From the NCBI RefSeq assembly GCF_963921235.1, contig NC_086097.1, forward strand, positions 147,500,001-147,564,000: DNA of 64,000 nucleotides, written 5' to 3'. The translations under genes and the position numbers were made by a program. Origin of the DNA: Mobula hypostoma. Lineage: Eukaryota. Below the pieces are notes generated by a model that did not search any database, had not been told where the DNA came from, and saw nothing but the letters and a program-made list of their open reading frames with translations. Positions within the stretch are counted from its first letter, which is position 1; each line of letters starts with the position of its first letter. This document shows positions 1 through 64,000 of this stretch, in pieces.

Positions 1-750
1 TGTTTGAGCCTCATCTGATAATTTCAATCTGAGTTAAATGACCTGGTCAGAGACTTGGGTTTGTCAAAGGCAAAAGCAGAATTATTGGGTTCAAGACTGC
101 AAGGCTAGAATCTGCTGGCACCAGAAAAACTGATGCCAAGATTAAGGAAGGCATTTTTGTTGGATCACAAATCAAACAGGTCATCAATGACAGGCGATTT
201 GCAGAACTTCTAGTGGGACCAAAGAAAATTGCATGGAAGGCATTCAAGGATGTTGTTGAAAACTTTCTTGGCAACTACAGAGCATCAAATTACACACAGC
301 TGGTTGACAACATGCTTCACACATACTATGAAGTGCAACATGTCACTAAAGATTCATTTTCTGCATTCCCATTTCGACTTCTTCCCTGCAAATCTTAGCA
401 CAGTCAGTGACAAACATGGTGAAAGGTTTCACCAAAACATTGCGGTCATAGAGAAATGGTATCAGGGTAACTGGAATCCTTCAATGCTGGCTGATTGTGT
501 TGGACACTTAAGTGAGAAGCCTCAGACACTGTGTACAAGGAAAATCATCAACAAAATATTTTTAGCTTAATTTAATTATTTCAAAGCATTAGCACTATTA
601 TGCAATTAAGCACATTGCATTCAATAAAAATCAGTTTCTTGTTTCTCCAAATTCCTATGTGATACAAGTAATCTGAAATTATATTTGTGTTCGGCTTCAA
701 GTGTCCTATCATAAATTTCTGAGGAAGCAACATTTTTGAAAAAAATTGTA
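1..750 (+). mobile_element. Chapaev3-like (CMC superfamily) DNA transposon relic, internally deleted transposase 3' part; begins before the window
   Basis: Frameshifted peptides QSELNDLVRDLGLSKAKAELLGSRL, AKIKEGIFVG, AWKAFKDVVENFLGN and MSLKIHFLHSHFDFFPANL..VSDKHGERFHQ..YQGNWNPSMLAD match motifs I recognise from Chapaev3 transposases. The 3' boundary is approximate. Confidence 0.7.
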
Positions 751-1199
751 ATTAATTCTTGATATTAAATGAAAAATTCTGCTTGTCTGCCACTGCTATG
801 CCACCAAAACAGCTCTACTTACAGCAACCAATGATATCCAATGTGAATGTAACAAATTAACTTTACACATCCTTATCCTTCGAGCTCTTCACTTTCTAAC
901 ACACACAGACTATGCCAACTTACTTTGAAGTTTCTTCGCCATCCCTCAGCACCAATTTAGCCCTGTGAGCTGGCTGGAAAGTGAGTTATTTAATTTACTT
1001 CATCTTCTCTTCTTTTGGTCTAAAGCCTTATGGGCTATGGTTTTACAAGTATCAAATCAGTAAGAGATTTTTCTGATAACGTACTTTCAGGCTGTGAATT
1101 CAAGGTTTTCACAAAAACAGTTATATTAATTAACAAGTATATGACATCTTGTTCACTGAGGCAATGAAACAATGAGTCTTATACTCAACATTCATAAAA

Positions 1200-1700
1200 G
1201 CAAAGATCCACCATCAACCTCGCTACTGTACACCATCACTATTCTACAATGAAGGCTCACAGCATGACTCCGATAAATGTGGACTACCCCTCAAATGTCA
1301 GGATCCTCTCATTACATCAGTTGGCCAAGTTGGGAAGGCCACATCACTTGCATGTCCTTCCGATCTCTGCAGTGGAAAGTCTATTCAAAGCTCTGTCATA
1401 GGTAGCAACTGCTAGGTTTGCAGAGGAAAAGATCCAGTGATGCTCTCAAAGCTTCCTTGAAAGACTGCAATATCCTCAAAGACTCTTGGGAACCCTTGGT
1501 CCATGACCAATCAAAGTGGAGAAACAGCCCATGCTTTTGAGCACAAAAGTCTGGAGGTAATGTTGGAAGTAGCACACCACCTCACAAGACAGCAAATTAC
1601 CCATCTTAAAACAGAAGAGCAGGTTCAAAGAAAAAGTTGGCCTACTTCTGCTCCTATTTTTTAAGTTCTTATATTTTTCTCTTTTTCTCAAAAAGAACAC
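1200..1700 (+). mobile_element. Old RTE-clade LINE 3' relic
   Basis: About 1420-1525 reads QRKRSSDALKASLKDCNILKDSWEPLVHDQSKWR, resembling the RTE C-terminus (compare KRFKDVLKVNMKKCNIDINNWETNAKDRKLWR in the RTE ORF 42582..43607). Boundaries are approximate. Confidence 0.6.
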
Positions 1701-1994
1701 TCTCAATCTCTGGCAACATTTCTTCCTGTTGCTGTAGCAACCAGATCTATACACACTATTCAAGCAGAGGCTTATCTAGTGCTTTATGTAACTCTAGCAA
1801 GACTTCTCTGCTCTTACACTGTATGTCATAGCTGAGAAGGACAGGATCTTCTATTAAAATGGAGAACGTAGGACGTAAAATGTAGGATATATTGTGGGGA
1901 TGGAATGAAACTGATTTCAGATCAATGACTGGCCAACCTGTCAGCAAAGGGCAGAGATTGGTTAAGCTGGAAGAGAAAGTGGAAATGAATTAAA

Positions 1995-4900
1995 CAATAA
2001 TTCCCAGTGCCAGGAAAAGGATGTCTCAGATCTGGTCCATAGCAGTCTTAAGAGGGTGGTGAGCATTCATAAGTTACGGTACACATTGACCAATGTACCA
2101 ATGGCGTAGGTAGGAAAAGAGATGAAATCAGATCTCTGAAGCAAAATGCCTATTCAAAGCTCTGTCATAGGTAGCAACTGCTAGGAACGCAGAGGAAAAG
2201 ATCCAGCGATGCTCTCAAAGCTTCCTTGAAAGACTGCAATAACCTCAAAGAATCCTGGGAATCCTTGGACCATGACCAATCAAAGTGGAGAAACTTGGCC
2301 GTGTGGAGGATCAGAGGGATCTTGGGGTCCGAGTCCATAGGACATTCAAAGTTGCTGTGCAGGTTGACTCTGTGGTTAAGAAGGCATATGGTGCATTGGC
2401 CTTCATCAATCATGGGATTGAGTTTAGGAGCCGAGAGGTAATGTTGCAGCTATATAGGAACCTGGTCAGACCTCACTTGGAGTACTGTGCTCAATTCGGG
2501 TCACCTCACCACAGGAAGGATGTGGAAACCATAGAAAGGGTGCAGAGGAGATTTACAAGGATGTTGCCTGGATTGGGGAGCATGCCTTATAAGAATAGGT
2601 TGAGTGAACTCGGCCCTTTCTCCTTGGAGCGACGGAGGATGAGAGGTGACCTGATAGAGTTGTACAAGATAATGAGAGGCATTGATCGTGTGGATAGTCA
2701 GAGGCTTTTTCCCAGGGCTGAAATGCTTGCACGAGAGGGCATAATTTTAAGGTGCTTAGAAGTAGGTACAGAGGAGATGTCAGTGGTAAGTTTTTTACAC
2801 AGGGAGTGGTGAATGCGTGGAATGGGCTGCCGGTGATGGTGGTGGAGGCAGGTACGATAGGGTCTTTTAAGAGACTCCTGGATAGGTACATGGAGCTTAG
2901 AAAAATGGAAGGCTATAGGTTACCCTAGGTAATTTCTAAGGTAAGGACATGTTTGGCACAGCTTTGTGGGCCTAAGGGCCTGTATTGTGCTGTAGGTTTT
3001 CTATGTTCTATGTTTCTATGTTCTAAATCCTGGAGAGAGAATATAGGCAGCCAGGTACAAAGCTGAAAAGCAGGACCTCATGGATACTAATCTCTGGACT
3101 GCTGCCTCTGCCATGTACCAGTGAGGGTAAGAATAGAATGCTATGGCAATTGAATGTGGGGTTGAAAAATTGGTGCAGATTTGTGGATCATTGCGATCTC
3201 TTCTGGAGAAGGTATAACCTGCACAAAGGGACAGGTTACACCTGAACTTGAAAGGAACCAATATCCTTGCGGGCTGTTGGGGAGAATTAAAAAGTTAAAA
3301 CCAGGTTGGCAGGAGGATGGGAAACACAACGATAGGTCCAAGAATGGAGCAGATGCAGGGTGTAGAGAATCTGTGAGAAAGTCTAGGCAGTTGACAGGGC
3401 AAAACTGCAGTTAGTGGGCTGCGTTGAAATGTATCGGCTCTAATGCGAGAGGTATCAGGAAAAGGAGAGTATGGATCAGCACATGGAACTGTTTTGTTGC
3501 TATTATAGAGAGATTACAGAAAGGGAGAATGTTGTGGGGAGATCATCTACTGAGTCTATGTAAATGCAAGTCTGAAACAGAAAAGGAGCAATCCCCCGCC
3601 CCAACAGCAGCAGAGACACTGAGTAGCAGATCAAGAGGCAAATTATGGAAAGGTGTAAAAATAACAGGGATATTGTCTTGGGTGACTTCAGCTTCCTTAA
3701 TATTGATTGCTACCTCCTTTAGTACAAAGTGCATAGATGGGGCAGAATTCGTTAAGTGTGTCTAGGAAGGATTCCTGACACAATATGTGGACAGGCTGAC
3801 TAAAGGAGAAACCATTCTGGATCTTATACTAGACAATGAACTTGGCAAGGTGACAGATCTCACAGTGAAGGAGCATGGAAGTTCTGTATAGGTTTGTCCC
3901 ATTGAGGCAAGGAAAGGATGGAACAGTGGAGGAACCATGGTAGACAAGAGAAATGGAACATTCAGTCAAGATGATGAAGGAAGCATACTTAGGTTTAGGA
4001 AGCAAGGATCAGAAGGGCTCTTGACAGTTATAAGGTAGCCGGGAAGGAGATTAAGAAGAGATTTAGAAGAGCTAAAAGGGGACATGAGAAGACCTTGGTG
4101 AGTAAGATTAAGGAAAACACTAAGGCATTCTACACATACATGAAGAACAGGATTAGAGTGAGGGTAGGACTGATCAGCGATGAAAGAGGAAACATGTTCC
4201 AAGAGCTGGAGGAGGTAGGGGAGCTCCTTAATGAATGTGTTTCTTCAGCATTGACCAGTGAGAGGGAACTTGACAAATGCAAAGACAGTGTAGAATAGGC
4301 TAGTATGCTGGAACATGTTGACATTAAGAAAGAGGAAGTGTTGGAATTTTCAAAAGACATTAGAATAATTAAGTCCCTGTGGCTGGACGGGATATACCCC
4401 AGGTTACTATAGGAAATGAGGGAAGCAATTGCTGCTTATAGGGCGATGGTATTTGTGTCCTCACTGGCCATAGGAGTAGTGTCAGAAAATGGAGCATGGA
4501 AAATGTGAGACGTTTGTTCAAGAAAGGTGATAGGGATAATGTGGTGTGTTATCAATCAGTGAGTCTTTCATCAGGCTGGGCAAAGTATTGGGACAGGATT
4601 TACCAGCTTTTGGAGAAGCATAGTCTGATTAGGGATAGTCAGCAAAGCTATGTGAACGGTAGGTTGTGCCTCACAAGTCTGATTGACATTTTTGAGGAAA
4701 TGACAAAAAACAAATTGATGAAGATAGAAGAATGGATGTGGTATAAATGGATTTTAGTAAAGTGTTCGACAAGGTTCCCCATGATAGGCTTATCCAGACA
4801 GTCAGCAGGCCTGTGATCCAGGGAATCTGCTACATGGACTCAGAATTAGCTTGCCCACAGAGGGCACATCAGTAGTAGATGGAGTATATTTTGCCAGGAG

Positions 4901-5790
4901 ATCAGTGAAAAGTGGATTCCACAGGGATCTGTTCTGGGATCCGTGCTCTTTGTGAGTTTTTGTAAATGACTTAGATGAAGAAGTGGAAGGGTGTGTAAAT
5001 TTGCAGAGGACATGAAGGTTGATGGTGTTGTGGATAGTGTACAATGTTGTCAAAAGGTTACAAACAGACATTGAGAAGATGCAATGCTGGGCTGAGAAGC
5101 AGCAGATGGAGCTCGATCTGGAAAAGTGTAAAGTGATGCTCTCTGAAAGGTCGAACTTGAAGGTAGAGTAAAGGTTAATGGAGGGTTTCTTAGGAATGGA
5201 TGGCTCTTGAGGCCCACATCCATATATCCCTCAGTGATGTCACACAACTTGATAGGGTGGTTAAGAAGGTGTATGGTGTGTTGGCCTTCATTAGTTAAGG
5301 GATTTAGTCACACTTGGACTAATATATTCCTTTCTTGTCACCTCATTATGGGAAGGATGAGGAAGCTTTCGAGAGGGTGCAGAGGAGTTTTACTAGAATA
5401 CTGAATGGATTAGAGAACATGTCTTATGAGGAAATGCTAAGCAAGCGACATCTTCTCTCTTTGGAGTGAAGGAGGATGAGAGGTCACTTGATAGAGATAT
5501 GTAAGATGATAAGAGACATTGTTAGAGTGGACATTCAGTGCGTTTTTCCAATATGAGTGGGCATAATTTTAAAGTAATTGGAAGAAACTATAGGGATGAT
5601 ACTAGAAGTAGTTTTTTTTACACGGAGAGTGGTAAATGCATGGAATGGGTGGTGTTAGAGACAGATACATCAAGGGTATTTAAGAGACTCTTAGAAAGGG
5701 ACATGGATGAAAGAAAAATGAAAGACTCTGTGGGAGGGAATCGTTAGATTGATCTTGGAGTAGGTCATTGTGGGTTGTATTGCTCTATGT
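1995..5790 (+). mobile_element. Old CR1-clade LINE (ORF1 esterase, ORF2 APE endonuclease and RT, all decayed), interrupted at 2130-3024
   Basis: ORF1 SGNH-like remnants at about 2000-2129 resume at 3025-3275 (decayed WDLFW..LHLN..GTNILAG). The EN start LKCIGSNARGIR is at 3424, FLTQYVDRLTKGETILDL at about 3770, and RT remnants run 4400-5700. A ctctatgttc tail lies near 5790. Confidence 0.8.
2130..3024 (+). mobile_element. Younger 5'-truncated CR1 LINE (2295-3024) with a 165-bp non-CR1 5' leader, inside a 5-bp TSD AAATC
   Basis: ORF 2285..2812 has RPHLEYCAQF and IERVQRRFTRMLPG. A (TTCTATG)n-type tail lies at about 2998-3024. AAATC occurs at 2125-2129 and 3025-3029. Confidence 0.9.
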
Positions 5791-6565
5791 TCGACAATCA
5801 AGAAACACAAAAGTGGCAATTTCTGTCTGAAAATACACAGAAGATCAGGTAGCTAATGTGATGACAGGAAGTTTTTTGACTCCATTCAACCAACATTACA
5901 CTGTATAATTCAGTCTGAAAGCTGGAGGCGCTGGCGGTTTTGAAGTATGTAAAGGTAGTTAAACTTCCAGGGCCCTACCAAACAATAACCAAGAAGATTG
6001 TGGGAAGACGTCAAACAGTTTTTTAAGCACAAGAGGTGGACCAGACGTTGGAAATTCAGAGCAATACAGACAAAATGCTGGAGGCAGCATCTATGGAAAG
6101 GAATAAACAGTCAATGTTTTGGATTGAGACTTTTCATCAGGGAATGAAGGGAAAAGAACCCGGACTAAAAAGTGAGGAGAGGGAAGGAGTGCAAGCTAGA
6201 AGATGATAGGTGAAGGCAGGTAGGTGGGGAAGCGGGATGAAGTAAAAAGCTGGGAGGTGATAGATGGAAAATGTAAAGGGCTGGGGAAGAAGGAATCTAA
6301 TAGAAAAGCAGACTATGGGAGAAAGGGAAGGAGGAGGAGCAAGGAAGGGGGGATGATAGGGAGGAGAGAAGATGAGAAGATCTAAGAGGGACCCCAGAAT
6401 GGGGGAGAAACGGGAAAGTATGAGGATGGAGGGAAAGCAGAGGGAAGCTGGAGAAATTGATGTTCATACCATAAGGTTGGAGGCTACTCAGACATAATAT
6501 GTGTTGTTCCTCCAACATGAGAGGGCCTCATCATGGCAGTACAGGAGGCCATGGACCGAGATATC

Positions 6566-7944
6566 TGCAAGTTTTGTGGCTAAATTTGCCGATGATATAA
6601 AGGTAGGTGGAGGGGCAAGTAGTGTAGAGGAAGCAGGGAGGTTGCAGTAGGACTTAGACAGATTAGGGGAATGGGCAAAGAAGTGGCAGATGGAATAAAG
6701 TGTAGGAAAGTGTACAGTCATACACTTTGGTAGAAGGAATGAAAAGCATAGACTATTTCCTAAATGGGGAGAAAATTTTAAATCCAAGGTACAAAAGGTG
6801 ATCTCATGCTGGATTCCCTAAAGTTTAACTTGCAGGCTGAGTCAGTGGTGAGGAAGGCAAATGCAATATTAGCATTCATTTCAAGAAGACTAGAATATAA
6901 AAACAAGGATGTAATGCTGAAGATTTATAAGGCATTGGTGAGGTCTCACTTGAAGCATTGTGAGCAGCCTTGGGCCCTTTATGTAAGAAAGGATGTGCTG
7001 ACATTGGAGAAGGTTCAGAGGAGGTTCACAAAAATTACTAAGGGAATGAAGGTTTATCATATGAGGAGTGTCTGATGGCTCTGTGTCTATAATCACTGGA
7101 ATTTAGAAGGATGAGCGGGGTCTTATTGAAACCTATTGAATTTTGAAAGGTCTAGATTGCATGGATGTGGAGAAAATGTTTCCTATGGTGTGTGAGTATA
7201 GGACCAGAGGGCCCAACCTCAGAATTGAGGAACATCCATTTAGAATGGAGATGAGGAGGAATGTCTTTAGCCAGACAGTGGTGGATCCATGGAGCTCAGC
7301 TCAATGGGTGTTTTTAAGGTGAGGTTGATAGATTCTTGATCATGAACACAGCGCAACACATCACAGAAACCAATCTTCCGTCCGTGGACTCACTTTACAC
7401 CGCACGCTGTCGGAGAAGTGTTGCCAGGATAATTAAGGACACGACCCACCCAGCCAACAGACTTTTTGTCCCTCTTCCCTCCAGGAGAAGGTTCAGGAGC
7501 TTGAAGACTCGTACGGCCAGATTTGGGAACAGCTTCTTTCCAACTGTGATAAGACTGCTGAACGGATCCTGACCCGGATCTGGGCCGTACCCTCCAAATA
7601 TCTGGACCTGCCTCTCGGTTTTTTTTGTACTACCTTACTTCCCATTTTTCTATTTTCTATTTATGATTTATAATTTAAACTTTTAATATTTACTAATTTT
7701 AACTATTTTTAATATTTTTAATATTTAATATTTGTAATCCAGGGAGTGTGAAGCGCAGATTCAAATATCGCTGTGATGATTGTACGTTCTAGTACTAATT
7801 GTTTGGCGACAATAAAGTATAAAGTCAGGGTGTGAAAGGTTATGGAGAGAAGGCAGGAGAATGGGGTTGAGAGAGGAATGGCTCAGCCTTGATCAAATAG
7901 CAGAGAAGGCTTGATGGGCCTAATGGTCTAATTCTAATGGTCTT
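6566..7944 (+). mobile_element. CR1 LINE RT/3' fragment (TCTTATGG-tail subfamily), split by Rex1 at 7341-7824
   Basis: Reads VAKFADDIKVGG at about 6577, and ORF 6806..7075 has LEKVQRRFTK. The 3' UTR resumes at 7823. Confidence 0.9.
7341..7824 (+). mobile_element. Rex1/Babar LINE 3' fragment
   Basis: ORF 7336..7572 (IIKDTTHPANRLFVPLPSRRRFRSLKTRTARFGNSFFPTVIRLLN) is the Rex1 C-terminus. It is followed by an AT-rich 3' UTR and an aataaagtataaag tail. Confidence 0.85.
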
Positions 7945-9249
7945 ATATCAAAATAGGAATGGGGATCGATATTAAAATGGTTGGCTCCTGGAATATCACG
8001 TTATTGCAGATGAAACAAAGGTGCTTGACAATTTTGCAAAAAATTTGGTATCCTCATCCACCCTTGGTGGGGTAATAGAGAAAAGCATTTATTTAATAAG
8101 GTCTTTATTTGAAAAGGTCTGTCAGAACATGCCAGAAAACTACAACTGGTCAGCCTAACATCCATAATGGAAAAGTCACTGGAGTGGATTCAACGAGTCA
8201 GAATCCATCTGCATACAGAAATGCAAGTATTGATGAGGGAGAGTTAGTACAGCTTTGTGAATGGGAAATGTATTCCATGTACTTGATTGAGTTGATTGAA
8301 TTGGTGGCAAGAGGATTGATGATGGCAGAGCGACAGTCAAGATAATTCTACAATACTATCCCAAGACTCTGTACTGTGATTCAACACCATTATGATGCCT
8401 ACCTTGATTATCAAAGTTATCCTGCCTCCTTTCCCTTTTGATCTGTTCTTAGGGAATATCTTATAACCTGGAATACTGAGTAACCAGTCCATACAACTCT
8501 ATAACTATGTCTTCATAATAGCTGTTCGATCATACTCATACGTTTCTCTCTGTGGTGTCAGTTTCATCTACCTTATGCAAGTTTCATGTGTATTGGAAGA
8601 CTTAGGCTTTTATTTACAGCATTTTCTACTTCTGGATATGCTCTGTGCTGCATACTTTTTTTTTTACATTTTCTACCCCATGCTTTGGGCCACTGTTCTC
8701 ATTTTTTCTTGAATTATTTAACATTGAATGCTTAGAGCCCTCCCCCCCTCCCTCCACCACCATTTAAATTAAGGCCTAGTCCACAACAACATTCACCATG
8801 ACAACTCTATTTTTCCCAAGAACTGTACAGTGTCTCATAAATCAGAACCTATTACTACCAAACCACTCTCTGACAATGCACTTATCTCTCTAATCCTACT
8901 GACCTTTTGTTAATTTGCAGACGGTGTAAGTAATAATCAGGAGATTTTCACCTTCTTCTGTTTAATTAACTGAATTAATTTACCTTTCATAGTGGGTTTA
9001 AATTGTATTTCTGGATTGTTAGTCCATGTTTCTGGAACATTAACCAATAACATAATTTATTTTGAACCTGAAATAAAAAATAGAGTGGAATCAGATAACA
9101 AGCCAGAAAGATTTTCTGGAGACAATTCTTTATGGATTCAGATTTGACAATTTAATATGAAAGATTAAGCTTGTTCATCAGTGTTTTAAAATAGAAAAAA
9201 ACAACAGTGAAACTTAAACTATATTAAAAAGGATTAAAGCATCAAAAAG

Positions 9250-10400
9250 GAAATGCTACAGGTGCTGTAAACTCTCAACATTTCAAGAAGCAGCAACACT
9301 ATTTCACCATTTCAATATTGCATGGAAAGTGCGTCACCATGTGTTTTTTGTGTCCAGAAGGCAGCAAAATATGCAGTGGAAGATGAGGTACTGCTCTTGA
9401 AGCTTCCATCGGGCTTTGTAACAGTGGAGAAAGCCACAGACAGATAGACATGGGCATGGAGGATAGATAACTAAAGTGGCAAGTAGCAGAAAGCCCAGAG
9501 TCACTCCTGCAAACAAACTTTGGAAAGTCTTATTATTAGAGCAAAATTAACAGGAATAGAGGATTTAGAAGAATGTTAAGGAGGTCATGTGGGTCAAAGA
9601 TTAATTAGGATAGCTGTAGCAGTCTGTAGGCTTATGATGTATTTTTGCCACTAAGATAAATAGAGTTAGATACAGGGAGATCCCGAAATGGAAGAATCAG
9701 AAACCATGTGAAGGTGAGAGAAGGGAAGAAACCGACAACAAATTTCTGAGTTCTGTAATAAATAGTAGTCATTAATATAAAAGAAAAATATTTGAGGGAA
9801 GAAGTCTGAAATAGAGTGCAAAGATTCTTCCATGTTTCCTACAGAAAGACATAATTTGGGCCATGCAAATTCCTAAGCCTACACTAATGATGTAGTGAAT
9901 GTCATAGAACTGAAATGTTGCCTTTTTCCACTTTCTGGTTGAGTTTTAATGGTATTTTCTATTTTTGTTTGATTTGAAGAAATTGTTTAGCCATGTGGAT
10001 AAGCGTGTTGGTGGAGGAATCTCAATGGTCTTCATTTCGGGAAGAAGTGGATGGCACCCAGGCCGAACCAGTGTGGCTTGGACATGCAAAGGGTTTATAC
10101 ATTCACAGCAATGATTGGCAAGTTGGGTCCAGGGAACTGGAAATAGTTATAATGAGGACACAAGAAACTACAAAAGCTGGAATTTGGAGCAACAAACAAA
10201 AGACTGGAGGAACTCAACAGGTCAGATAACATCTATGGAGGAAAACAGTTGACATTTTGAGTCAAAATCCTTCACCTGGACAGTTATAGTGAGGCCTCAT
10301 GTAATGTGTCGGGTCAGCATCTCATTTGCCATCTGGCATATTGCAGTTTCCTGCCATTAATATTGAACTCTACAACTTCAGATAATTCCCGTTCCCTCTG
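9250..10400. mobile_element. Cluster of highly decayed Penelope fragments in both orientations
   Basis: 9370-9520 and 10155-10282 resemble minus-strand parts of the 10435-13722 element. 10290-10385 on the plus strand encodes a decayed QHLI..L..LQ..INIELYNFR*. Confidence 0.55.
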
Positions 10401-10536
10401 ACTGAACGAGCCAGAACATCCATCTGTGATATTAAACGCAAACAACAGGAATTCTGCAGATGCTGGAATTTCAAGCAACATACATCAAAGTTGCTGGTGA
10501 ACGCAGCAGGCCAAGCAGCATCTATAGGAAGAGGCG

Positions 10537-10574
10537 CAGTCAACGTTTCAGGCCGAGACCCTTCGTCAGGACTA
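10537..10574 (-). ncRNA. Minimal type I hammerhead ribozyme motif in the Penelope 3' end
   Basis: The minus strand reads UAGUC-CUGACGA-AGG(GUCUCGG)CCU-GAAA-CG-UU-GACUG. This gives a CUGANGA/GAAA core, stem I UAGUC:GACUG, stem II AGG:CCU, a palindromic ACGU in place of stem III, and a UH cleavage site. Confidence 0.85.
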
Positions 10575-10867
10575 ACTGAAGGAAGAGTGAGTAAGGGATT
10601 TGAAAGCTGGAGGGGGAGGGGGAGATGCAAAATGATAGGAGAAGACAGGAGGGGGAGGGATAGAGCCGAGAGCTGGACAGGTGATAGGCAAAAGGGGATA
10701 CGAGAGGATCATGGGACAGGAGGTCCGGGAAGAAAGACAAGGGGGGGGGTGACCCAGAGGATGGGCAAGAGGTATATTCAGAGGGACAGAGGGAGAAAAA
10801 GGAGAGTGAGAGAAAGAATGTGTGAATAAAAATGAGTAACAGATGGGGTACGAGGGGGAGGTGGGGC

Positions 10868-13720
10868 CTAGCGGAAGTTAGAGAAGTCGATGTTCATGCC
10901 ATCAGGTTGGAGGCTACCCAGACGGAATATAAGGTGTTGTTCCTCCAACCTGAGTGTGGCTTCATCTTTACAGTAGAGGAGGCCGTGGATAGACATGTCA
11001 GAATGGGAATGGGATGTGGAATTAAAATGTGTGGCCACTGGGAGATCCTGCTTTCTCTGGCGGACAGAGCGTAGATGTTCAGCAAAGCGGTCTCCCAGTC
11101 TGCGTCGGGTCTCACCAATATATAAAAGGCCACATCGGGAGCACCGGACGCAGTATATCACCCCAGTCGACTCACAGGTGAAGTGATGCCTCACCTGGAA
11201 GGACTGTTTGGGCCCTGAATGGTGGTAAGGGAGGAAGTGTAAGGGCATGTGTAGCACTTGTTCCGCTTACACGGATAAGTGCCAGGAGGGAGATCAGTGG
11301 GGAGGGATGGGGGGGACGAATGGACAAGGGAGTTGTGTAGGGAGCGATTCCTGCGGAATGCAGAGGGGGGGGAGGGAAAGATGTGCTTAGTGGTGGGATC
11401 CCGTTGGAGGTGGCGGAAGTTACGGAGAATAATATGTTGGACCCGGAGGCTGGTGGGGTGGTAGGTGAGGACCAGGGGAACCCTATTCCTAGTGGGGTGG
11501 TGGGAGGATGGAGTGAGAGCACATGTACGTGAAATGGGGGAGATGCGTTTAAGAGCAGAGTTGATAGTGGAGGAAGGGAAGCCCTTTCTTTAAAAAATGA
11601 AGACATCTCCCTCGTCCTAGAATGAAAAGCCTCATCCTGAGAGCAGATGCAGCGGAGACGGAGGAATTGCTAGAAGGGGATGGCGTTTTTGCAAGAGACA
11701 GGGTGAGAAGAGGAATAGTCCAGATAGCTGTGAGAGTCAGTAGGCTTATAGTAGACATCAGTGGATAAGCTGTCTCCAGAGACAGAGACAGAAAGATCTA
11801 GAAAGGGGAGGGAGGTGTCGGAAATGGACCAGGTAAACTTGAGGGCAGGGTGAAAGTTGGAGGCAAAGTTAATAAAGTCAACGAGTTCTGCATGCGTGCA
11901 GGAAGCAGCGCCAATGCAGTCGTCGATGTAACGAAGGAAAAGTGGGGGACAGATACCAGAACAGGCACGGAACATAGATTGTTCCACAAACCCAACAAAA
12001 AGGCAGGCATAGCTAGGACCCATACGGGTGCCCATAGCTACACCTTTAGTTTGGAGGAAATGGGAGGAGCAAAAGGAGAAATTATTAAGAGTAAGGACTA
12101 ATTCCGCTAGACGGAGCAGAGTGGTGGTAGAGGGGAACTGATTAGGTCTGGAATCCAAAAAGAAGCGTAGAGCTTTGAGACCTTCCTGATGGGGGATGGA
12201 AGTATATAAGGACTGGACATCCATGGTGAAAATAAAGCGGTGGGGGCCAGGGAACTTAAAATCATCGAAAAGTTTAAGAGCGTGAGAAGTGTCACGAACA
12301 TAGGTCGGAAGGGATTGAACAAGGGGTGATAAAACAGTGTTGAGGTATGCAGAAACGAGTTCGGTGGGGCAGGAGCAAGCTGAGACAATAGGTCGGCCAG
12401 GACAGGCAGGTTTGTGGATCTTGGGTAGGAGGTAGAAACGGAAAGTGCGGGGTGTGGGAACTATAAGGTTGGTAGCAGTGGATGGGAGATCCCCTGAGTG
12501 GATAAAGTCGGTGATGTTGTGGGAGACAATGGCCTGGTGCTCCTTAGTGGGGTCACGATCGAGGGGTAAATAAGAGGAGGTATCCGCGAGTTGTCGCTGT
12601 GCCTTGGCAAGGTAGAGGTCAGTACGCCAGACTACAACAGCACCCCCCTTATCGGCGGGTTTAATAATAAGGTTAGGATTAGTGCGGAGGGAGTGGAGAG
12701 CAGAGCGTTCCGAAGGAGTGAGGTTGGAATGGGGACAAGGTGCGGTGAAGTCGAGATGGTTGATGTCCCGTCGGCAGTTAGCAATAAAGAGATCCAGAGC
12801 AGGCAGAAGACCAGAGCAGGGTGTCCATGAAGAAGAGGAGGGTTGAAGACGGGAGAAGGGGTCATCGGTGGGGGTGGAAGAGTCCTTGCCGAAGAAGTAG
12901 GCTCGGAGACGGAGACGGCGGAAGAAAAGTTCCGCATCGTGGCGAACACGGAACTCGCTGAGGTGTGGGCGAAGGGGGACAAACGTGAGGCCCTTACTGA
13001 GAACAGAGCGCTCTGCCTCCGACAGTTGAAGGTCGGAGGGGATGGTAAAGACCCGGCACGGATGAGAGCTGGGATCAGAGGGGGGAGGGGGGAGGCTGGG
13101 GGTGTCAATGGAGAGGGGAAGGTTGGGGTGAAAGGAAGATGGAGCCTCTGAGGGCCCAGGAGCTGACGGTGGGATCTGAGGAAGACGGGGCTGCGGAGTG
13201 GTGGTGGGGGAAGGGGAGACGGGAGTCACAACAGCAGCACATAAAGACCCGGCCTGGAGTTCAAGGCTGGAGTCGCAGTTGGTGGTTGTGCAATCGCTGT
13301 GAAGGTGTCCATGGTCGTTGCTGGAGTCCGGGTTTTGAATATGTCCTGAGGTGTTGGAGCCGCCGAGATCAATGGCAGGGGCCGCAATCTGAAGTTCATG
13401 CCTGCTAGCGTCGGGGCCGGCAGGCTCTGGAGTCCGTAGATGTAAGATCTTGCGATCTTTGCCTAACATGACAAAGTCAAAAAAACGGCGATTGCAGGCG
13501 TGGATCCGACGGAGGATGAAATAACGGGTAGGACCATTACAGACCGCGAAGAAAGTGTCCCGAAGGTGTGGAAGGGTCTGGGATAGAGACACCAAGTACC
13601 TCCTCATGGCGGAGAGCATCGCCTTCAGAGCTTGACGGGAGAAGCGGCGAGAGGCAGAGTCAATAAAATGTGAGTACCTGGGATCCTCAGAAGGTCCAAA
13701 TTGAGAGGCTTGGAAACGAA
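10868..13720 (-). pseudogene. Penelope RT plus GIY-YIG endonuclease ORF, disrupted
   Basis: The 649-aa ORF 11670..13619 stays open upstream to the 5' truncation point. A premature TAG at 11670-11672 (NAIPF*QFLRLR) and apparent 1-nt deletions near 11583 and 11212 separate it from the GIY-YIG ORF ending at 10868. Confidence 0.92.
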
Positions 13721-13822
13721 TCTCTGTGATATTAGTTCAGTTCCAGTCTCTTCATTAACACAACTTAAATTTACTGGCCAGATGCACAGCTTTGCCTTTT
13801 GCAACCCTTACAACCTTGTGTA

Positions 13823-14394
13823 CACTCAGTGGCTATTTTATTAGATATACCTGTACACCTGCTCAAGTATTCAAACATCTAATCGGCCAATCACGTGGCA
13901 GCAACTCAATGCATAAAAGCATGCAGACATGGTCGAGAGGTTCACTTGTCATTCAGACCAACCATCAGTAAGGGGAAGAAATGTGATCTAATTGACTTTG
14001 ACCGTAGAAGGTTTGTTAGTGCCAGATGGGGTGGTTTGAGTATATCAGAAACTGCTGATTTCCTAGGATTTTCACACACAACAGTCTAGAGTTTACAGAA
14101 AATGGCACAAAGAAAAAAAAACATCCAGTGAGCAGCAGTTCTGTGGGTGAAAATGTGGTGTCAATGACGGAGGTCAAAGGAGAATGAACAGACTTGTTCA
14201 AGCTGATAGGAAAGTGACAATAACTCAAATAATCACATGTTACAACAGTGTTGTGTAAGAGAGCATCCCTGAACACACCAAACCTTGAAGTGGATGTGAT
14301 ACAGCAGCAGAGCACCACAGACATATACTCAGAGGTCACTATATTACAAACGTTTGTAGGTACAGGAGATGCCTAATAAAGTTGCCACTGAGTG
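13823..14394 (+). mobile_element. Non-autonomous Tc1/mariner element
   Basis: TIRs CACTCAGTGGC..TTTATTAG / CTAATAAAGTTGCCACTGAGTG are flanked by TA. It contains the Tc1 N-terminal HTH remnant GKKCDLIDFDR..GLSISETADFLGFSHTTV. Confidence 0.9.
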
Positions 14395-16190
14395 TATATT
14401 ATCACTGTTTAATGGCCTCATTTTATACTTTTATGAAAAGGGCTGTGTTCTCACTCCTTAACTATCCCAATTAAACCATTGACTAGATTACCCAGTTTAA
14501 AATTTATCCCCAGGGTAACTCTAACCTCTTTATCAAAGAAATTCCCATTCTACTATCCATCCCTCTCTGAAGCAAGCCAATAAATTGTTCTCTGTCCCCA
14601 GTTCTGACAAGAGATCTTTGATCTGAAATATGAAGTCTGTTTCTCTTTCCACCAATATTGCTTGACCTGCTCCATTATTCTCTGTTTTACTTTTAAGTAG
14701 GTCATGCTGCACTATACCTACCTCATATTTATAATTTGCGTGGTATAATTTGAATTTTCAAGACTACAGATCTTAATAATACAATGAAATTTGTGTACAC
14801 CAGTTATAATTTGCTGTAGAGTTAAACAAGCATTTCCTTAATTATAGACATGAAAACAACAGACAGAACAGTTGCCATGTGAAAGAGACAAAGCTGAGTG
14901 TGGAAACAGCAAACATAATATTTCAATCACAACCTTGAGAAAATCAATCCATGTTTTTCTGTGGGTGTATGTGGGACGGGGTGGAAGTGGGGACGGTGGA
15001 TGGTTTGTGCTTCTATACACTAATGAGGCTTCCAATATTCAGAGTGTCTGCCATGAAATAATGACTCTACATTTGAAGGTTAAAACTTTGAGGTACAGAT
15101 CGATGAAACACTGCAGTGGCCTGCTTTCTATTCTGATGAAAGGGTAAACATTTCTGTTCATTTTAGAGGAAAGAAAATAGTAGTTAACTGGAAATCTATT
15201 TCACAGACAATAACAATTTGATAAACAGTGAGGATCTGGATATCAAACCCTTTTGCTGTTAACCATGAATACACACATTTTTTTCTAATGAATACAGTTT
15301 TATATTCTTTCCTGTCCTGACCTTCCTATTCAACGTGAGCGACTAATTTTCAGTCTATCAGAGCTAACTGCATTTCTTTGTCAGTCATTAGCCTTGCGTG
15401 GGATGAGGTGCTGTCATCCTGTGTAGCCCAGACCCATACTAGCAGACAGATGTATAGCTTCTACACCAGTGGAGCAGTTGGGAAAAGAAAAAGAGTGAAC
15501 CTGCTTTTATTTAGTTACTTTATGATTTCAGAATATGCCATCATTTAACCTGGGTTGTTTTTGACTTAGTATGTATTTACTGAATGAGATTACTCAATAA
15601 CCTGATTTTTGTTTTGTTGGTTAATGGATATGTTTTGCTGGGTTCCCCTGATGAACATATGCCCAATAACACTCCGCTTTCTATTGCACTAAGATGCCTG
15701 AAACAGCACAGGAGCAAGAATGTTGAATATCGTCATTGCTTCGCCTTCAGTCTTATGACTATCCTGGCAGGCTCCAAGAAGTGACTGACACAGCTCACAA
15801 ATTGCTTTGTCTGAAGTATTTGCTATTATATACACTCAATGGCCACTTTATTATGTACTACCTGTACTTAATAAAATGGCCGTGGAGTGTAGTTTGCGGT
15901 CTTCTGCTGTTATATCACATCTACTTCAAGCTATGATGTATTGTGCATTCAGAGGTGCTTTACTGCATACTATTGTTGTAAAGCATGGTTATTTCAGTTT
16001 CTGTCGCCTTCCTGTCAGCTTGAATCAGTCTGGCCATTCTCTTCTGACCTCCCTCATTAACAAGGCATTTTTGACAACAAAAATGCCACTGACTGGATGT
16101 GTTTTGTTTCTTGTACCATTCACTGTAAGATCTAGAGACCATTGTGCATGAGAATCCCAGAAGATCATCAGTCACAGAAGTACTCTAACC

Positions 16191-17332
16191 CAGTGGTCCC
16201 CAACCACCGGGCCGCAAAGCATGTACTACCGGGCTGCGAAGAAATAATATGATTTGGCGATATGAATCAGCTGCACCTTTTCTCATTCCCTGTCACACCC
16301 ACCATTGAACTTGAACGCACGTGAGGTCATCAGTGACCCAAGACGTGCAAAAGAATGGGTCCGTGACCCATTTGTGAATGTCCCTGGTGAATCATCCATG
16401 TCAGCGTGGGAAAAAGATCAACTCCTCAAGCTTGGTGATGACGGTGGGCTGAAAAGTATGTTTCACATAACATCTCTGCCAGCTTTCTGGATCAAAGTCA
16501 AGGCTGAATATCCTGAGATAGCCACAAAAGCACTGAAAACATTGCTTCCGTTTCCAACATCATATCGCTGCGAAGCAGAGTTTTCTGCAATGAATGCAAC
16601 GAAAACTAAATTGCGGAATAGACTGGATATAAGGGATCCCCTTTGAGTATCGCTGTCTCCCATCACCCCTCGATAGGACCGTCTTGTTGCAGGAAAACAA
16701 GCCCAGGGCTCCCACCGATTCAGCAATATTGATGTTTTCAATGATTTTATATGTTCATACAAGGAAAATATGCGCTGTGTGTTTAATATCCAAACGTTAC
16801 TTAAAATGTTATGAAGCTATTGACTTATAAGTGACTTATAATTCACTGGTCCCCAACCTCCAGGCCACGGACCGATACATTGCCGCAAAGAACATGCCTC
16901 TGATCTGGGCCGACATTTACGTTCCGGGCTGCACCTAATTAATTAGCTTGTTTATTTCGGCTTTTTTCTTAAAGATGTGCTGGCTGCGTTCCGGCCACCG
17001 CTGTACCGCTACATTCTTCGCAGCAATGTATTGGTCTGCAGACAAGAGGTTGGGAACCACTGCTATAATTGACTTATCACTATATTCATGCAAGGAAAAT
17101 ATGCGCTGTGTGTTTAATATGAAATTCGTTAGATAAGCTCTTTTAGAAATGAAATTGAGTGTATTAGCCACTTATAAGTGACTTAGAGTTGACTTATCAC
17201 CTATATTCCGGTAGTGATTAACATCCACCACGCACCCCCCTCCATCCCCCGCCCCCCCCGGGGTCGGCCGGTCCACAAGAGTATTGTCAATATTAAACCG
17301 GTCCATGATGCAATAAAGGTTGAGGACCCCTG
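16191..17332 (+). mobile_element. hAT (Buster/Charlie-type) deletion-derivative transposon
   Basis: TIRs CAGTGGTCCCCAACC / GGTTGAGGACCCCTG. A perfect 8-bp TSD CTCTAACC (16183-16190, 17333-17340) has a central TA. The hAT dimerisation domain FWIKVKAEYPEIATKALKTLLPFPTSYRCEAEFS lies in ORF 16305..16646. Confidence 0.93.
16844..17062. mobile_element. hAT MITE nested in the hAT element
   Basis: TIRs CACTGGTCCCCAACC / GGTTGGGAACCACTG. The 8-bp TSD TTATAATT / CTATAATT matches at 7 of 8 positions. Confidence 0.85.
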
Positions 17333-19486
17333 CTCTAACCACTCCCTCTGGCACCAACAATCATTCCATATTCCACAGTCAAAGTCACTTAGATCAAATT
17401 ATTTCCTCATTCTGTTGTTTGGTCTGAACAACAACTGAAACTCTTGACCATGTCTGCATGCTTTTATGCGTTGAGTTGCTGCCACATGATTAGCCTTTTC
17501 GTATATTTGTATTAACAAGCAGATGTGGAGATGTACTTAATAAAGCAGCCACTGTGTGTCAATCTCTACATCTAGGATGGGATGAGTGTTGAGATAATAT
17601 ACAGAGAGGCATATCCTGCAATCTTCTTTACTCATTCTCTTTCTACCTTCTTTCGTGATGTCCAGTTGGAATATATATTCATGATTAACAAAAATCATCA
17701 ATGTCTTCCAGTCTACAATATCACAAAATATTTCCAGGAAATGTCCATAAACAATACTAAAAATATTTCACTGACAAATGTTCAGGGTGTTCATGGATGA
17801 AATAAATGCACTAAAACCCTATGTTACCACTACCACAAAGCATCATTTCTGAAACTTGTGACAATTTCACTCATTCTAAGATATTACTGTATTATGTTTT
17901 ACAAAGAAGTAAAATAACCTCCATGGAGGATCTAGTTTTGGATTTCAAAAGGACTTAGAAGTTAAGTGAAAGTTTGCTGTTTGAGATTGTAAAAGTGAGA
18001 CAGCAAGCAGAATTGACTTACAGTCTAACGTGAAATCCAAGAAATTGAGGTAACTCAATCTTAGTACTTTAAGAAAAGTACTTTAAGAAAAGGAAGTTCA
18101 ATGTTTATTATATTAGTCACAGGTGTTTTTTCTTCATTAGTTCCAACCAGGTATCCTCTATGGCCAAAGAATCTTCTATGTGCATGATTCAAAACCAGAA
18201 GATATTAGTCAACTCAGTTCAATCAGCATACACGTAGCAAGAAATTATCTCAATTTTGTATCCAGCTTTCTTTCTTTAATCCCATGCAGATAAAAACATG
18301 TCCATCTAAACACCATGATAGTAGCTGGATATGTATGTTTCAGGGTAAGATGTCTTTGTTCAATACTTGCTTATACCTTGGATGATGCAGGGCATTGTCT
18401 CTCCTTCACTTAAGGAAAGTGACAGCTGCTCTTGCACACAGTGGCAAATCTGCAAATGGCTTTGTTCTCACTCACATCTTGCAAATATATTGATTATCCA
18501 GATGTCTAAGTGTAGTTGTTGATGTAAAAGGAAATGTTCTATGATGATCCTTTTTCTTGATTGCCCTTCTTTTATTTTCTTCTATGTTAGATATTTAGTT
18601 TTATCTCATGTTTGCTAAGCTTGCTTTCTAAATAGCAGCTGCCATTTGAAATGGCACAATTGTAAGTAAACTTTCAACTATATTACTTTGTTTAACTTCC
18701 AGTCATAAAAAGAATTCAGTCTTCAGTTCTTAAAATGTAAATGGAAAACAGCTTGAGATTAAAAAACCTCTTCCTAGAACAGCTTTGTAAACAGGCTCTG
18801 TATTTTTAAAGAAACTTTGTCTGTTAAGAGTCACAGAAACTGCTTTACTATTGCTCAAGAGTAGAGTATAAGACAATGGATTGTTTAATTTGGGTTGCTT
18901 AAATAGACAAGCTGACTCTTAAACTGCTTAGCTCAAGGTAGCTTGCAGAACCAGATCGATATTTCATTTTGCATATCAATAACTGACGTGTTTATAGTTG
19001 GAAGAGATTTATGTAATCAGGAGTTAGTTTTACAGCATTAATAATAGAAGGAAGATGAGCCAAGTATGCCGTACAGTCCCTGGAAGATGCTCCACAACCA
19101 GTAACATCATAGCTAATCTCATCTTTAATCTAAAATCTATTTTCAGCTCTGATTTTCATAACCACCCATTTTAATGGGTTTCAAGGAAACTTTGTGGATA
19201 TTATGCAGTTTTTCCAATTTGTTTGTAAAAGTTGAAATAAATTAATGCTGTGTCTTCTGGAAAATCCATTGTTCAATGTGCCTGGCATGATATAGAGTTA
19301 GAATGGTTCCCTGATTAGTTTCAATTACCCAAAAGGTTCAAAGAGGAATTCTCCATTAAATTTTCTTTGACCAAAATTTTATTGTACATCATTTTTTAAT
19401 CCTTCCCTGATGTTTTCAGAAACTCCCAGTGGGATGCGTAATACAAGTGTTGTAATTACAAGCCATTGAAAATTCATGAGCCTTGC

Positions 19487-19777
19487 TGGAAAAACTAGTG
19501 GATCTCCCTGTCATTACTCCATACTCGATACATGTATCCCTGGCAATATTCCCACCAGGTTTTAGCTGCTGAAAATAAATCTGCACAATAAAGGAACCCG
19601 AAAATAATAGAAAAGTCATAGAAACATAAAATTGTTATGGCACAGAAGGAGATTATTGGGCCCATTAATTTTACATTTCTAGCAGAATAAACTTGTCAGT
19701 TCTATTTCCCTTGCATTTCCACATTGCTCTGCAAGGTATTTTTTCTCCAATGCCTACTCAATCCTGTTTCATAACCA
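19487..19777 (+). repeat. Direct repeat copy 1 (about 290 bp); copy 2 is at 21466-21518 plus 22034-22246
   Basis: Collinear shared blocks aactagtggatctccctg, ttagctgctgaaaataaatctg, ataaaattgttatggc, ttattgggcccatt and ctatttcccttg. Confidence 0.9.
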
Positions 19778-19779
19778 CT

Positions 19780-21465
19780 TGTACCATACACTGGGGTGCT
19801 CTCTACAGTTACCTAGCCTTTGGCCAGGAGCAGATGTCATCAGGTGGTTCCCAACCTTCACAGAGTCTTTCAACCCTTAACTAATACGCTCTCCACTTGG
19901 CAGGTCAGCAGTGGTGGCCAAGTCACTGCCTATTTGCTGCTGACTTCAAGCTCAACAACTCTCACTTGATCCCTATCCAGCAAGAGACTCTTTCTGTTTC
20001 CTCCCCCAACCTGTGAGCTGCTTGGTCCCTGCCAGGAACCCTCTGCAGCCGATCTCCACAGGGACTAGCCACTTCTGCCATTCTTTGTCCCTGTACTTCA
20101 GGGCCTTCTTCTCATGAGGCTTCATACACGGACCGCAGGAGGAAAGAAGTGCGGAAGGGCTCCAGTCTCCGAAGCTCTGCCAAGTGATATTGTGCTTGGG
20201 AAGATCCCATTTCATCCATGCACCCTGTGACCCCAACTCCACTGCCTTCAATAACCGCCTTTCACCTTCACAGTTCCATACGTCTGCCTGGACCATGTCA
20301 TGCCTATCTCTTGCACTTGTGCTCCCCCATCATTGGAAATGTGCCGAGCCGAGGCCTTGCTGTCCCAGGAATGGGTTGCCAATGATGTCTCTCAATTGCA
20401 GAGAGCTCTCTGCCTGATCTATGGCTGAGTAGGTGGCCCACTTTCATCCTAATTTTGTTGTGACTCCTGCTTGGATTATTAGCTTGTCATCAGAGCACCT
20501 CAGTGTTAACACAACTCTACACTTTGGCACCTTGAACTCCTCCACCAGCGATGACAATGGCAGCTGTAGCTGGCCTGATCTTATGTAGAGCCCCACTGAA
20601 GAAATACTTGAAGGGATCCCAGCCACCTTCGCAGGTGCTTGTTGACTTTCCTCTGTCTTCTACAGTGGTCATGGGGAACTTGTACACTGTGAAAAGCCAG
20701 AGCAGCCTTGGTAGAACACCATGTTGGAATAGCCATGCCTTAAATTTACCAGGGAGTCCAGTTTTGTCATTCTTCTTCAGCCACTCTTCAGTATGCTTTA
20801 CAGTGTCAGTGATGTTGGCACTGTCCATCACTGGACATTAAACTACTTTCCAAGGCACTTTACTGAGTTGTCCTCTGTGGATGGAATAACTTCTCCCTGT
20901 ATTTGAAGATTGAACTTGCTAGTAACCTTGACCTTTTTGATCATCGTGCATCTGGACTTCCTAGCCTTGAAGGTTATCTTAGCCCAGGTAGCTACGTTAT
21001 CTGGGGTTTCGAATATCCAACTTGCTTAGACGTAGGTTACAGTGGTTACTGTGACGGCATCCATGAACACCCCCCCCCCCCACACTGTATTACAGTTGTC
21101 AGATCCCGGGCTCCAACACTGGGCCTCGGGTTACGTCTGTCTGCTGCTGCTGATACGAGGAGCTACACACCCATGACAAACATGACGGGGGGAGATGGCA
21201 CAGACAGTTGGAATCCCTTTTTGGAGGACTTGCCACCCAGCTGTAAAGTGGGCTGAAGTGAAGGGTAGCTGGTGACCATATCTCGTGTTACTGACAGGAT
21301 ATGATAGTGGTCCAGTCCAATCTCCATGAGGACATGGAATTGATCCATAGGCGTTGGCTAGGTCTAACCCGACGACTTTTAGGTCGCCTTTCTTCTGCCT
21401 GGCCTCAAGGATCAATTGGCTGATTATTGAGATGTGTTCAAGGCACCCAGAAAAACCTGGGATGA
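19780..21465 (-). mobile_element. HERO/R2-group non-LTR retrotransposon (RLE type), decayed
   Basis: Motifs LDLANAYGSIP, WQVLQKGI, GLPGKFKAWLFQHGVLPRLLW, LQLPLSSLVEEFK and PVEIGCRGF occur across ORFs between 19973 and 21415. Confidence 0.88.
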
Positions 21466-21518
21466 TGGAAGAACTAGTGGATCTCCCTGATATTACTCAA
21501 CACTCGATACCTGTATCC

Positions 21519-22033
21519 ATAAGACCATAAGACAAAGGAGCAGAAGTAGGCCATTCGGCCCATCGAGTCTGCTCCGCCATTTTATCATGAGCTGATCTAT
21601 TTTCTCCTATTTAGTCCCATTCCCCCGCCTTCTCACCATAACCTTTGATGCCCTGGCTACTCAGATACCTATCAATCTCTGCCTTAAATACACCCAATGA
21701 CTTGGCCTCCACTGCTGCCCGTGGCAACAAATTCCATAGATTCACCACCCTCTGACTAAAAAAATTTCTTCACATTTCTGTTCTGAAAGGGCGCCCTTCA
21801 ATCCTTAAGTCATGCCCTCTCATACTAGACTCCCCCATCATGGGAAACAACTTTGCCACATCCACTCTGTCCATGTCTTTTAACATTCGAAATGTTTCTA
21901 TGAGGTCTCCCCTCATTCTTCTGAACTCCAAGGAATACAGTCCAAGAGCGAACAAACGTTCCTCATATGTTAACCCTCTCATTCCCGGAATCATTCTAGT
22001 GAATCTTCTATGTACCCTCTCCAACGTCAGCAC
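21519..22033 (-). mobile_element. Young 5'-truncated CR1 LINE
   Basis: ORF 21770..22033 reads LERVHRRFTRMIPGM. A (CATAAGAC)n tail is on the + strand, and ATCC is duplicated at 21515-21518 and 22034-22037. Confidence 0.92.
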
Positions 22034-25000
22034 ATCCCTGGCATTATTAGCTGCTGAAAATAAATCTGTACAATAAAAAAACTGACAATAATAGTAAAGT
22101 CTTTATAAAATTGTTATGGCGCAGTAGAAGGAGGTTATTGGGCCCATTCATCTTATGCTTCCTGTCAGTCCTATTTCCCTTGTTTTTGCCCCATTGCCCT
22201 GCATGTATTTTATGTCAAATACCCACTTAATTCTGTTTTGAAGCCATATGATTGATGCTGTCTCTGAATTCTAGACATAACTACTACCTGATTCAAAAAT
22301 GAATTTTGTTCAATTCTTCTTATATCATACCAACAAAATTTAAATCTGTTTTCCTACTCCTTGATCTATCCAGTAATAGGAACAGCCACCTGCCTTATTT
22401 CCAATCAAAACCTATCATAATGTTATGCATCATTGTCAGATCTCCTGTAAATCTTCCTTTCTCTGAGGAGAATAGCACCAACTTAAAACACCATTTTAAT
22501 CTAAAGCTGAAATTTCTTCCTATTTTATTTGTTAAACAATAAAATTTATTTGATCTGCTAAATATATTGTTCATAACAATATTTTTTACTCTGCCCTGGA
22601 TAACTGCAAAACCTCATCTTGTGTGAGATCCTTCATGGGGGAAGGTTAAGCCAAGGTGTGAGCTGCCTGTCCTGCGAGATATACATTGATAATAGAAATA
22701 CCATAATCTTGCAGAGACTTTTTGCAGTGTCCTAGAAAACACTATTCTCTCGAGTAATATGATAAAGAGTCAGAATCTCACCCAACTATGGAATTTATGG
22801 TAAGTCCATTTACAATGATGAAATGTGATTAACTCTGATTTGTTTTTAAATGTGCAATTTTTAAACAAGCAAAGAATTTCAGTCAGAGCAAAGTTGCAAT
22901 GAACTAAAATGGAATAATTAACCATCCATTATAGCGATATGCATGATCTGCCAAAAACTCTTACACATGATGAATCTAACTTTATCTTGTGTCAGTCAAA
23001 CAATAATGAAACGCTCACATTACATTATGTGTGGTTCAATCTCCAGGTATATGTGTTTAAGCATGTCACACCTCCAAAACAATTATTCACTGAAGAATCA
23101 ATCAAGCCTTTAACACTTTAGGAAGTCATTATTTGAAGAATTAAATATATTTCACAATTTTAAGTTATCTTAAAGAGATTCACAGCTATTAAAATAATTT
23201 CAATGCTGCAAGTATTGCAATATAACCATAAATTACATTCATACAGTGCCTCTCATGCAACAAAACATCGCAAAACACTAAATCACAAGTGATTGAGCTA
23301 AATATGTCAAAAAAGCTTCATCAAAGAGGTGAGTTTTGTGGAATGTATTGTGGAGAAAAAATGGATAGAGAGGAAATAAACCCAAAGCATCAAACCTTGG
23401 AGGCAGAAGATATGAGTTCCAATGGTAAACTGATTAAATACAAGCGTGATCAAGAGGCCAGAATCAGTTAACAATATCTTGAAGAGCTGGGGAAAATCAC
23501 AGGAAGACTCTGCAAACAGCAGTAAGAAAAGAACCATGTAATGTGTTGAATTTTGTTGTAGGATTGTTGTTGACTTGCATGCAAAGTTATGCTCCAACTT
23601 TACAGTACTTCAGACCAATGCTGAACATACTTAGTGGCAACCTAAGATAGCAGCCAGATAGTGGTATCTCCATCATCGCAGCACTCCATCTGCATTGCAG
23701 TGAAATATTAGTAGGTTGTCTGTTCAGTTCTTTGAGCTAGGGGTTCAAACCCTGGTGTTAAGAGGTTACAATCCTGACTTTGATGGATGAAACAGTGGAA
23801 TGGGTGATACACTCAGATGGACATGAGGTGTCAAGGCTGTGTTGACTTATTTCCATCTGTTGTCTCTCAATCAAAGCTGGAGGCTGGTGGGGAGGATACT
23901 ATAGATTGAGTGCAACATTGAACATACAGGTCAAATAGAGCAATCACTAGAAAAGGAATAAGTACTAACTGAAAAACTCAAAACATGTTTCCTTCAAGTA
24001 CGTATATATTCAGCGGCTTTTACTGAAGACCAAAAAGCTTCAGATGTCGAAAACGAAAACAAGTGCAAGAAATACCCAGAAGGTCAGATTGCATCAGTCA
24101 GAAGGGAAACAGTTAATATTTTAAGTCGAACAATTAAGTTGAACGTTTTGGCTCCACAGATTCTGCTTGACCTGGTAAGTTCTTCCAATGTTCTATTTGA
24201 TGCCAGAGATAAATTAAATTGTTAAATTGTTAAATTGTCTTAACTAAGACATTAAACATTTGTCCATAATTTGTCCAGAGTGCACAAAAATTCTCTAGTT
24301 ATAATAAATTGTTTTGAACAGTGAAAAAAGCTCAACGGTTTGTTTAATGGAATCCTACTCCTTGTTAAAAGTTTCGAATAGTTTTAGGAGATGAGCTACT
24401 CATCACAGAATATTAATTCCTGCAACAAAATTGGTTGCATGGCTTGTCTGGTTTATTATTGAATTATTCAGGAAATGTTGATGGTGGGACTTGGATGTGG
24501 ATCTATTGTCCATGTTTCATTGGTAACCTTATCTGAAATGACTAGAGTTTGTTGGAGATAGCGAACTGCACATAACTGACAAGAAGTGATCAATAAATAT
24601 TAATTTAATACTTGCTATGATGCAGTTTCAAGTTAAGTAAAGAAGAATACATAATTGGCATTCGAGCTAATGGCATAATTGTGAGCCAGAGGAAGAAATA
24701 ACTGGGGGAAGTGTTTGCTGAAGAGCAAAGAAGTACAGGATGGCCCAGGTTATTGATAGGGGCCTGCATTTTCCTGTGAGGAAGGAAAGTAAAGGCAAGT
24801 GAAACGTGCACATGGTGTTAGCTGAGGGAGAAGGTAGTGGTAACTTTGAGAAACAGGGTATGGTAGGACTGGAAAAGTCAAATAAAATCTAGGTGTAGTT
24901 ATACATCAGTGGGAGTTATATCCACTGTGATGAAGTGTTTTGAGAGGTTAGTCAAGAAACATATCAACTTTTGCCTGAGGGGCGACGTGCGTCTGCTCCA

Positions 25001-28000
25001 ATCAGCCAACTGTCACAACAGGTCAGCAGCAGGTGCCATCTCATTGGCTCTTCACTTAACCCTGAAACATCTGGACAGTGAAGTCACATACATCAAGGTG
25101 CATTCCATTGATTAGGGCTCTGCATTCAATACTATCTTCACCTCAAAACTAATCAATAAGCTCCAAAACTTTGGCCTCAATACCTCCTCCGCAATTGGAC
25201 ACTTCACTTTCTCACTTGCAGACTCTAGTCAGTACAGGTTGACAACATTTCCTCCACAGTCACCACAGGAGCACCACAAGGGTGTGTATTAGCCCTGTGC
25301 CCTACTTGCTTTCTACTTATAACTGTGAGGCTAAGCACAGCTCCAATACCATATTTAAGTTTGCTGATGACACCACTGTCATTGGCTGAATTAAGAGTAG
25401 TGACAAATCAGCAGAAAGGAGGGAGATTGAAAATTTGGCTGAGTGATGTCAAACAGCATTGCTCGGTGAACGCCAGCAAATCCAAGTAACTGATTATTGA
25501 CTTGAGGAGGAGGAAGTAAGAGGACAATAAGCCAGAACTCATCATGATATCAGACATGGAGAGGGATAAATTTATCAGCATTATCATTTCAGAGGACCTG
25601 TCCTGGGACCAGCACTTAAGTATCATTACAAAGAAGACACAGTAGCACCTCTACTTTATTAGAAGTTTGTGAAGATTCGGCATGTCACCTAAAACCGCGA
25701 CAAAGTTCTATAGATGCATGGTGGAGAACATACTGACTGGTTGAATCACAGCCTGGTATGGAAACATAAATGGCCTTGAACAGAAAAGCTTACTAAGAGT
25801 ATTGGATACTGCCCAGTCCATTATGAATGCAGACCTCCCTGCCATTGAACAGATCTACATGGACTACTGTCGCAGGAAAGCAGCATCCATCATCAAGGAC
25901 ACAGGCCACACTCTCTTCTTACTGCTGCCAATAAGAAGAAGGTACAGAAGCCTTAGGACCCACACCACTAGGTTCAAGAAGTGTTATTACCACTGAACGA
26001 TCAAACTCTTGAACGAAAGGGAATAAATTCTTTCAACTTCACTCACCCCTGCACTAAACTGATCCCACAACCTATGGATTCACTTTTAAGTACTCTTCAT
26101 CTCATGTTTTCAATATTTATTGCTTTTTTTTTTTCTTTTTGTATTTGCACAGTTTTTTTTGGTTGCGCATTCTTTTTTCTGTAGGGAAAGTAATTAAGAG
26201 AAACGCAAATAATTCGCAACCACTGACATTGAGTTGGGGTTTCATTCTGACATAATGATGTTATTATGTAAAGATTTTTAGCTCATTTTTGTGTTTAGAT
26301 TTTGGAATTCAATAAAACGTGTAACAAGTTTCATTAGGCATAAACGCTTTACTTAATTTTATTTTCGAAAACCTACATTGGTGACTCCAATGCTCTCGGA
26401 TGATTCCAGAGTTATTGAATATGTCGGCCAATGCAGTTGTTCTGAAACTGCCAGACCTTTGGGAGCAAAATGTTATTGCTTGGTTTATATAGCTGAGGCC
26501 CAGTTCGCTCAGCGAGAAATCACAGCCGACGACACCAAATTCTATTTCGTGGTAGCATCATTCAGCAGTTTCATGGCTGTAAGAGTGATGAGTCTGCTTG
26601 AACATCCGCTTGAATACGATAAATATCGATTGCTGAAAACTCACCTTTTACTGACTTACAGACTATCAGAGTCTGAACACACCAACAGTTATTCTCCCTG
26701 CCCAGTCTCGACGATAATAGGTCTTCGGAGCTCATGGACCACATGCTCTCTCCCCTGGGAAATCACCATCCTTGTTTTATTTTTAAAGAACTCTTCATAC
26801 AGCAAGTGCCTAATCAAGTTCAAATAGCCCTCACTAATAAACCCATGAAGGACAATAGGGAGCTTGCTAAGATGGCTGATAGCCCACACTCATCCAGGCA
26901 GCGGTGCATTGTTCCTCCTCCTTTCTCTACCTCAATGAGCTCGGTCAACAAGGCCCCCAACATAAGGATGCCTGCGGTTTCGAAACAGACATCAGGCCTG
27001 TGCTTTTACCATGCTTGCCTTCTTAGGAAGTGCCAACAACCTTGCAGCTTCGAGGGTGTCAGCACATCAGGACATCAGAGGTTTGTGAACACTGTGAGTT
27101 CCAGCTGCCAGAGTTGTCTACTGTTCATTACAGACACTCTTTCAGGGCAACGCTTCCTGTGTGACATGGATGCTCAAGTGAGTGTTCTTACAGCATTGCC
27201 TATTGATGAGAAGGCGAAGATGAAATCTCGATGGTGTCCACCAATGGCATCCAGACTTATGGGACATGATGGATGACACATCCGTGGGCAACTTTACGTA
27301 TGGGACTTTGTCTAGGCTAAAGTGACTAGACCTCTGCAGACTTCCTGTGTGCCCAAGGACTGTTAGTTGATCTGAAGAACAGCCAGACATTGTCAATGAC
27401 ATTTTGGGCATTATCCTGCTCCCCCTGTAAGTTCCCCACAACAACTCTGTCAAGCGCATGCAACAACACATGTGAGTTTACCTGACTGCTGGACGAATTC
27501 CCAGACTTGACCAAGCCCACATTCTCCACTACAGTCACAAAACATCAGGTTGAGCGCCACTTTCCCACAACTGTGTCCATGCAAAGACTGGACCCAGAAA
27601 AGCTGACAACTGCGAAGGATAAGTTTGCCAACGTAAAAAGTCTTGGCATTGTATGCCAGTCGAATAGCCCAAAGACTTCACCCCTCCATATGGTCCCTAA
27701 TTCTCTTAACTGCCAGTTAGGGGCCCTGCCGTTAACTTTCTCGGCCATCGCATTTCCGCAGAAGGTGCAAAATCCCTCCCATCAAATGTAGATGCTATTA
27801 TGGATTTCCCACCACTCCACACAACAAAAAAACTACAGGAGTTTTTAGGTATGGTAAATTTCTATCATCACTTAATTCCCTGAGCTGCCAAAGTTATGCT
27901 CCCCCAATATAGTGCACTGAAAAACAATACCCCTAATCAAGTGCTTGACTGGTCAATGGACATGACCAGGGAATTTGATGATACCAAATGAGCTCCTTCT

Positions 28001-28152
28001 AACACGACGCTACTGGGGTACCAACTCCCCAATGCACCCATAGCTATTACTACTGATGCCTCAGACTATGCTGTGGGTGCTGTGCACGAAGAGTTGGTCG
28101 GAGACGTGTGGCAGCCGCCCGCCTTCTTCAGCCAGCTGCCCCATCCCCCTGA

Positions 28153-28709
28153 TTACCTTAAACAACTGTGATGTTGGGGCTGCTGGACCATCAAGTCATC
28201 AGCTGGGTCCATCCACCTTCAGGCGTTTCATCCCCTAACCCAGAACTTCTTCAGGATGGTGGGACAGCAGAAGGTGATCAGTTCTACCCCCGACGGTCAG
28301 ACATCCAGCTACTATCGTCTCTTTGCAGCCAAAGCCAACTGGAGGCTCTCTCTGTTGCTTGGCCCATGGTGTTAACGGCTCTCTTTGTGGTTCTCCGTTG
28401 TATCCCTAAAGCTGCCATCACCTTCCAGCATGGCATGGCATGGCGGGAAATCCTCTTGCCCCCACTTCAACAGGGAAGTTCCATGTCTGCCAGCCTTGCT
28501 GTCTGCAGTCCGCCACTAGGTCTTCATACCTCACAAGCTTCCTCTCGTGAGCCTCTTGGCATCGGGTCTCCCGTGGTACTGTTAGCTCTATCACCACGAG
28601 CTTCTTTGCACTCTCTGACAATAGTAGAACGTCTGGTCGAAGTGTGGTCTCTACTATTGGTGGGAACACCAGCTTCTTTTCAAGATTGACCTTCATCTCC
28701 CAGTCCTTT
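28153..28709 (-). mobile_element. HERO/R2-group 3' fragment (restriction-like endonuclease) inserted in the Gypsy RNase H
   Basis: Reads RPDVLL..VVIELTVP..EAHERKLVRY..PVEVGARGF. The Gypsy AFFS..PPE|RKYST sequence is split at the junctions. Confidence 0.9.
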
Positions 28710-30033
28710 GAAAGGAAGTACAGCACGTTTGACCGTGAGCTTCTTGGTCTCTAAATGGCAGTCAGCCTTTTTCATTTTCTTCTAGAGAGTTGCCATTTCA
28801 CAGCATTCATTGACCACAGACCCCCTCGTGCATATGATGGCCAAAATATCAGACCCATGGTCTGCACAGCAGCAACGCCACCTACCCTACATATCAGAGT
28901 TCACAATGAATATACAACATATCAAGGGGAAAAGTAATGCTGTGGCTGAGCGCCTCTCACGGCCAGCCATGACAGCGTATACATGGGGATTGACTATGCT
29001 GGCATGGCAGCTTACCAAGTAATTGACCCAGAGGTACAGGCTTACCCAACAGCATTCACCAGCCTGTGGTTGCCTGATATTAATTTTGGCAAGCTAGGGT
29101 TTCCCTCCCGTGTGATGTCTCAACCAGCTGCCCTCGCCACATCGTGACCGCAAACTGGAGACAGACTGTTTTTGACTCCATGCATGGCATCTTGCATCCA
29201 GACCAGAAGGCCTCAATGTAACTGGTTGCACTAAAGTTGAGATGGCACAGCTTCAGAACGGACTGCTTGATTGGACTGTAGCCTGTGTGGCGTGCCAGCG
29301 GGCAAAGCTTAACCGTCATGTTCAGGCACCAATTGCATCTTTTGAGGTCCCTGAACGACGGTTTGACCATGTCAATGTGGAAGTCGTTGGTCTTAGTCCC
29401 CCCCCCCCCCCCCCCCGCAGTTTCACACACCTCCTTACCATGGTGGGCGGTGTCACCAGGTGACCAGAGGTCATCCCCCTGGCATCAACGATGGCCGAAG
29501 ATGTGGCTCGGGCATTCATCAGCACCTGAGTTGCTCAGCTTGGCACCCCATTTGATATTTCCTCTGACAGCGATCCCCAGTCTATATCAGACCTCTGGGG
29601 TGCGATGGCCCAGAATCTTGGTGTTAGTCTACATCTCACCATGCCTTATCACCCTCACTCCAATGGCCTTTGTGAGCGGTGTCACCGCTCCTAAAAGGCT
29701 GCTCTGAAGGCTTCCCAAACCGACGAGTATCAGCACAGTTGGCTCCCTTGGGTCCTGCAGGGGCTCAGAACAGCTCCAAAGGAGGACCTGCAGTCGTCCG
29801 TGGCTGTTTATATACGGGTGCCAGGTGGTTTCCTTCCTGATACCACAACTACCTGCATTGGCCTCTCCACCCTCCTAAGTAAATTCAATTCCTTTTCACC
29901 TATTCCTAACTCCTAACATGGTTTGAGCACTCTTGGGTTCTGACTCGTTCATTTTCATCCACCATGATGCACACCAACTTCTCTTACGGCCCCCTTACGA
30001 TAGCCTGTTCCGCATTTTAGAATGGGGAGAAAA

Positions 30034-31149
30034 CTGCCGTTAACTCAGCAGTCTCATCTCGCCCATGGGGGCCGGGCCTGGCCAAACCTTCCCACTCCAC
30101 ACCTCTACCTCTTGCTATGGGCACCCGGCCAGGGGCCTCATCTAGCTCCTCCTCCTCCGGCACCTCCTCACTTGTGTCCTCGGGGAGAGTGTGGAGACCC
30201 CACGGCCCTGCCTCCCCCGGGGCATGGACTGTCGCTGGTAGTTCCAAAGTCATGACGTCGGCACTCGTCCGCACCAACATCCAGCTAGCCTCCAGTTCTT
30301 TCCCACCCCTTCTAGCTACAAGTTCTACCTGCCCGATACCTTTAATCAAGCTCAACCCTCGCACCAGTACCTCTGCCGGAATGCGATAATCGACCCCGCT
30401 TACCACACATGCATGATTCACCGGTACCTCCTCCAATTCACACCAACTTACAATCTTATCTCGATCCATCTTCACACCACTTACCACAACGACCAGTACA
30501 ACTTTCCCGAAAAGTCCAAATCCAGGACGGTAGCCCCCACTTGTAACGTTCAGTTATATTAGCTCGTGTATGTCTAGGGGAAATCCAGCCCAGCACATGC
30601 CTCAACACTCCCCACAGGGTCGGTCGCCGCCCGAATCAATCACAAACGTCAATCATCAGCCAGCACACCCAGTGAATTTTAACAAATACACTTTACAGAT
30701 ATTACTAATTCTATGACACTAATATACATTTGATACAGAGAGGAAAGTAATGAAAAAAAAGGGCGCCAACACTTATCAAAGTCCAAGTTCTTCGCGCGCT
30801 ACGTTGGAGCTCAATTCGACTTCAGACGACCACCCGAATTCCGTCGACTCACGGCTCGGGACCACCCTGAGTGATCGACCGGAGCCTCTCCACACATCCG
30901 CGGTCCTCCATGTCTCTCCTCCGACCCCCCCGCCAAAACTCAGTCCACAGTCATATCATACAGTATGGCATCCAAAAACAAAATGATACATAACCACCCA
31001 TTGGCTAATAGAACCCTGTTATCTCATTTTAAAGTAAACAAACTGCTAGCGCAAACTCTCTTCAGCGTTAAAGCACAACAAAGCCGCATTCCACAGATTA
31101 ACATAACAAAGTCGCCATTTTAAATGTAACAAAAGAAAGACCCCATACA
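30034..31149 (-). mobile_element. Truncated second LTR element: 5' LTR (30542-31149), tRNA-Pro-like PBS and PNMA-like gag N-terminus
   Basis: The minus-strand LTR runs TGTATGGGG...AACGTTACA and is followed by TGGGGGCTACCGTCC. ORF 30017..30487 (IVSWCELEEVPVNHACVVSGV..LPATVHAPGEAGPW) resembles the PNMA N-terminal domain. Confidence 0.8.
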
Positions 31150-33322
31150 ATAGCAAACGGGTAAAACTGAACATATTTTGGTAGATCACCTTAAACCGAC
31201 TGGCCCACCAAGATTTGGAGTATTCCACATACATGTGTCAATGCACCTCTGGACAAGCCAGAGGCATCTGCAGTTCCTCCAACCGTGACAACCATGGAAC
31301 ACGGGACTTGAGCTAGGCGACTCGTCCGAGCTCCGGAAAGGCTCATAATGCCGGCTTTAGTGAATTCTGGGGGGGGGGGGGGCAGGCCTGTGTAGGGCAA
31401 CGTGGTTGGGAGAAATGTACATAATTCATACCCACTGAGGTTGAGTTGGGGTTTCACTATAAGAGGCTCATGTGACATGATGATGCTATCATGTAAAGAA
31501 TTTAGTGCACTTTTGTGTTTAGGTTTTGGAGTTTAATAAAATGTGTTACAGGTTTCATTAAACAGAAAACGCCTCACTTCATTTTATTTGCAAAAACCTA
31601 GTCTGTTGGCCTTTGTTGTGTGCATTTTTTTCATTGATTCTGTTGTGTTTCTTTGCATTTACTGTGAATACTGCAAGAAAATTAATCTCAGGGTAGCACA
31701 TGGTTTCCTATATGTCCTTTGATGATAAGTTTACTATGAACTGAGAACTTTATATGTTGATTGTCATGGCTGCTGGGTTTGTTTGACGGTAGCGGGTAAG
31801 CAATGCAAAATAGAAAAAAAAAGCTTACAAAAATGTTAACAATTATGTTTAATGATAGAAATAATTATCACTTCTTAGCCTGGAGAACTGTTTCTTTACC
31901 AATACACTTGTTAAGGGAAATAAACATTAGCACACATGGAGAGGTGTTCTGAGGTCTGAACCAAATGAGCCTCACCAGAGCTACAATTATTGAAGAGCTG
32001 TTAGCTTTATAACAGCTATAATGAATGTTAATTGATTAATTGCTCTGAATAGCACTTAATCATAAATATTTCCATGATTATGTGAACCAAGAATAATACC
32101 GCCGTGGGAACACAGAAATGAATGACAAGAAATGAATGGCAAATTATTGGCCCTTCCATTTCATTAAAAGAAATCATGCTATTTTGTAAAGTAGAAACAG
32201 GTATTCAAAGCAGACTTTGTAACAAGCAATGAAGAAAAATCTTTTCTCCTTTTCTCTGATTTCATCCCATGTGCTACTCGCTATGTTGAACATACAAAAC
32301 AAGAAATTCCAAGCCTTAGACACAGCTATGTGTTGAATGAACGGATCCCAATTCAGTGGTCACAATGAGCAGTAAAAGACACATCAATTGAAAAAAGGTC
32401 TTTAAATTAGCCAGAAATAATATCAGAAAATGCTGATGAAAGGTCTTTGTGTGAAATGTTAACTCTATCCACAGTTTCTGTCTGATCTGCTAACTGTTTC
32501 CAGCAGTTTCTGTTTTCATTGCAGATTTCCAGCATATATTTTTAGGCAGTTTACCACTTACTTCTGTTTAAATTTTTGATCCATCTTGCACCAATCCCCT
32601 AAACTCTGCCCAAAGAACAACCTCAGGAATGCTTAAACTCCTTCTGTCACTATAATATGTTTGGAAAGAGGAAAATAACTTTGGACCTATGGTTTCCAAA
32701 GCCCTCTGCTGGTGGAGTTCCATCTTAATGTAAGCTAACTAATAGAATTTTATTGCTATGATTTATTAAATATTCAACTGTCTCCTTGTGCAATTGACCA
32801 GAGAGATAATAATAATAATAAGTATTTTATTGATCCCCAATGGGAAATTACTTCATAACAGCAGCAACATTTAAAAAATACACTTAGCAATAATAATAAA
32901 TATAACAGTTTTAACTAATAATAAAGTACAGTATAATAATATACACAATAATAATTTACCAATGTGCAATAATGTACAATACTGTGCAATAATAATGCAC
33001 AAAATAATAAAAAAAAAGACTATTGTACTATGATGAGTGTTCTCCTGTCGCACAGAGATGAGCTGTTACATACGTTTATTGCATTTGGTAGGAAGGATTT
33101 TCTGTAATGATCCCTGTGACAACGGAGCTGAATGAGTCTTTTTGAAAGGGTGCACTGCTGCTTATTCAATAGGTTATGGAAAAGATGTGCCTGATTATCC
33201 ATAATGGATAACAGTTTGTTTAGTGACCTCCTCGCCACCACAAACTCAAGAGTCCAGGTTGTAGCCAAGGACGGATCCAGCCTTTTCGATGAGTTTATTT
33301 AGTCTTTCTGCTTCACCAGTGT

Positions 33323-33900
33323 TGCAATGAATGAGGCGAACCCAAACGCAGGACACAGGCACGGAGATTGAGTTAGGATGCAGACGTGAGCTTTGAACGG
33401 TGAACAGGAGGGAGTACAGGAAAGCAGGAGGCAGGCAGAGCTTATTTTGACACAGAGCGTAGAAGGGAAAACAGCAGACAAAACTTTTCTTAGCATGAAG
33501 AGACGGAGTTACACAGGTAAACCTCGCTGCTGAAGTAAAACTTAGAATACTTATCTTGACACGGAGAGAATGCGTTTCACAGGTAAACCTCGGAACTGGA
33601 GTAGAACTTAAAAAACTTATCTTGGCATGGACAGACTGAGTTTCACAGGTAAATCTCGGTACTGAAGCAAAACTTCGAACACACAATCCTAAGCGGCCAG
33701 GAAACATTAATTACCGCACTGGCAAAACCAACGATCTGGCCACTAGTGGGTGCAAAGCCAGGGTTCTTATGCTGCAGGTCTTGAAGAAAACTAGGTGTGT
33801 CGCCATCAAAGGAAATTAGGAGAAAATGGGGAATTAATGGTCAGAACCGTGGCAAAATAAAAGGGAATTAGGAGAAAATGGGGAATTAACGGTTGGGACT
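33323..33900 (-). mobile_element. Solo LTR-like insertion with internal tandem repeats
   Basis: It interrupts the Rex1 coding frame. Its end (cctgcgtttgggttcgcc..ca on the minus strand) resembles the end of the solo LTR at 50817-52091. Confidence 0.65.
33481..33675. repeat. 66-bp tandem repeat, 3 copies
   Basis: CACAGGTAAA starts at 33512, 33578 and 33644. Confidence 0.9.
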
Positions 33901-36133
33901 GATGCTGCTCCCCCAACATAAAGTCGCAAAGAAGACTGCACTCACTACAACAGACCCTTTATGGTTCTTCTTCCTCTATCAAAACCTTCATTCATTGGCT
34001 CTTGGATCTTCATTTCCTATTGTGAATTGCTAGAGTAGATGAAAGGAGATAAAATGACTTAACCTTCCTTTGATTTTAATATGCACTTCTTCTCAGGTTT
34101 ACGTTTTATTTATGCATATAGACTTCCCTCTCATTCACTTTAATGTACTTCTGCTCAACGACTGAAAATCTGTAAATATATCTGTATTCTTCATGGCTGC
34201 TTGTTCACCTGCCTAGTAATCCAAGTTTTCCCAGATTTTCTGTTTCGGATCAAGAATAAGGTTAACATTTAGATTCAATCCTTTTAGCTTTTTTGTGCAA
34301 GGTGAGATTTTGATTCTTACATCATATGGATTAAATCTCACAACCTTCCAATTTGTGCTTAACTGGGGATTTACTTCAGTCTTACCCGTTCAGACATGGA
34401 GAATATAACATTGTAGAAGTTACACGAAAATCTAATCAAGCACATGGCTCAGAAGCTCAGAAATCTTATTCTTCTCTTTCCTCATTTCCCCTCCAACTCC
34501 ATTTCTGGTTTTAGTTATCAACCTAGCTTTATCAGTAAAACTACTAAAATGGTGGTCAAAATCATTACTTTCCTTTCTCGCTTCCTCACATGCACACTCT
34601 GATTCACCTTTTCACTGCTGTTTCAAAGTCAAAGCCAAGTTTACTGTCATCCATACAAGTACATGTATGCGTAGGTGCAATGGAAAACTTACTTGCAGCA
34701 GTATCGCAGGAACATAGTATCATATAAGCAGCATTTTGTGACCAATTATTGTATACTACTGTATCCACAAGGGAACAACCATCTAAGATTCACATGCAGT
34801 GATTGGACCTAGCTTGTGGTACTACTTTTCACCTGATTGCAAATAAATATGACATTGTTCAAAGATCAAAATTAGCACAATGGCATCCATTGAAGTTTGA
34901 TGACCATGAATCTAATTATGAATAACAGAATTGAAAGCATGTTATCACTCACCGTACAGCACAACAATCCACTTTGATAGTTGCTTCCAAAATGACCAAA
35001 CAATCATAACATCATGCCAAATAATCCACACACTATTCAGTATTACTTAATATTTTACATTGTTTATGACTCTGTAATAGCCTCAGCAATTGATAATGAT
35101 GTAATTAACTGTATTGTGCCCTTCAATGATTATCGAATAAAGGACAAGATAAATTTAAAGTTCATATCTTAACCTTTACATCCTTTGTCGCTCATGAATC
35201 ACACAGCCTGCCCCTCAAGCTGATCATTTCTCTGACTTCAAAGTTCTCTGACACAAAATTGATGACCACTATCACTTCTCCCACTGTGAATCTCACAATA
35301 TTATTATCACTCTGTGGTGCTTTTTTCACTAAGCTTCCAGTTTGATTACACTGTAGTGTGCATGAGATGCATTACTTAATAAAATGTATTGCTGGTGTTG
35401 CTGTAAGGGAAGTATTACAGAATTGAATGGTTGCTGTAGATCTCCTACATCAATGTATTGAAATCAGGACCAAAGTAGTACATTGTCAAGAGGGCAAATA
35501 TATGGGCTGTATTAGTTTCACATGCTGAGCTGCCTCTCTGCATTAAAACTGTCATAAATTGAAGACAAAGTTAAGAATAAGCCTTTAAGGTACAAATCTG
35601 GATTGCATCCGGTGCCATGTATTAATGAGTGTAGGAATAGGAAAACTAAGGTAGATAGTGCAGTGAAAGATATATGGTTTTGAAAAGATATTCTGATTCT
35701 TGGAGCATTTATATTAGTACAAGGGCTAGAAGAACTCCAGGGTGGGAGGACAAATGAATGTGATGTAGAGGTGTTAACTGAAACATTGCTCAAAAAGGGT
35801 ATTTTATTTTCCTGTTTACGAGGTGTTCTAAACTAATAGGAAGGCAGAAGGTCCTGGGTGCTGGTACTGCTGAAGATAGTTGTTACAGGTTTGGTGAGGG
35901 ATATCCTTGAGAGTTCAAATTCAAAATTAATTTAAAATCAAGAATCAGGAAGACTACCATCTCAGCACAGTAGGGTAGAACACTTGGTCCCTTCAGGAAG
36001 TCTTATTTTAACAAAAATAATTCCAATAATTTGAATTCGCAATAGAAAAAAAAAGTAATGTGCAAATTATTACTGTTGGCTGATTCATAAGTGGTCTTCA
36101 AATGTTCGACAGCAAGCCTGCAGTGAACCATAC

Positions 36134-36822
36134 CTTCCTGAGGAGAAGATGGCGGTGCGACAGCAGCGCGCGCGGCCTTTCCGTTGATGAATATCTGTTA
36201 TCTGTCAAGTAGGGGACTGTGCACAATCCTGATTTTATGGAGACAGACGTGAGAGTACAGAGGAACATCTAGAAAACTTCTGAAATGCCTGCTTCGCTGC
36301 TACTGCTACTGTGTGGTAACCGCAATCTCCGGAGCAGAAGGCCCCATAATCCTCGGCTTTGCGTGTTTCGGAGGCCGGGGAGAGGTCGAAGGTGCTCGGC
36401 AGAGGATGGCACTTGGGAGGCTGTATTGGAGGGCTGGTCGGAGGCTCAAAGTTTTCGGATGGACGGACTCAGTGTCGGCTGTGGTCGGCTGCTTCCAAGG
36501 CATCGGCAAGTCGATGGTGACCGGAGGTTTATGGCAGGGAGTTTCTCCCTTTTGCCGCCGCTATTGGGGACTCGGGAGTTGATCGGCTCAGGGACCTTTG
36601 AGAGGTTTTTACCGCGCCCATGGTTTGTTCTTCATCAAATTATGGTATTGCTTTGCACTGCTGTAACTATATGTTACAATTATGTGGTTCAGTCAGTGTT
36701 AGTCTTTAGTTTGTCCTGTTTTCTGTGATATCACTCCGGAGAAACATTGTATCATTTCTTAATGCATGTATGCATTTCTAAATGACAATAAAAGAGTGTT
36801 CTCATAATCTAATCTAATCTAA
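36134..36822 (+). mobile_element. CpG-rich non-autonomous retroelement (SINE-like) with Rex1-like ends
   Basis: The 5' end has GAAGATGGCG, the body is non-coding and GC-rich, and the 3' end reads ..atgacaataaa.. plus an (AATCT)n tail. Confidence 0.6.
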
Positions 36823-37299
36823 TAACACCAGCTGCACTTCATTGTTCCTCTTTAATCCTCTCTCACTTTCGAAATCAAATATTTTTTAGAGATAAAATTG
36901 ATCAGTAGACATCCAGTTAGCCATATTCCTTCCAAAATCTTCTGCATATTAAAAATTGAATCCCCTTTCAATTTTCAGATTTTTTTGTCACGGATTAAAT
37001 CAAGTGAATGTGACAGTTTCAGAGAGATTTGAGAAACTGAAAATGCCAGAATCTAGAACTAACAATAAACTGCTGGAGGAACTCAACGAGTCAAGCTGCA
37101 TCTTTGGAGCCAAAGTGATAGTCAGCATTTCAAAATGAGGCCCTCCATTCAGAATGGACTACTCCATTTATTATTGGTGCAAGTAAAATTACTCCATAGT
37201 TTACACTTAGAAAAACAGTATATGTGTTTTTATTACTCTTAGACTAAATCATTCAATACACTATCACTTTAGTCAACTTTCTCTCTGTACTAGTTAGGA

Positions 37300-37790
37300 T
37301 TAGAAAATCTCAGCATAATTGTAAATTTACATAATAAGATGCTTCAGATATACTTGGAAGATGCTCATTATTTACCAGAAGGAAATTCACAAGTGCAGCC
37401 TGGATTGGAGGGATCTGGCTATAAGGAGAAATTGGATAGGCTGGATTTGTTTTCTGGAGAGAAGGATCGTCTGACCGAAATATATAGGATTATAAGAAGC
37501 GTAGATAGTGTAGTTAGTCAAAATCTTCTCCCAGTGGCAGAGGTGGCAAAAACAAGAGAACCTAGGATTAATGTGAGTGGGAGGAGATTCAAAGAGGTTC
37601 TGATGGAACCATTTTTCTCACAGGGAGTGACTGATATCTGGAATGCTCTGCCAGAGTAGGTGGTGGAGACAGATATAATTGCAATGTCTTAGAGGTATTT
37701 AGACAAACTCCTGAACACGGAAGGCACAGAAGGATAAGACATTGCTGGCAACTGAGATTAATGAGCTCTTCTGTGTTCTACTCTCTGACT
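37300..37790 (+). mobile_element. Old CR1 3' relic
   Basis: ORF 37339..37659 reads PGLEGSGYKEKLDRLDLFS..FFSQGVTDIWNALP. Confidence 0.8.
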
Positions 37791-37807
37791 TCATGATTCT
37801 AAAAGTT

Positions 37808-38362
37808 TTTAGAAACATTGAAAACCTACAGCACAATAGGACCCTTCAGCACACAATGCTGTGCTGAACATGTACTTACTTTAGAAATTACTGAGGGTTA
37901 TCCATTGCCCTCTATTTTTCTAAGCTCCATGTACCTATCCAGGAGTCTCTTAAAAGTTCCTATCGTATCCGCCTCCACCACCATCACCGGCAGCCCATTC
38001 CACGCACTCACCACTCTCTGCGTAAAAAACTTACCCCTGACATCTCCTCTGTACCTGCTTCCAAGCACCTTAAAACTGTGCCCTCTCATGCTAGCTATTT
38101 CAGCCCTGGGAAAAAGCCTCTGACTATCCACACGATCAATGCCTCTCATCATCTTATACACCTCTATCAGGTCACTTCTCATCCTCTGCCGCTCCAAGGA
38201 GAAGAGGCCAAGTTCACTCAACCTGTTCTCATAAGGCATGCTCCCCAATACAGGCAACATTCTAGTAAATCTCCTCTGCTCCCTTTCTATAGTTTCCACA
38301 TCCTTCATGTAGCGAGGTGACCAGAACTGAGCACAATACTCCAAGTGGGGTCTGACCAGGGT
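37808..38362 (-). mobile_element. Young 5'-truncated CR1 (same subfamily as 2295-3024)
   Basis: ORF 37898..38344 reads EYCAQFWSP..FFTQRVVSAWNGLP, and its 3' UTR matches about 2900-3000. Confidence 0.93.
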
Positions 38363-40244
38363 TTTTGTTGGCTCTTCTCTGCCAAATTCTGTTTTTTTTC
38401 CATAAAGGCTGATTCCACAATTGAGAAATAGCTCACCTACTGTTTTAATACAAAAATGGCACTGAGCTCAGAGCAACCAGTCAAAATACTGCAGTGTATG
38501 CTTTGTCTTACCTTGTGAAGAAGCCTTAATGGGCAAAAAAGGAAAAATTTATGCTCTAGAAACAGAAGACATTTTCTTTATCTCAGCAGAGGAAATACCT
38601 GTAGTTGCACTTGTCAAAACCCTACATCAGGTAAGTATACAGAAATAGAGCAGAAGTGTGGGGCCAGATGAAGGAATAGTAATGGATAGATAGACCTAGG
38701 AGAGAGAAGGGAGGAGGAGAGGATGGCAAAGGTAAGGAAAGTACCTCAAGACCACCTGTTATGGGCAGTGCCTGATGGAATTGCAAAAAGGACAATTCAT
38801 TTGATGGTTGTCTTGAACAAACCCCACAATTGATCAAGAAGAACCAATATGTAATACTTCCAATACCAACATTTTTTATGCCATGGACCAATACCATTAA
38901 GCAAGGGGTCAGCAGACCCCAGGCTGGGAACCGCTATATGAGAGCCAAGATAAAACAAAACCATTTTGTCCTGAGATATATGATGTTCCAATAAAATCTA
39001 ATGAACATGTAAAATCAACAATAGTACCATCAGCACCTCTGTGAAGGTTACAGAGAGTGCGAAAATCCGTGGATCAGTTACTTTTATAAGATTGTAAATA
39101 CAGTATATTAAATGAGTTTATGTTCTCTTTGCTTTTATTTCTTAAAGGGGGAACCAGTGCAATGTTTGGCATATTAGTGGTGAACAGAAATTATGAATTT
39201 CACCCTTTTAAAGGTTGTATCATGTGACTAAATACTCTGAGATGCAACAATGTATCAAGAAAATGCTGAAGAAAGCTTGTGAAAGGCCCTAGAATAAATT
39301 ACAATTGCCCTATTTAAGCTGCTCATGTCACATGGGAATCAATGTGAATTTATCTAGAAATTAAGCATTCACTGAAAATGCACATTTTAAAGTGTGATCA
39401 GAATTATATCATAGTTCTTTTAGGAGACAAGGACCTTAAATGTTTAATATATCTCCTAAAAAAAATTAAGTCATGAGTTGTAGATTTAGTTTTAATCTGG
39501 AGAAGAGCGAATTTTCACACAAATAGATGTGTTAGAAATTGGCTCGAAGCATTTTATTCAGATTTTCCTTTGCCCTAGCACTTCTTCCTTTTATAAACTC
39601 TCCCAAATGATTCCAACAGTGGTACATCACCAAAAATTTGTCTACAAAAAGATGATCTGAAAAATGACAGTTCTTGTTTACTGTATAACTAATCCAATTT
39701 TCCTGAAATAGTGCTATTTTCAGGGCTAACCTTGTAAGTTCTTTCTTTATACTCATTGAGACCTATGACCTCATCTGATCTTGAATACAATCACGCATGT
39801 GTCCCTATATTGCTTTATCTATGGAAAGATAAAGATAAAGGCTTTTGTGCTGCATTGGATCCAGAGTAAAAATTATTTCATTCTTCTTACACTTGTCTAT
39901 GGGAAATGATATTAAACAATTGTGAATCTTGGATGCAAAAATTGCACCCATTAGGTTAAATGCTTGTGGCTATTAGGATTTGTATACATTATTTTAAATA
40001 TGGCATGATACACAAGAAGCTGATAATGCCATTACTTGAACCTTACAAATTAAGATTATGTTATTTATGCAAACAGAAATAGGATAATCCACAGTACTGT
40101 TTTAACACCACTAAAAGTTGTTTTGGGTTATTTCTAGCCCATGAGCAGAAGGCCTCGTCAAAGTGACATCTGTGTTTTGGCTTATTATCTTTCTCAAAGC
40201 TGAGGGGATTTATTGTGGAAGTGAATTGACAAATGGATGTCAAT

Positions 40245-40575
40245 TGTGGCTCAATAGTAGCACACTTATTTCTGACTCAAAAGAATTTGTTTCCCCTCAA
40301 GGGACTTCACAATCCTGCACTGTTGGATATATTGCCTTTTACATGAGATGCCAACATGGTAAGTTAACTGCTGTTTCAGCTGATTGTGCATGATCTTTTA
40401 ACACGTAAAGAAGAGAGCTTCTGTCAATATTGCATCCATCAACCATAAAGAAGAAAACAAGTTATACCTCTTGTTGGTGTTTACAGTATTATGCTGTTTT
40501 CAAATTACATGATGCATTTTCCTAAATCAGCAAACAAAGGTGTTCACTTCAATTGATTGTAAAGCGCTTTATAGC
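40245..40575 (+). mobile_element. Deu-SINE-like relic
   Basis: cctgcactgttggatatattgccttttacatgagatg resembles the Deu core, and the 3' end has an L2-like ..ttgtaaagcgcttt. Related minus-strand relics lie near 23200-23720, 46780-47000 and 54715-55030. Confidence 0.5.
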
Positions 40576-41594
40576 ATATTAGAGTTTCAAAAAACACAAT
40601 TTGAATACAAATTCTTCTTTTCCCAACATAATGCCAGTAATTACAACCTGAGTTGCAAACAACACAAAAGGTATCATCTGAATCCAGACTGTCTACTGGT
40701 GGAAACAGACAGCCATGAAAATAGGTGTATTCGTAATGAATCAAACCCAATTATTATCAGGAACAAAGGGGAAATGCCAAAACTTCCACTCACCATTGCC
40801 TAGCAGCTCTTCATTCTGATCAACATTCAGCAAAGATGAGATGGAAGAAAGGAAAAAGAAATCGATGGCTGCATGAGTCATGTAACTACAAGTCACTGGG
40901 GCACAGAATTTTTGTCACTAAAGCAGTGGATGTTAACTGCATGTATGGAAAGCACCTCGGCATGTAAATTAGAATAACTCTAATTTTCTGAAGCTGGGGA
41001 AACTGGAAGCATGACATCTAACAAACCCCAAGCTTTGTCAAACTAGATAACATAAGCCTGGGACAGCAGCAATTTGTGTAATAAATTGAGCATGTCATGA
41101 TGAGGAATCAATAGCTGGAAAACACTGGAGCTTCCACTTCTCTTCTATTAAGTAATGTTAATAACTTCTTTTCAATGTCGCTTTTCTTTTTATCATACAC
41201 AGAAAATTGTGTTTCCTTTAGCATTCTGAACCTACTTAAAGAGGTCCTGTGAATTTAGTTATCAATTTTCAAACAATATCTCACCAAGAGTGTAGCAGAG
41301 AGAACTAATGTAAGGCAGGTAATTCAATACTTTCAAACAGTTCTATGCCTCAAATTCTGCAAGCTGAATAGTCAAAGATGTAAGAGATCAGAAATAAAGT
41401 TCTAGATATTGTTATATAAGTTCTTTTCAGTGTTAAAACTGCCTTGCCGGTCATCCAAATACCATTAAGGAAGTTACATAAGGTTGACAGAACAACATTG
41501 TCAGGAATTTTTGTGTAATGTCACAGAGTAACAGACATGTGAATTCCTTATTGAGAAAAAGAAAATTCTCATCCTGTTACACTGAAACACATAA

Positions 41595-42200
41595 CAACAC
41601 TAGAAAATAGAAGCTGAAATAGGTCACTTAGCCCCTCATACCAGTTCTGCCATTGAATAACACCATAATTTGACATTTTACTTCAACAACACCTTTTTTG
41701 TACAAACACAATATTTTTGATTCCTTTAATAGCAAAAAAAAACATTTCTCTCTCATGAACACAGTCAAGGACTGAGCCTCTAAAGACCTATTATGTGGAT
41801 AACTCCAAAAAAGCTTATTGCCTGCCGAGTGGCCAACCAGTGAGTTTGGGATATTAACTTCTGTTTCTAGACACTCAGCCAGGAGAAATGTCAACTTCAC
41901 TTGTACCCTGTCAAGTCCCGTAAAAATCTTAAATATTTTAATGAGATCTCCTTGTGTTATCCCAAATTTAAGAGATGAAGGCTCAGAATGTCTAGTTACT
42001 TCTCATATGATAAACCAGCCTTTCCAAGAGATAATTTAATGAAATTCTGCTGCAATCCTGCTATTGCAAGTTTACGGTTCATTAAGCAGGGAGACCAAAT
42101 CTGTACACCTTATTCCAGAGGCAGCAACACCAAATTCGATATAAATGGAGTGAAACATCTCTACTCATTTAGATGATGGGTGGTGTGAGATTCCCAGGTT
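41595..42200 (-). mobile_element. Old CR1 3' relic
   Basis: A decayed EYGVQ.WSP-like region lies at about 42085-42120, and the 3' UTR and tail are near 41600-41660. Confidence 0.6.
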
Positions 42201-42347
42201 GTTTATAAAGGGACGTACAACTGAGCATGCAATATTTCCCCAACTACTGAAGAAAATTGTCAATAATGTGAGGTGGGTGGAGAATTGCTTCTATGGGGGT
42301 TAGAGGACCCTGGATGGGCTGTGACAAACAGTGCCTGCAAAAGGCAT

Positions 42348-44058
42348 ATTCTTCTTGTCGTCGCGTGGCTATCCCTCGAGATTGAGGATGATGGTCTTCG
42401 TTCTGTTGATCTATTTATGGGCTCTCAAGTGGCTTATGAGTCCAATCTTGGCTTTGAAAGTTCTTCCACATTCAGGACAGGTAGTCCAAGATGGCAGATC
42501 GGGCTTTTGTTGTTGCTGCCTCGCTTTCCATTTTCTTCTCTTTTCTTCTAATTCCGCACATCTGGTGGCTTCGAAAGTTGCTCATCCTTCTCGGATGATG
42601 GCTCGCCAGAGTTTCCTGTCCTTGGCATTGGTTTCCCAATTGTTGATGTCGATGTTACATTTCTTCATGTTGACCTTTAGGACGTCTTTGAATCTCTTCT
42701 GTTGTCCGCCTCTTTTACGTTTGCCTTCTTTAAGCTGGGAGTAGAAGATTTGTTTTGGCAGACATTCGTCTTTCATCTGAACAACATGACTGCTACATCT
42801 TAGTTGGTTCTTGATGATATAGGCTTCAATGCTTGTTGTTTTTGCTTCATTTAGCACACTGACGCTGGTTCTTCTATCTTCCCAACTGATATTTAAGATG
42901 TTTCGAAGACAGCACTGATGGAACTTTTCAAGTGCCTTCAGATGTCGTTGGTATGGTGTCCAGGTTTCTGATGCATACAGGAGCGTTGGGATCACCACTG
43001 CTTTGTACACTAATATTTTGGTGTCTATTCGGATGTCACGATCATGAAAGATTCTTGTTCGGAGATGTCCAAAAGCTGTTCCAGTGCTTTTAAGACGATG
43101 TTGGATCTCGTCATTAAGGTCGACATTGGAGGAGAGGTGACCTCCAAAATATGGAAAGTGGTCCACGTTTTCCAGGGTTATTTTGCCAAGTTGAACTGAT
43201 GGTTCTATCCGATTTGTCTCAGTTGGTGATGGCTGGTAGATGATCTGAGTCTTCTTGGAATTGATGGTAAGTCCAGATTTCATGTATGCACAGTTGAAAG
43301 CAGTCAGAATCTGTTGTAAGTGGTTTTCTGAGAGAGCTGCAACACTGTTGTCATCTGCAAATTGGAACTTGATGAGAGAACTCATGGATGTCTTCGTTTT
43401 GGATTTGAGACGGGCAAGATTGAAAAGTCTGCCATCTGTTCTGTAGACAATTTCGATTCCTGGGGGTAGGTCATCCTTGATAATGTGGATGATTGTCGCA
43501 ATGAAGATGGTGAACAAAGTTGGGGCAATCACGCATCCCTGTTTTACTCCTGATCTAACTTGAAAAGGCTCACAGTTACTGTTGCTGACCATGACTGTGG
43601 CAAGCATGCCATCGTGGAGGAGTCTCAGGATTCAAATGTACTTTTCAGGGCATCCATAGGTGGATAGGACATCCCATAGGAGTTCCCTTGATACCGAGTC
43701 AAAGGCTTTGGTGAGGTTGATGAATGCCATGTACAAAGGTTGAAGCTGTTCACAACATTTTTCTTGTAGTTGTTGCACTGTGAAGATCATGTCAATTGCT
43801 CCACGTGATGGTCTAAAACCGGCTTGTGTCTCCGGAAGGATCTTCTCAGCTAAAGGCTTGAGCCGGTTGTTCATGATGCGGGTGAGGATCCTTCCTGCTG
43901 TTGCTAACAGGGAAATTCCACGATAGTTTCTGCATTCGGATCAACCGCCTTTCCTTTTGTAGATGGTAATGATAGCTGAGTCTCTAAAGTTTGCTAGTAC
44001 ATCTTCATTTATCCAGATCTTGATGAGAAGTTGATGCAGTTGCTAATGAAGAGGTACC
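42348..44058 (-). mobile_element. RTE-clade LINE, 5'-truncated RT
   Basis: ORFs 43632..43874 (QAGFRPSRG, LTKAFDSV) and 42582..43607 (GVKQGCVIAPTLF, QFADD, LLYASETW, LPKQIFYSQL). A (GAA/GAC)n tail is at about 42348-42363. Confidence 0.93.
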
Positions 44059-44829
44059 AAGGACACCTTCCAGGCTACAACCTGATGCTAAATTGACCAT
44101 TGCCTGTAAGGCCTCAGTAAAGGCATAAATGCAATTCTCTGAATGCCTGCACTGTGAAACCCTCCGATGCAGGCAAGTGCACATGATGGTTCTCCTACAA
44201 CTCTGGAGTCAAGAAGAAATGAAGTTCATGTGTGAAGTTTGGTTGACCTCCCAAAAGCAGCAGTAATTTGCAAACTGGGACATGCGGCAAACTGCAATGA
44301 TCCTAAGGCTAGGAAACGGAGGGAGTATAGCATTGAACTCCATGGACAAAGCTGGGAGATCACACTTGAGGGTAAAGAATGCAGTTTGTCTACTGACCAT
44401 TTAAATAGTCTAGTTTCATCGAAGGTAAGTTTTTGGAAACTAGATGTTAAGTGAATAAAAACGGTTGGTCTTCAGACCAATGAGGCTTCAAATTATGCCA
44501 CAGATGAACGTCAGAGCATCTCTTGAAATGGGGGTTAAAGCATTTTATATCATACTATGATCCCTTTGAATTGCATTGGATTTTCATTGTTTTGTGTGAA
44601 GAGAGAAGTGAGTGTGAGAGAAGGGGGTGAGTCTTTGTCAACAAAGATAGAAGAAGGAGGTAAACCGTCACCAAATAAATAAATCATGTGATTCCTTGTC
44701 AATCTTCCAACTTCAAACTCTTTGATATTAATCAGAAGAGGGGACAAGGTCACACAAAGGATTTGGCACTTAGGCTTTCTGCTTAACTATCTGTCAGACT
44801 GATGGTCTACTTCCTTATTATTCTACAGA

Positions 44830-45150
44830 CAGGGGGCATTCACCTCAAAAGGTCCATGACAGCTCCCATCAGTCCCTTTTCCCTTCCCATTACTTCTCCA
44901 TACCCTGCAACTCTCTAACAAGCCCAATGCGTCCTCTTTCATTCTGTTGTCAATTACAACCTCCTAGGGGGTCTCCTTAACCTTAACCTTACCAGTATAA
45001 TTTTGGGATACAGGGGGAAACCAGAATGCCGACAGGAAATCCACATCATCCCAGAGAGAAAATAATGACTCCACTTAGATAATATGCTGAAGTCAGGATC
45101 AAACCATGGCTTCAGGAGCACCAAGTCAGAAAATACTGCATCATGCTGCC
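44830..45150 (-). mobile_element. tRNA-derived V-SINE/HE1-like relic
   Basis: The minus strand has a B-box-like GGTTTGATCC and a V-domain-like ..GGATTTCCTG..TCTGGTTTCCCCC..ATCCCAAAA. Confidence 0.6.
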
Positions 45151-47814
45151 TACCTAAGGGGAAAAAAGTGGAAGATTCAGCAAGTCAAAAAAGATCCTTA
45201 GGTCTGGAGGGCTCCTGACTGCATATTTTCTTTGACTGTGCTCTGGCTCAGTGTACATTCTTAACACTGGGTCATGACCACTTGCTGACACTTCCATGTT
45301 GTACTAAACCAGAGTGCAACCTCTTGGCCAAACAAAAGATTCCATCAAGTCATCCCAAGTGAATTCAAAAATGTAATCTCTTAATAAATATAATTTTAAA
45401 ATCCCTCACTAACGGCAACATATTCAGATATATGAGGTGATGGAGATGATAGGTATGTGCAGAATCCTTCTAAGTTTGTTACTGTTGTGTTGTAATGGAA
45501 TTTTCCCAATATCACGAATGTGTTCTGTAGTTGTTCTTGGAAGTTCCAAATAAATAGTCAGCTATGTGTGTCCCCTGGGTGGTCCCAAACAAAATAGAAT
45601 TAACCTACAGTGTCCCAACCTTAGATTGCCATCTATATTATTCATCACATTCCACAAGTGGCATTCCCATGACCCTAACACCTCTGCTGTATCAATAAGC
45701 TAGAAAATCAAATAAACCTAAGCCAGAAATTCATGCTATATATAATGAGCAATGATCTTTATCCACTTCTTTTCCCCATATTTTGAAACTGAGTTTCTTA
45801 ATAATAGTGACCTCCAGGATGTTAGTGGCTGGAATTGGCATTTTCATTATATTTAAAGGATAGATTTAAATAGAATCCAGAGATAAATTTATCATACAAG
45901 TGTAGTGGGTATCCGAAATGAGCTGCCAGAGGAGGTGGTGGATGCTGGAAGAGTAATGCATTTAAAACGCGTGTTAATGGGGACTTGAATAAGCAGGGCA
46001 CAGAAGGAATACGAAATTAATGCAGATAAGTAGGATTAGTATATATGTACAGTAAATGTAGGCATAATAGTCAGCATATACACAGTGGCTAAAAAAAAAA
46101 ACTTTTTTCTATACGATACAACTATATTATTCCATAACTAGAGACTTCAAAGTATGTGACATTTAATGTATTGAATGCTTCAATATGAAATATCACAAGT
46201 AAGTTCTTTTCAGGAAAAAAAAGTCAAATTGATATAAGGTTTGCCATATGTTTGCCACATACAATTTAATCTCCATATACTGGATCCCAATCTCATGAAT
46301 GAAACATAGCTCATTTCTAATCATTCTACTGTTATGAAAAAGGCAAAACAGCTTGTTGTGACTTATAGATGAAGACATACATGGATATGAGGTGAGAATT
46401 GGACGAATAGAGGGTAAAACCCTTAGTAAAGCAATCAAAGTGATCAAGAACCACATTCACCCTGGATATTTTGTGTAAGAAGATGGAAAAGACCTGAAAG
46501 TATGTACCACCAGTGTCAAGGACAGTTTCTATCCCACTTCATTTGACTATTGAATGGTCTCCTAGTACAATAATATGGACTTTTGACTTCTTGCCCTGAA
46601 CCTTACTGTCTGTTTGCACTGTACTTTCTCTTTAACTGTAACACTTCATTCTGCATCCTGTTATTCTTTAACCCTGTATTATCTTCATACATTGTTGTAA
46701 TGCAATGATCTGTAGGGTGGACATACAAAAATAGTACCTCAGTACATGTGTCAACAATAAATCAATTTACCAAACGCTCGCTATATCATTGTGCAATATC
46801 TACTTTGTACAACGCAGATTCTCAAATACAGTAAGTAAAATCAATAACGAGATTTTTGAATATATCAGCTCAGGGAAAATGCTGATCAGAGTGCCCTTTT
46901 GTGAGTGAACAGGTACACCTCAGTTTAATTGGGAGGAGTTCACCCCTGAAAGTATAGCACTCCCTTAGTACCATTGCAATACTTTCATATTTGACTATTC
47001 CAACGATTTTGGATGATTCTGACGATACCTGTCGTTCAAGCTCAGTTTGCTGTTATCATGCCAAGAAGGTGCACAGTCAGATGCTGTGGGAAGAGAAATG
47101 GATATTGAGGGTGAAATGAGAGGGTTAAAACAAATCTTTTTATTTGGAATTGAGTTGTCCACTCACAGTACACATAATGAACAAACCTATTAATTAGAAA
47201 GATAAGTAAAACATAAGGTCTTAATTCACAGGGTCCATGAAGCCTTGAGGCATTCAGAAGTAAGCCATTAAGGAATGTGACAACTTGTTTATCAGAGATG
47301 AGCAAAATCATTTTGGATGGCAAAATAAAGTCTTGACTGATAAGATTTACGGAAACAAGTGAAATAAGTTCAGTGGAAAATGCAAAATCTTCCCTATATA
47401 TCTATCATTAAGAAATATTTAGTTTAAGCATTGCAGATGACTGCATGCATAGATTAGGGAAAAAAGCCTGGGCTTTCCTGAATTTGTAATTGTGAGTATC
47501 GAGCAAGCTGATCTGATTTCTGTCCTCGTACCTATGATCAGTGCCGTGGACCTCTAAGAGTTGCCGTGCCAGGCATTGTAAATCAGAGTGCTCGATGAGC
47601 AGAAGGGCTTGAGATTTGCTACTTTATCAATTATTCTGTCTTAGACTTATTGTTTTGTTAATCCTTTACATCACTTAGTAAAAGGAAGAGGGACTTGTTC
47701 TTTTATCAATTATTTTACACATTGTTTTAGTGTTTTGTATATACTTATATGCTTTCCGCATCACTTATTATATTCTAATAAAACATCTGCAGCAATCTGA
47801 AAGTGGTGTCAGAT

Positions 47815-48260
47815 GCCAACTTTTGTACCCTGGAAAGGGAGCCCCATTATCAGATTGCGTTTCAGCTGGATCTCCATATTTAGCTAATAAAGTTTTAAGA
47901 CAACAGAAAGTGTTGTCCTGCTCTGCCTTGACAGAAAGGACAGCCATCAAAAGACCTGAATAGATGTCAACCATGCTTAAGGGATACTTGTATCTCAGTT
48001 TTAGGGGAAGTAGACCAATGTAAGCCCTCTCTGCCATATTCGCGCAGGGCAACTGCCAGGCTATTTCATTAATGGTCTAGTTTTACTAGTTGGCATGCCT
48101 CACATTGGGGCATGCATACACCTGCAGCAGCCTTGAAATATTTCTTCTCCCTCAATGATCCAAATCCCCTTGTGGTGGCTACTTCTAGAATATGCTGCAT
48201 AAGCAGGGAAGGAAGAATTCCTTCAGAATTGTGGAAGAGGAAGGAGGGGTTGGAAGACAT
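47815..48260 (-). pseudogene. Retroviral-type integrase relic (ERV class III/spuma-related-like)
   Basis: A zinc-finger remnant CEACQ is followed by YIGLLP..YKYPLSMVDIYSGLLMA..YGDPAETQSDNGAPF, giving the first two catalytic Asp residues. It is truncated before the Glu. Confidence 0.7.
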
Positions 48261-48389
48261 ACCTAGTCAAGAACCCCTACTAAAGGCGCTGGATTTGGTG
48301 GAATAATTTTTTTGAAAGTAAAGGCAGAACAAAATTCTGAAACGAATAGTGTCATTTGGAAAACAGAAAATATTTTTCAATGCCTCTTA

Positions 48390-48732
48390 CTATACCTCTT
48401 TTCCTCACCTGCCTATCACCTTCCCCTGGTGCTCCCCCTTCTTCCCTTTCTCCTGTGATCCAGTTTTCTCTCTTATCAAATTCCTTCTTATCCAGCCCTT
48501 TACCTTTCCTATCCACCTGGCTTCACTTATCATCTAGATTTTCCTCCCACTCCTCCCCGTGCCCTTTTAGTTTGCCATCTTCCTCCTTCCTTTCCAGACT
48601 GATGAAGAGTCCTGGCCTGAAAATACCAACTGTTTATTCAATTCTATAGATGCTACCTGACCTGCTGAGTTCCTTCAGCACTTTGTGTGTGTCTCTTTGG
48701 CTCTCCTGCATCTGCAGAATCTCTTGCGTTTA
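48390..48732 (+). mobile_element. Penelope 3'-end relic with a decayed hammerhead at 48595-48632
   Basis: A pyrimidine-rich UTR is followed by CTGATGAAGAGTCCTGGCCTGAAA..ctatagatgctacctgacctgctg..catctgcagaatctcttg, collinear with 10435-10700. Confidence 0.85.
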
Positions 48733-50816
48733 TTATTTTCAATTAGTTCAAGTTTAAGAAAGATGGAAGATGGGAGGCAGCCCAAGGGAGCACATAGAAT
48801 TAATTTAGTCTGGAGGTAACAAAAATATGAATGAATATTTCAGAAATTAATCTAAGACTGCTTTTAAAGAGAGAGCAAGTATTTGGTTATTGGGAGAGAG
48901 CAGAAATCACAAATTATTTTTTGGTGCCAGGTCATATGGGATGTAATATTTGCAAACAAACATTTCCCTGCATCAGTGAACAAGAAGTAAGGTAAAATCA
49001 GCTCCTGGGAGAATCCAAAAGCAATAGTCTTCTCATTCCCAATATTTAATTTGAGTAAACTGGAGATCTTAGAGCACTGGATGTTGGAAATAAATCTTTA
49101 GGATAGCTAATAGGGTGATTGGTCCTACACCATGGGTATATTTTATAAGATCCATTGATGGAAATTACCCAAAATCAGAGCTGATATCCACTCACTTGGA
49201 CTTCTGGTTTGCCTCAGTGGCTGTAATATTATTATTAAACTCAGTTAACATTCAAGAACAAAAGTGGTAGATTTCTGTTATCTCTGTCTGAGACAATCTA
49301 GTCCATTTTGTTCTCTATTAAAGTGAGACAGTGACTGAGACAGATAACAGAGCAGAACATGGAAAAGTATCCTGATATAGTCTCCCAACTGGAGATAACA
49401 CAACAGCCGTTTGACAAGAATGGAAAAATCATATACAAAGTTAACTGCCTTAAATTGTAGTATTTTCTTCCAGTCACTCCTGACATATACTGCTCCAGTG
49501 AAGCACTGATCAATGCCACTTTCATCCACTCACTGACATTTTAGGCAGAAAAGAAGCTGAAGAGACATTAACATAGATTAAAGGATGTAACAGAATATCA
49601 GCCTGCTGTATAAATTTAAACTCTTTCACTTCACATGCCAGTGAGATGGAGTGAAATTGCAGTTTTTATATTTAATGAAGAAGTAGGTTATATATTAGAA
49701 AGCTAACTGATCCTACCGTATTTTTTTTATTGTGAACCCTTGCATTCAAATTTTATCTAGCAATCTGAAGAAGGTGTAGAGGAAGATTCCTTGACTGAAA
49801 TACTAATAGCTAAATCGAATAGCACCTACTTCCACTGGGTCATTGCTTCTGAATTGAATTTTGCAAGTTTAGCATTATTTTCCCAATTCAGTAGATTCTA
49901 CAGATTTTACCTTCCCGTTCCAGTTTCAGTTCTATCATGGAAGTTCAATGCAATATGCAGTTTGACTATTTGAATGGCTGTTTAAAAATATCTCAAAAAA
50001 TTAGCTGAAATTAATAAATCAAACTTATCATTTCTTAGTTATCAGTAAACATTGAACTAATATCCTCTAAGCAATGAAATGAGCTATTTTTCCTGATTTT
50101 AGTTCTAGCCTGTTTGTGATTCTAATCCTGTCCCATGTCGTAAACTCACAACTTACCTCTGGCTGGGAAACCAGCCTGCTGGCCCAATCAGAGGAGTTAG
50201 ATATAGGAATAAATATTGGCCTTGCCTGCAAAAGCCACATCCAAGCTGCACTGGTACACACCCGCCAAACTCATCAATCTTTAACAGAAGACTAACGTGA
50301 GCTGTTACTGAATGAAGGACATGTCTGTCCTGTGTACCAAAGAGCACTGAACTATGTCTCATTGAGCAAGGGATGACCAGGCCACATTAAGTTCTCCATT
50401 ATCCTTACTATGTTCTTTTCTTTAGTATACAAACAATCTTTTCACTTTGACACCCACACTGGACAATTGCATGTGCTACACTAGAAGACAATTAATTCTT
50501 TCTCCCTTGTTGTGAAACACCAGGTCTGTTCTAGACCAGAAATATGGACACTCCTGGTATAACGCATCCGTGTTCCTTTCCCACACCTTCATTCTGGTGA
50601 AAAATAGGAAGAAGTTTTCCCACAAAAAAGTTCAGCAAGCATCTTCAAGTTCAGCATAATTCCGTCCTTACTGATAATGTCCACTGGAGTTGCAACATTA
50701 CAAAAGAATTCGATCAGAATTCTTCAGATTAATAATTGGGATTTATTTGGAGTTTGCAGGAAAATGCAATCAAATATTATGTGTAGGTTCTGATGTACAA
50801 CATTACGAGAATGTAG

Positions 50817-52091
50817 TGTCATGGTCCGGATCGGGGTCCCTTTAAATTTACCTTGTTTATGTTACGAACTGGACCGTTGATTCCCTGTTTTCCCGTGTCC
50901 CTCGGCTTTGGTGATTAGAGGCAGTTAACGCTTCGCTGAACCGGTAGTTTATAGTCTCCGGCTTTCAGCCGTTGGGCGCAGGAGCGTCTGCAAAGTTATC
51001 AAAGATATGGTGTGCCGATGTCATCTGGCCAGAGCAAGCCTAGTCTCTGACGAAGCGAGTACCGGTAATTCGCCCTTCCTCACTGGAGCAACCCTGTCCA
51101 GTTACCTCGCCGAAGTGAGCCTGCAAAGTTTCCTCATCAAGGTGGGTCCATCAGTTAACCCGCCGAAGAGAATCAGGAGCCGCTGTCTACTGTTCCTGGG
51201 CCAAGTCTAGAGCTCGCCACTACCCGGAGGTTCCAGGTACCACGTCCTGGCTCTGGCAGCATCCAAGTACCACGTCCAAGTCTTGGTCCCAGCGGCATCC
51301 GAGTACCCAGTCAAGTCCTGGCCCTGGCGGCATCCGAGTACCTAGTCAAGTCCTGGCCCTGGCGGTCTGTGATTCCTGTCCTACCCCCCTGTCTGAATCT
51401 CTTCTCTGCCGCTCTCACCTCTAGCCCTCGTCTGCAGCCCTCGCCTCCACCTCGGTATAGTTCTATTGATGGAGCTAGATAGGAACTGTGTTGTTCTTTG
51501 GTGTTTGTCTTGTCTTGTCTTCGCCTCTGTGGGGTAAGTCAGGCCGTCTTGCCGTTACTCCGCAGGGGGTCATGTCTTGTCATGTCTTGTCCTCGCCTCC
51601 ATGGGGTAAGTCAGGCCATCTTGCTGTTGCCCCGTGGGATGTTATGAGTCCCGGCCCTATGTCCTGTTCCCAAGGAGGAGTCCCGGCTTTCTGTTCTGTG
51701 TATGTGTCCATGGTTACATGTATCGGCTCTCCCGAGACCGAGGCTCTGTGTTCCCATGTTCCTCCTCTCCCTAGCCCATGTCATGTCCTTGCCTGGTTCT
51801 GGGGTCCGAGTCCGAGGCAAGACCCAGGTACTGGGTCCTTGCCCAGTCTCTGGCTCGGAGTCCATACCCTAGCCTCTTCATATCTCCTCTAGTTCTGGGA
51901 GCCGATTCCGAGTCCTAGCCCAGACCCTTGGTCCCAGCCTAGTCGTAGTCCTGAGTCCTTGTCCAGTTTGCTATTTCCTGCTCCTGCCTTGCTCTCCTGG
52001 TATCAAACAATAAACTAAATCTAAGTAACCTCACAAGATGTGTCTTGCATTTGGGTCCACCCTTGCTCCCAATGCCCCCGCCATTGTGACA
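50817..52091 (+). mobile_element. Solo LTR (1275 bp), Gypsy-type, young
   Basis: Termini TGTCA...TGACA with a perfect 5-bp TSD TGTAG (50812-50816, 52092-52096). AATAAA is at about 52009, and there are internal ~35-bp tandem repeats at 51233-51365. Confidence 0.92.
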
Positions 52092-52668
52092 TGTAGATAC
52101 TGTAGATACTCATATTCCATTGACAGGATCACAAAGCATCTATTCAGTTACCAATAGACTAGACTATATAATCTAGCCTCTAGACTAGATAACCAGATTA
52201 ACATAATCTAGTTAAATTTAAAAAATGGTGGCAGTGCTTTAATAAAGGAAGTTAAACTGACTTTGAGGACCTTACAGTGCTATTTAAACAAAATCCATGT
52301 TCTTCCTTAAAGAGAACCCAAACTAAAGAAGACAACCTGAGCTTTTTTAGTCTCTTTAATAGTAAATAATATACCAATATATTCCACAGATGTATGTGAG
52401 AAAATTAAATAGCAATAAAATAATAGTATCCAAGGACCAATGAATAAAGGCTTAGGCAGTGTTAGCATTAAAAAAAAGAAGAGGGAGGGATAGAGACTAT
52501 GAAAATTAAGCAGAGAATTCAAGAGGGTAAGATATAAAGAGAGTATTTCTGGGAGAATGAATAGTAATTGCTTCCAAGACCATTTGTGCAGCACATTCAT
52601 GTCTAAGATACTGCCTACACACCAACATAACTTTTTTCTTTCATATCACTTTTAAAGAATTGAATGAA

Positions 52669-53605
52669 GGTCGTATGGCATATAGTGGCCAGTGTAATGC
52701 GTTACAGAGCAAGCAATCAGTGATCAATATTCAATTCCCACCACTGTCTGTCCATTCTTCCCATGACCTCATGGCTTTCCTCAGGGTGCTCTGGTTTCTT
52801 CCCACATTCCAAAGATGTATATGTAAGGGTGAGGGCTGCTAACTTGTGGACATGCTATGTTGATGTCAGAAGCATAGCAATACTTGCAGGCTGCCCTCAA
52901 CACATCCTCAAACTGTGTTGGTCATTGATGCAAATGATGCATTTTCACTGTATGTTTCAATACAGGAGCAAGGATGTGATGCTGAGGCTTTATAAGTCAC
53001 TGATGAGGCCTCACCTTGAGTATTGTGAACAGTTTTGGGCCCCTCATCTTAGAAAAGTGCTGGCATTGGAGAGGGTCCAGAGGAGGTTCACAGGGATGAT
53101 TCCAGTAATGAAAGGGTTATCATACAAGAAATGTTTGATGGCTCTGGATCTGTACTCGCTGGAATTCAGAAGGATGAGGGCGGATCTCATTGAAACTTTT
53201 CGAATGTTGAAAGGCCTGGACAGAGTAAGTGTAGAAAGGATGTTTCCCATGGTGGGAGAGTCCGAGGACAGGGGGGGGACAGACTTAGGATAGCCGGGCG
53301 TCCTTTCAAGACAGAGATGCAGAGAAATTTCTTTATCCCAAGGGTGGTGAATTTGTGAAATTTGTTGCCATATGCAGCTGTGGAGTCCAGGTTGTTGAGT
53401 GTATTTAAGTCAGAGATTGATAGGTTCTTGATTGGACATGACATCAAAGGTTACGGGGAGAAGGCTGGGAACTGGGGTTGAGGAGGAGATAGAAAAAAAG
53501 GATCAGCCATGATTGAATGGCGGAGCAGACTCGATGGGCCAGATGGGCTCCTATGTCTTATGGTCTTACGTTATGATATACGTGTGATAAATAAAGCTAA
53601 TCTTT
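52669..53605 (+). mobile_element. tRNA-derived V-SINE-like element with Rex1-type tail, split by CR1
   Basis: A tRNA-like head is followed by V-domain-like ggctttcctcagggtgctctggtttcttcccacattccaaaga. The tail gtgtgataaataaagctaatcttt resumes at 53575. Confidence 0.7.
52959..53574 (+). mobile_element. 5'-truncated CR1 LINE
   Basis: Reads YRSKDVMLRLYKSLMRPHLEYCEQFWAP and ends in a cctatgtcttatggtctta tail. Confidence 0.92.
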
Positions 53606-55434
53606 CAAAGTTCTTTGAGAATTTTCTGGAAGATTTTTACTTATTTTGACCATTGTGGCAGAACATTTAGATACAAGGTTCAAAAGTTTAAAATCAGAAG
53701 AAAAAAAGATTGAGTTGAAATGTTTTTTATCCAAGTTGCGGCATAATTGTCAACTGTGACTGAGGAAAGAGTGCGCCAAAAAAGATGCCACCTTTTGTGT
53801 TGGGACAAAATTGCCTTCCCTTTCAGGTTCAGGTCAACTGTATTGATCAAAGATGATAAACTGTCCTGACCAACTCTTATTTTCTTCAGCTAAAACACAT
53901 GATTTTTTCATTTCTTTTACCGATTTGCCAATGAAAAACTGGCCTGTGTACACCAAAAACAGTGTTTTGTAATGCATTTGAAAACTGTGTTGATAAAATG
54001 TTTTTCTATGCTGCTCTGACAACAGGTATCACATAAAACAAAACCTGTAAAGGTTTTTCTTTCATAGCAATGATATTGAGAATGTAGGCAATTGGGAATT
54101 TCAAATAACAAACTATAATGTCCTTCTGAATTCAATAAAATTGTTCTGTTCTAATAAAACATTTATATTTCTCTTCAAAAGGTCCTGCATTTATATTTTA
54201 TTGAATAAACTATCTTAAAGGAGTTGTTATGTCAAAAGTTAAACTCATTGAAAATGCAGTCTCAACTGTGATTCATCAATCATGACATTCCAAATACATA
54301 CATAATAATTCAGCTGCCTCACATCAGATACTCCCCCTGGCCATTAGCCCACCTCATATTCTTGGTGCACACTATTCAAAACAAAAGTGTGAATAAAATT
54401 CAATAGAATACAAAATATAAAATCTCCAAAAGGGTTTTTATATTTGATTGCATTTTCTTATAGTTACATTGATTTACAAATTGATTTCCTGGTGGAAAAA
54501 CTTACAATTTCCACTGAGCTATAAGACCCATATAGCTTAGAGGTCAAGTAGAATACAACATTTTAATCCACCAGTTTTCTTTGCATACATGTATTTGAAA
54601 GGCTTATAACCTATTCGACAATCTTAAAGAAAGCACAATTTAATGATGTCTTAAATGGAGAAAATTAACAGTCATTTTATTTTCTGATGTGACGAGCATT
54701 TATTAGAGGAATGCTTAATTAAGTCAGTGTTTTTGGTAATGTTGGTTGAAGGATTAATGTTTTCAAGAGAAAAAGAAGACACTGTACTTTTAACACTATA
54801 AAGGAATTTTCAACATGCTTGCACGGACTAACCAGATCTTATTTTAACAGTTCATCTGAAAAGCTGCACTACCACCAATGTAGATAATCCACTTAACTAG
54901 TGATATTGGTTGCAGATGAAAGTTTTCTGGAAAAAAAAGGTAGCTAACATATCTAACATGTTTACATGGACAAATTCCATTTTATTTTAATAGCTCATCT
55001 GACAGCTTACACTGCCATCAATGCAGAATCTCTGATAATTCATCAATCTCATAACAATGACCAAAAGAGTCTTTAATATTTGCTTAAGCATTATAACATG
55101 ACGTCATCCTAAATCCTTCTTATTCAGAAACGAGGGGGTGGTTGGGTGGGTGGGTGCCAACCTGACAAAGCAAATATGTGACAAATGAAATCAAAAAAGA
55201 GATTAAGTGAGAAAAGAACAGTGTAATAAAAGTGAAAAACATTGAGAATTGTTTGAAAACATTGTTAACACAGAGTGAAAAAATAACCATTTCTCAGTCT
55301 TTCAAGAAATTTGAACATGCACATTACATTCTTTCGATTCTTATCAAGTTAAATTAATCTCTTTCTGAAACGCTGCAGGGAATTAGACCACAACATCTCA
55401 AGAACTTGGAAGTGACTATAGATGGACATTCCTA

Positions 55435-56650
55435 GGAAAATCACATAATCACAGAAAGGTAAAAAATTAGTTCATCAAGTCCAGAATCAGTTCTATGCAA
55501 AAAAATCCACCTTACATGAGCTGCCTGCCCTTTATCCATAGCACAGCAATTTGTTTTTCCTTGCAAGTGTTTTTCTGCTTCCCTTTTCAATTCCACAATT
55601 GAATTTGGCTCCCCACTTATTCTAGCAATGCATTCCAGATTCAAATCACTTGTATTAATAGGTTTTCTAATGACATGTATGGTTTCTTCGTCAATTGTGT
55701 TCATTCAATGTGTCTTGTCCAGTGAGAAAAGGCTGTCTCTCTCTCTATCTTTAATATTAATGATTTTATTAAATCACCTATAAAACCTCTCTGTTGAAAG
55801 GAGAACGGTGCCAACTTCTCCAGGGTGTATTCTGTTAAAGCTTTTTGCACCTACGGTAAAGCCTTCACATCCTTTTTGACACAAGGATTCAATACACCAG
55901 TTATGGCTAAACCAGTGTTTCATGAAGTATCATTGTGATTCTTCTATCTTGCACCTGTACCTCTATTTATAAAACTCAGTATTTCATAATTTTCTTTAAT
56001 AGTTTTTCAGACTGCCCTACCAACATTAATGAACTGTGCAGATATACTCATGTCTTTGCTCTTCAACTCTTTTTTTATTGTACTCTCTAAGATATATTTG
56101 TCGTCATTCTCCTTCCCAAAATATCACACTTCTCATTTTTCTGTATTAAATGTATTTGCCACAGATCTACTAATCCATCAGCTTGTTAATTATTTTTGAA
56201 GTTTATTACCATCTTCTACACAGTTCACATTGCTTTTAAGTTCTGCATCATCTGTACATTTTACAGTTATTCCCTCTACTCAGAAATCCAAGTTGATATT
56301 ATTTATATAGAAAAGGAAACACAGCACAATGTATTGACCATTGCTGTAAATGTCCCTTCAGTCTGATGAACAAATATTGTCTACTTTTCCCTTCCTGTCA
56401 TTTAGGGAACTTTCTATTTACATTTTGCCTCCTCTTTTATTCCAGGGACTTCAAATTGGATGACTTGTCAATTAAGCTGTGCTTTACAAAATGTTCTTTG
56501 AAATTCCAGATATATAACATCATCTATATTACTCTCATTAAATCCCTCTAATTATTTCATCAGAACACTCTAAGCTGATTAAGTATGGTTTGCCTTTAAC
56601 ATATTTATTCTGCTTTCCCTAATCCTCTGCACTGTCTAGTCGTGTTTAAG
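55435..56650 (-). mobile_element. Very old CR1 RT/3' relic
   Basis: Decayed RT motif sequence (tctgcatcatctgtacattt at about 56242, an ADD remnant) and a CR1-like 3' end near 55440-55640. Confidence 0.55.
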
Positions 56651-57460
56651 GGTATAATTCTCTATTCCTCAGGTCCTGTTTGTATCAGTGTGGTGATCTA
56701 GTTTAGTTCAATTTACTGCACAACTCTTAATTAATCAATGTGTTTCTGCATAAATATCAACATAACTATGTTGATCCTGGACCAACAACAAAAAACATGA
56801 ATTCTAGTGTCCCCTCTGTATCAATACTGACTGAGAACACTTCTCCAATTCATAGCACTGAAAAAAGGGGATCTCCCATTAGCCAAATAATTGATTCTAC
56901 TTCTCCCAGCCCTTGACATGGTGCCTTCCTTGCGATAGTTAATTCCTGGAGCTCACACTGCTTTACATTGAAAGCTTCTCATTCTTGTAGCCTCCTTATC
57001 AGTTCAAATGTTATGCTTCAATTTCACTGGCTCTGGCCTATCTGGCCCCAAGCCAGCATCATTTTATTGCTCTTCTTGCAAGTGACAACTTGTAACTGAG
57101 GTCTCTTTTTTCTGAATCAAAGCAGACCAGTCAGTTCTAGGTTCAAGTTACTCAGGTTAGATACAGACTCCCCTCTTCATGAACCTGCATGCTTTATCAT
57201 ACGAAAGAACACTTTGTAAATAAGTTCTTATTCAGAAATTATCTCTAGTTCAGCAGATTATCGGGAGCATCATTGTGTCCTCTTTAAAAGCATTTTGATA
57301 TAGTTATTCGTGACTAAAACCAGTTCACAAGACAGCACACAAAATGGAGGTTACACAGTAGCTTCACAAAATGGCAGCCTCCATTCCTTCAACCACATGG
57401 CAAGAATAAAGACAACTGGTTTGTCTACTTCCACTGTCTTTGGCTCATTCAAGTTCAATG

Positions 57461-59450
57461 TTAATATATACTATATAGATGAATAGGTAGTTTTACAACA
57501 GGTTTGGTTAATATTTGTCCAGCCAAAATAAAATTTTCTGAAACTTTGGAAACTGCAAAATTAGTGTTAAACAAACTGCAAATTAAAGATCCCTTCTTGT
57601 AATGTGTGCTTGAAGTAGCAATGTAATAAGTATCATTTACCAAATGGAATGCCCTGTTATTGACAGGCAAAATAGATATAGAACTATTATTGAAAATAAT
57701 TCAGAAGATGTGTAACTCGGATAAGAAACGAACCCACAATCCGTTAACCCATTCTTAACTAAATCCTCTGGACAAACCCAATATTCTCCTTTTGATGACA
57801 GAAAGACAAATTTATGCCCTTTGTAGATCCTTGCCACTCAATAGCAAAAGTAAGGAATATGAAGTACTGCTCCAACATACAGTGGTCCAGACCCATTCCT
57901 ACAATTTCCAAGGAGGTGATTTGTCAAGGTGAATTCCCTAATTTAGTACCCTGTGGTGTTATTACCAACCTGTTCCTTTGACTGTTTGACTGAAATCTAA
58001 TCAGGAATCCAAAGGTTGTCTAATTGTACCATGTTAACTCCTAATGCAGAAAGTAACCATGAGGTATACACTGTACATACAGCATCCGTAGCACATTGAG
58101 TAGTTTCATTATTAACTCCGTCAATCATTCGATTTGTTATATTACACAAGGGTTGTAAAATGACCTGGATGAGGAAGTGGAGGGATGGGTTAGCAAATTT
58201 GCAGATGACACAAAGGTTGGAGGTGCTGTGGATAGTGTGAAGGGCTGTCAGAAGTTACAGTGGGACATTGATAGGATGCAAAACTGGGCTGAGAAGTGGC
58301 AGATGGAGTTCAACCCAGATAAGTGTGAAGTGATTCATTTTGGTAGGTCAAATATGATGGCAGAATATAGTATTAATGGTAAGACTCTTGGCAGTGTGGA
58401 GGATCAGAAGGATCTTGGGGTCCGAGTCCATAGGATGCTCAAAGCTGCTGCGTAGGTTGACTCTGTGGTTAAGAAGACATACGGTGTATTGGCTTTCATT
58501 AATCGTGGAATTGAATTTAGGAGCCAAGTGGTAATGTTGCAGCTATATAGGACCCTGGTCAGACCCCACTTGGAGGACTGTGCTCAGTTCTGGTCGCCTC
58601 ACTACAGGAAGGATGTGGAAGCCATAGAAAGGGTACAGAGGAGATTTACAAGGATGTTGCCTGGATTGGGGAGCATGCCCTATGAAAACATGTTGAGTGA
58701 ACTTGGCTTTTTCCCCGGGCTGAAATGGTTGCCACAAGAGGACACAGGTTTAAGGTACTGAGGAGTAGGTACAGAGGAGATGTCAGGGCTAAGTGTTTTA
58801 CTCAGAGAGTGGTGAGTCCGTGGAGGCGGATACAATAGGGTCTTTCAAGAGACTTTTGGATAGGTACATGGAGCTTAGAAAAATAGAGGGCTATGGGTAA
58901 GCCTTGTAATTTCTAAGGTAGGGACATGTACGGCACAACTTTGTGGGCTGAAGGGCCTGTATTGTGCTGCAGGTTTTTCTATGTTTCTATGTGGAGCATT
59001 TCCAAAACTAGATTTGCTTGTTTTTCACCAAAAGTGCTAACTCCTCCCATCTCCTCATAATCTCAATTTATAATTTCTTTCATCTTTTGGCTTAGATAAT
59101 TTAATTAAGGGTTTACCTCTGTAATATCTAGCATATTTAGCATGGAAACTCCAGTAGCATATCCTAATCTCATAAATTCAATTACCTCTTACTTCGCCTC
59201 TCTCATGTTTTAAATTCTGAATGGGTACACAGTTCAAATAAAAATGTTGGAAAAGCTCCTGGGGGCTTATTCCACACCAGCTAGGAATTTGGAGGGATGT
59301 CAAGTTGGACGTCACTTGAAAATAAGAAACAAAACACAGTAGAATAACTTATTCTTCCATTTCTTCTAATACAAGTCCGATTCCCTTTGTATCTGCCTGA
59401 ACCTCATCACACAACGAAGGACTAGTAATGGTTGGCACTACAAAGTGGTA
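57461..59450 (-). pseudogene. Decayed env-position gene encoding an F-like class I fusion glycoprotein (lokiretrovirus-like), split by CR1
   Basis: Manual translation: CDEVQADTKGIGLVLEE..SNLTSLQIPSWCG..RRSKR/VIEFMRLGYATGVSMLNMLDITEVNP*LNYLSQKMKEIIN*..[CR1]..CNITNRMIDGVNNETTQCATDAVCTVYTSWLLSALGVNMVQLDNLWIPD*IS..VGAVLHIP..TKGINLSFCHQK/GEYWVCPEDLVKNGLTDCGF..AFHLVNDTYYIATSSTHYKKGSLICSLFNTNF. It lies directly downstream of the integrase on the same strand. Confidence 0.72.
58157..58992 (+). mobile_element. CR1 LINE fragment inserted into the env-like gene
   Basis: Reads VSKFADDTKVGG and RPHLEDCAQFWSP, with a ttctatgtttctatgt tail. TGT is present at both junctions (58154-58156, 58990-58992). Confidence 0.93.
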
Positions 59451-59843
59451 TCAGTTGTTGTCAACTCGACCATGGGGTAAGGTGTGTATGGAAGATCTGA
59501 GGCCCCAGAGCAACTGGGATTGAGTTATCCAGGGCACGTGTTAACTGATGACCTCATTTCTGATGTGTGTCCACACCAACGGTGCCATTATATTCACAAT
59601 GAAGATATACTTGAGTTATAAGCCCTTTTTCCCTAAAGCTGGACCCAAACAAAAACATGAATTCCCACCATTATCCGAGTAATTTCACGTAGGACAAGAT
59701 ATTATAGACTGCGACATAATGGTCTTCCTTAATAGTGTCAATTAATTGCTATACCCATTTGTCCTTTACAATACCATCATACTCAGGCTCTGATAAATCT
59801 AACCAAACCAAGAATTTTAACTTTTTCATTTCTCTCCTGGTCA

Positions 59844-60281
59844 TCAACTTGTAGGTCCAATAGAAGAAGCTTTGGTGGTAGGGAATATCATAAGGACATA
59901 AAATAAGACAGTGACCCATGTGGTCCTGTGCTGTTCAGCCATTTTAGCCAAAATTGCTTTTAAAGTCCTGTTCATTCGTTCAACAATTCCACTGGATTGG
60001 GGTTGATAAGGGATGTAGAACCTCCATTTTACCACACACTGCTTCATTAGATTTTGCATTACCTGTGAGGTGAAAAGAGGACTTTGATCTGATTCTAGAC
60101 TCTTTGGCAATACCCAATGGGTAAAAACTGACTTGAGCAAATTCCTGGCCGTAACCTTAGCACTGTTATTCCTAGTTGGGAAAGCCTCTATCTACTTGTT
60201 GAAAGTATTCACTCTCAGTGGGATATATTTCAGTCTTCCAGGGGATGGAGTAAAGGTCCTACAAGATTAATGTGCAAGTTT
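59844..60281 (-). pseudogene. Integrase core relic of the same LTR retroelement/endogenous virus
   Basis: Reads NLHINLVGPL..NTFNK*IEAFPTRNNSAKVTARNLLKSVFTHWVLPKSLESDQSPLFTSQVMQ..PYQPQSSGIVERMNRTLK (D..D35E core). Confidence 0.9.
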
Positions 60282-60289
60282 TTGGGTGA

Positions 60290-62200
60290 GCTGAATTTGG
60301 TGCAAGAGGTCATTCGTTGGTAAAACAGTTCATGTTTTTTAAAAAGCTCCAGTCTTTTGGCTCTTTACAGCAGGTTGAAATCAGTGTAGGTCCAATAAAA
60401 GAGGGAGGTGTAAGTGGATAGACCATTGTGTGAGTGGTGGTCAGACTTTGGCTCAACAGGCTTCGGCAAGAACAGGCTTGGCCAAGCACAGGTGGAGGTT
60501 CTAAGTAAGTAAGTAATAAGGTTCCTATTAAGTATTTTTCTCTATTACTACATAGCTGGTGTTCTGGGAATGGTGGTGAAGGTTCTGTTATGTTCTTTGT
60601 GTGAGATATGGGAACTCTGAGAGACCTCTAGTCTCCCTGATAACTACATCTGCATGAAATGCACTGAGCTACAGCTCCATGGAGACCATGTTAAGCAACT
60701 GGATTTGCAGCTGGATGGCATTCAGCACACATGGCAAAATGAGGAGAAGATAGATAGGAGCTACAGGGAGTCAGGTGTCACTCCACTCTTTAAGAACGAG
60801 GGAAACAGAAGAGAGAAAATTATAGGCCAGTTAGCCTGATTTCAGTGGTTGGAAAGATTTATGAGTCTATTATTAAGGAGGTGTTTTCAGGGTACTTAGA
60901 GGCATATGATAAAAAGGACAAAATCAGCGTGGTTTTCTAAAGAAATTTTGCCTGACAGATCTGTTGGTATTCTTTGATGAAATAGTAGGCAGGATTGACA
61001 AAGAAGAGTCAGCGGATGTTGTTTACTTGGATTTTCAGAAGGCCTTTGACAAGGTGCCACACAAGAGGTTGCTTAACAAGATAAGAGCCTATGGCATTAT
61101 AGAAAAGGTAATAGCATGGATAGAAGATTGGCTGATTGGCAGGAGGCAAAGAATGGTAATAAAAGGAGCCTTTTCTGGTTGGCTACTGGTGACTAGTAGT
61201 GTGCAGTGGAGATTGGTTTGGGGCAGCTTCTTTTAACATTAAATGTCAATAATTTCAATGATGGAAGTGATGACTTTGTAGCCAAGTTTGTAGATAATAT
61301 GAAGATAGGTGGAGTTGCAGGCAGTGTTGAGGAAGCAGGAAGTCTGCAGAAGAACTTAGGCAGATTTGGGAGAATGTGCAAAGAAGTGGCACGTGGAACA
61401 TAGTGTGGGGAAGTATATAGTTATGCACTATGTCAGGAAGAATAATATCATAGACTGTTTTCTAAATGGGGAGAAAATTCAAAAATCAGAGGTGCAGAGG
61501 GACTTGGGAGTCCTCATGCAGGATTCCCTAAAGGTCAACTTGCAGGCTGAGTCAGTGATAAGGAAGGCAAATGCAATGTTAGCATTCATTTTGAGAGGAT
61601 TAAAATGTAAAAGTAAGGATGTGATACTGAGACTTTATTAGGTATTTGTCAGGATACATTTGGAATATTATGAACAGTTTTGAGCCCCTTATCTCTTATC
61701 TAAGAAAAGATGTGTTGGCATTGGAGAGGGTCCAGAGGAGAATTACGAGAATAGTCCCAAGAATGAAAGGTTTAACATATAAGGAACGTTTGATGGCTCT
61801 GAGCCTGTACTCACTGGAATTTAGAACAATGTAGGGGGATCTTATTGAAATCTATCAAATAATAAAAGGCATAGATTGAGTGGATGAGAAGTGGATATTT
61901 TGTCATTGTGGGGGAGTCTATGACCGGAGCACACAGCCTCAGAATTGAGGGATGTTCATTTAGAAGAAAGATGAGGCAAATTTCTTTAGCGAAAGGCTGA
62001 TGAATCTTTGGAATTCATTGCCAAATACAGCTGTGCAGGCCAAGACCAAGGTTCTTGATTAATCAGGACATCAAAGGTCACAGTGAGAAGGCAGGAGAAT
62101 AGGGTTGAGAGCAATAATAAATTAGCAATGATGGGATAACAGAGCAAATGTAATGGACTGAATGGCCTAACTCTACTCCTATGTCTCATGGTCTTATGGT
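60290..62200 (+). mobile_element. CR1 LINE with 5' UTR and ORF1 zinc finger fused to RT by an internal deletion
   Basis: ORF1 CSLCEIW..DNYICMKC..LQL (60570-60770) joins directly to VTPLFK (RT, about 60777). It also has VYLDFQKAFDKVPH and a tail cctatgtctcatggtcttatggt. Confidence 0.88.
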
Positions 62201-62529
62201 TAACCCATGGTCCTTCTATAGGGCGTGTGTATCCTAAAACTCAGTCAAACTACTGCAAACATATTGTCTGAGTGTATTACCACTCCCTGAAGGATATCTG
62301 TCTGGATGACTGACATCAAAAAACCATAGCAGCAAGATCTGTCGCTTCTGCACTCATTGTTTTAGGTAACTTGATCATGATACTCTCAATCTCTACTCCT
62401 TCTTCATCCTCTATGTATATACTACATTCTACATGCCTCTGTCCATCCTGAACTGATGACAATCCATCAACAAAAATCCTTAAGGAGAAAACTTCCAGTC
62501 GCATGACTTTATTTTCTTCTCCTGATTTT

Positions 62530-62805
62530 AACTAATTTGCCAGGGGGATGAGAACCGGAGTGATAATGCTGAAGACGAGATTGTTGGTTTACAAACAGAG
62601 GCAATGTGTAGTGAGGCTCCTAGCAAGGAGAGGCTAATGATAGGGCAAGATTGCAGTCGACAGGATGAGTTGCAACATAAAAGGTGGACAGAATCTAAAA
62701 GAGTGAATACAGGACTGAATGTGTTATATTTGCACAGTAAACAGAATAAGGTATATGAACTTATAGCACATATATGGATTGGCATGCATGATGTTGTAGG
62801 GGCTG
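62530..62805 (+). mobile_element. CR1 ORF1/ORF2 junction fragment
   Basis: GLNVLYLHSKQNKVYELIAHI....DVVG is the start of a CR1 APE endonuclease. Confidence 0.65.
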
Positions 62806-64000
62806 AAGGAACAGTGTTCCTTCTTTCATTACATTGCAAAGAACTGTTATTCCTTTAGCTGTCCAGTCCTTAAATCTAGCATCCAGTTTATTCAGCATAA
62901 AATCCAAGTCATATGCACACCATTTAAGAATTACAATATCTCCCTCTAGTTTATATTCTTTTATAATAGTTTTCCATATTTTAAGAGTCCATTTCACCCG
63001 TGGATTATCAATAGTATTTATGTACCTTTATAGGTTGTTACCAGCCAAAATTGCCTGTATGGGGTTGGGAAGTATCCCCTCCTCAATGTTTTTCCATTGA
63101 GCGTCATATGATGGGTTGCACCAACATATCACAGCTCTCAACTGTGCTGCAAAATAATAATCTCTAAGAGAAGGTAGATCCCATCCCCCCTTTTCCTTGG
63201 CTAATTGCAAAGTTTTGAGACGAACCCTAGGCCTTTTACCTTGCCATATATATCTTGATAGCATCTTGTTCCATTCATTGAATTGATTTTGGTTAATCTC
63301 TATTGGTAGGGTCTGAAAGAGATATAGTAGTCTGGGCAGTATATTCATTTTAATAGATTCAATCCTTGAACTGAGACCAAGAAAAGGAATTAGGTTCCAT
63401 CTTGTTATATGTCCCTTAATTTTTTTATATATAGGCTGATAATTGTATTCGGATAATTTTGCCAAATCTTTTGGCAAAATGATGCCCAAATATTTGACGG
63501 ACTCTGTTTGCCATGCCCAAGGATATCTACTTTCAATTTCTCTTGGTGGGCAATAGTTATATGACAGTAGTTGGGTTTTATCTATGTTGATCTTGTATCC
63601 TGATAATTGGCCATATTGGTCAAAGGATTGCATCAATTTAGGTAAAGGGTATGTTGGTTGTCCTAGATAGATCAAAATGTCATCCGCGTAACAGGCCAAT
63701 TTATGCTCTGTCCCTTTAATAGTAATTCCCCTGGTATCTTCATTTTGTCTGATGTATTGACCTAATGGTTTCAGGTATAATGCGATGAGTAGCAGTGACC
63801 ATGCACAACCCTGTTTCGTGCCCCTTCCTAGGATAAAACTATTTGATAAATATCCATTGATTTTAATCCTAGCAGTAGGGTTGTCATATAGTGCCTGTAT
63901 AGTTTTGTGTCATGGAAACCAAATCTACGTAAAACTCTGTAAAGAAAATTCCAATTAACCGAATCAAATGCGTTTTCAGCGTCCACGCTTATCACTATTG
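62806..64000 (-). mobile_element. L1-clade LINE ORF2 (RT) fragment, running off the window end
   Basis: Reads [59 protein letters not shown] and KGGWDLP. Confidence 0.93.

Follow-up and report, generated by a model that had tools for sequence, protein, structure and literature searches.

The 64,000-nucleotide stretch of Mobula hypostoma DNA analyzed here (the window) contains, on its minus strand, a short motif with the appearance of a hammerhead ribozyme, which raises the question of whether this is a genuine ribozyme copy and whether it cuts any RNA at this locus. A preliminary description of the window had read the motif as an intact minimal hammerhead in the 3' end of a Penelope-like element (PLE), which could self-cleave in tandem or in trans with a second copy and could cut a host transcript running on the minus strand. 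Judged by its letters, the 38-nt stretch is a real copy of the minimal hammerhead known from PLEs, and it is of a kind already described, the minimal PLE hammerhead of 2014. The copy in the window is quite likely just a passenger, without meaningful cleavage at the locus, and its parent ribozyme would be one that acts as a dimer with the help of the element protein.

The minus strand at 10574-10537 (38 nt) is identical to the letters given in the preliminary description, and the complete core claimed there is present, namely C3, U4, G5, A6, G8, A9, G12, A13, A14, A15.1 and U16.1 together with H17. G12-A15.1 correspond to 10549-10546, C15.2 and G16.2 to 10545 and 10544, U16.1 to 10543, and H17 is the U at 10542, a numbering that agrees with the cleavage position proposed near 10541/10542. 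Stem I has the five base pairs expected, four Watson-Crick and one U-G, which fits the 2-6 bp range for PLE minimal hammerheads, and the ACGU palindrome indeed replaces helix III, with C10545 and G10544 as the palindromic 15.2-16.2. The positions of these and the other features are collected in Table 1.

Table 1. Features of the hammerhead motif and of the element that carries it (positions in the window).
Feature	Position	Strand	Remark
Minimal type I hammerhead motif	10537..10574	-	predicted scissile bond 10542/10541
Core box C3-U4-G5-A6-C7-G8-A9	10563..10569	-	sequence
Unpaired A (10562), then stem II 10561-10558 with 10553-10550 (G-U, G-C, G-C, U-G), 4-nt loop	10550..10562	-	
G12-A13-A14-A15.1, palindromic helix III remnant (10546-10543) and U17 (10542)	10542..10549	-	
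Predicted competing hairpin, 10588-10576 with 10569-10558	10558..10588	-	prediction only; would hide C3-A6, G8-A9 and the 5' stem II strand
Decayed hammerhead relic of greater age, beyond the duplication and 291 nt downstream	10246..10285	-	U4, A6, G12 and C15.2 changed
12-bp target site duplication, 3' copy	10423..10434	-	same word as the 5' copy; flanks the element end
3' untranslated/terminal-repeat region	10435..10867	-	family depth ends at ~10434
GIY-YIG endonuclease frame, CxxC and two-His (CCHH) motif	10868..11266	-	stop 10870-10868
RT thumb and linker frame, CX4CxxC zinc-finger motif	11191..11598	-	between frameshifts at ~11590 and ~11210
N-terminal region and reverse transcriptase (RT)	11670..13722	-	in-frame stop 11672-11670; terminal repeat absent upstream
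12-bp target site duplication, 5' copy	13723..13734	-	the window has exactly two occurrences of the word

In the 64-kb window, the plain core pattern has one match against 0.05 expected, with a match in 5 of 100 shuffles, and the full descriptor (both stems and the palindrome) is matched in 1 of 400 dinucleotide shuffles. A model search of the site had been proposed as a check; a covariance model built from 10 hammerheads of related elements, with the window left out, places the site 10537-10574 first of the 21 matches listed, with a score of 23.4 bits and a rough E-value of ~1e-4. The exact family motif has no match in public metagenome contigs. A chance match to a short consensus might be suspected from the shortness of the motif, from a search of the window against Rfam 15 that gave no matches at gathering thresholds, and from the 71-nt region around the motif, which folds no better than shuffles (z 0.41), as is expected for a motif without helix III. 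However, the shuffle rate of the descriptor, the E-value of the independent model, the homologous hammerheads beside related elements and the location behind a PLE endonuclease, which is the expected place, refute this explanation and leave it a probability close to nil.

Stem II had been drawn as three pairs (A-U, G-C and G-C; 10562-10560 with 10552-10550), a register that is probably wrong by one base, as judged from homologues and pair probabilities. In the window, the register with the bulged A has a pair probability of 0.96 versus 0.03 for the register drawn previously, and it results in a G-U closing pair at 10.1-11.1 and a stem II of four pairs, two of which are G-U. Homologues were sought with a descriptor that permitted either register, in the best 80 of the 497 confirmed loci where public metagenome contigs carry related elements. 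The scan revealed 19 hammerheads in 16 of these 80 loci, and in all 19 an unpaired A follows A9 and precedes G10.1; three to four pairs form with the bulge and none without it, and the closing pair is always G-C. In an alignment of 10 distinct motifs of the same short class, from which the 9 others were excluded as duplicates or as having other helix III types, the bulged register is 97.5% paired, and the closing pair of the previous register is unpaired in 10 of 10. The covariation anticipated for the stems is also observed in these 10 homologues, with changes on both sides at 4/4 stem I pairs and 2/4 stem II pairs, although the homologues are related to each other and the counts do not represent independent events. 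The published consensus of PLE minimal hammerheads likewise has the extra base and G10.1 (PMC4209133). The bulge is missing from 2 of the 56 rows in print, and one of the two closes with an A-U pair, which provides a rare precedent for the register drawn previously (PMC4209133).

The assignment of the motif to the 3' end of a Penelope element is supported by the frames around it. An RT (PF00078, E 1.4e-5, below the Pfam cut-off) and a GIY-YIG endonuclease (PF01541, above the cut-off) are encoded on the minus strand, and the motif lies on the same strand, the sense strand of the element. It is part of the 3' terminal repeat, where the endonuclease stop precedes it by 299 nt and the element end follows after 107 nt. 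Full-length homologues align in three frames, with frameshifts at ~11590 and ~11210, and the CX4CxxC motif of the RT-EN linker is located in the frame 11589-11194 (minus). A CCHH endonuclease motif and a CX2-5CxxC zinc finger in the RT-EN linker are the marks of EN+ Neptune/Nematis elements (PMC8557442). By these features, the element is a broken EN+ PLE of Neptune/Nematis type, in which the RT is followed by a C-terminal GIY-YIG domain and the linker carries a zinc finger. In addition, a long Pro/Ser/Thr-rich stretch at 13460-13060 (minus) shares one open frame with the conserved N-terminal PLE motif that follows it.

Of 8000 candidates scored, 2002 are relatives of the RT region; the best are a ray sequence, which is 91% identical across 78% of the query, and a shark sequence with 74% identity. 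Among the 33 related loci with room behind the endonuclease (within the best 80 of 497 loci), a sense motif is found 92-195 nt behind the endonuclease in 7, and the strict descriptor detects no motif within 400 nt in the other 26. The related loci L007 (1087-1060 minus and 3582-3609 plus), L009 and L022 contain a second, inverted hammerhead, which is the inverted terminal-repeat arrangement described for PLEs.

For the family of the element, contigs of sequencing runs were aligned on 10350-10950 at 80% likeness; they number 176,286 in X1, 137,613 in X5, 11,816 in X9 and 0 in X21, where X1 and X5 are DNA runs, X9 is only guessed to be RNA, and the family depth mixes subfamilies and is not a copy number. 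In X1, the depth drops ~190-fold across 10433/10434, which coincides with the 3' boundary of the element. The 12-bp duplication at both ends and this drop in depth thus delimit a unit of 3288 bp that has only one terminal repeat; for PLEs, target duplications of 8-10 bp have been published (PMC3846280). No upstream terminal repeat or upstream hammerhead of the element was found in the window. A transposition-competent tandem PLE has two terminal repeats, two hammerheads and an intact ORF, whereas the element here has one motif, one stop and two frameshifts.

The word "intact" in the preliminary description holds for the invariant core letters, all of which are present, but not for position 17, where the window copy has a letter that is in the minority in the family. 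Here, C accounts for 81.5% (X1), 71.4% (X5) and 94.4% (X9) of the depth, and the window copy has U. Hammerheads with U17 cleave more slowly than those with C17. The U17 of the window copy is most simply explained by a CpG transition, the C-to-U direction being suggested by the family majority and the CpG context. The U at position 11.1 might similarly be regarded as CpG decay private to this copy, but this was rejected because U is the majority letter of the family, with C in only 20.6% (X1), 32.0% (X5) and 17.7% (X9) of the depth. The window copy differs from the X1 majority at at least 13 of 516 positions (~2.5%, hand count from the 40 variant rows listed), and none of the 11 invariant core positions is among these 40 rows, where fewer than one would be expected.

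Neither U17 nor the G-U closure is foreign to this class of ribozyme. U17 satisfies the NUH rule (PMC3884650), and the G10.1-C11.1 closing pair has a consensus above 80% and is not universal (PMC4209133). In a hand count of the representative motifs in the text of Fig. S3 of the same study, U17 occurs in 24 of 56, a G-U closure in 8 of 56 and both in 4 of 56 (PMC4209133). Since U17 and the G-U closure are both present in published motifs, neither need inactivate the ribozyme, and the motif passes as a formal hammerhead.

Further similarities with the metazoan PLE minimal hammerheads include the CUGANGA and GAAA boxes, the unpaired base 9/10.1, G10.1, the palindromic 15.2-16.2 and the absence of helix III, as well as a U-rich 5' flank and the occurrence of a sole 3' motif in a truncated element (PMC4209133). 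The differences are the U at 11.1, which gives G-U in place of the consensus G-C, and the short stem II with two G-U among its four pairs (PMC4209133). The motif of an Acropora Neptune element in Fig. S3 has the same core-to-core letters as the motifs in the related loci L009, L022, L051 and L073, and cartilaginous fishes are absent from that figure's 56 rows (PMC4209133). The RTs of these four loci are 56-61% identical to the window RT over the best segment, so that the Acropora motif gives an indirect link to the Neptune clade. A literature search for a hammerhead ribozyme in an elasmobranch found none, which is no proof of absence from print. Vertebrate non-LTR retrozymes have type I hammerheads derived from PLEs, and one genome in which they are reported is chondrichthyan (Li, Clavereau and Pollet 2026, bioRxiv 10.64898/2026.07.22.740005); the supplements of this preprint may be the place where the present chondrichthyan family is listed. 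A retrozyme consists of short non-coding units repeated in tandem, with two or more consecutive motifs (bioRxiv 10.64898/2026.07.22.740005), in contrast to the window, where a solitary motif ends a coding element; the motif is accordingly not that of a non-LTR retrozyme.

Cleavage of the copy in tandem, as had been suggested, is not supported, as the single 3.3-kb copy is bounded by its 12-bp duplication and has no cis partner. The nearest relic (10246..10285) has four changed core positions and is thus no usable partner; the relic motifs at 10278 (minus), 6140 (minus) and 48599 (plus) were all rejected as cis partners because their cores are broken. The second covariance-model match, at 56356 (E 0.02), consists of the first box only and was also rejected. 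Dimerization of the window motif in trans with another RNA of the family is conceivable.

The regions 10285-10150 (minus), 6150-6050 (minus) and 48590-48730 (plus) are decayed terminal-repeat relics of related PLE subfamilies, with broken hammerhead cores, and a short older PLE RT fragment with 45% identity to P0002 is located just downstream of the nearest relic at 10151-10026 (minus). Directly after stem I of the motif, a pyrimidine tract ending in AG is followed by ATG (10534-10519, minus), an arrangement that recurs in the three relics and in a related subfamily's loose-end consensus. It resembles a splice acceptor within the terminal repeat, such as PLEs with introns have.

Predicted folding suggests a second obstacle to cleavage. 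In the native flanks, the hairpin listed in Table 1 is predicted to appear before the motif is fully transcribed and then to persist, with a hammerhead-like fold approximately 10 kcal/mol worse (-11.3 versus -21.4) and a predicted probability of core sequestration of 0.95-1.0. For two copies, the double-hammerhead fold has an energy of -10.9 kcal/mol versus -27.1 for the best two-molecule fold, with nearest-neighbour energies that omit the tertiary contacts of the core. The variant rows listed for the family leave the hairpin pairs mostly intact. When the 30 nt upstream are shuffled, only 7 of 500 shuffles reach its stability, but the core is also buried in 73 of the 500 and predicted to be buried in only 4 of 15 distant homologues, so that the hairpin may simply follow from the pyrimidine-rich flank. 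A rather improbable alternative, in keeping with the rarity of such stability among the shuffles and with the variant rows listed, is that in this subfamily the upstream pyrimidine tract forms a selected "anti-hammerhead" hairpin that locks the core until the element protein or a second copy refolds the RNA. The hairpin would then fold first in transcription and keep the RNA uncut for reverse transcription, and such a built-in off-switch would explain the protein requirement of PLE hammerheads and, if conserved, supply a concrete mechanism for protein-assisted cleavage.

The preliminary description would have the copy competent and cleaved in vivo in trans with other RNA of the family, cutting a read-through or host transcript of the minus strand. 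The NUH triplet and every invariant letter of the core are in place, the family is extremely abundant in the DNA runs X1 and X5 and also present in the X9 contigs (RNA status guessed), and trans double hammerheads have been proposed for a cricket satellite RNA (PMC2837043). Nevertheless, no convincing host exon was found on either strand among the 361 ORFs scanned, which leaves the cutting of a host transcript unsupported. These ORFs are stop-free and at least 55 aa long (out of 612 with 45 aa or more), with shorter, element-internal and compositionally biased ORFs excluded, so that the scan would miss short exons and its result is compatible with a long intron. Cleavage in trans is further disfavoured by the predicted sequestration of the core in its native context, and published experience with such motifs points the same way: monomers of PLE minimal hammerheads are inactive, cleavage by dimers and trimers is weak, for dimers even in cis (Cervera and De la Pena 2014, PMC4209133), and no RNA-seq ends are found at the site of the green anole motif (PMC11167929). 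In vivo cleavage of this copy in trans is therefore decidedly improbable.

Apart from retroelement domains, the ORF scan gave a few weak matches, including a marginal SWIM zinc finger at 18349-18519 (plus) in 1 of the 361 ORFs (E 4e-4, 20.3 bits against a cut-off of 19.6). This match could be chance, a transposase remnant or a plus-strand exon opposite to the hammerhead. Other retroelement remnants, with RT, RNase H, integrase and DUF7041 matches, occupy 26357-28170, 42414-43940, 47771-48076 and 58159-63998.

The one tested case of protein-assisted cleavage among the systems compared is Poseidon_Ac, a PLE of the green anole that also has a minimal hammerhead in its terminal repeat; this hammerhead cleaves, with C3/G8 rescue, and does so only with the element protein (Frangieh et al. 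2024, PMC11167929). Poseidon_Ac belongs to the Penelope/Poseidon clade, starts its ORF inside stem II, and is intact and expressed, whereas the window element is broken and has the Neptune/Nematis linker zinc finger (PMC11167929). The anole hammerhead is dispensable for insertion in vitro, where hammerhead-dead mutants insert unimpaired (PMC11167929), and Naiad elements thrive without canonical hammerheads (PMC8557442). These observations would suit a motif kept in the family for a role other than cleavage, as a site of protein binding or dimerization or for promoter or intron signals, with cleavage incidental, and the pyrimidine tract-AG-ATG after stem I, here and in three relics, is consistent with such a role. 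The element also continues 107 nt past the scissile bond in this copy, and ~107 nt in the family, as would suit a template that had not been cut, although the template may also have been antisense or religated. However, related elements keep the exact catalytic letters, with C, A or U at position 17, while their stems change on both sides, and the anole motif does cleave, with C3/G8 rescue (PMC11167929). A non-cleavage role is for these reasons unlikely.

The reading preferred here, of a passenger motif, can be summarized as follows. The motif is the terminal-repeat hammerhead of a very abundant Penelope-like retrotransposon of Neptune/Nematis type. In tandem members that are active, two motifs would pair via the ACGU palindrome and exchange stem I strands, giving a double hammerhead that would cut slowly after position 17, probably only with the element's own protein, as other PLEs suggest. 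The window copy was inserted once, lacking a terminal repeat at its 5' end, and the insertion duplicated 12 bp of the target; since then it has acquired one stop, two frameshifts and a presumed C-to-U change at the cleavage site. With no cis partner and with a core that the upstream hairpin is predicted to hide, the copy is most likely an inert passenger with no meaningful cleavage at the locus. On the opposite side, all invariant core letters are kept, and the abundance of the family (176,286 contigs in X1) makes trans partners conceivable.

As one of very many copies of a described motif, the single locus matters little. A high-copy family of cartilaginous fish is good material for testing the role of the hammerhead in PLE mobility (PMC8557442, PMC11167929), a young tandem copy being better suited than the copy in the window.

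Follow-up and report, generated by a model that had tools for sequence, protein, structure and literature searches.

An earlier note, made from the letters alone, described positions 57461-60281 of the window (the whole 64,000-nucleotide stretch of Mobula hypostoma DNA analysed here) as a lokiretrovirus-like element in a cartilaginous fish, carrying an envelope protein (Env) of the type of the paramyxovirus and pneumovirus fusion (F) proteins. The locus thus raises the question of which retroviral lineage left this remnant, and of what kind of Env it encoded.

A decayed provirus in the window

All the motifs listed in the note were located at their positions on the minus strand, and the integrase and env region proved to be real, but the element is longer than had been described. 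The decayed provirus spans 56694-62531 (minus strand) and consists of an RNase H remnant, an integrase, an env in three pieces, a CR1 and a 3' LTR. The broken RNase H remnant (62241-62531, minus strand) aligns with family copies L031, L045 and L046 in their RNase H region at 70-78% DNA identity; Pfam recognizes this domain (PF00075) in L046 and gave no match for the window piece itself. Family matches end at 62199 and start again at 60280, and later insertions that split pol occupy 60281-62198, mostly CR1-like LINE sequence on the plus strand whose repeats are common to other CR1-like copies of the window; they are named CR1 on the basis of RT motifs. The integrase core (59699-60280, minus strand, truncated at its 3' end) was identified by an rve match, by 44% identity to the P0043 integrase and by 72-81% DNA identity to family copies. 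Its frame at 59844-60191 matches Pfam rve with E 2.3e-6, below the curated cut-off, and the prototype foamy virus integrase with E 4.7e-12. A homologue search started from the window integrase returned no match.

The env-like motifs of the window are spread over three frames, and none of six single-frame env reads matched Pfam. Since the DNA aligns, with 79-82% identity, to codons 116-349, 349-452 and 483-606 of a sister copy whose 733-codon env runs without interruption, these motifs are not due to chance. The pairwise alignment contains 13 indels, 12 of which are not multiples of three. Piece 1 (58989-59681, minus strand, codons 116-349) is 79.5% identical to the open copy, has seven frameshifting indels and carries, frameshifted, the furin site (about 59185-59199), the fusion peptide and the start of HR1. 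Piece 2 (57850-58161, minus strand, codons 349-452; 82% identity, no indel) holds the end of HR1 and core strands, with stops, and piece 3 (57461-57851, minus strand, codons 483-606; 79% identity, six indels) the Cys-rich domains. Pieces 1 and 2 are separated by a 5'-truncated CR1-like LINE inserted in the opposite orientation (58162-58988, plus strand; 90% identical to window 2289-2588). Because copies L002, L007 and L030 read through this site uninterrupted, the insertion, given in the note as 58157-58992, can be placed at about 58162-58988.

After piece 3 the element lacks codons 607-733, with HR2, the transmembrane helix and the tail, together with the 3' UTR, as had been suggested for the anchor, and the 3' LTR follows (56694-57462, minus strand, about 760 nt), matching both LTRs of the full-length copy L046. 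Codons 1-115, the integrase tail and the spacer (about 1 kb) are missing as well, and the cleavage site, which had been thought to lie near the N-terminus, is in fact at residues 279-282 of 733. Four of the seven sequons described (NLT, NET, NGS and NDT) recur in the open copy, and the remaining three are products of decay. The RT, gag and 5' LTR of this copy were found neither in the window nor in the next 10 kb, and a tRNA search found none. The window copy is an ordinary decayed member of its family.

The family in the ray genome

The family has at least 44 matching places in the 3.48-Gb ray genome, and a query holding the first half of the window LTR gave 1902 first-look candidates genome-wide, of which 40 were scored. 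A fuller copy, L046, has an RT and an LTR pair and reads as LTR, gag with a CCHC knuckle, protease, RT, tether, RNase H, integrase, env and LTR. The element is borne out as an endogenous retrovirus, and its integrase and env are mobilised together, as supposed. Pfam finds RVT_1, RT_RNaseH_2, RNase_H, Integrase_H2C2 and rve in this order in L046, and zf-CCHC too; the dual RNase H (PF17919, E 1.4e-14, then PF00075, E 9.1e-7) is common to canonical retroviruses. The LTR pair differs by a K2P of 0.134, which corresponds to about 30, 130 or 300 My at the rates quoted in PMC7947760, PMC10699275 and PMC4422223, and no absolute date is adopted here. The start of gag has a coiled-coil-like stretch, as in the Gag of snakehead retrovirus (SnRV), with no SMC family match.

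One copy keeps an open env under purifying selection

Among 79 protein matches only one is full-length and stop-free. It is encoded by the 733-codon env at G000:C2:126459313-126461511 (hereafter C2 env), in a provirus whose RT is deleted and whose gag carries LINE insertions; a check of 4.6 kb showed no 5' LTR. Private change at codon positions 1, 2 and 3 of this env is 0.045, 0.043 and 0.091, against 0.106, 0.096 and 0.100 in other copies, the counts in this triplet test not being mutually independent. The RH-IN and LTR of the same provirus have decayed at the neutral rate (ratios of 1.06 and 0.96). The C2 env changes comprise 62 synonymous and 40 nonsynonymous ones, giving a pN/pS of 0.18; for 17 broken copies taken together the value is 0.83 (Fisher p 9e-13).

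Relatives of this env are found in other rays. It is 93% identical to two RefSeq proteins from two stingrays (XP_059838750.1 and XP_072911529.1), and in sequencing runs X14 and X17, from two other species, the divergence is 3.2% and 3.6% in env pieces and 7.7-8.9% in pol and LTR pieces. By percentage difference, conservation of env exceeds that of the flanks of the same insertion about 2.5-fold. The comparison counted 441 substitutions and 30 indels, 40 and 12 of them itemised. One X17 contig spans the RT deletion. We infer orthology across species from this common deletion and from a common first exon, rather than from flanking genes.

The first-exon pattern has one exact match in the 3.48 Gb, 9.4 kb upstream of env and within an unrelated repeat, and the same first-exon peptide is present in the two RefSeq models, making this outside exon common to three species. 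In run X19 a contig joins the upstream exon to an acceptor just before env, which speaks for expression to the extent that X19, guessed to be RNA, is such; none of the runs that contain the gene is registered as RNA. A processed copy could also produce this join.

An open env that was selected while the RT was lost, and that is spliced from an outside exon, is most likely a domesticated host gene. In the scenario we propose, the family would have died out, after which one copy would have lost its RT while purifying selection preserved its env reading frame in several ray species, the gene being transcribed from the exon in the unrelated repeat and spliced to the acceptor before env. It could be argued instead that the family is correctly identified and that this env is open by chance, through late viral activity or gene conversion, and serves no host function. 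Purifying selection acts on replicating viruses too, a long viral branch could mimic the pattern, and Hypanus sabinus has a truncated paralogue with 95% identity (P0003). We nevertheless consider this very improbable, given a provirus that lacks RT, has LINEs in gag and decays neutrally in pol and LTR, the excess conservation of env across species, the shared outside exon, and the fact that none of 75 matches exceeds 88% DNA identity.

The predicted fold of Env

The C2 env would encode a type I membrane protein with a signal peptide, a 200-residue N-terminal domain and a core probably resembling paramyxovirus and pneumovirus F, putatively cut by furin at R279-R282 and followed by a fusion peptide, HR1, Cys-rich domains, HR2 and a transmembrane helix, which together would mediate fusion. 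A motif scan finds the furin site and no CXXC, ISD or CX6CC, in agreement with the absence of the last two reported in the note. The Env profile matches hPIV3 F with E 0.0026, and a gamma-type control (TLV_coat Env) reached only 0.9% in hhalign. With the Env model as query, Foldseek returned RSV F as top match (E 4.5e-8). In all, 93 PDB chains scored E<=0.001, and the 44 of these that are listed are all paramyxovirus or pneumovirus F save one foamy Env. Both results favour the F type proposed for the window env.

Further, the model superposes on hPIV3 F with a VIA Z of 9.4 (rmsd 7.8, 288 residues aligned), and an unbiased structure search ranked NDV F first (Z 9.2, rmsd 11.1, 304 aligned), with foamy Env among the lowest-rmsd matches (Z 8.3, rmsd 4.9, 265 aligned), against a background in which short helical bundles reach Z 8-8.7. 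The models are mediocre (pLDDT 57.6 and 65.9), with high rmsd and TM <0.5. Pfam Fusion_gly, named in the note as a check, did not match the open env and matched one of 34 homologues, and a single-sequence PDB search with the open env found nothing. ESM Atlas gave, as a lead only, a best value of 0.85 for the whole Env, with spike, haemagglutinin and F clusters, and no usable match for the N-terminal domain, where model pLDDT is <50.

The fold is apparently more widespread. SnRV Env TM matches the family profile (hhalign 83%, E 8.7e-6), and the SnRV and WDSV Envs also appear F-like. P0034, which we call loki-type by eye from its likeness to the Env rows in the supplement of the loki paper, is 26% identical to the family Env over 260 residues (E 1.5e-5). 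Since foamy and apparently SnRV and WDSV Envs share the fold, an F-like Env is not diagnostic of lokiretroviruses.

Placement of the family among retroviruses

In two trees the family groups with a coelacanth/frog Pol clade (support 98/93 and 95/94), with SnRV as sister to both (93/95 and 93/93; the SnRV node is 93, unstarred), and canonical retroviruses including the family are separated from lokiretroviruses (97/94 and 98/95). Lokiretroviruses are represented in these trees by two nearly identical rows, and ERV-L, ERV-S, beta, lenti and fish foamy-like rows are absent; P0043 served as the reference onto which broken RTs were placed, a choice that biases the result towards the coelacanth/frog rows. 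Two loci with poor single-frame reads (L035 and L048) were excluded from the RT tree, as were L057, a duplicate, and the majority of the redundant loci from foamy viruses, gammaretroviruses and outgroups; the RT+tether tree likewise omits L048. SnRV and the SnRV-like ERVs (clade Huo, class III; PMC6001957, PMC12193657) share RT motifs with the family, as well as a CCHC Gag with a coiled coil, and PMC4422223 already places such elements in a cartilaginous fish (elephant shark CmiERV lineage I). They differ in that RT+tether identity to SnRV is only 37% and in that the ray Env has 733 residues and a short tail, compared with a 1134-codon frame.

Membership of the lokiretroviruses, as claimed in the note, would extend that lineage to cartilaginous fish, a group for which Wang and Han (PMC7947760) list six genomes and mark none as positive, in agreement with the note. 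The two groups have in common the LTR-gag-pol-env layout, a dual RNase H (with a well-kept Ty3-like tether in the family) and an F-like Env with an RXXR site, fusion peptide, coiled coil and transmembrane helix. The nearest Pol proteins to the family are named 'NYNRIN-like' and loki integrase is reported near CGIN1; the coiled-coil-like stretch near the 5' end recalls the optional smc-like gene of loki, but SnRV Gag has a coiled coil too. An AU test did not reject a loki clade on RT alone (p 0.082) but did so on RT+tether (p 0.0096), where L046 is 48-49% identical to P0041/P0043 and 31% to loki. The family motifs LPQGFHNSP, LDISNGF and QYVDD resemble the SnRV row and differ from every loki row examined ([C/L/M]PFGY and RG.L.YVDD-type motifs). 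A teleost loki RT pattern had no match in the ray genome with one mismatch allowed, 9 of 11 pattern matches in metagenomes are not RT, and the published Latimeria loki Pol, compared by eye, differs from P0041. The ray Env also has 200 additional N-terminal residues before the F core. We thus regard membership as very unlikely.

Slightly less probable again is an origin from foamy or fish foamy-like viruses, a group with an established F-like Env. The best PDB matches of integrase and RT are foamy virus proteins and foamy Env ranks among the structures of lowest rmsd, but the PDB holds no SnRV-clade protein to compete with them. Foamy rows, all exogenous, form a separate 100/100 clade, the Gag knuckle is CCHC as in SnRV, no spumavirus Pfam family matched, and the fish foamy-like rows examined (ZFERV-2 and AciFLERV) read YIDD and LPQG[FY]KNSP. 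In foamy Env (PMC11468914) a module is likewise added to a furin-cleaved F-protein scaffold, but between the subunits, whereas the extra domain of the ray Env follows a short signal peptide. A Gypsy origin, the alternative foreseen in the note, is ruled out by the trees.

The account as a whole, in which the window provirus belongs to a family of canonical retroviruses that branches with SnRV (clade Huo, class III), its Env has a predicted F-like fold and C2 env is domesticated, is in our judgement highly probable.

Possible role and relation to known envelope genes

The C2 env resembles syncytins in being open within a decayed provirus, spliced, kept across species and under purifying selection. 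Syncytins, percomORF and the chondrichthyan syncytin-like Envs are of the gamma type, with ISD and CX6CC, and the chondrichthyan screen required both motifs (10.64898/2026.05.06.723177; PMC12813294). Having neither, C2 env would be missed by syncytin-based screens, and live-bearing rays supply here a candidate for envelope capture that falls, structurally, outside the range of such screens; relatives in sharks and frogs are open to the same kind of screening.

Wang and Han (PMC7947760) leave open four scenarios for the origin of Env. An F-like Env apparently present in the SnRV clade and walleye epsilonretroviruses as well as in loki and foamy viruses favours its presence in a common ancestor; the portions of the literature consulted contain no statement that the SnRV-clade Env is F-like. 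It is conceivable, though on balance doubtful, that rays domesticated an F-like Env as a fusion gene equivalent to syncytins but outside the gamma type, with a possible part in nourishing embryos in the uterus, and that the F-like fold is the ancestral retroviral Env, which gamma- and beta-type TM later replaced.

Partial precedents are chicken Ovex1, an ERV of class III that is related to SnRV and has conserved an env-like ORF, and Drosophila Iris, an insect env of the F type that has been domesticated. As an intact natural protein, C2 Env lends itself to structural and receptor work in a way that fossils do not. Hypothetically, it might act in the uterus, these rays being live-bearing. Judging from sequence, it might serve as a cell-surface fusogen, with a little under an even chance; receptor-blocking antiviral defence is less likely, and other signalling or adhesion roles are slightly less likely still. 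The fusogen reading is suggested by the fusion machinery being the most conserved part of the protein: compared with P0001, residues 283-478 differ at 4 of 196 positions and residues 1-200 at 28 of 200.

The window provirus and its family

The element on the minus strand of the window (contig C1 of the 3.48-Gb ray genome) is a broken provirus. Its integrase frame matches Pfam rve (E 2.3e-6), while none of six single-frame env reads matched Pfam; the env motifs are distributed across three frames, and 12 of 13 env indels shift the frame. What survives is an RNase H remnant (62241-62531), the core of the integrase, three stretches of env (codons 116-349, 349-452 and 483-606) and the 3' LTR. The signal peptide region, HR2, transmembrane helix and 3' UTR are gone, and a search of the adjoining 10 kb found no RT, gag or 5' LTR. 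The motifs that an earlier note had read here are present where it placed them. Since integrase and env adjoin in many family copies and three copies (L002, L007 and L030) are uninterrupted across the CR1 site, the CR1 excision proposed in that note is correct and the two genes were mobilised together.

Used as a genome query, window 58993-60300 gave at least 44 matches with 72-81% identity excluding self, a count taken from the best 40 of 139 candidates scored. One copy, L046, runs from LTR to LTR (83.5% identity, K2P 0.134) and, translated with X in place of stops, gives Pfam domains in retroviral order (zf-CCHC, RVT_1, RT_RNaseH_2, RNase_H, Integrase_H2C2, rve); a protease motif was recognised by eye. 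On nine small contigs (C168, C135, C111, C163, C112, C148, C122, C153 and C169) the integrase matches are nearly identical and share the position of a CR1, which suggests that one copy was amplified inside a larger repeat. Another env subfamily in the genome is more distantly related (40-47% identity); one of its copies (G000:C21:139536812-139537750) has an open frame of 548 codons and then a broken piece.

The family Env has a predicted F-type fold

Copy L002, on contig C2, has an env frame of 741 uninterrupted codons (733 aa counted from Met). The protein begins with a hydrophobic stretch, carries RRRR at 279-282 and eight sequons, and has a strong transmembrane segment at about 690-708; a scan of it for CXXC, CX6CC and ISD-like motifs was negative. 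Searches of Pfam, and of PDB with the single sequence, gave nothing useful. A full HMMER search recovered 36 relatives, and the 20 whose identity was checked comprise 17 cartilaginous-fish proteins, two frog proteins and P0034, a lokiretrovirus (loki)-type Env that matches Fusion_gly (E 4.7e-6) and was likened by eye to loki Env rows in part of PMC7947760. A 33-row env profile matched hPIV3 F (E 0.0026). AlphaFold models were of moderate quality (pLDDT 57.6 and 65.9, residues 1-206 unmodelled); Foldseek ranked RSV F at the top (E 4.5e-8), the rows listed being paramyxo/pneumovirus F and foamy Env. Structure comparison by VIA with hPIV3 F gave Z 9.4 (rmsd 7.8, 288 aligned). In an unbiased search of 48,161 chains the top match was NDV F (Z 9.2, rmsd 11.1, 304 aligned); foamy Env came seventh (Z 8.3, rmsd 4.9, 265 aligned), and short helical bundles ranked between the two. 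The best BFVD matches were F-like glycoproteins of lispi/arli-like viruses and baculovirus F. The F-type Env claimed in the earlier note is supported by four partly dependent lines, as a predicted rather than solved structure.

The family belongs to the SnRV clade

The lokiretrovirus label did not hold. The RT motifs LPQGFHNSP, LDISNGF and QYVDD occur in the family as in the row for snakehead retrovirus (SnRV), whereas [C/L/M]PFGY occurs in every loki RT row in the portions considered of the PMC7947760 supplement. The SnRV sequence used (L052) agrees in length, 10,688, with what part of PMC12193657 gives and in RT with that supplement's row. Coelacanth and frogs supply the closest Pol proteins (45-48% over RT); P0041-P0044, from coelacanth and three frogs and named 'protein NYNRIN-like' by NCBI, are full-length retroviral Pol and the nearest relatives. 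Loki entered the trees as two RTs from metagenome contigs, alongside SnRV and epsilon, foamy, gamma, delta and outgroup RTs. The RT tree (44 rows) joins the family with coelacanth/frog Pol (98/93), then with SnRV (93/95), and unites canonical retroviruses (97/94) with loki outside; the RT+tether tree (32 rows) gives 95/94, 93/93 and 98/95. In these trees loki is two near-identical rows, broken query rows were aligned on P0043, and ERV-L and fish foamy-like rows are absent. Placing the family in a clade with loki gave AU p 0.082 on RT alone and 0.0096 on RT+tether, and a teleost loki RT pattern had no match in the 3.48-Gb genome. The family's Env would work like a loki Env, but the family is an SnRV-clade ERV and not a loki. 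SnRV-like ERVs were previously reported from elephant shark (PMC4422223, in part).

One env is conserved in rays

The C2 copy gives the only full-length stop-free protein match among 79 listed (a strict first look, best 61 of 1163 candidates scored), and among 75 DNA matches none but itself exceeds 88% identity to C2 env. The provirus around it lacks both RT and tether, and LINEs have inserted into its gag. In triplet comparisons the pace of change in RH-IN (ratio 1.06) and LTR (0.96) is that of other copies and env changes more slowly (0.59), being slow at codon positions 1 (0.045) and 2 (0.043) and not at position 3 (0.091); the 3' UTR is likewise slow (0.61, few sites). Of the changes private to C2 env, 62 are synonymous and 40 nonsynonymous, a pN/pS of 0.18; the 17 broken copies pooled give 0.83 (window copy 0.86, range 0.51-1.70), with Fisher p 9e-13.

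In Hypanus sabinus and Hemitrygon akajei, RefSeq lists proteins that share 93% identity with C2 Env and 96% with each other, which points to a ray related to stingrays as the host. Hypanus sabinus also has a truncated paralogue (P0003, 95%), and a contig of sequencing run X17 begins precisely at the splice acceptor (L031:6804); a processed or duplicated env copy may exist in some species. Part of the gene was found in 20 of 24 listed sequencing runs from seven organisms, four runs being examined in detail. The env pieces listed for runs X14 and X17 are free of gaps and differ by 3.2% and 3.6% respectively; their pol and LTR pieces differ by 7.7-8.9%, and the pol pieces are mostly gapped. Since one X17 contig runs across the RT deletion, the insertion was defective already before these species split. 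Run X9 gave short, shallow pieces only.

The first peptide of both RefSeq models is encoded by sequence not adjoining env. Back-translated with a splice donor, it has one exact genome match, 9.4 kb upstream on the same strand and within an unrelated repeat. A contig of X19 (organism D, RNA by guess) joins this exon to the env acceptor. First exon and TATA-like motif lie at L051:250-660 (G000:C2:126449549-126449959) in an old dispersed repeat, whose copies are 67-86% identical (best 40 of 605 candidates). Open frame, selection, cross-species conservation and spliced form are observed; C2 env is probably a domesticated env of rays, descended from this ERV family.

A published screen (10.64898/2026.05.06.723177) demanded ISD and CX6-7C motifs, and the portion of its main text considered names neither stingray genus; its supplements could list the C2 locus. 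The literature searched, with subscription journals outside it, held no earlier report of the C2 env gene, nor of any SnRV-clade Env described as F-like. Calcraft 2024 may treat other retroviral Envs, and the co-opted foamy viruses reported in geckos (PMC6669660) are a possible precedent.

Proposed mechanism and role

By analogy with class I fusion proteins, C2 Env would enter the ER by its signal peptide and form a trimer. Furin would then cleave it at the RXXR site, which is retained in all three species, and fusion-peptide insertion followed by HR1/HR2 collapse would drive its action. Compared with P0001, residues 283-478 differ at 4 of 196 places and residues 1-200 at 28 of 200, a pattern consistent with a conserved fusion engine joined to a putative, faster-changing binding domain. 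The chance that its role is cell fusion is a little short of even; antiviral receptor interference is rather unlikely, and another role more doubtful again. Rays of this kind nourish embryos by uterine secretions; a part for C2 env in this would be hypothetical.

F-like Env in other retroviruses

The env profile used here, which includes a loki-type row, aligned with the Env TM of SnRV (L052:7700-9200; hhalign 83%, E 8.7e-6) and of a walleye virus (L054:7201-8640; 91%, E 1.3e-6); a gamma-type Env control gave 0.9% and no alignment. As WDSV/WEHV Env are also among the Foldseek matches, both TM sequences likewise look F-like. Foamy Env is described as F-like in part of PMC11468914; taken together with these pairwise scores, it suggests that an F-like Env stood at the root of the retroviruses.

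Two Env relatives are long and look complete, P0010 (Chiloscyllium punctatum, 739 aa) and P0012 (Pelodytes ibericus, 723 aa), and P0040 (Xenopus tropicalis, 519 aa) is shorter; these three are either young ERVs or further captures. P0014 is an env fragment within a Pristis TRP-channel gene model, and P0028, a Heterodontus fbxo15 isoform, ends in the env TM region. The window also holds a separate LTR-retrotransposon-like remnant (26180-31600, repeats 5.2 kb apart) with RT/tether-like (27728-28135) and integrase-like (29281-29838) pieces, a further integrase-like fragment (47834-48049) and, on the minus strand, a 688-codon open frame (11673-13736) that is probably a retroelement.
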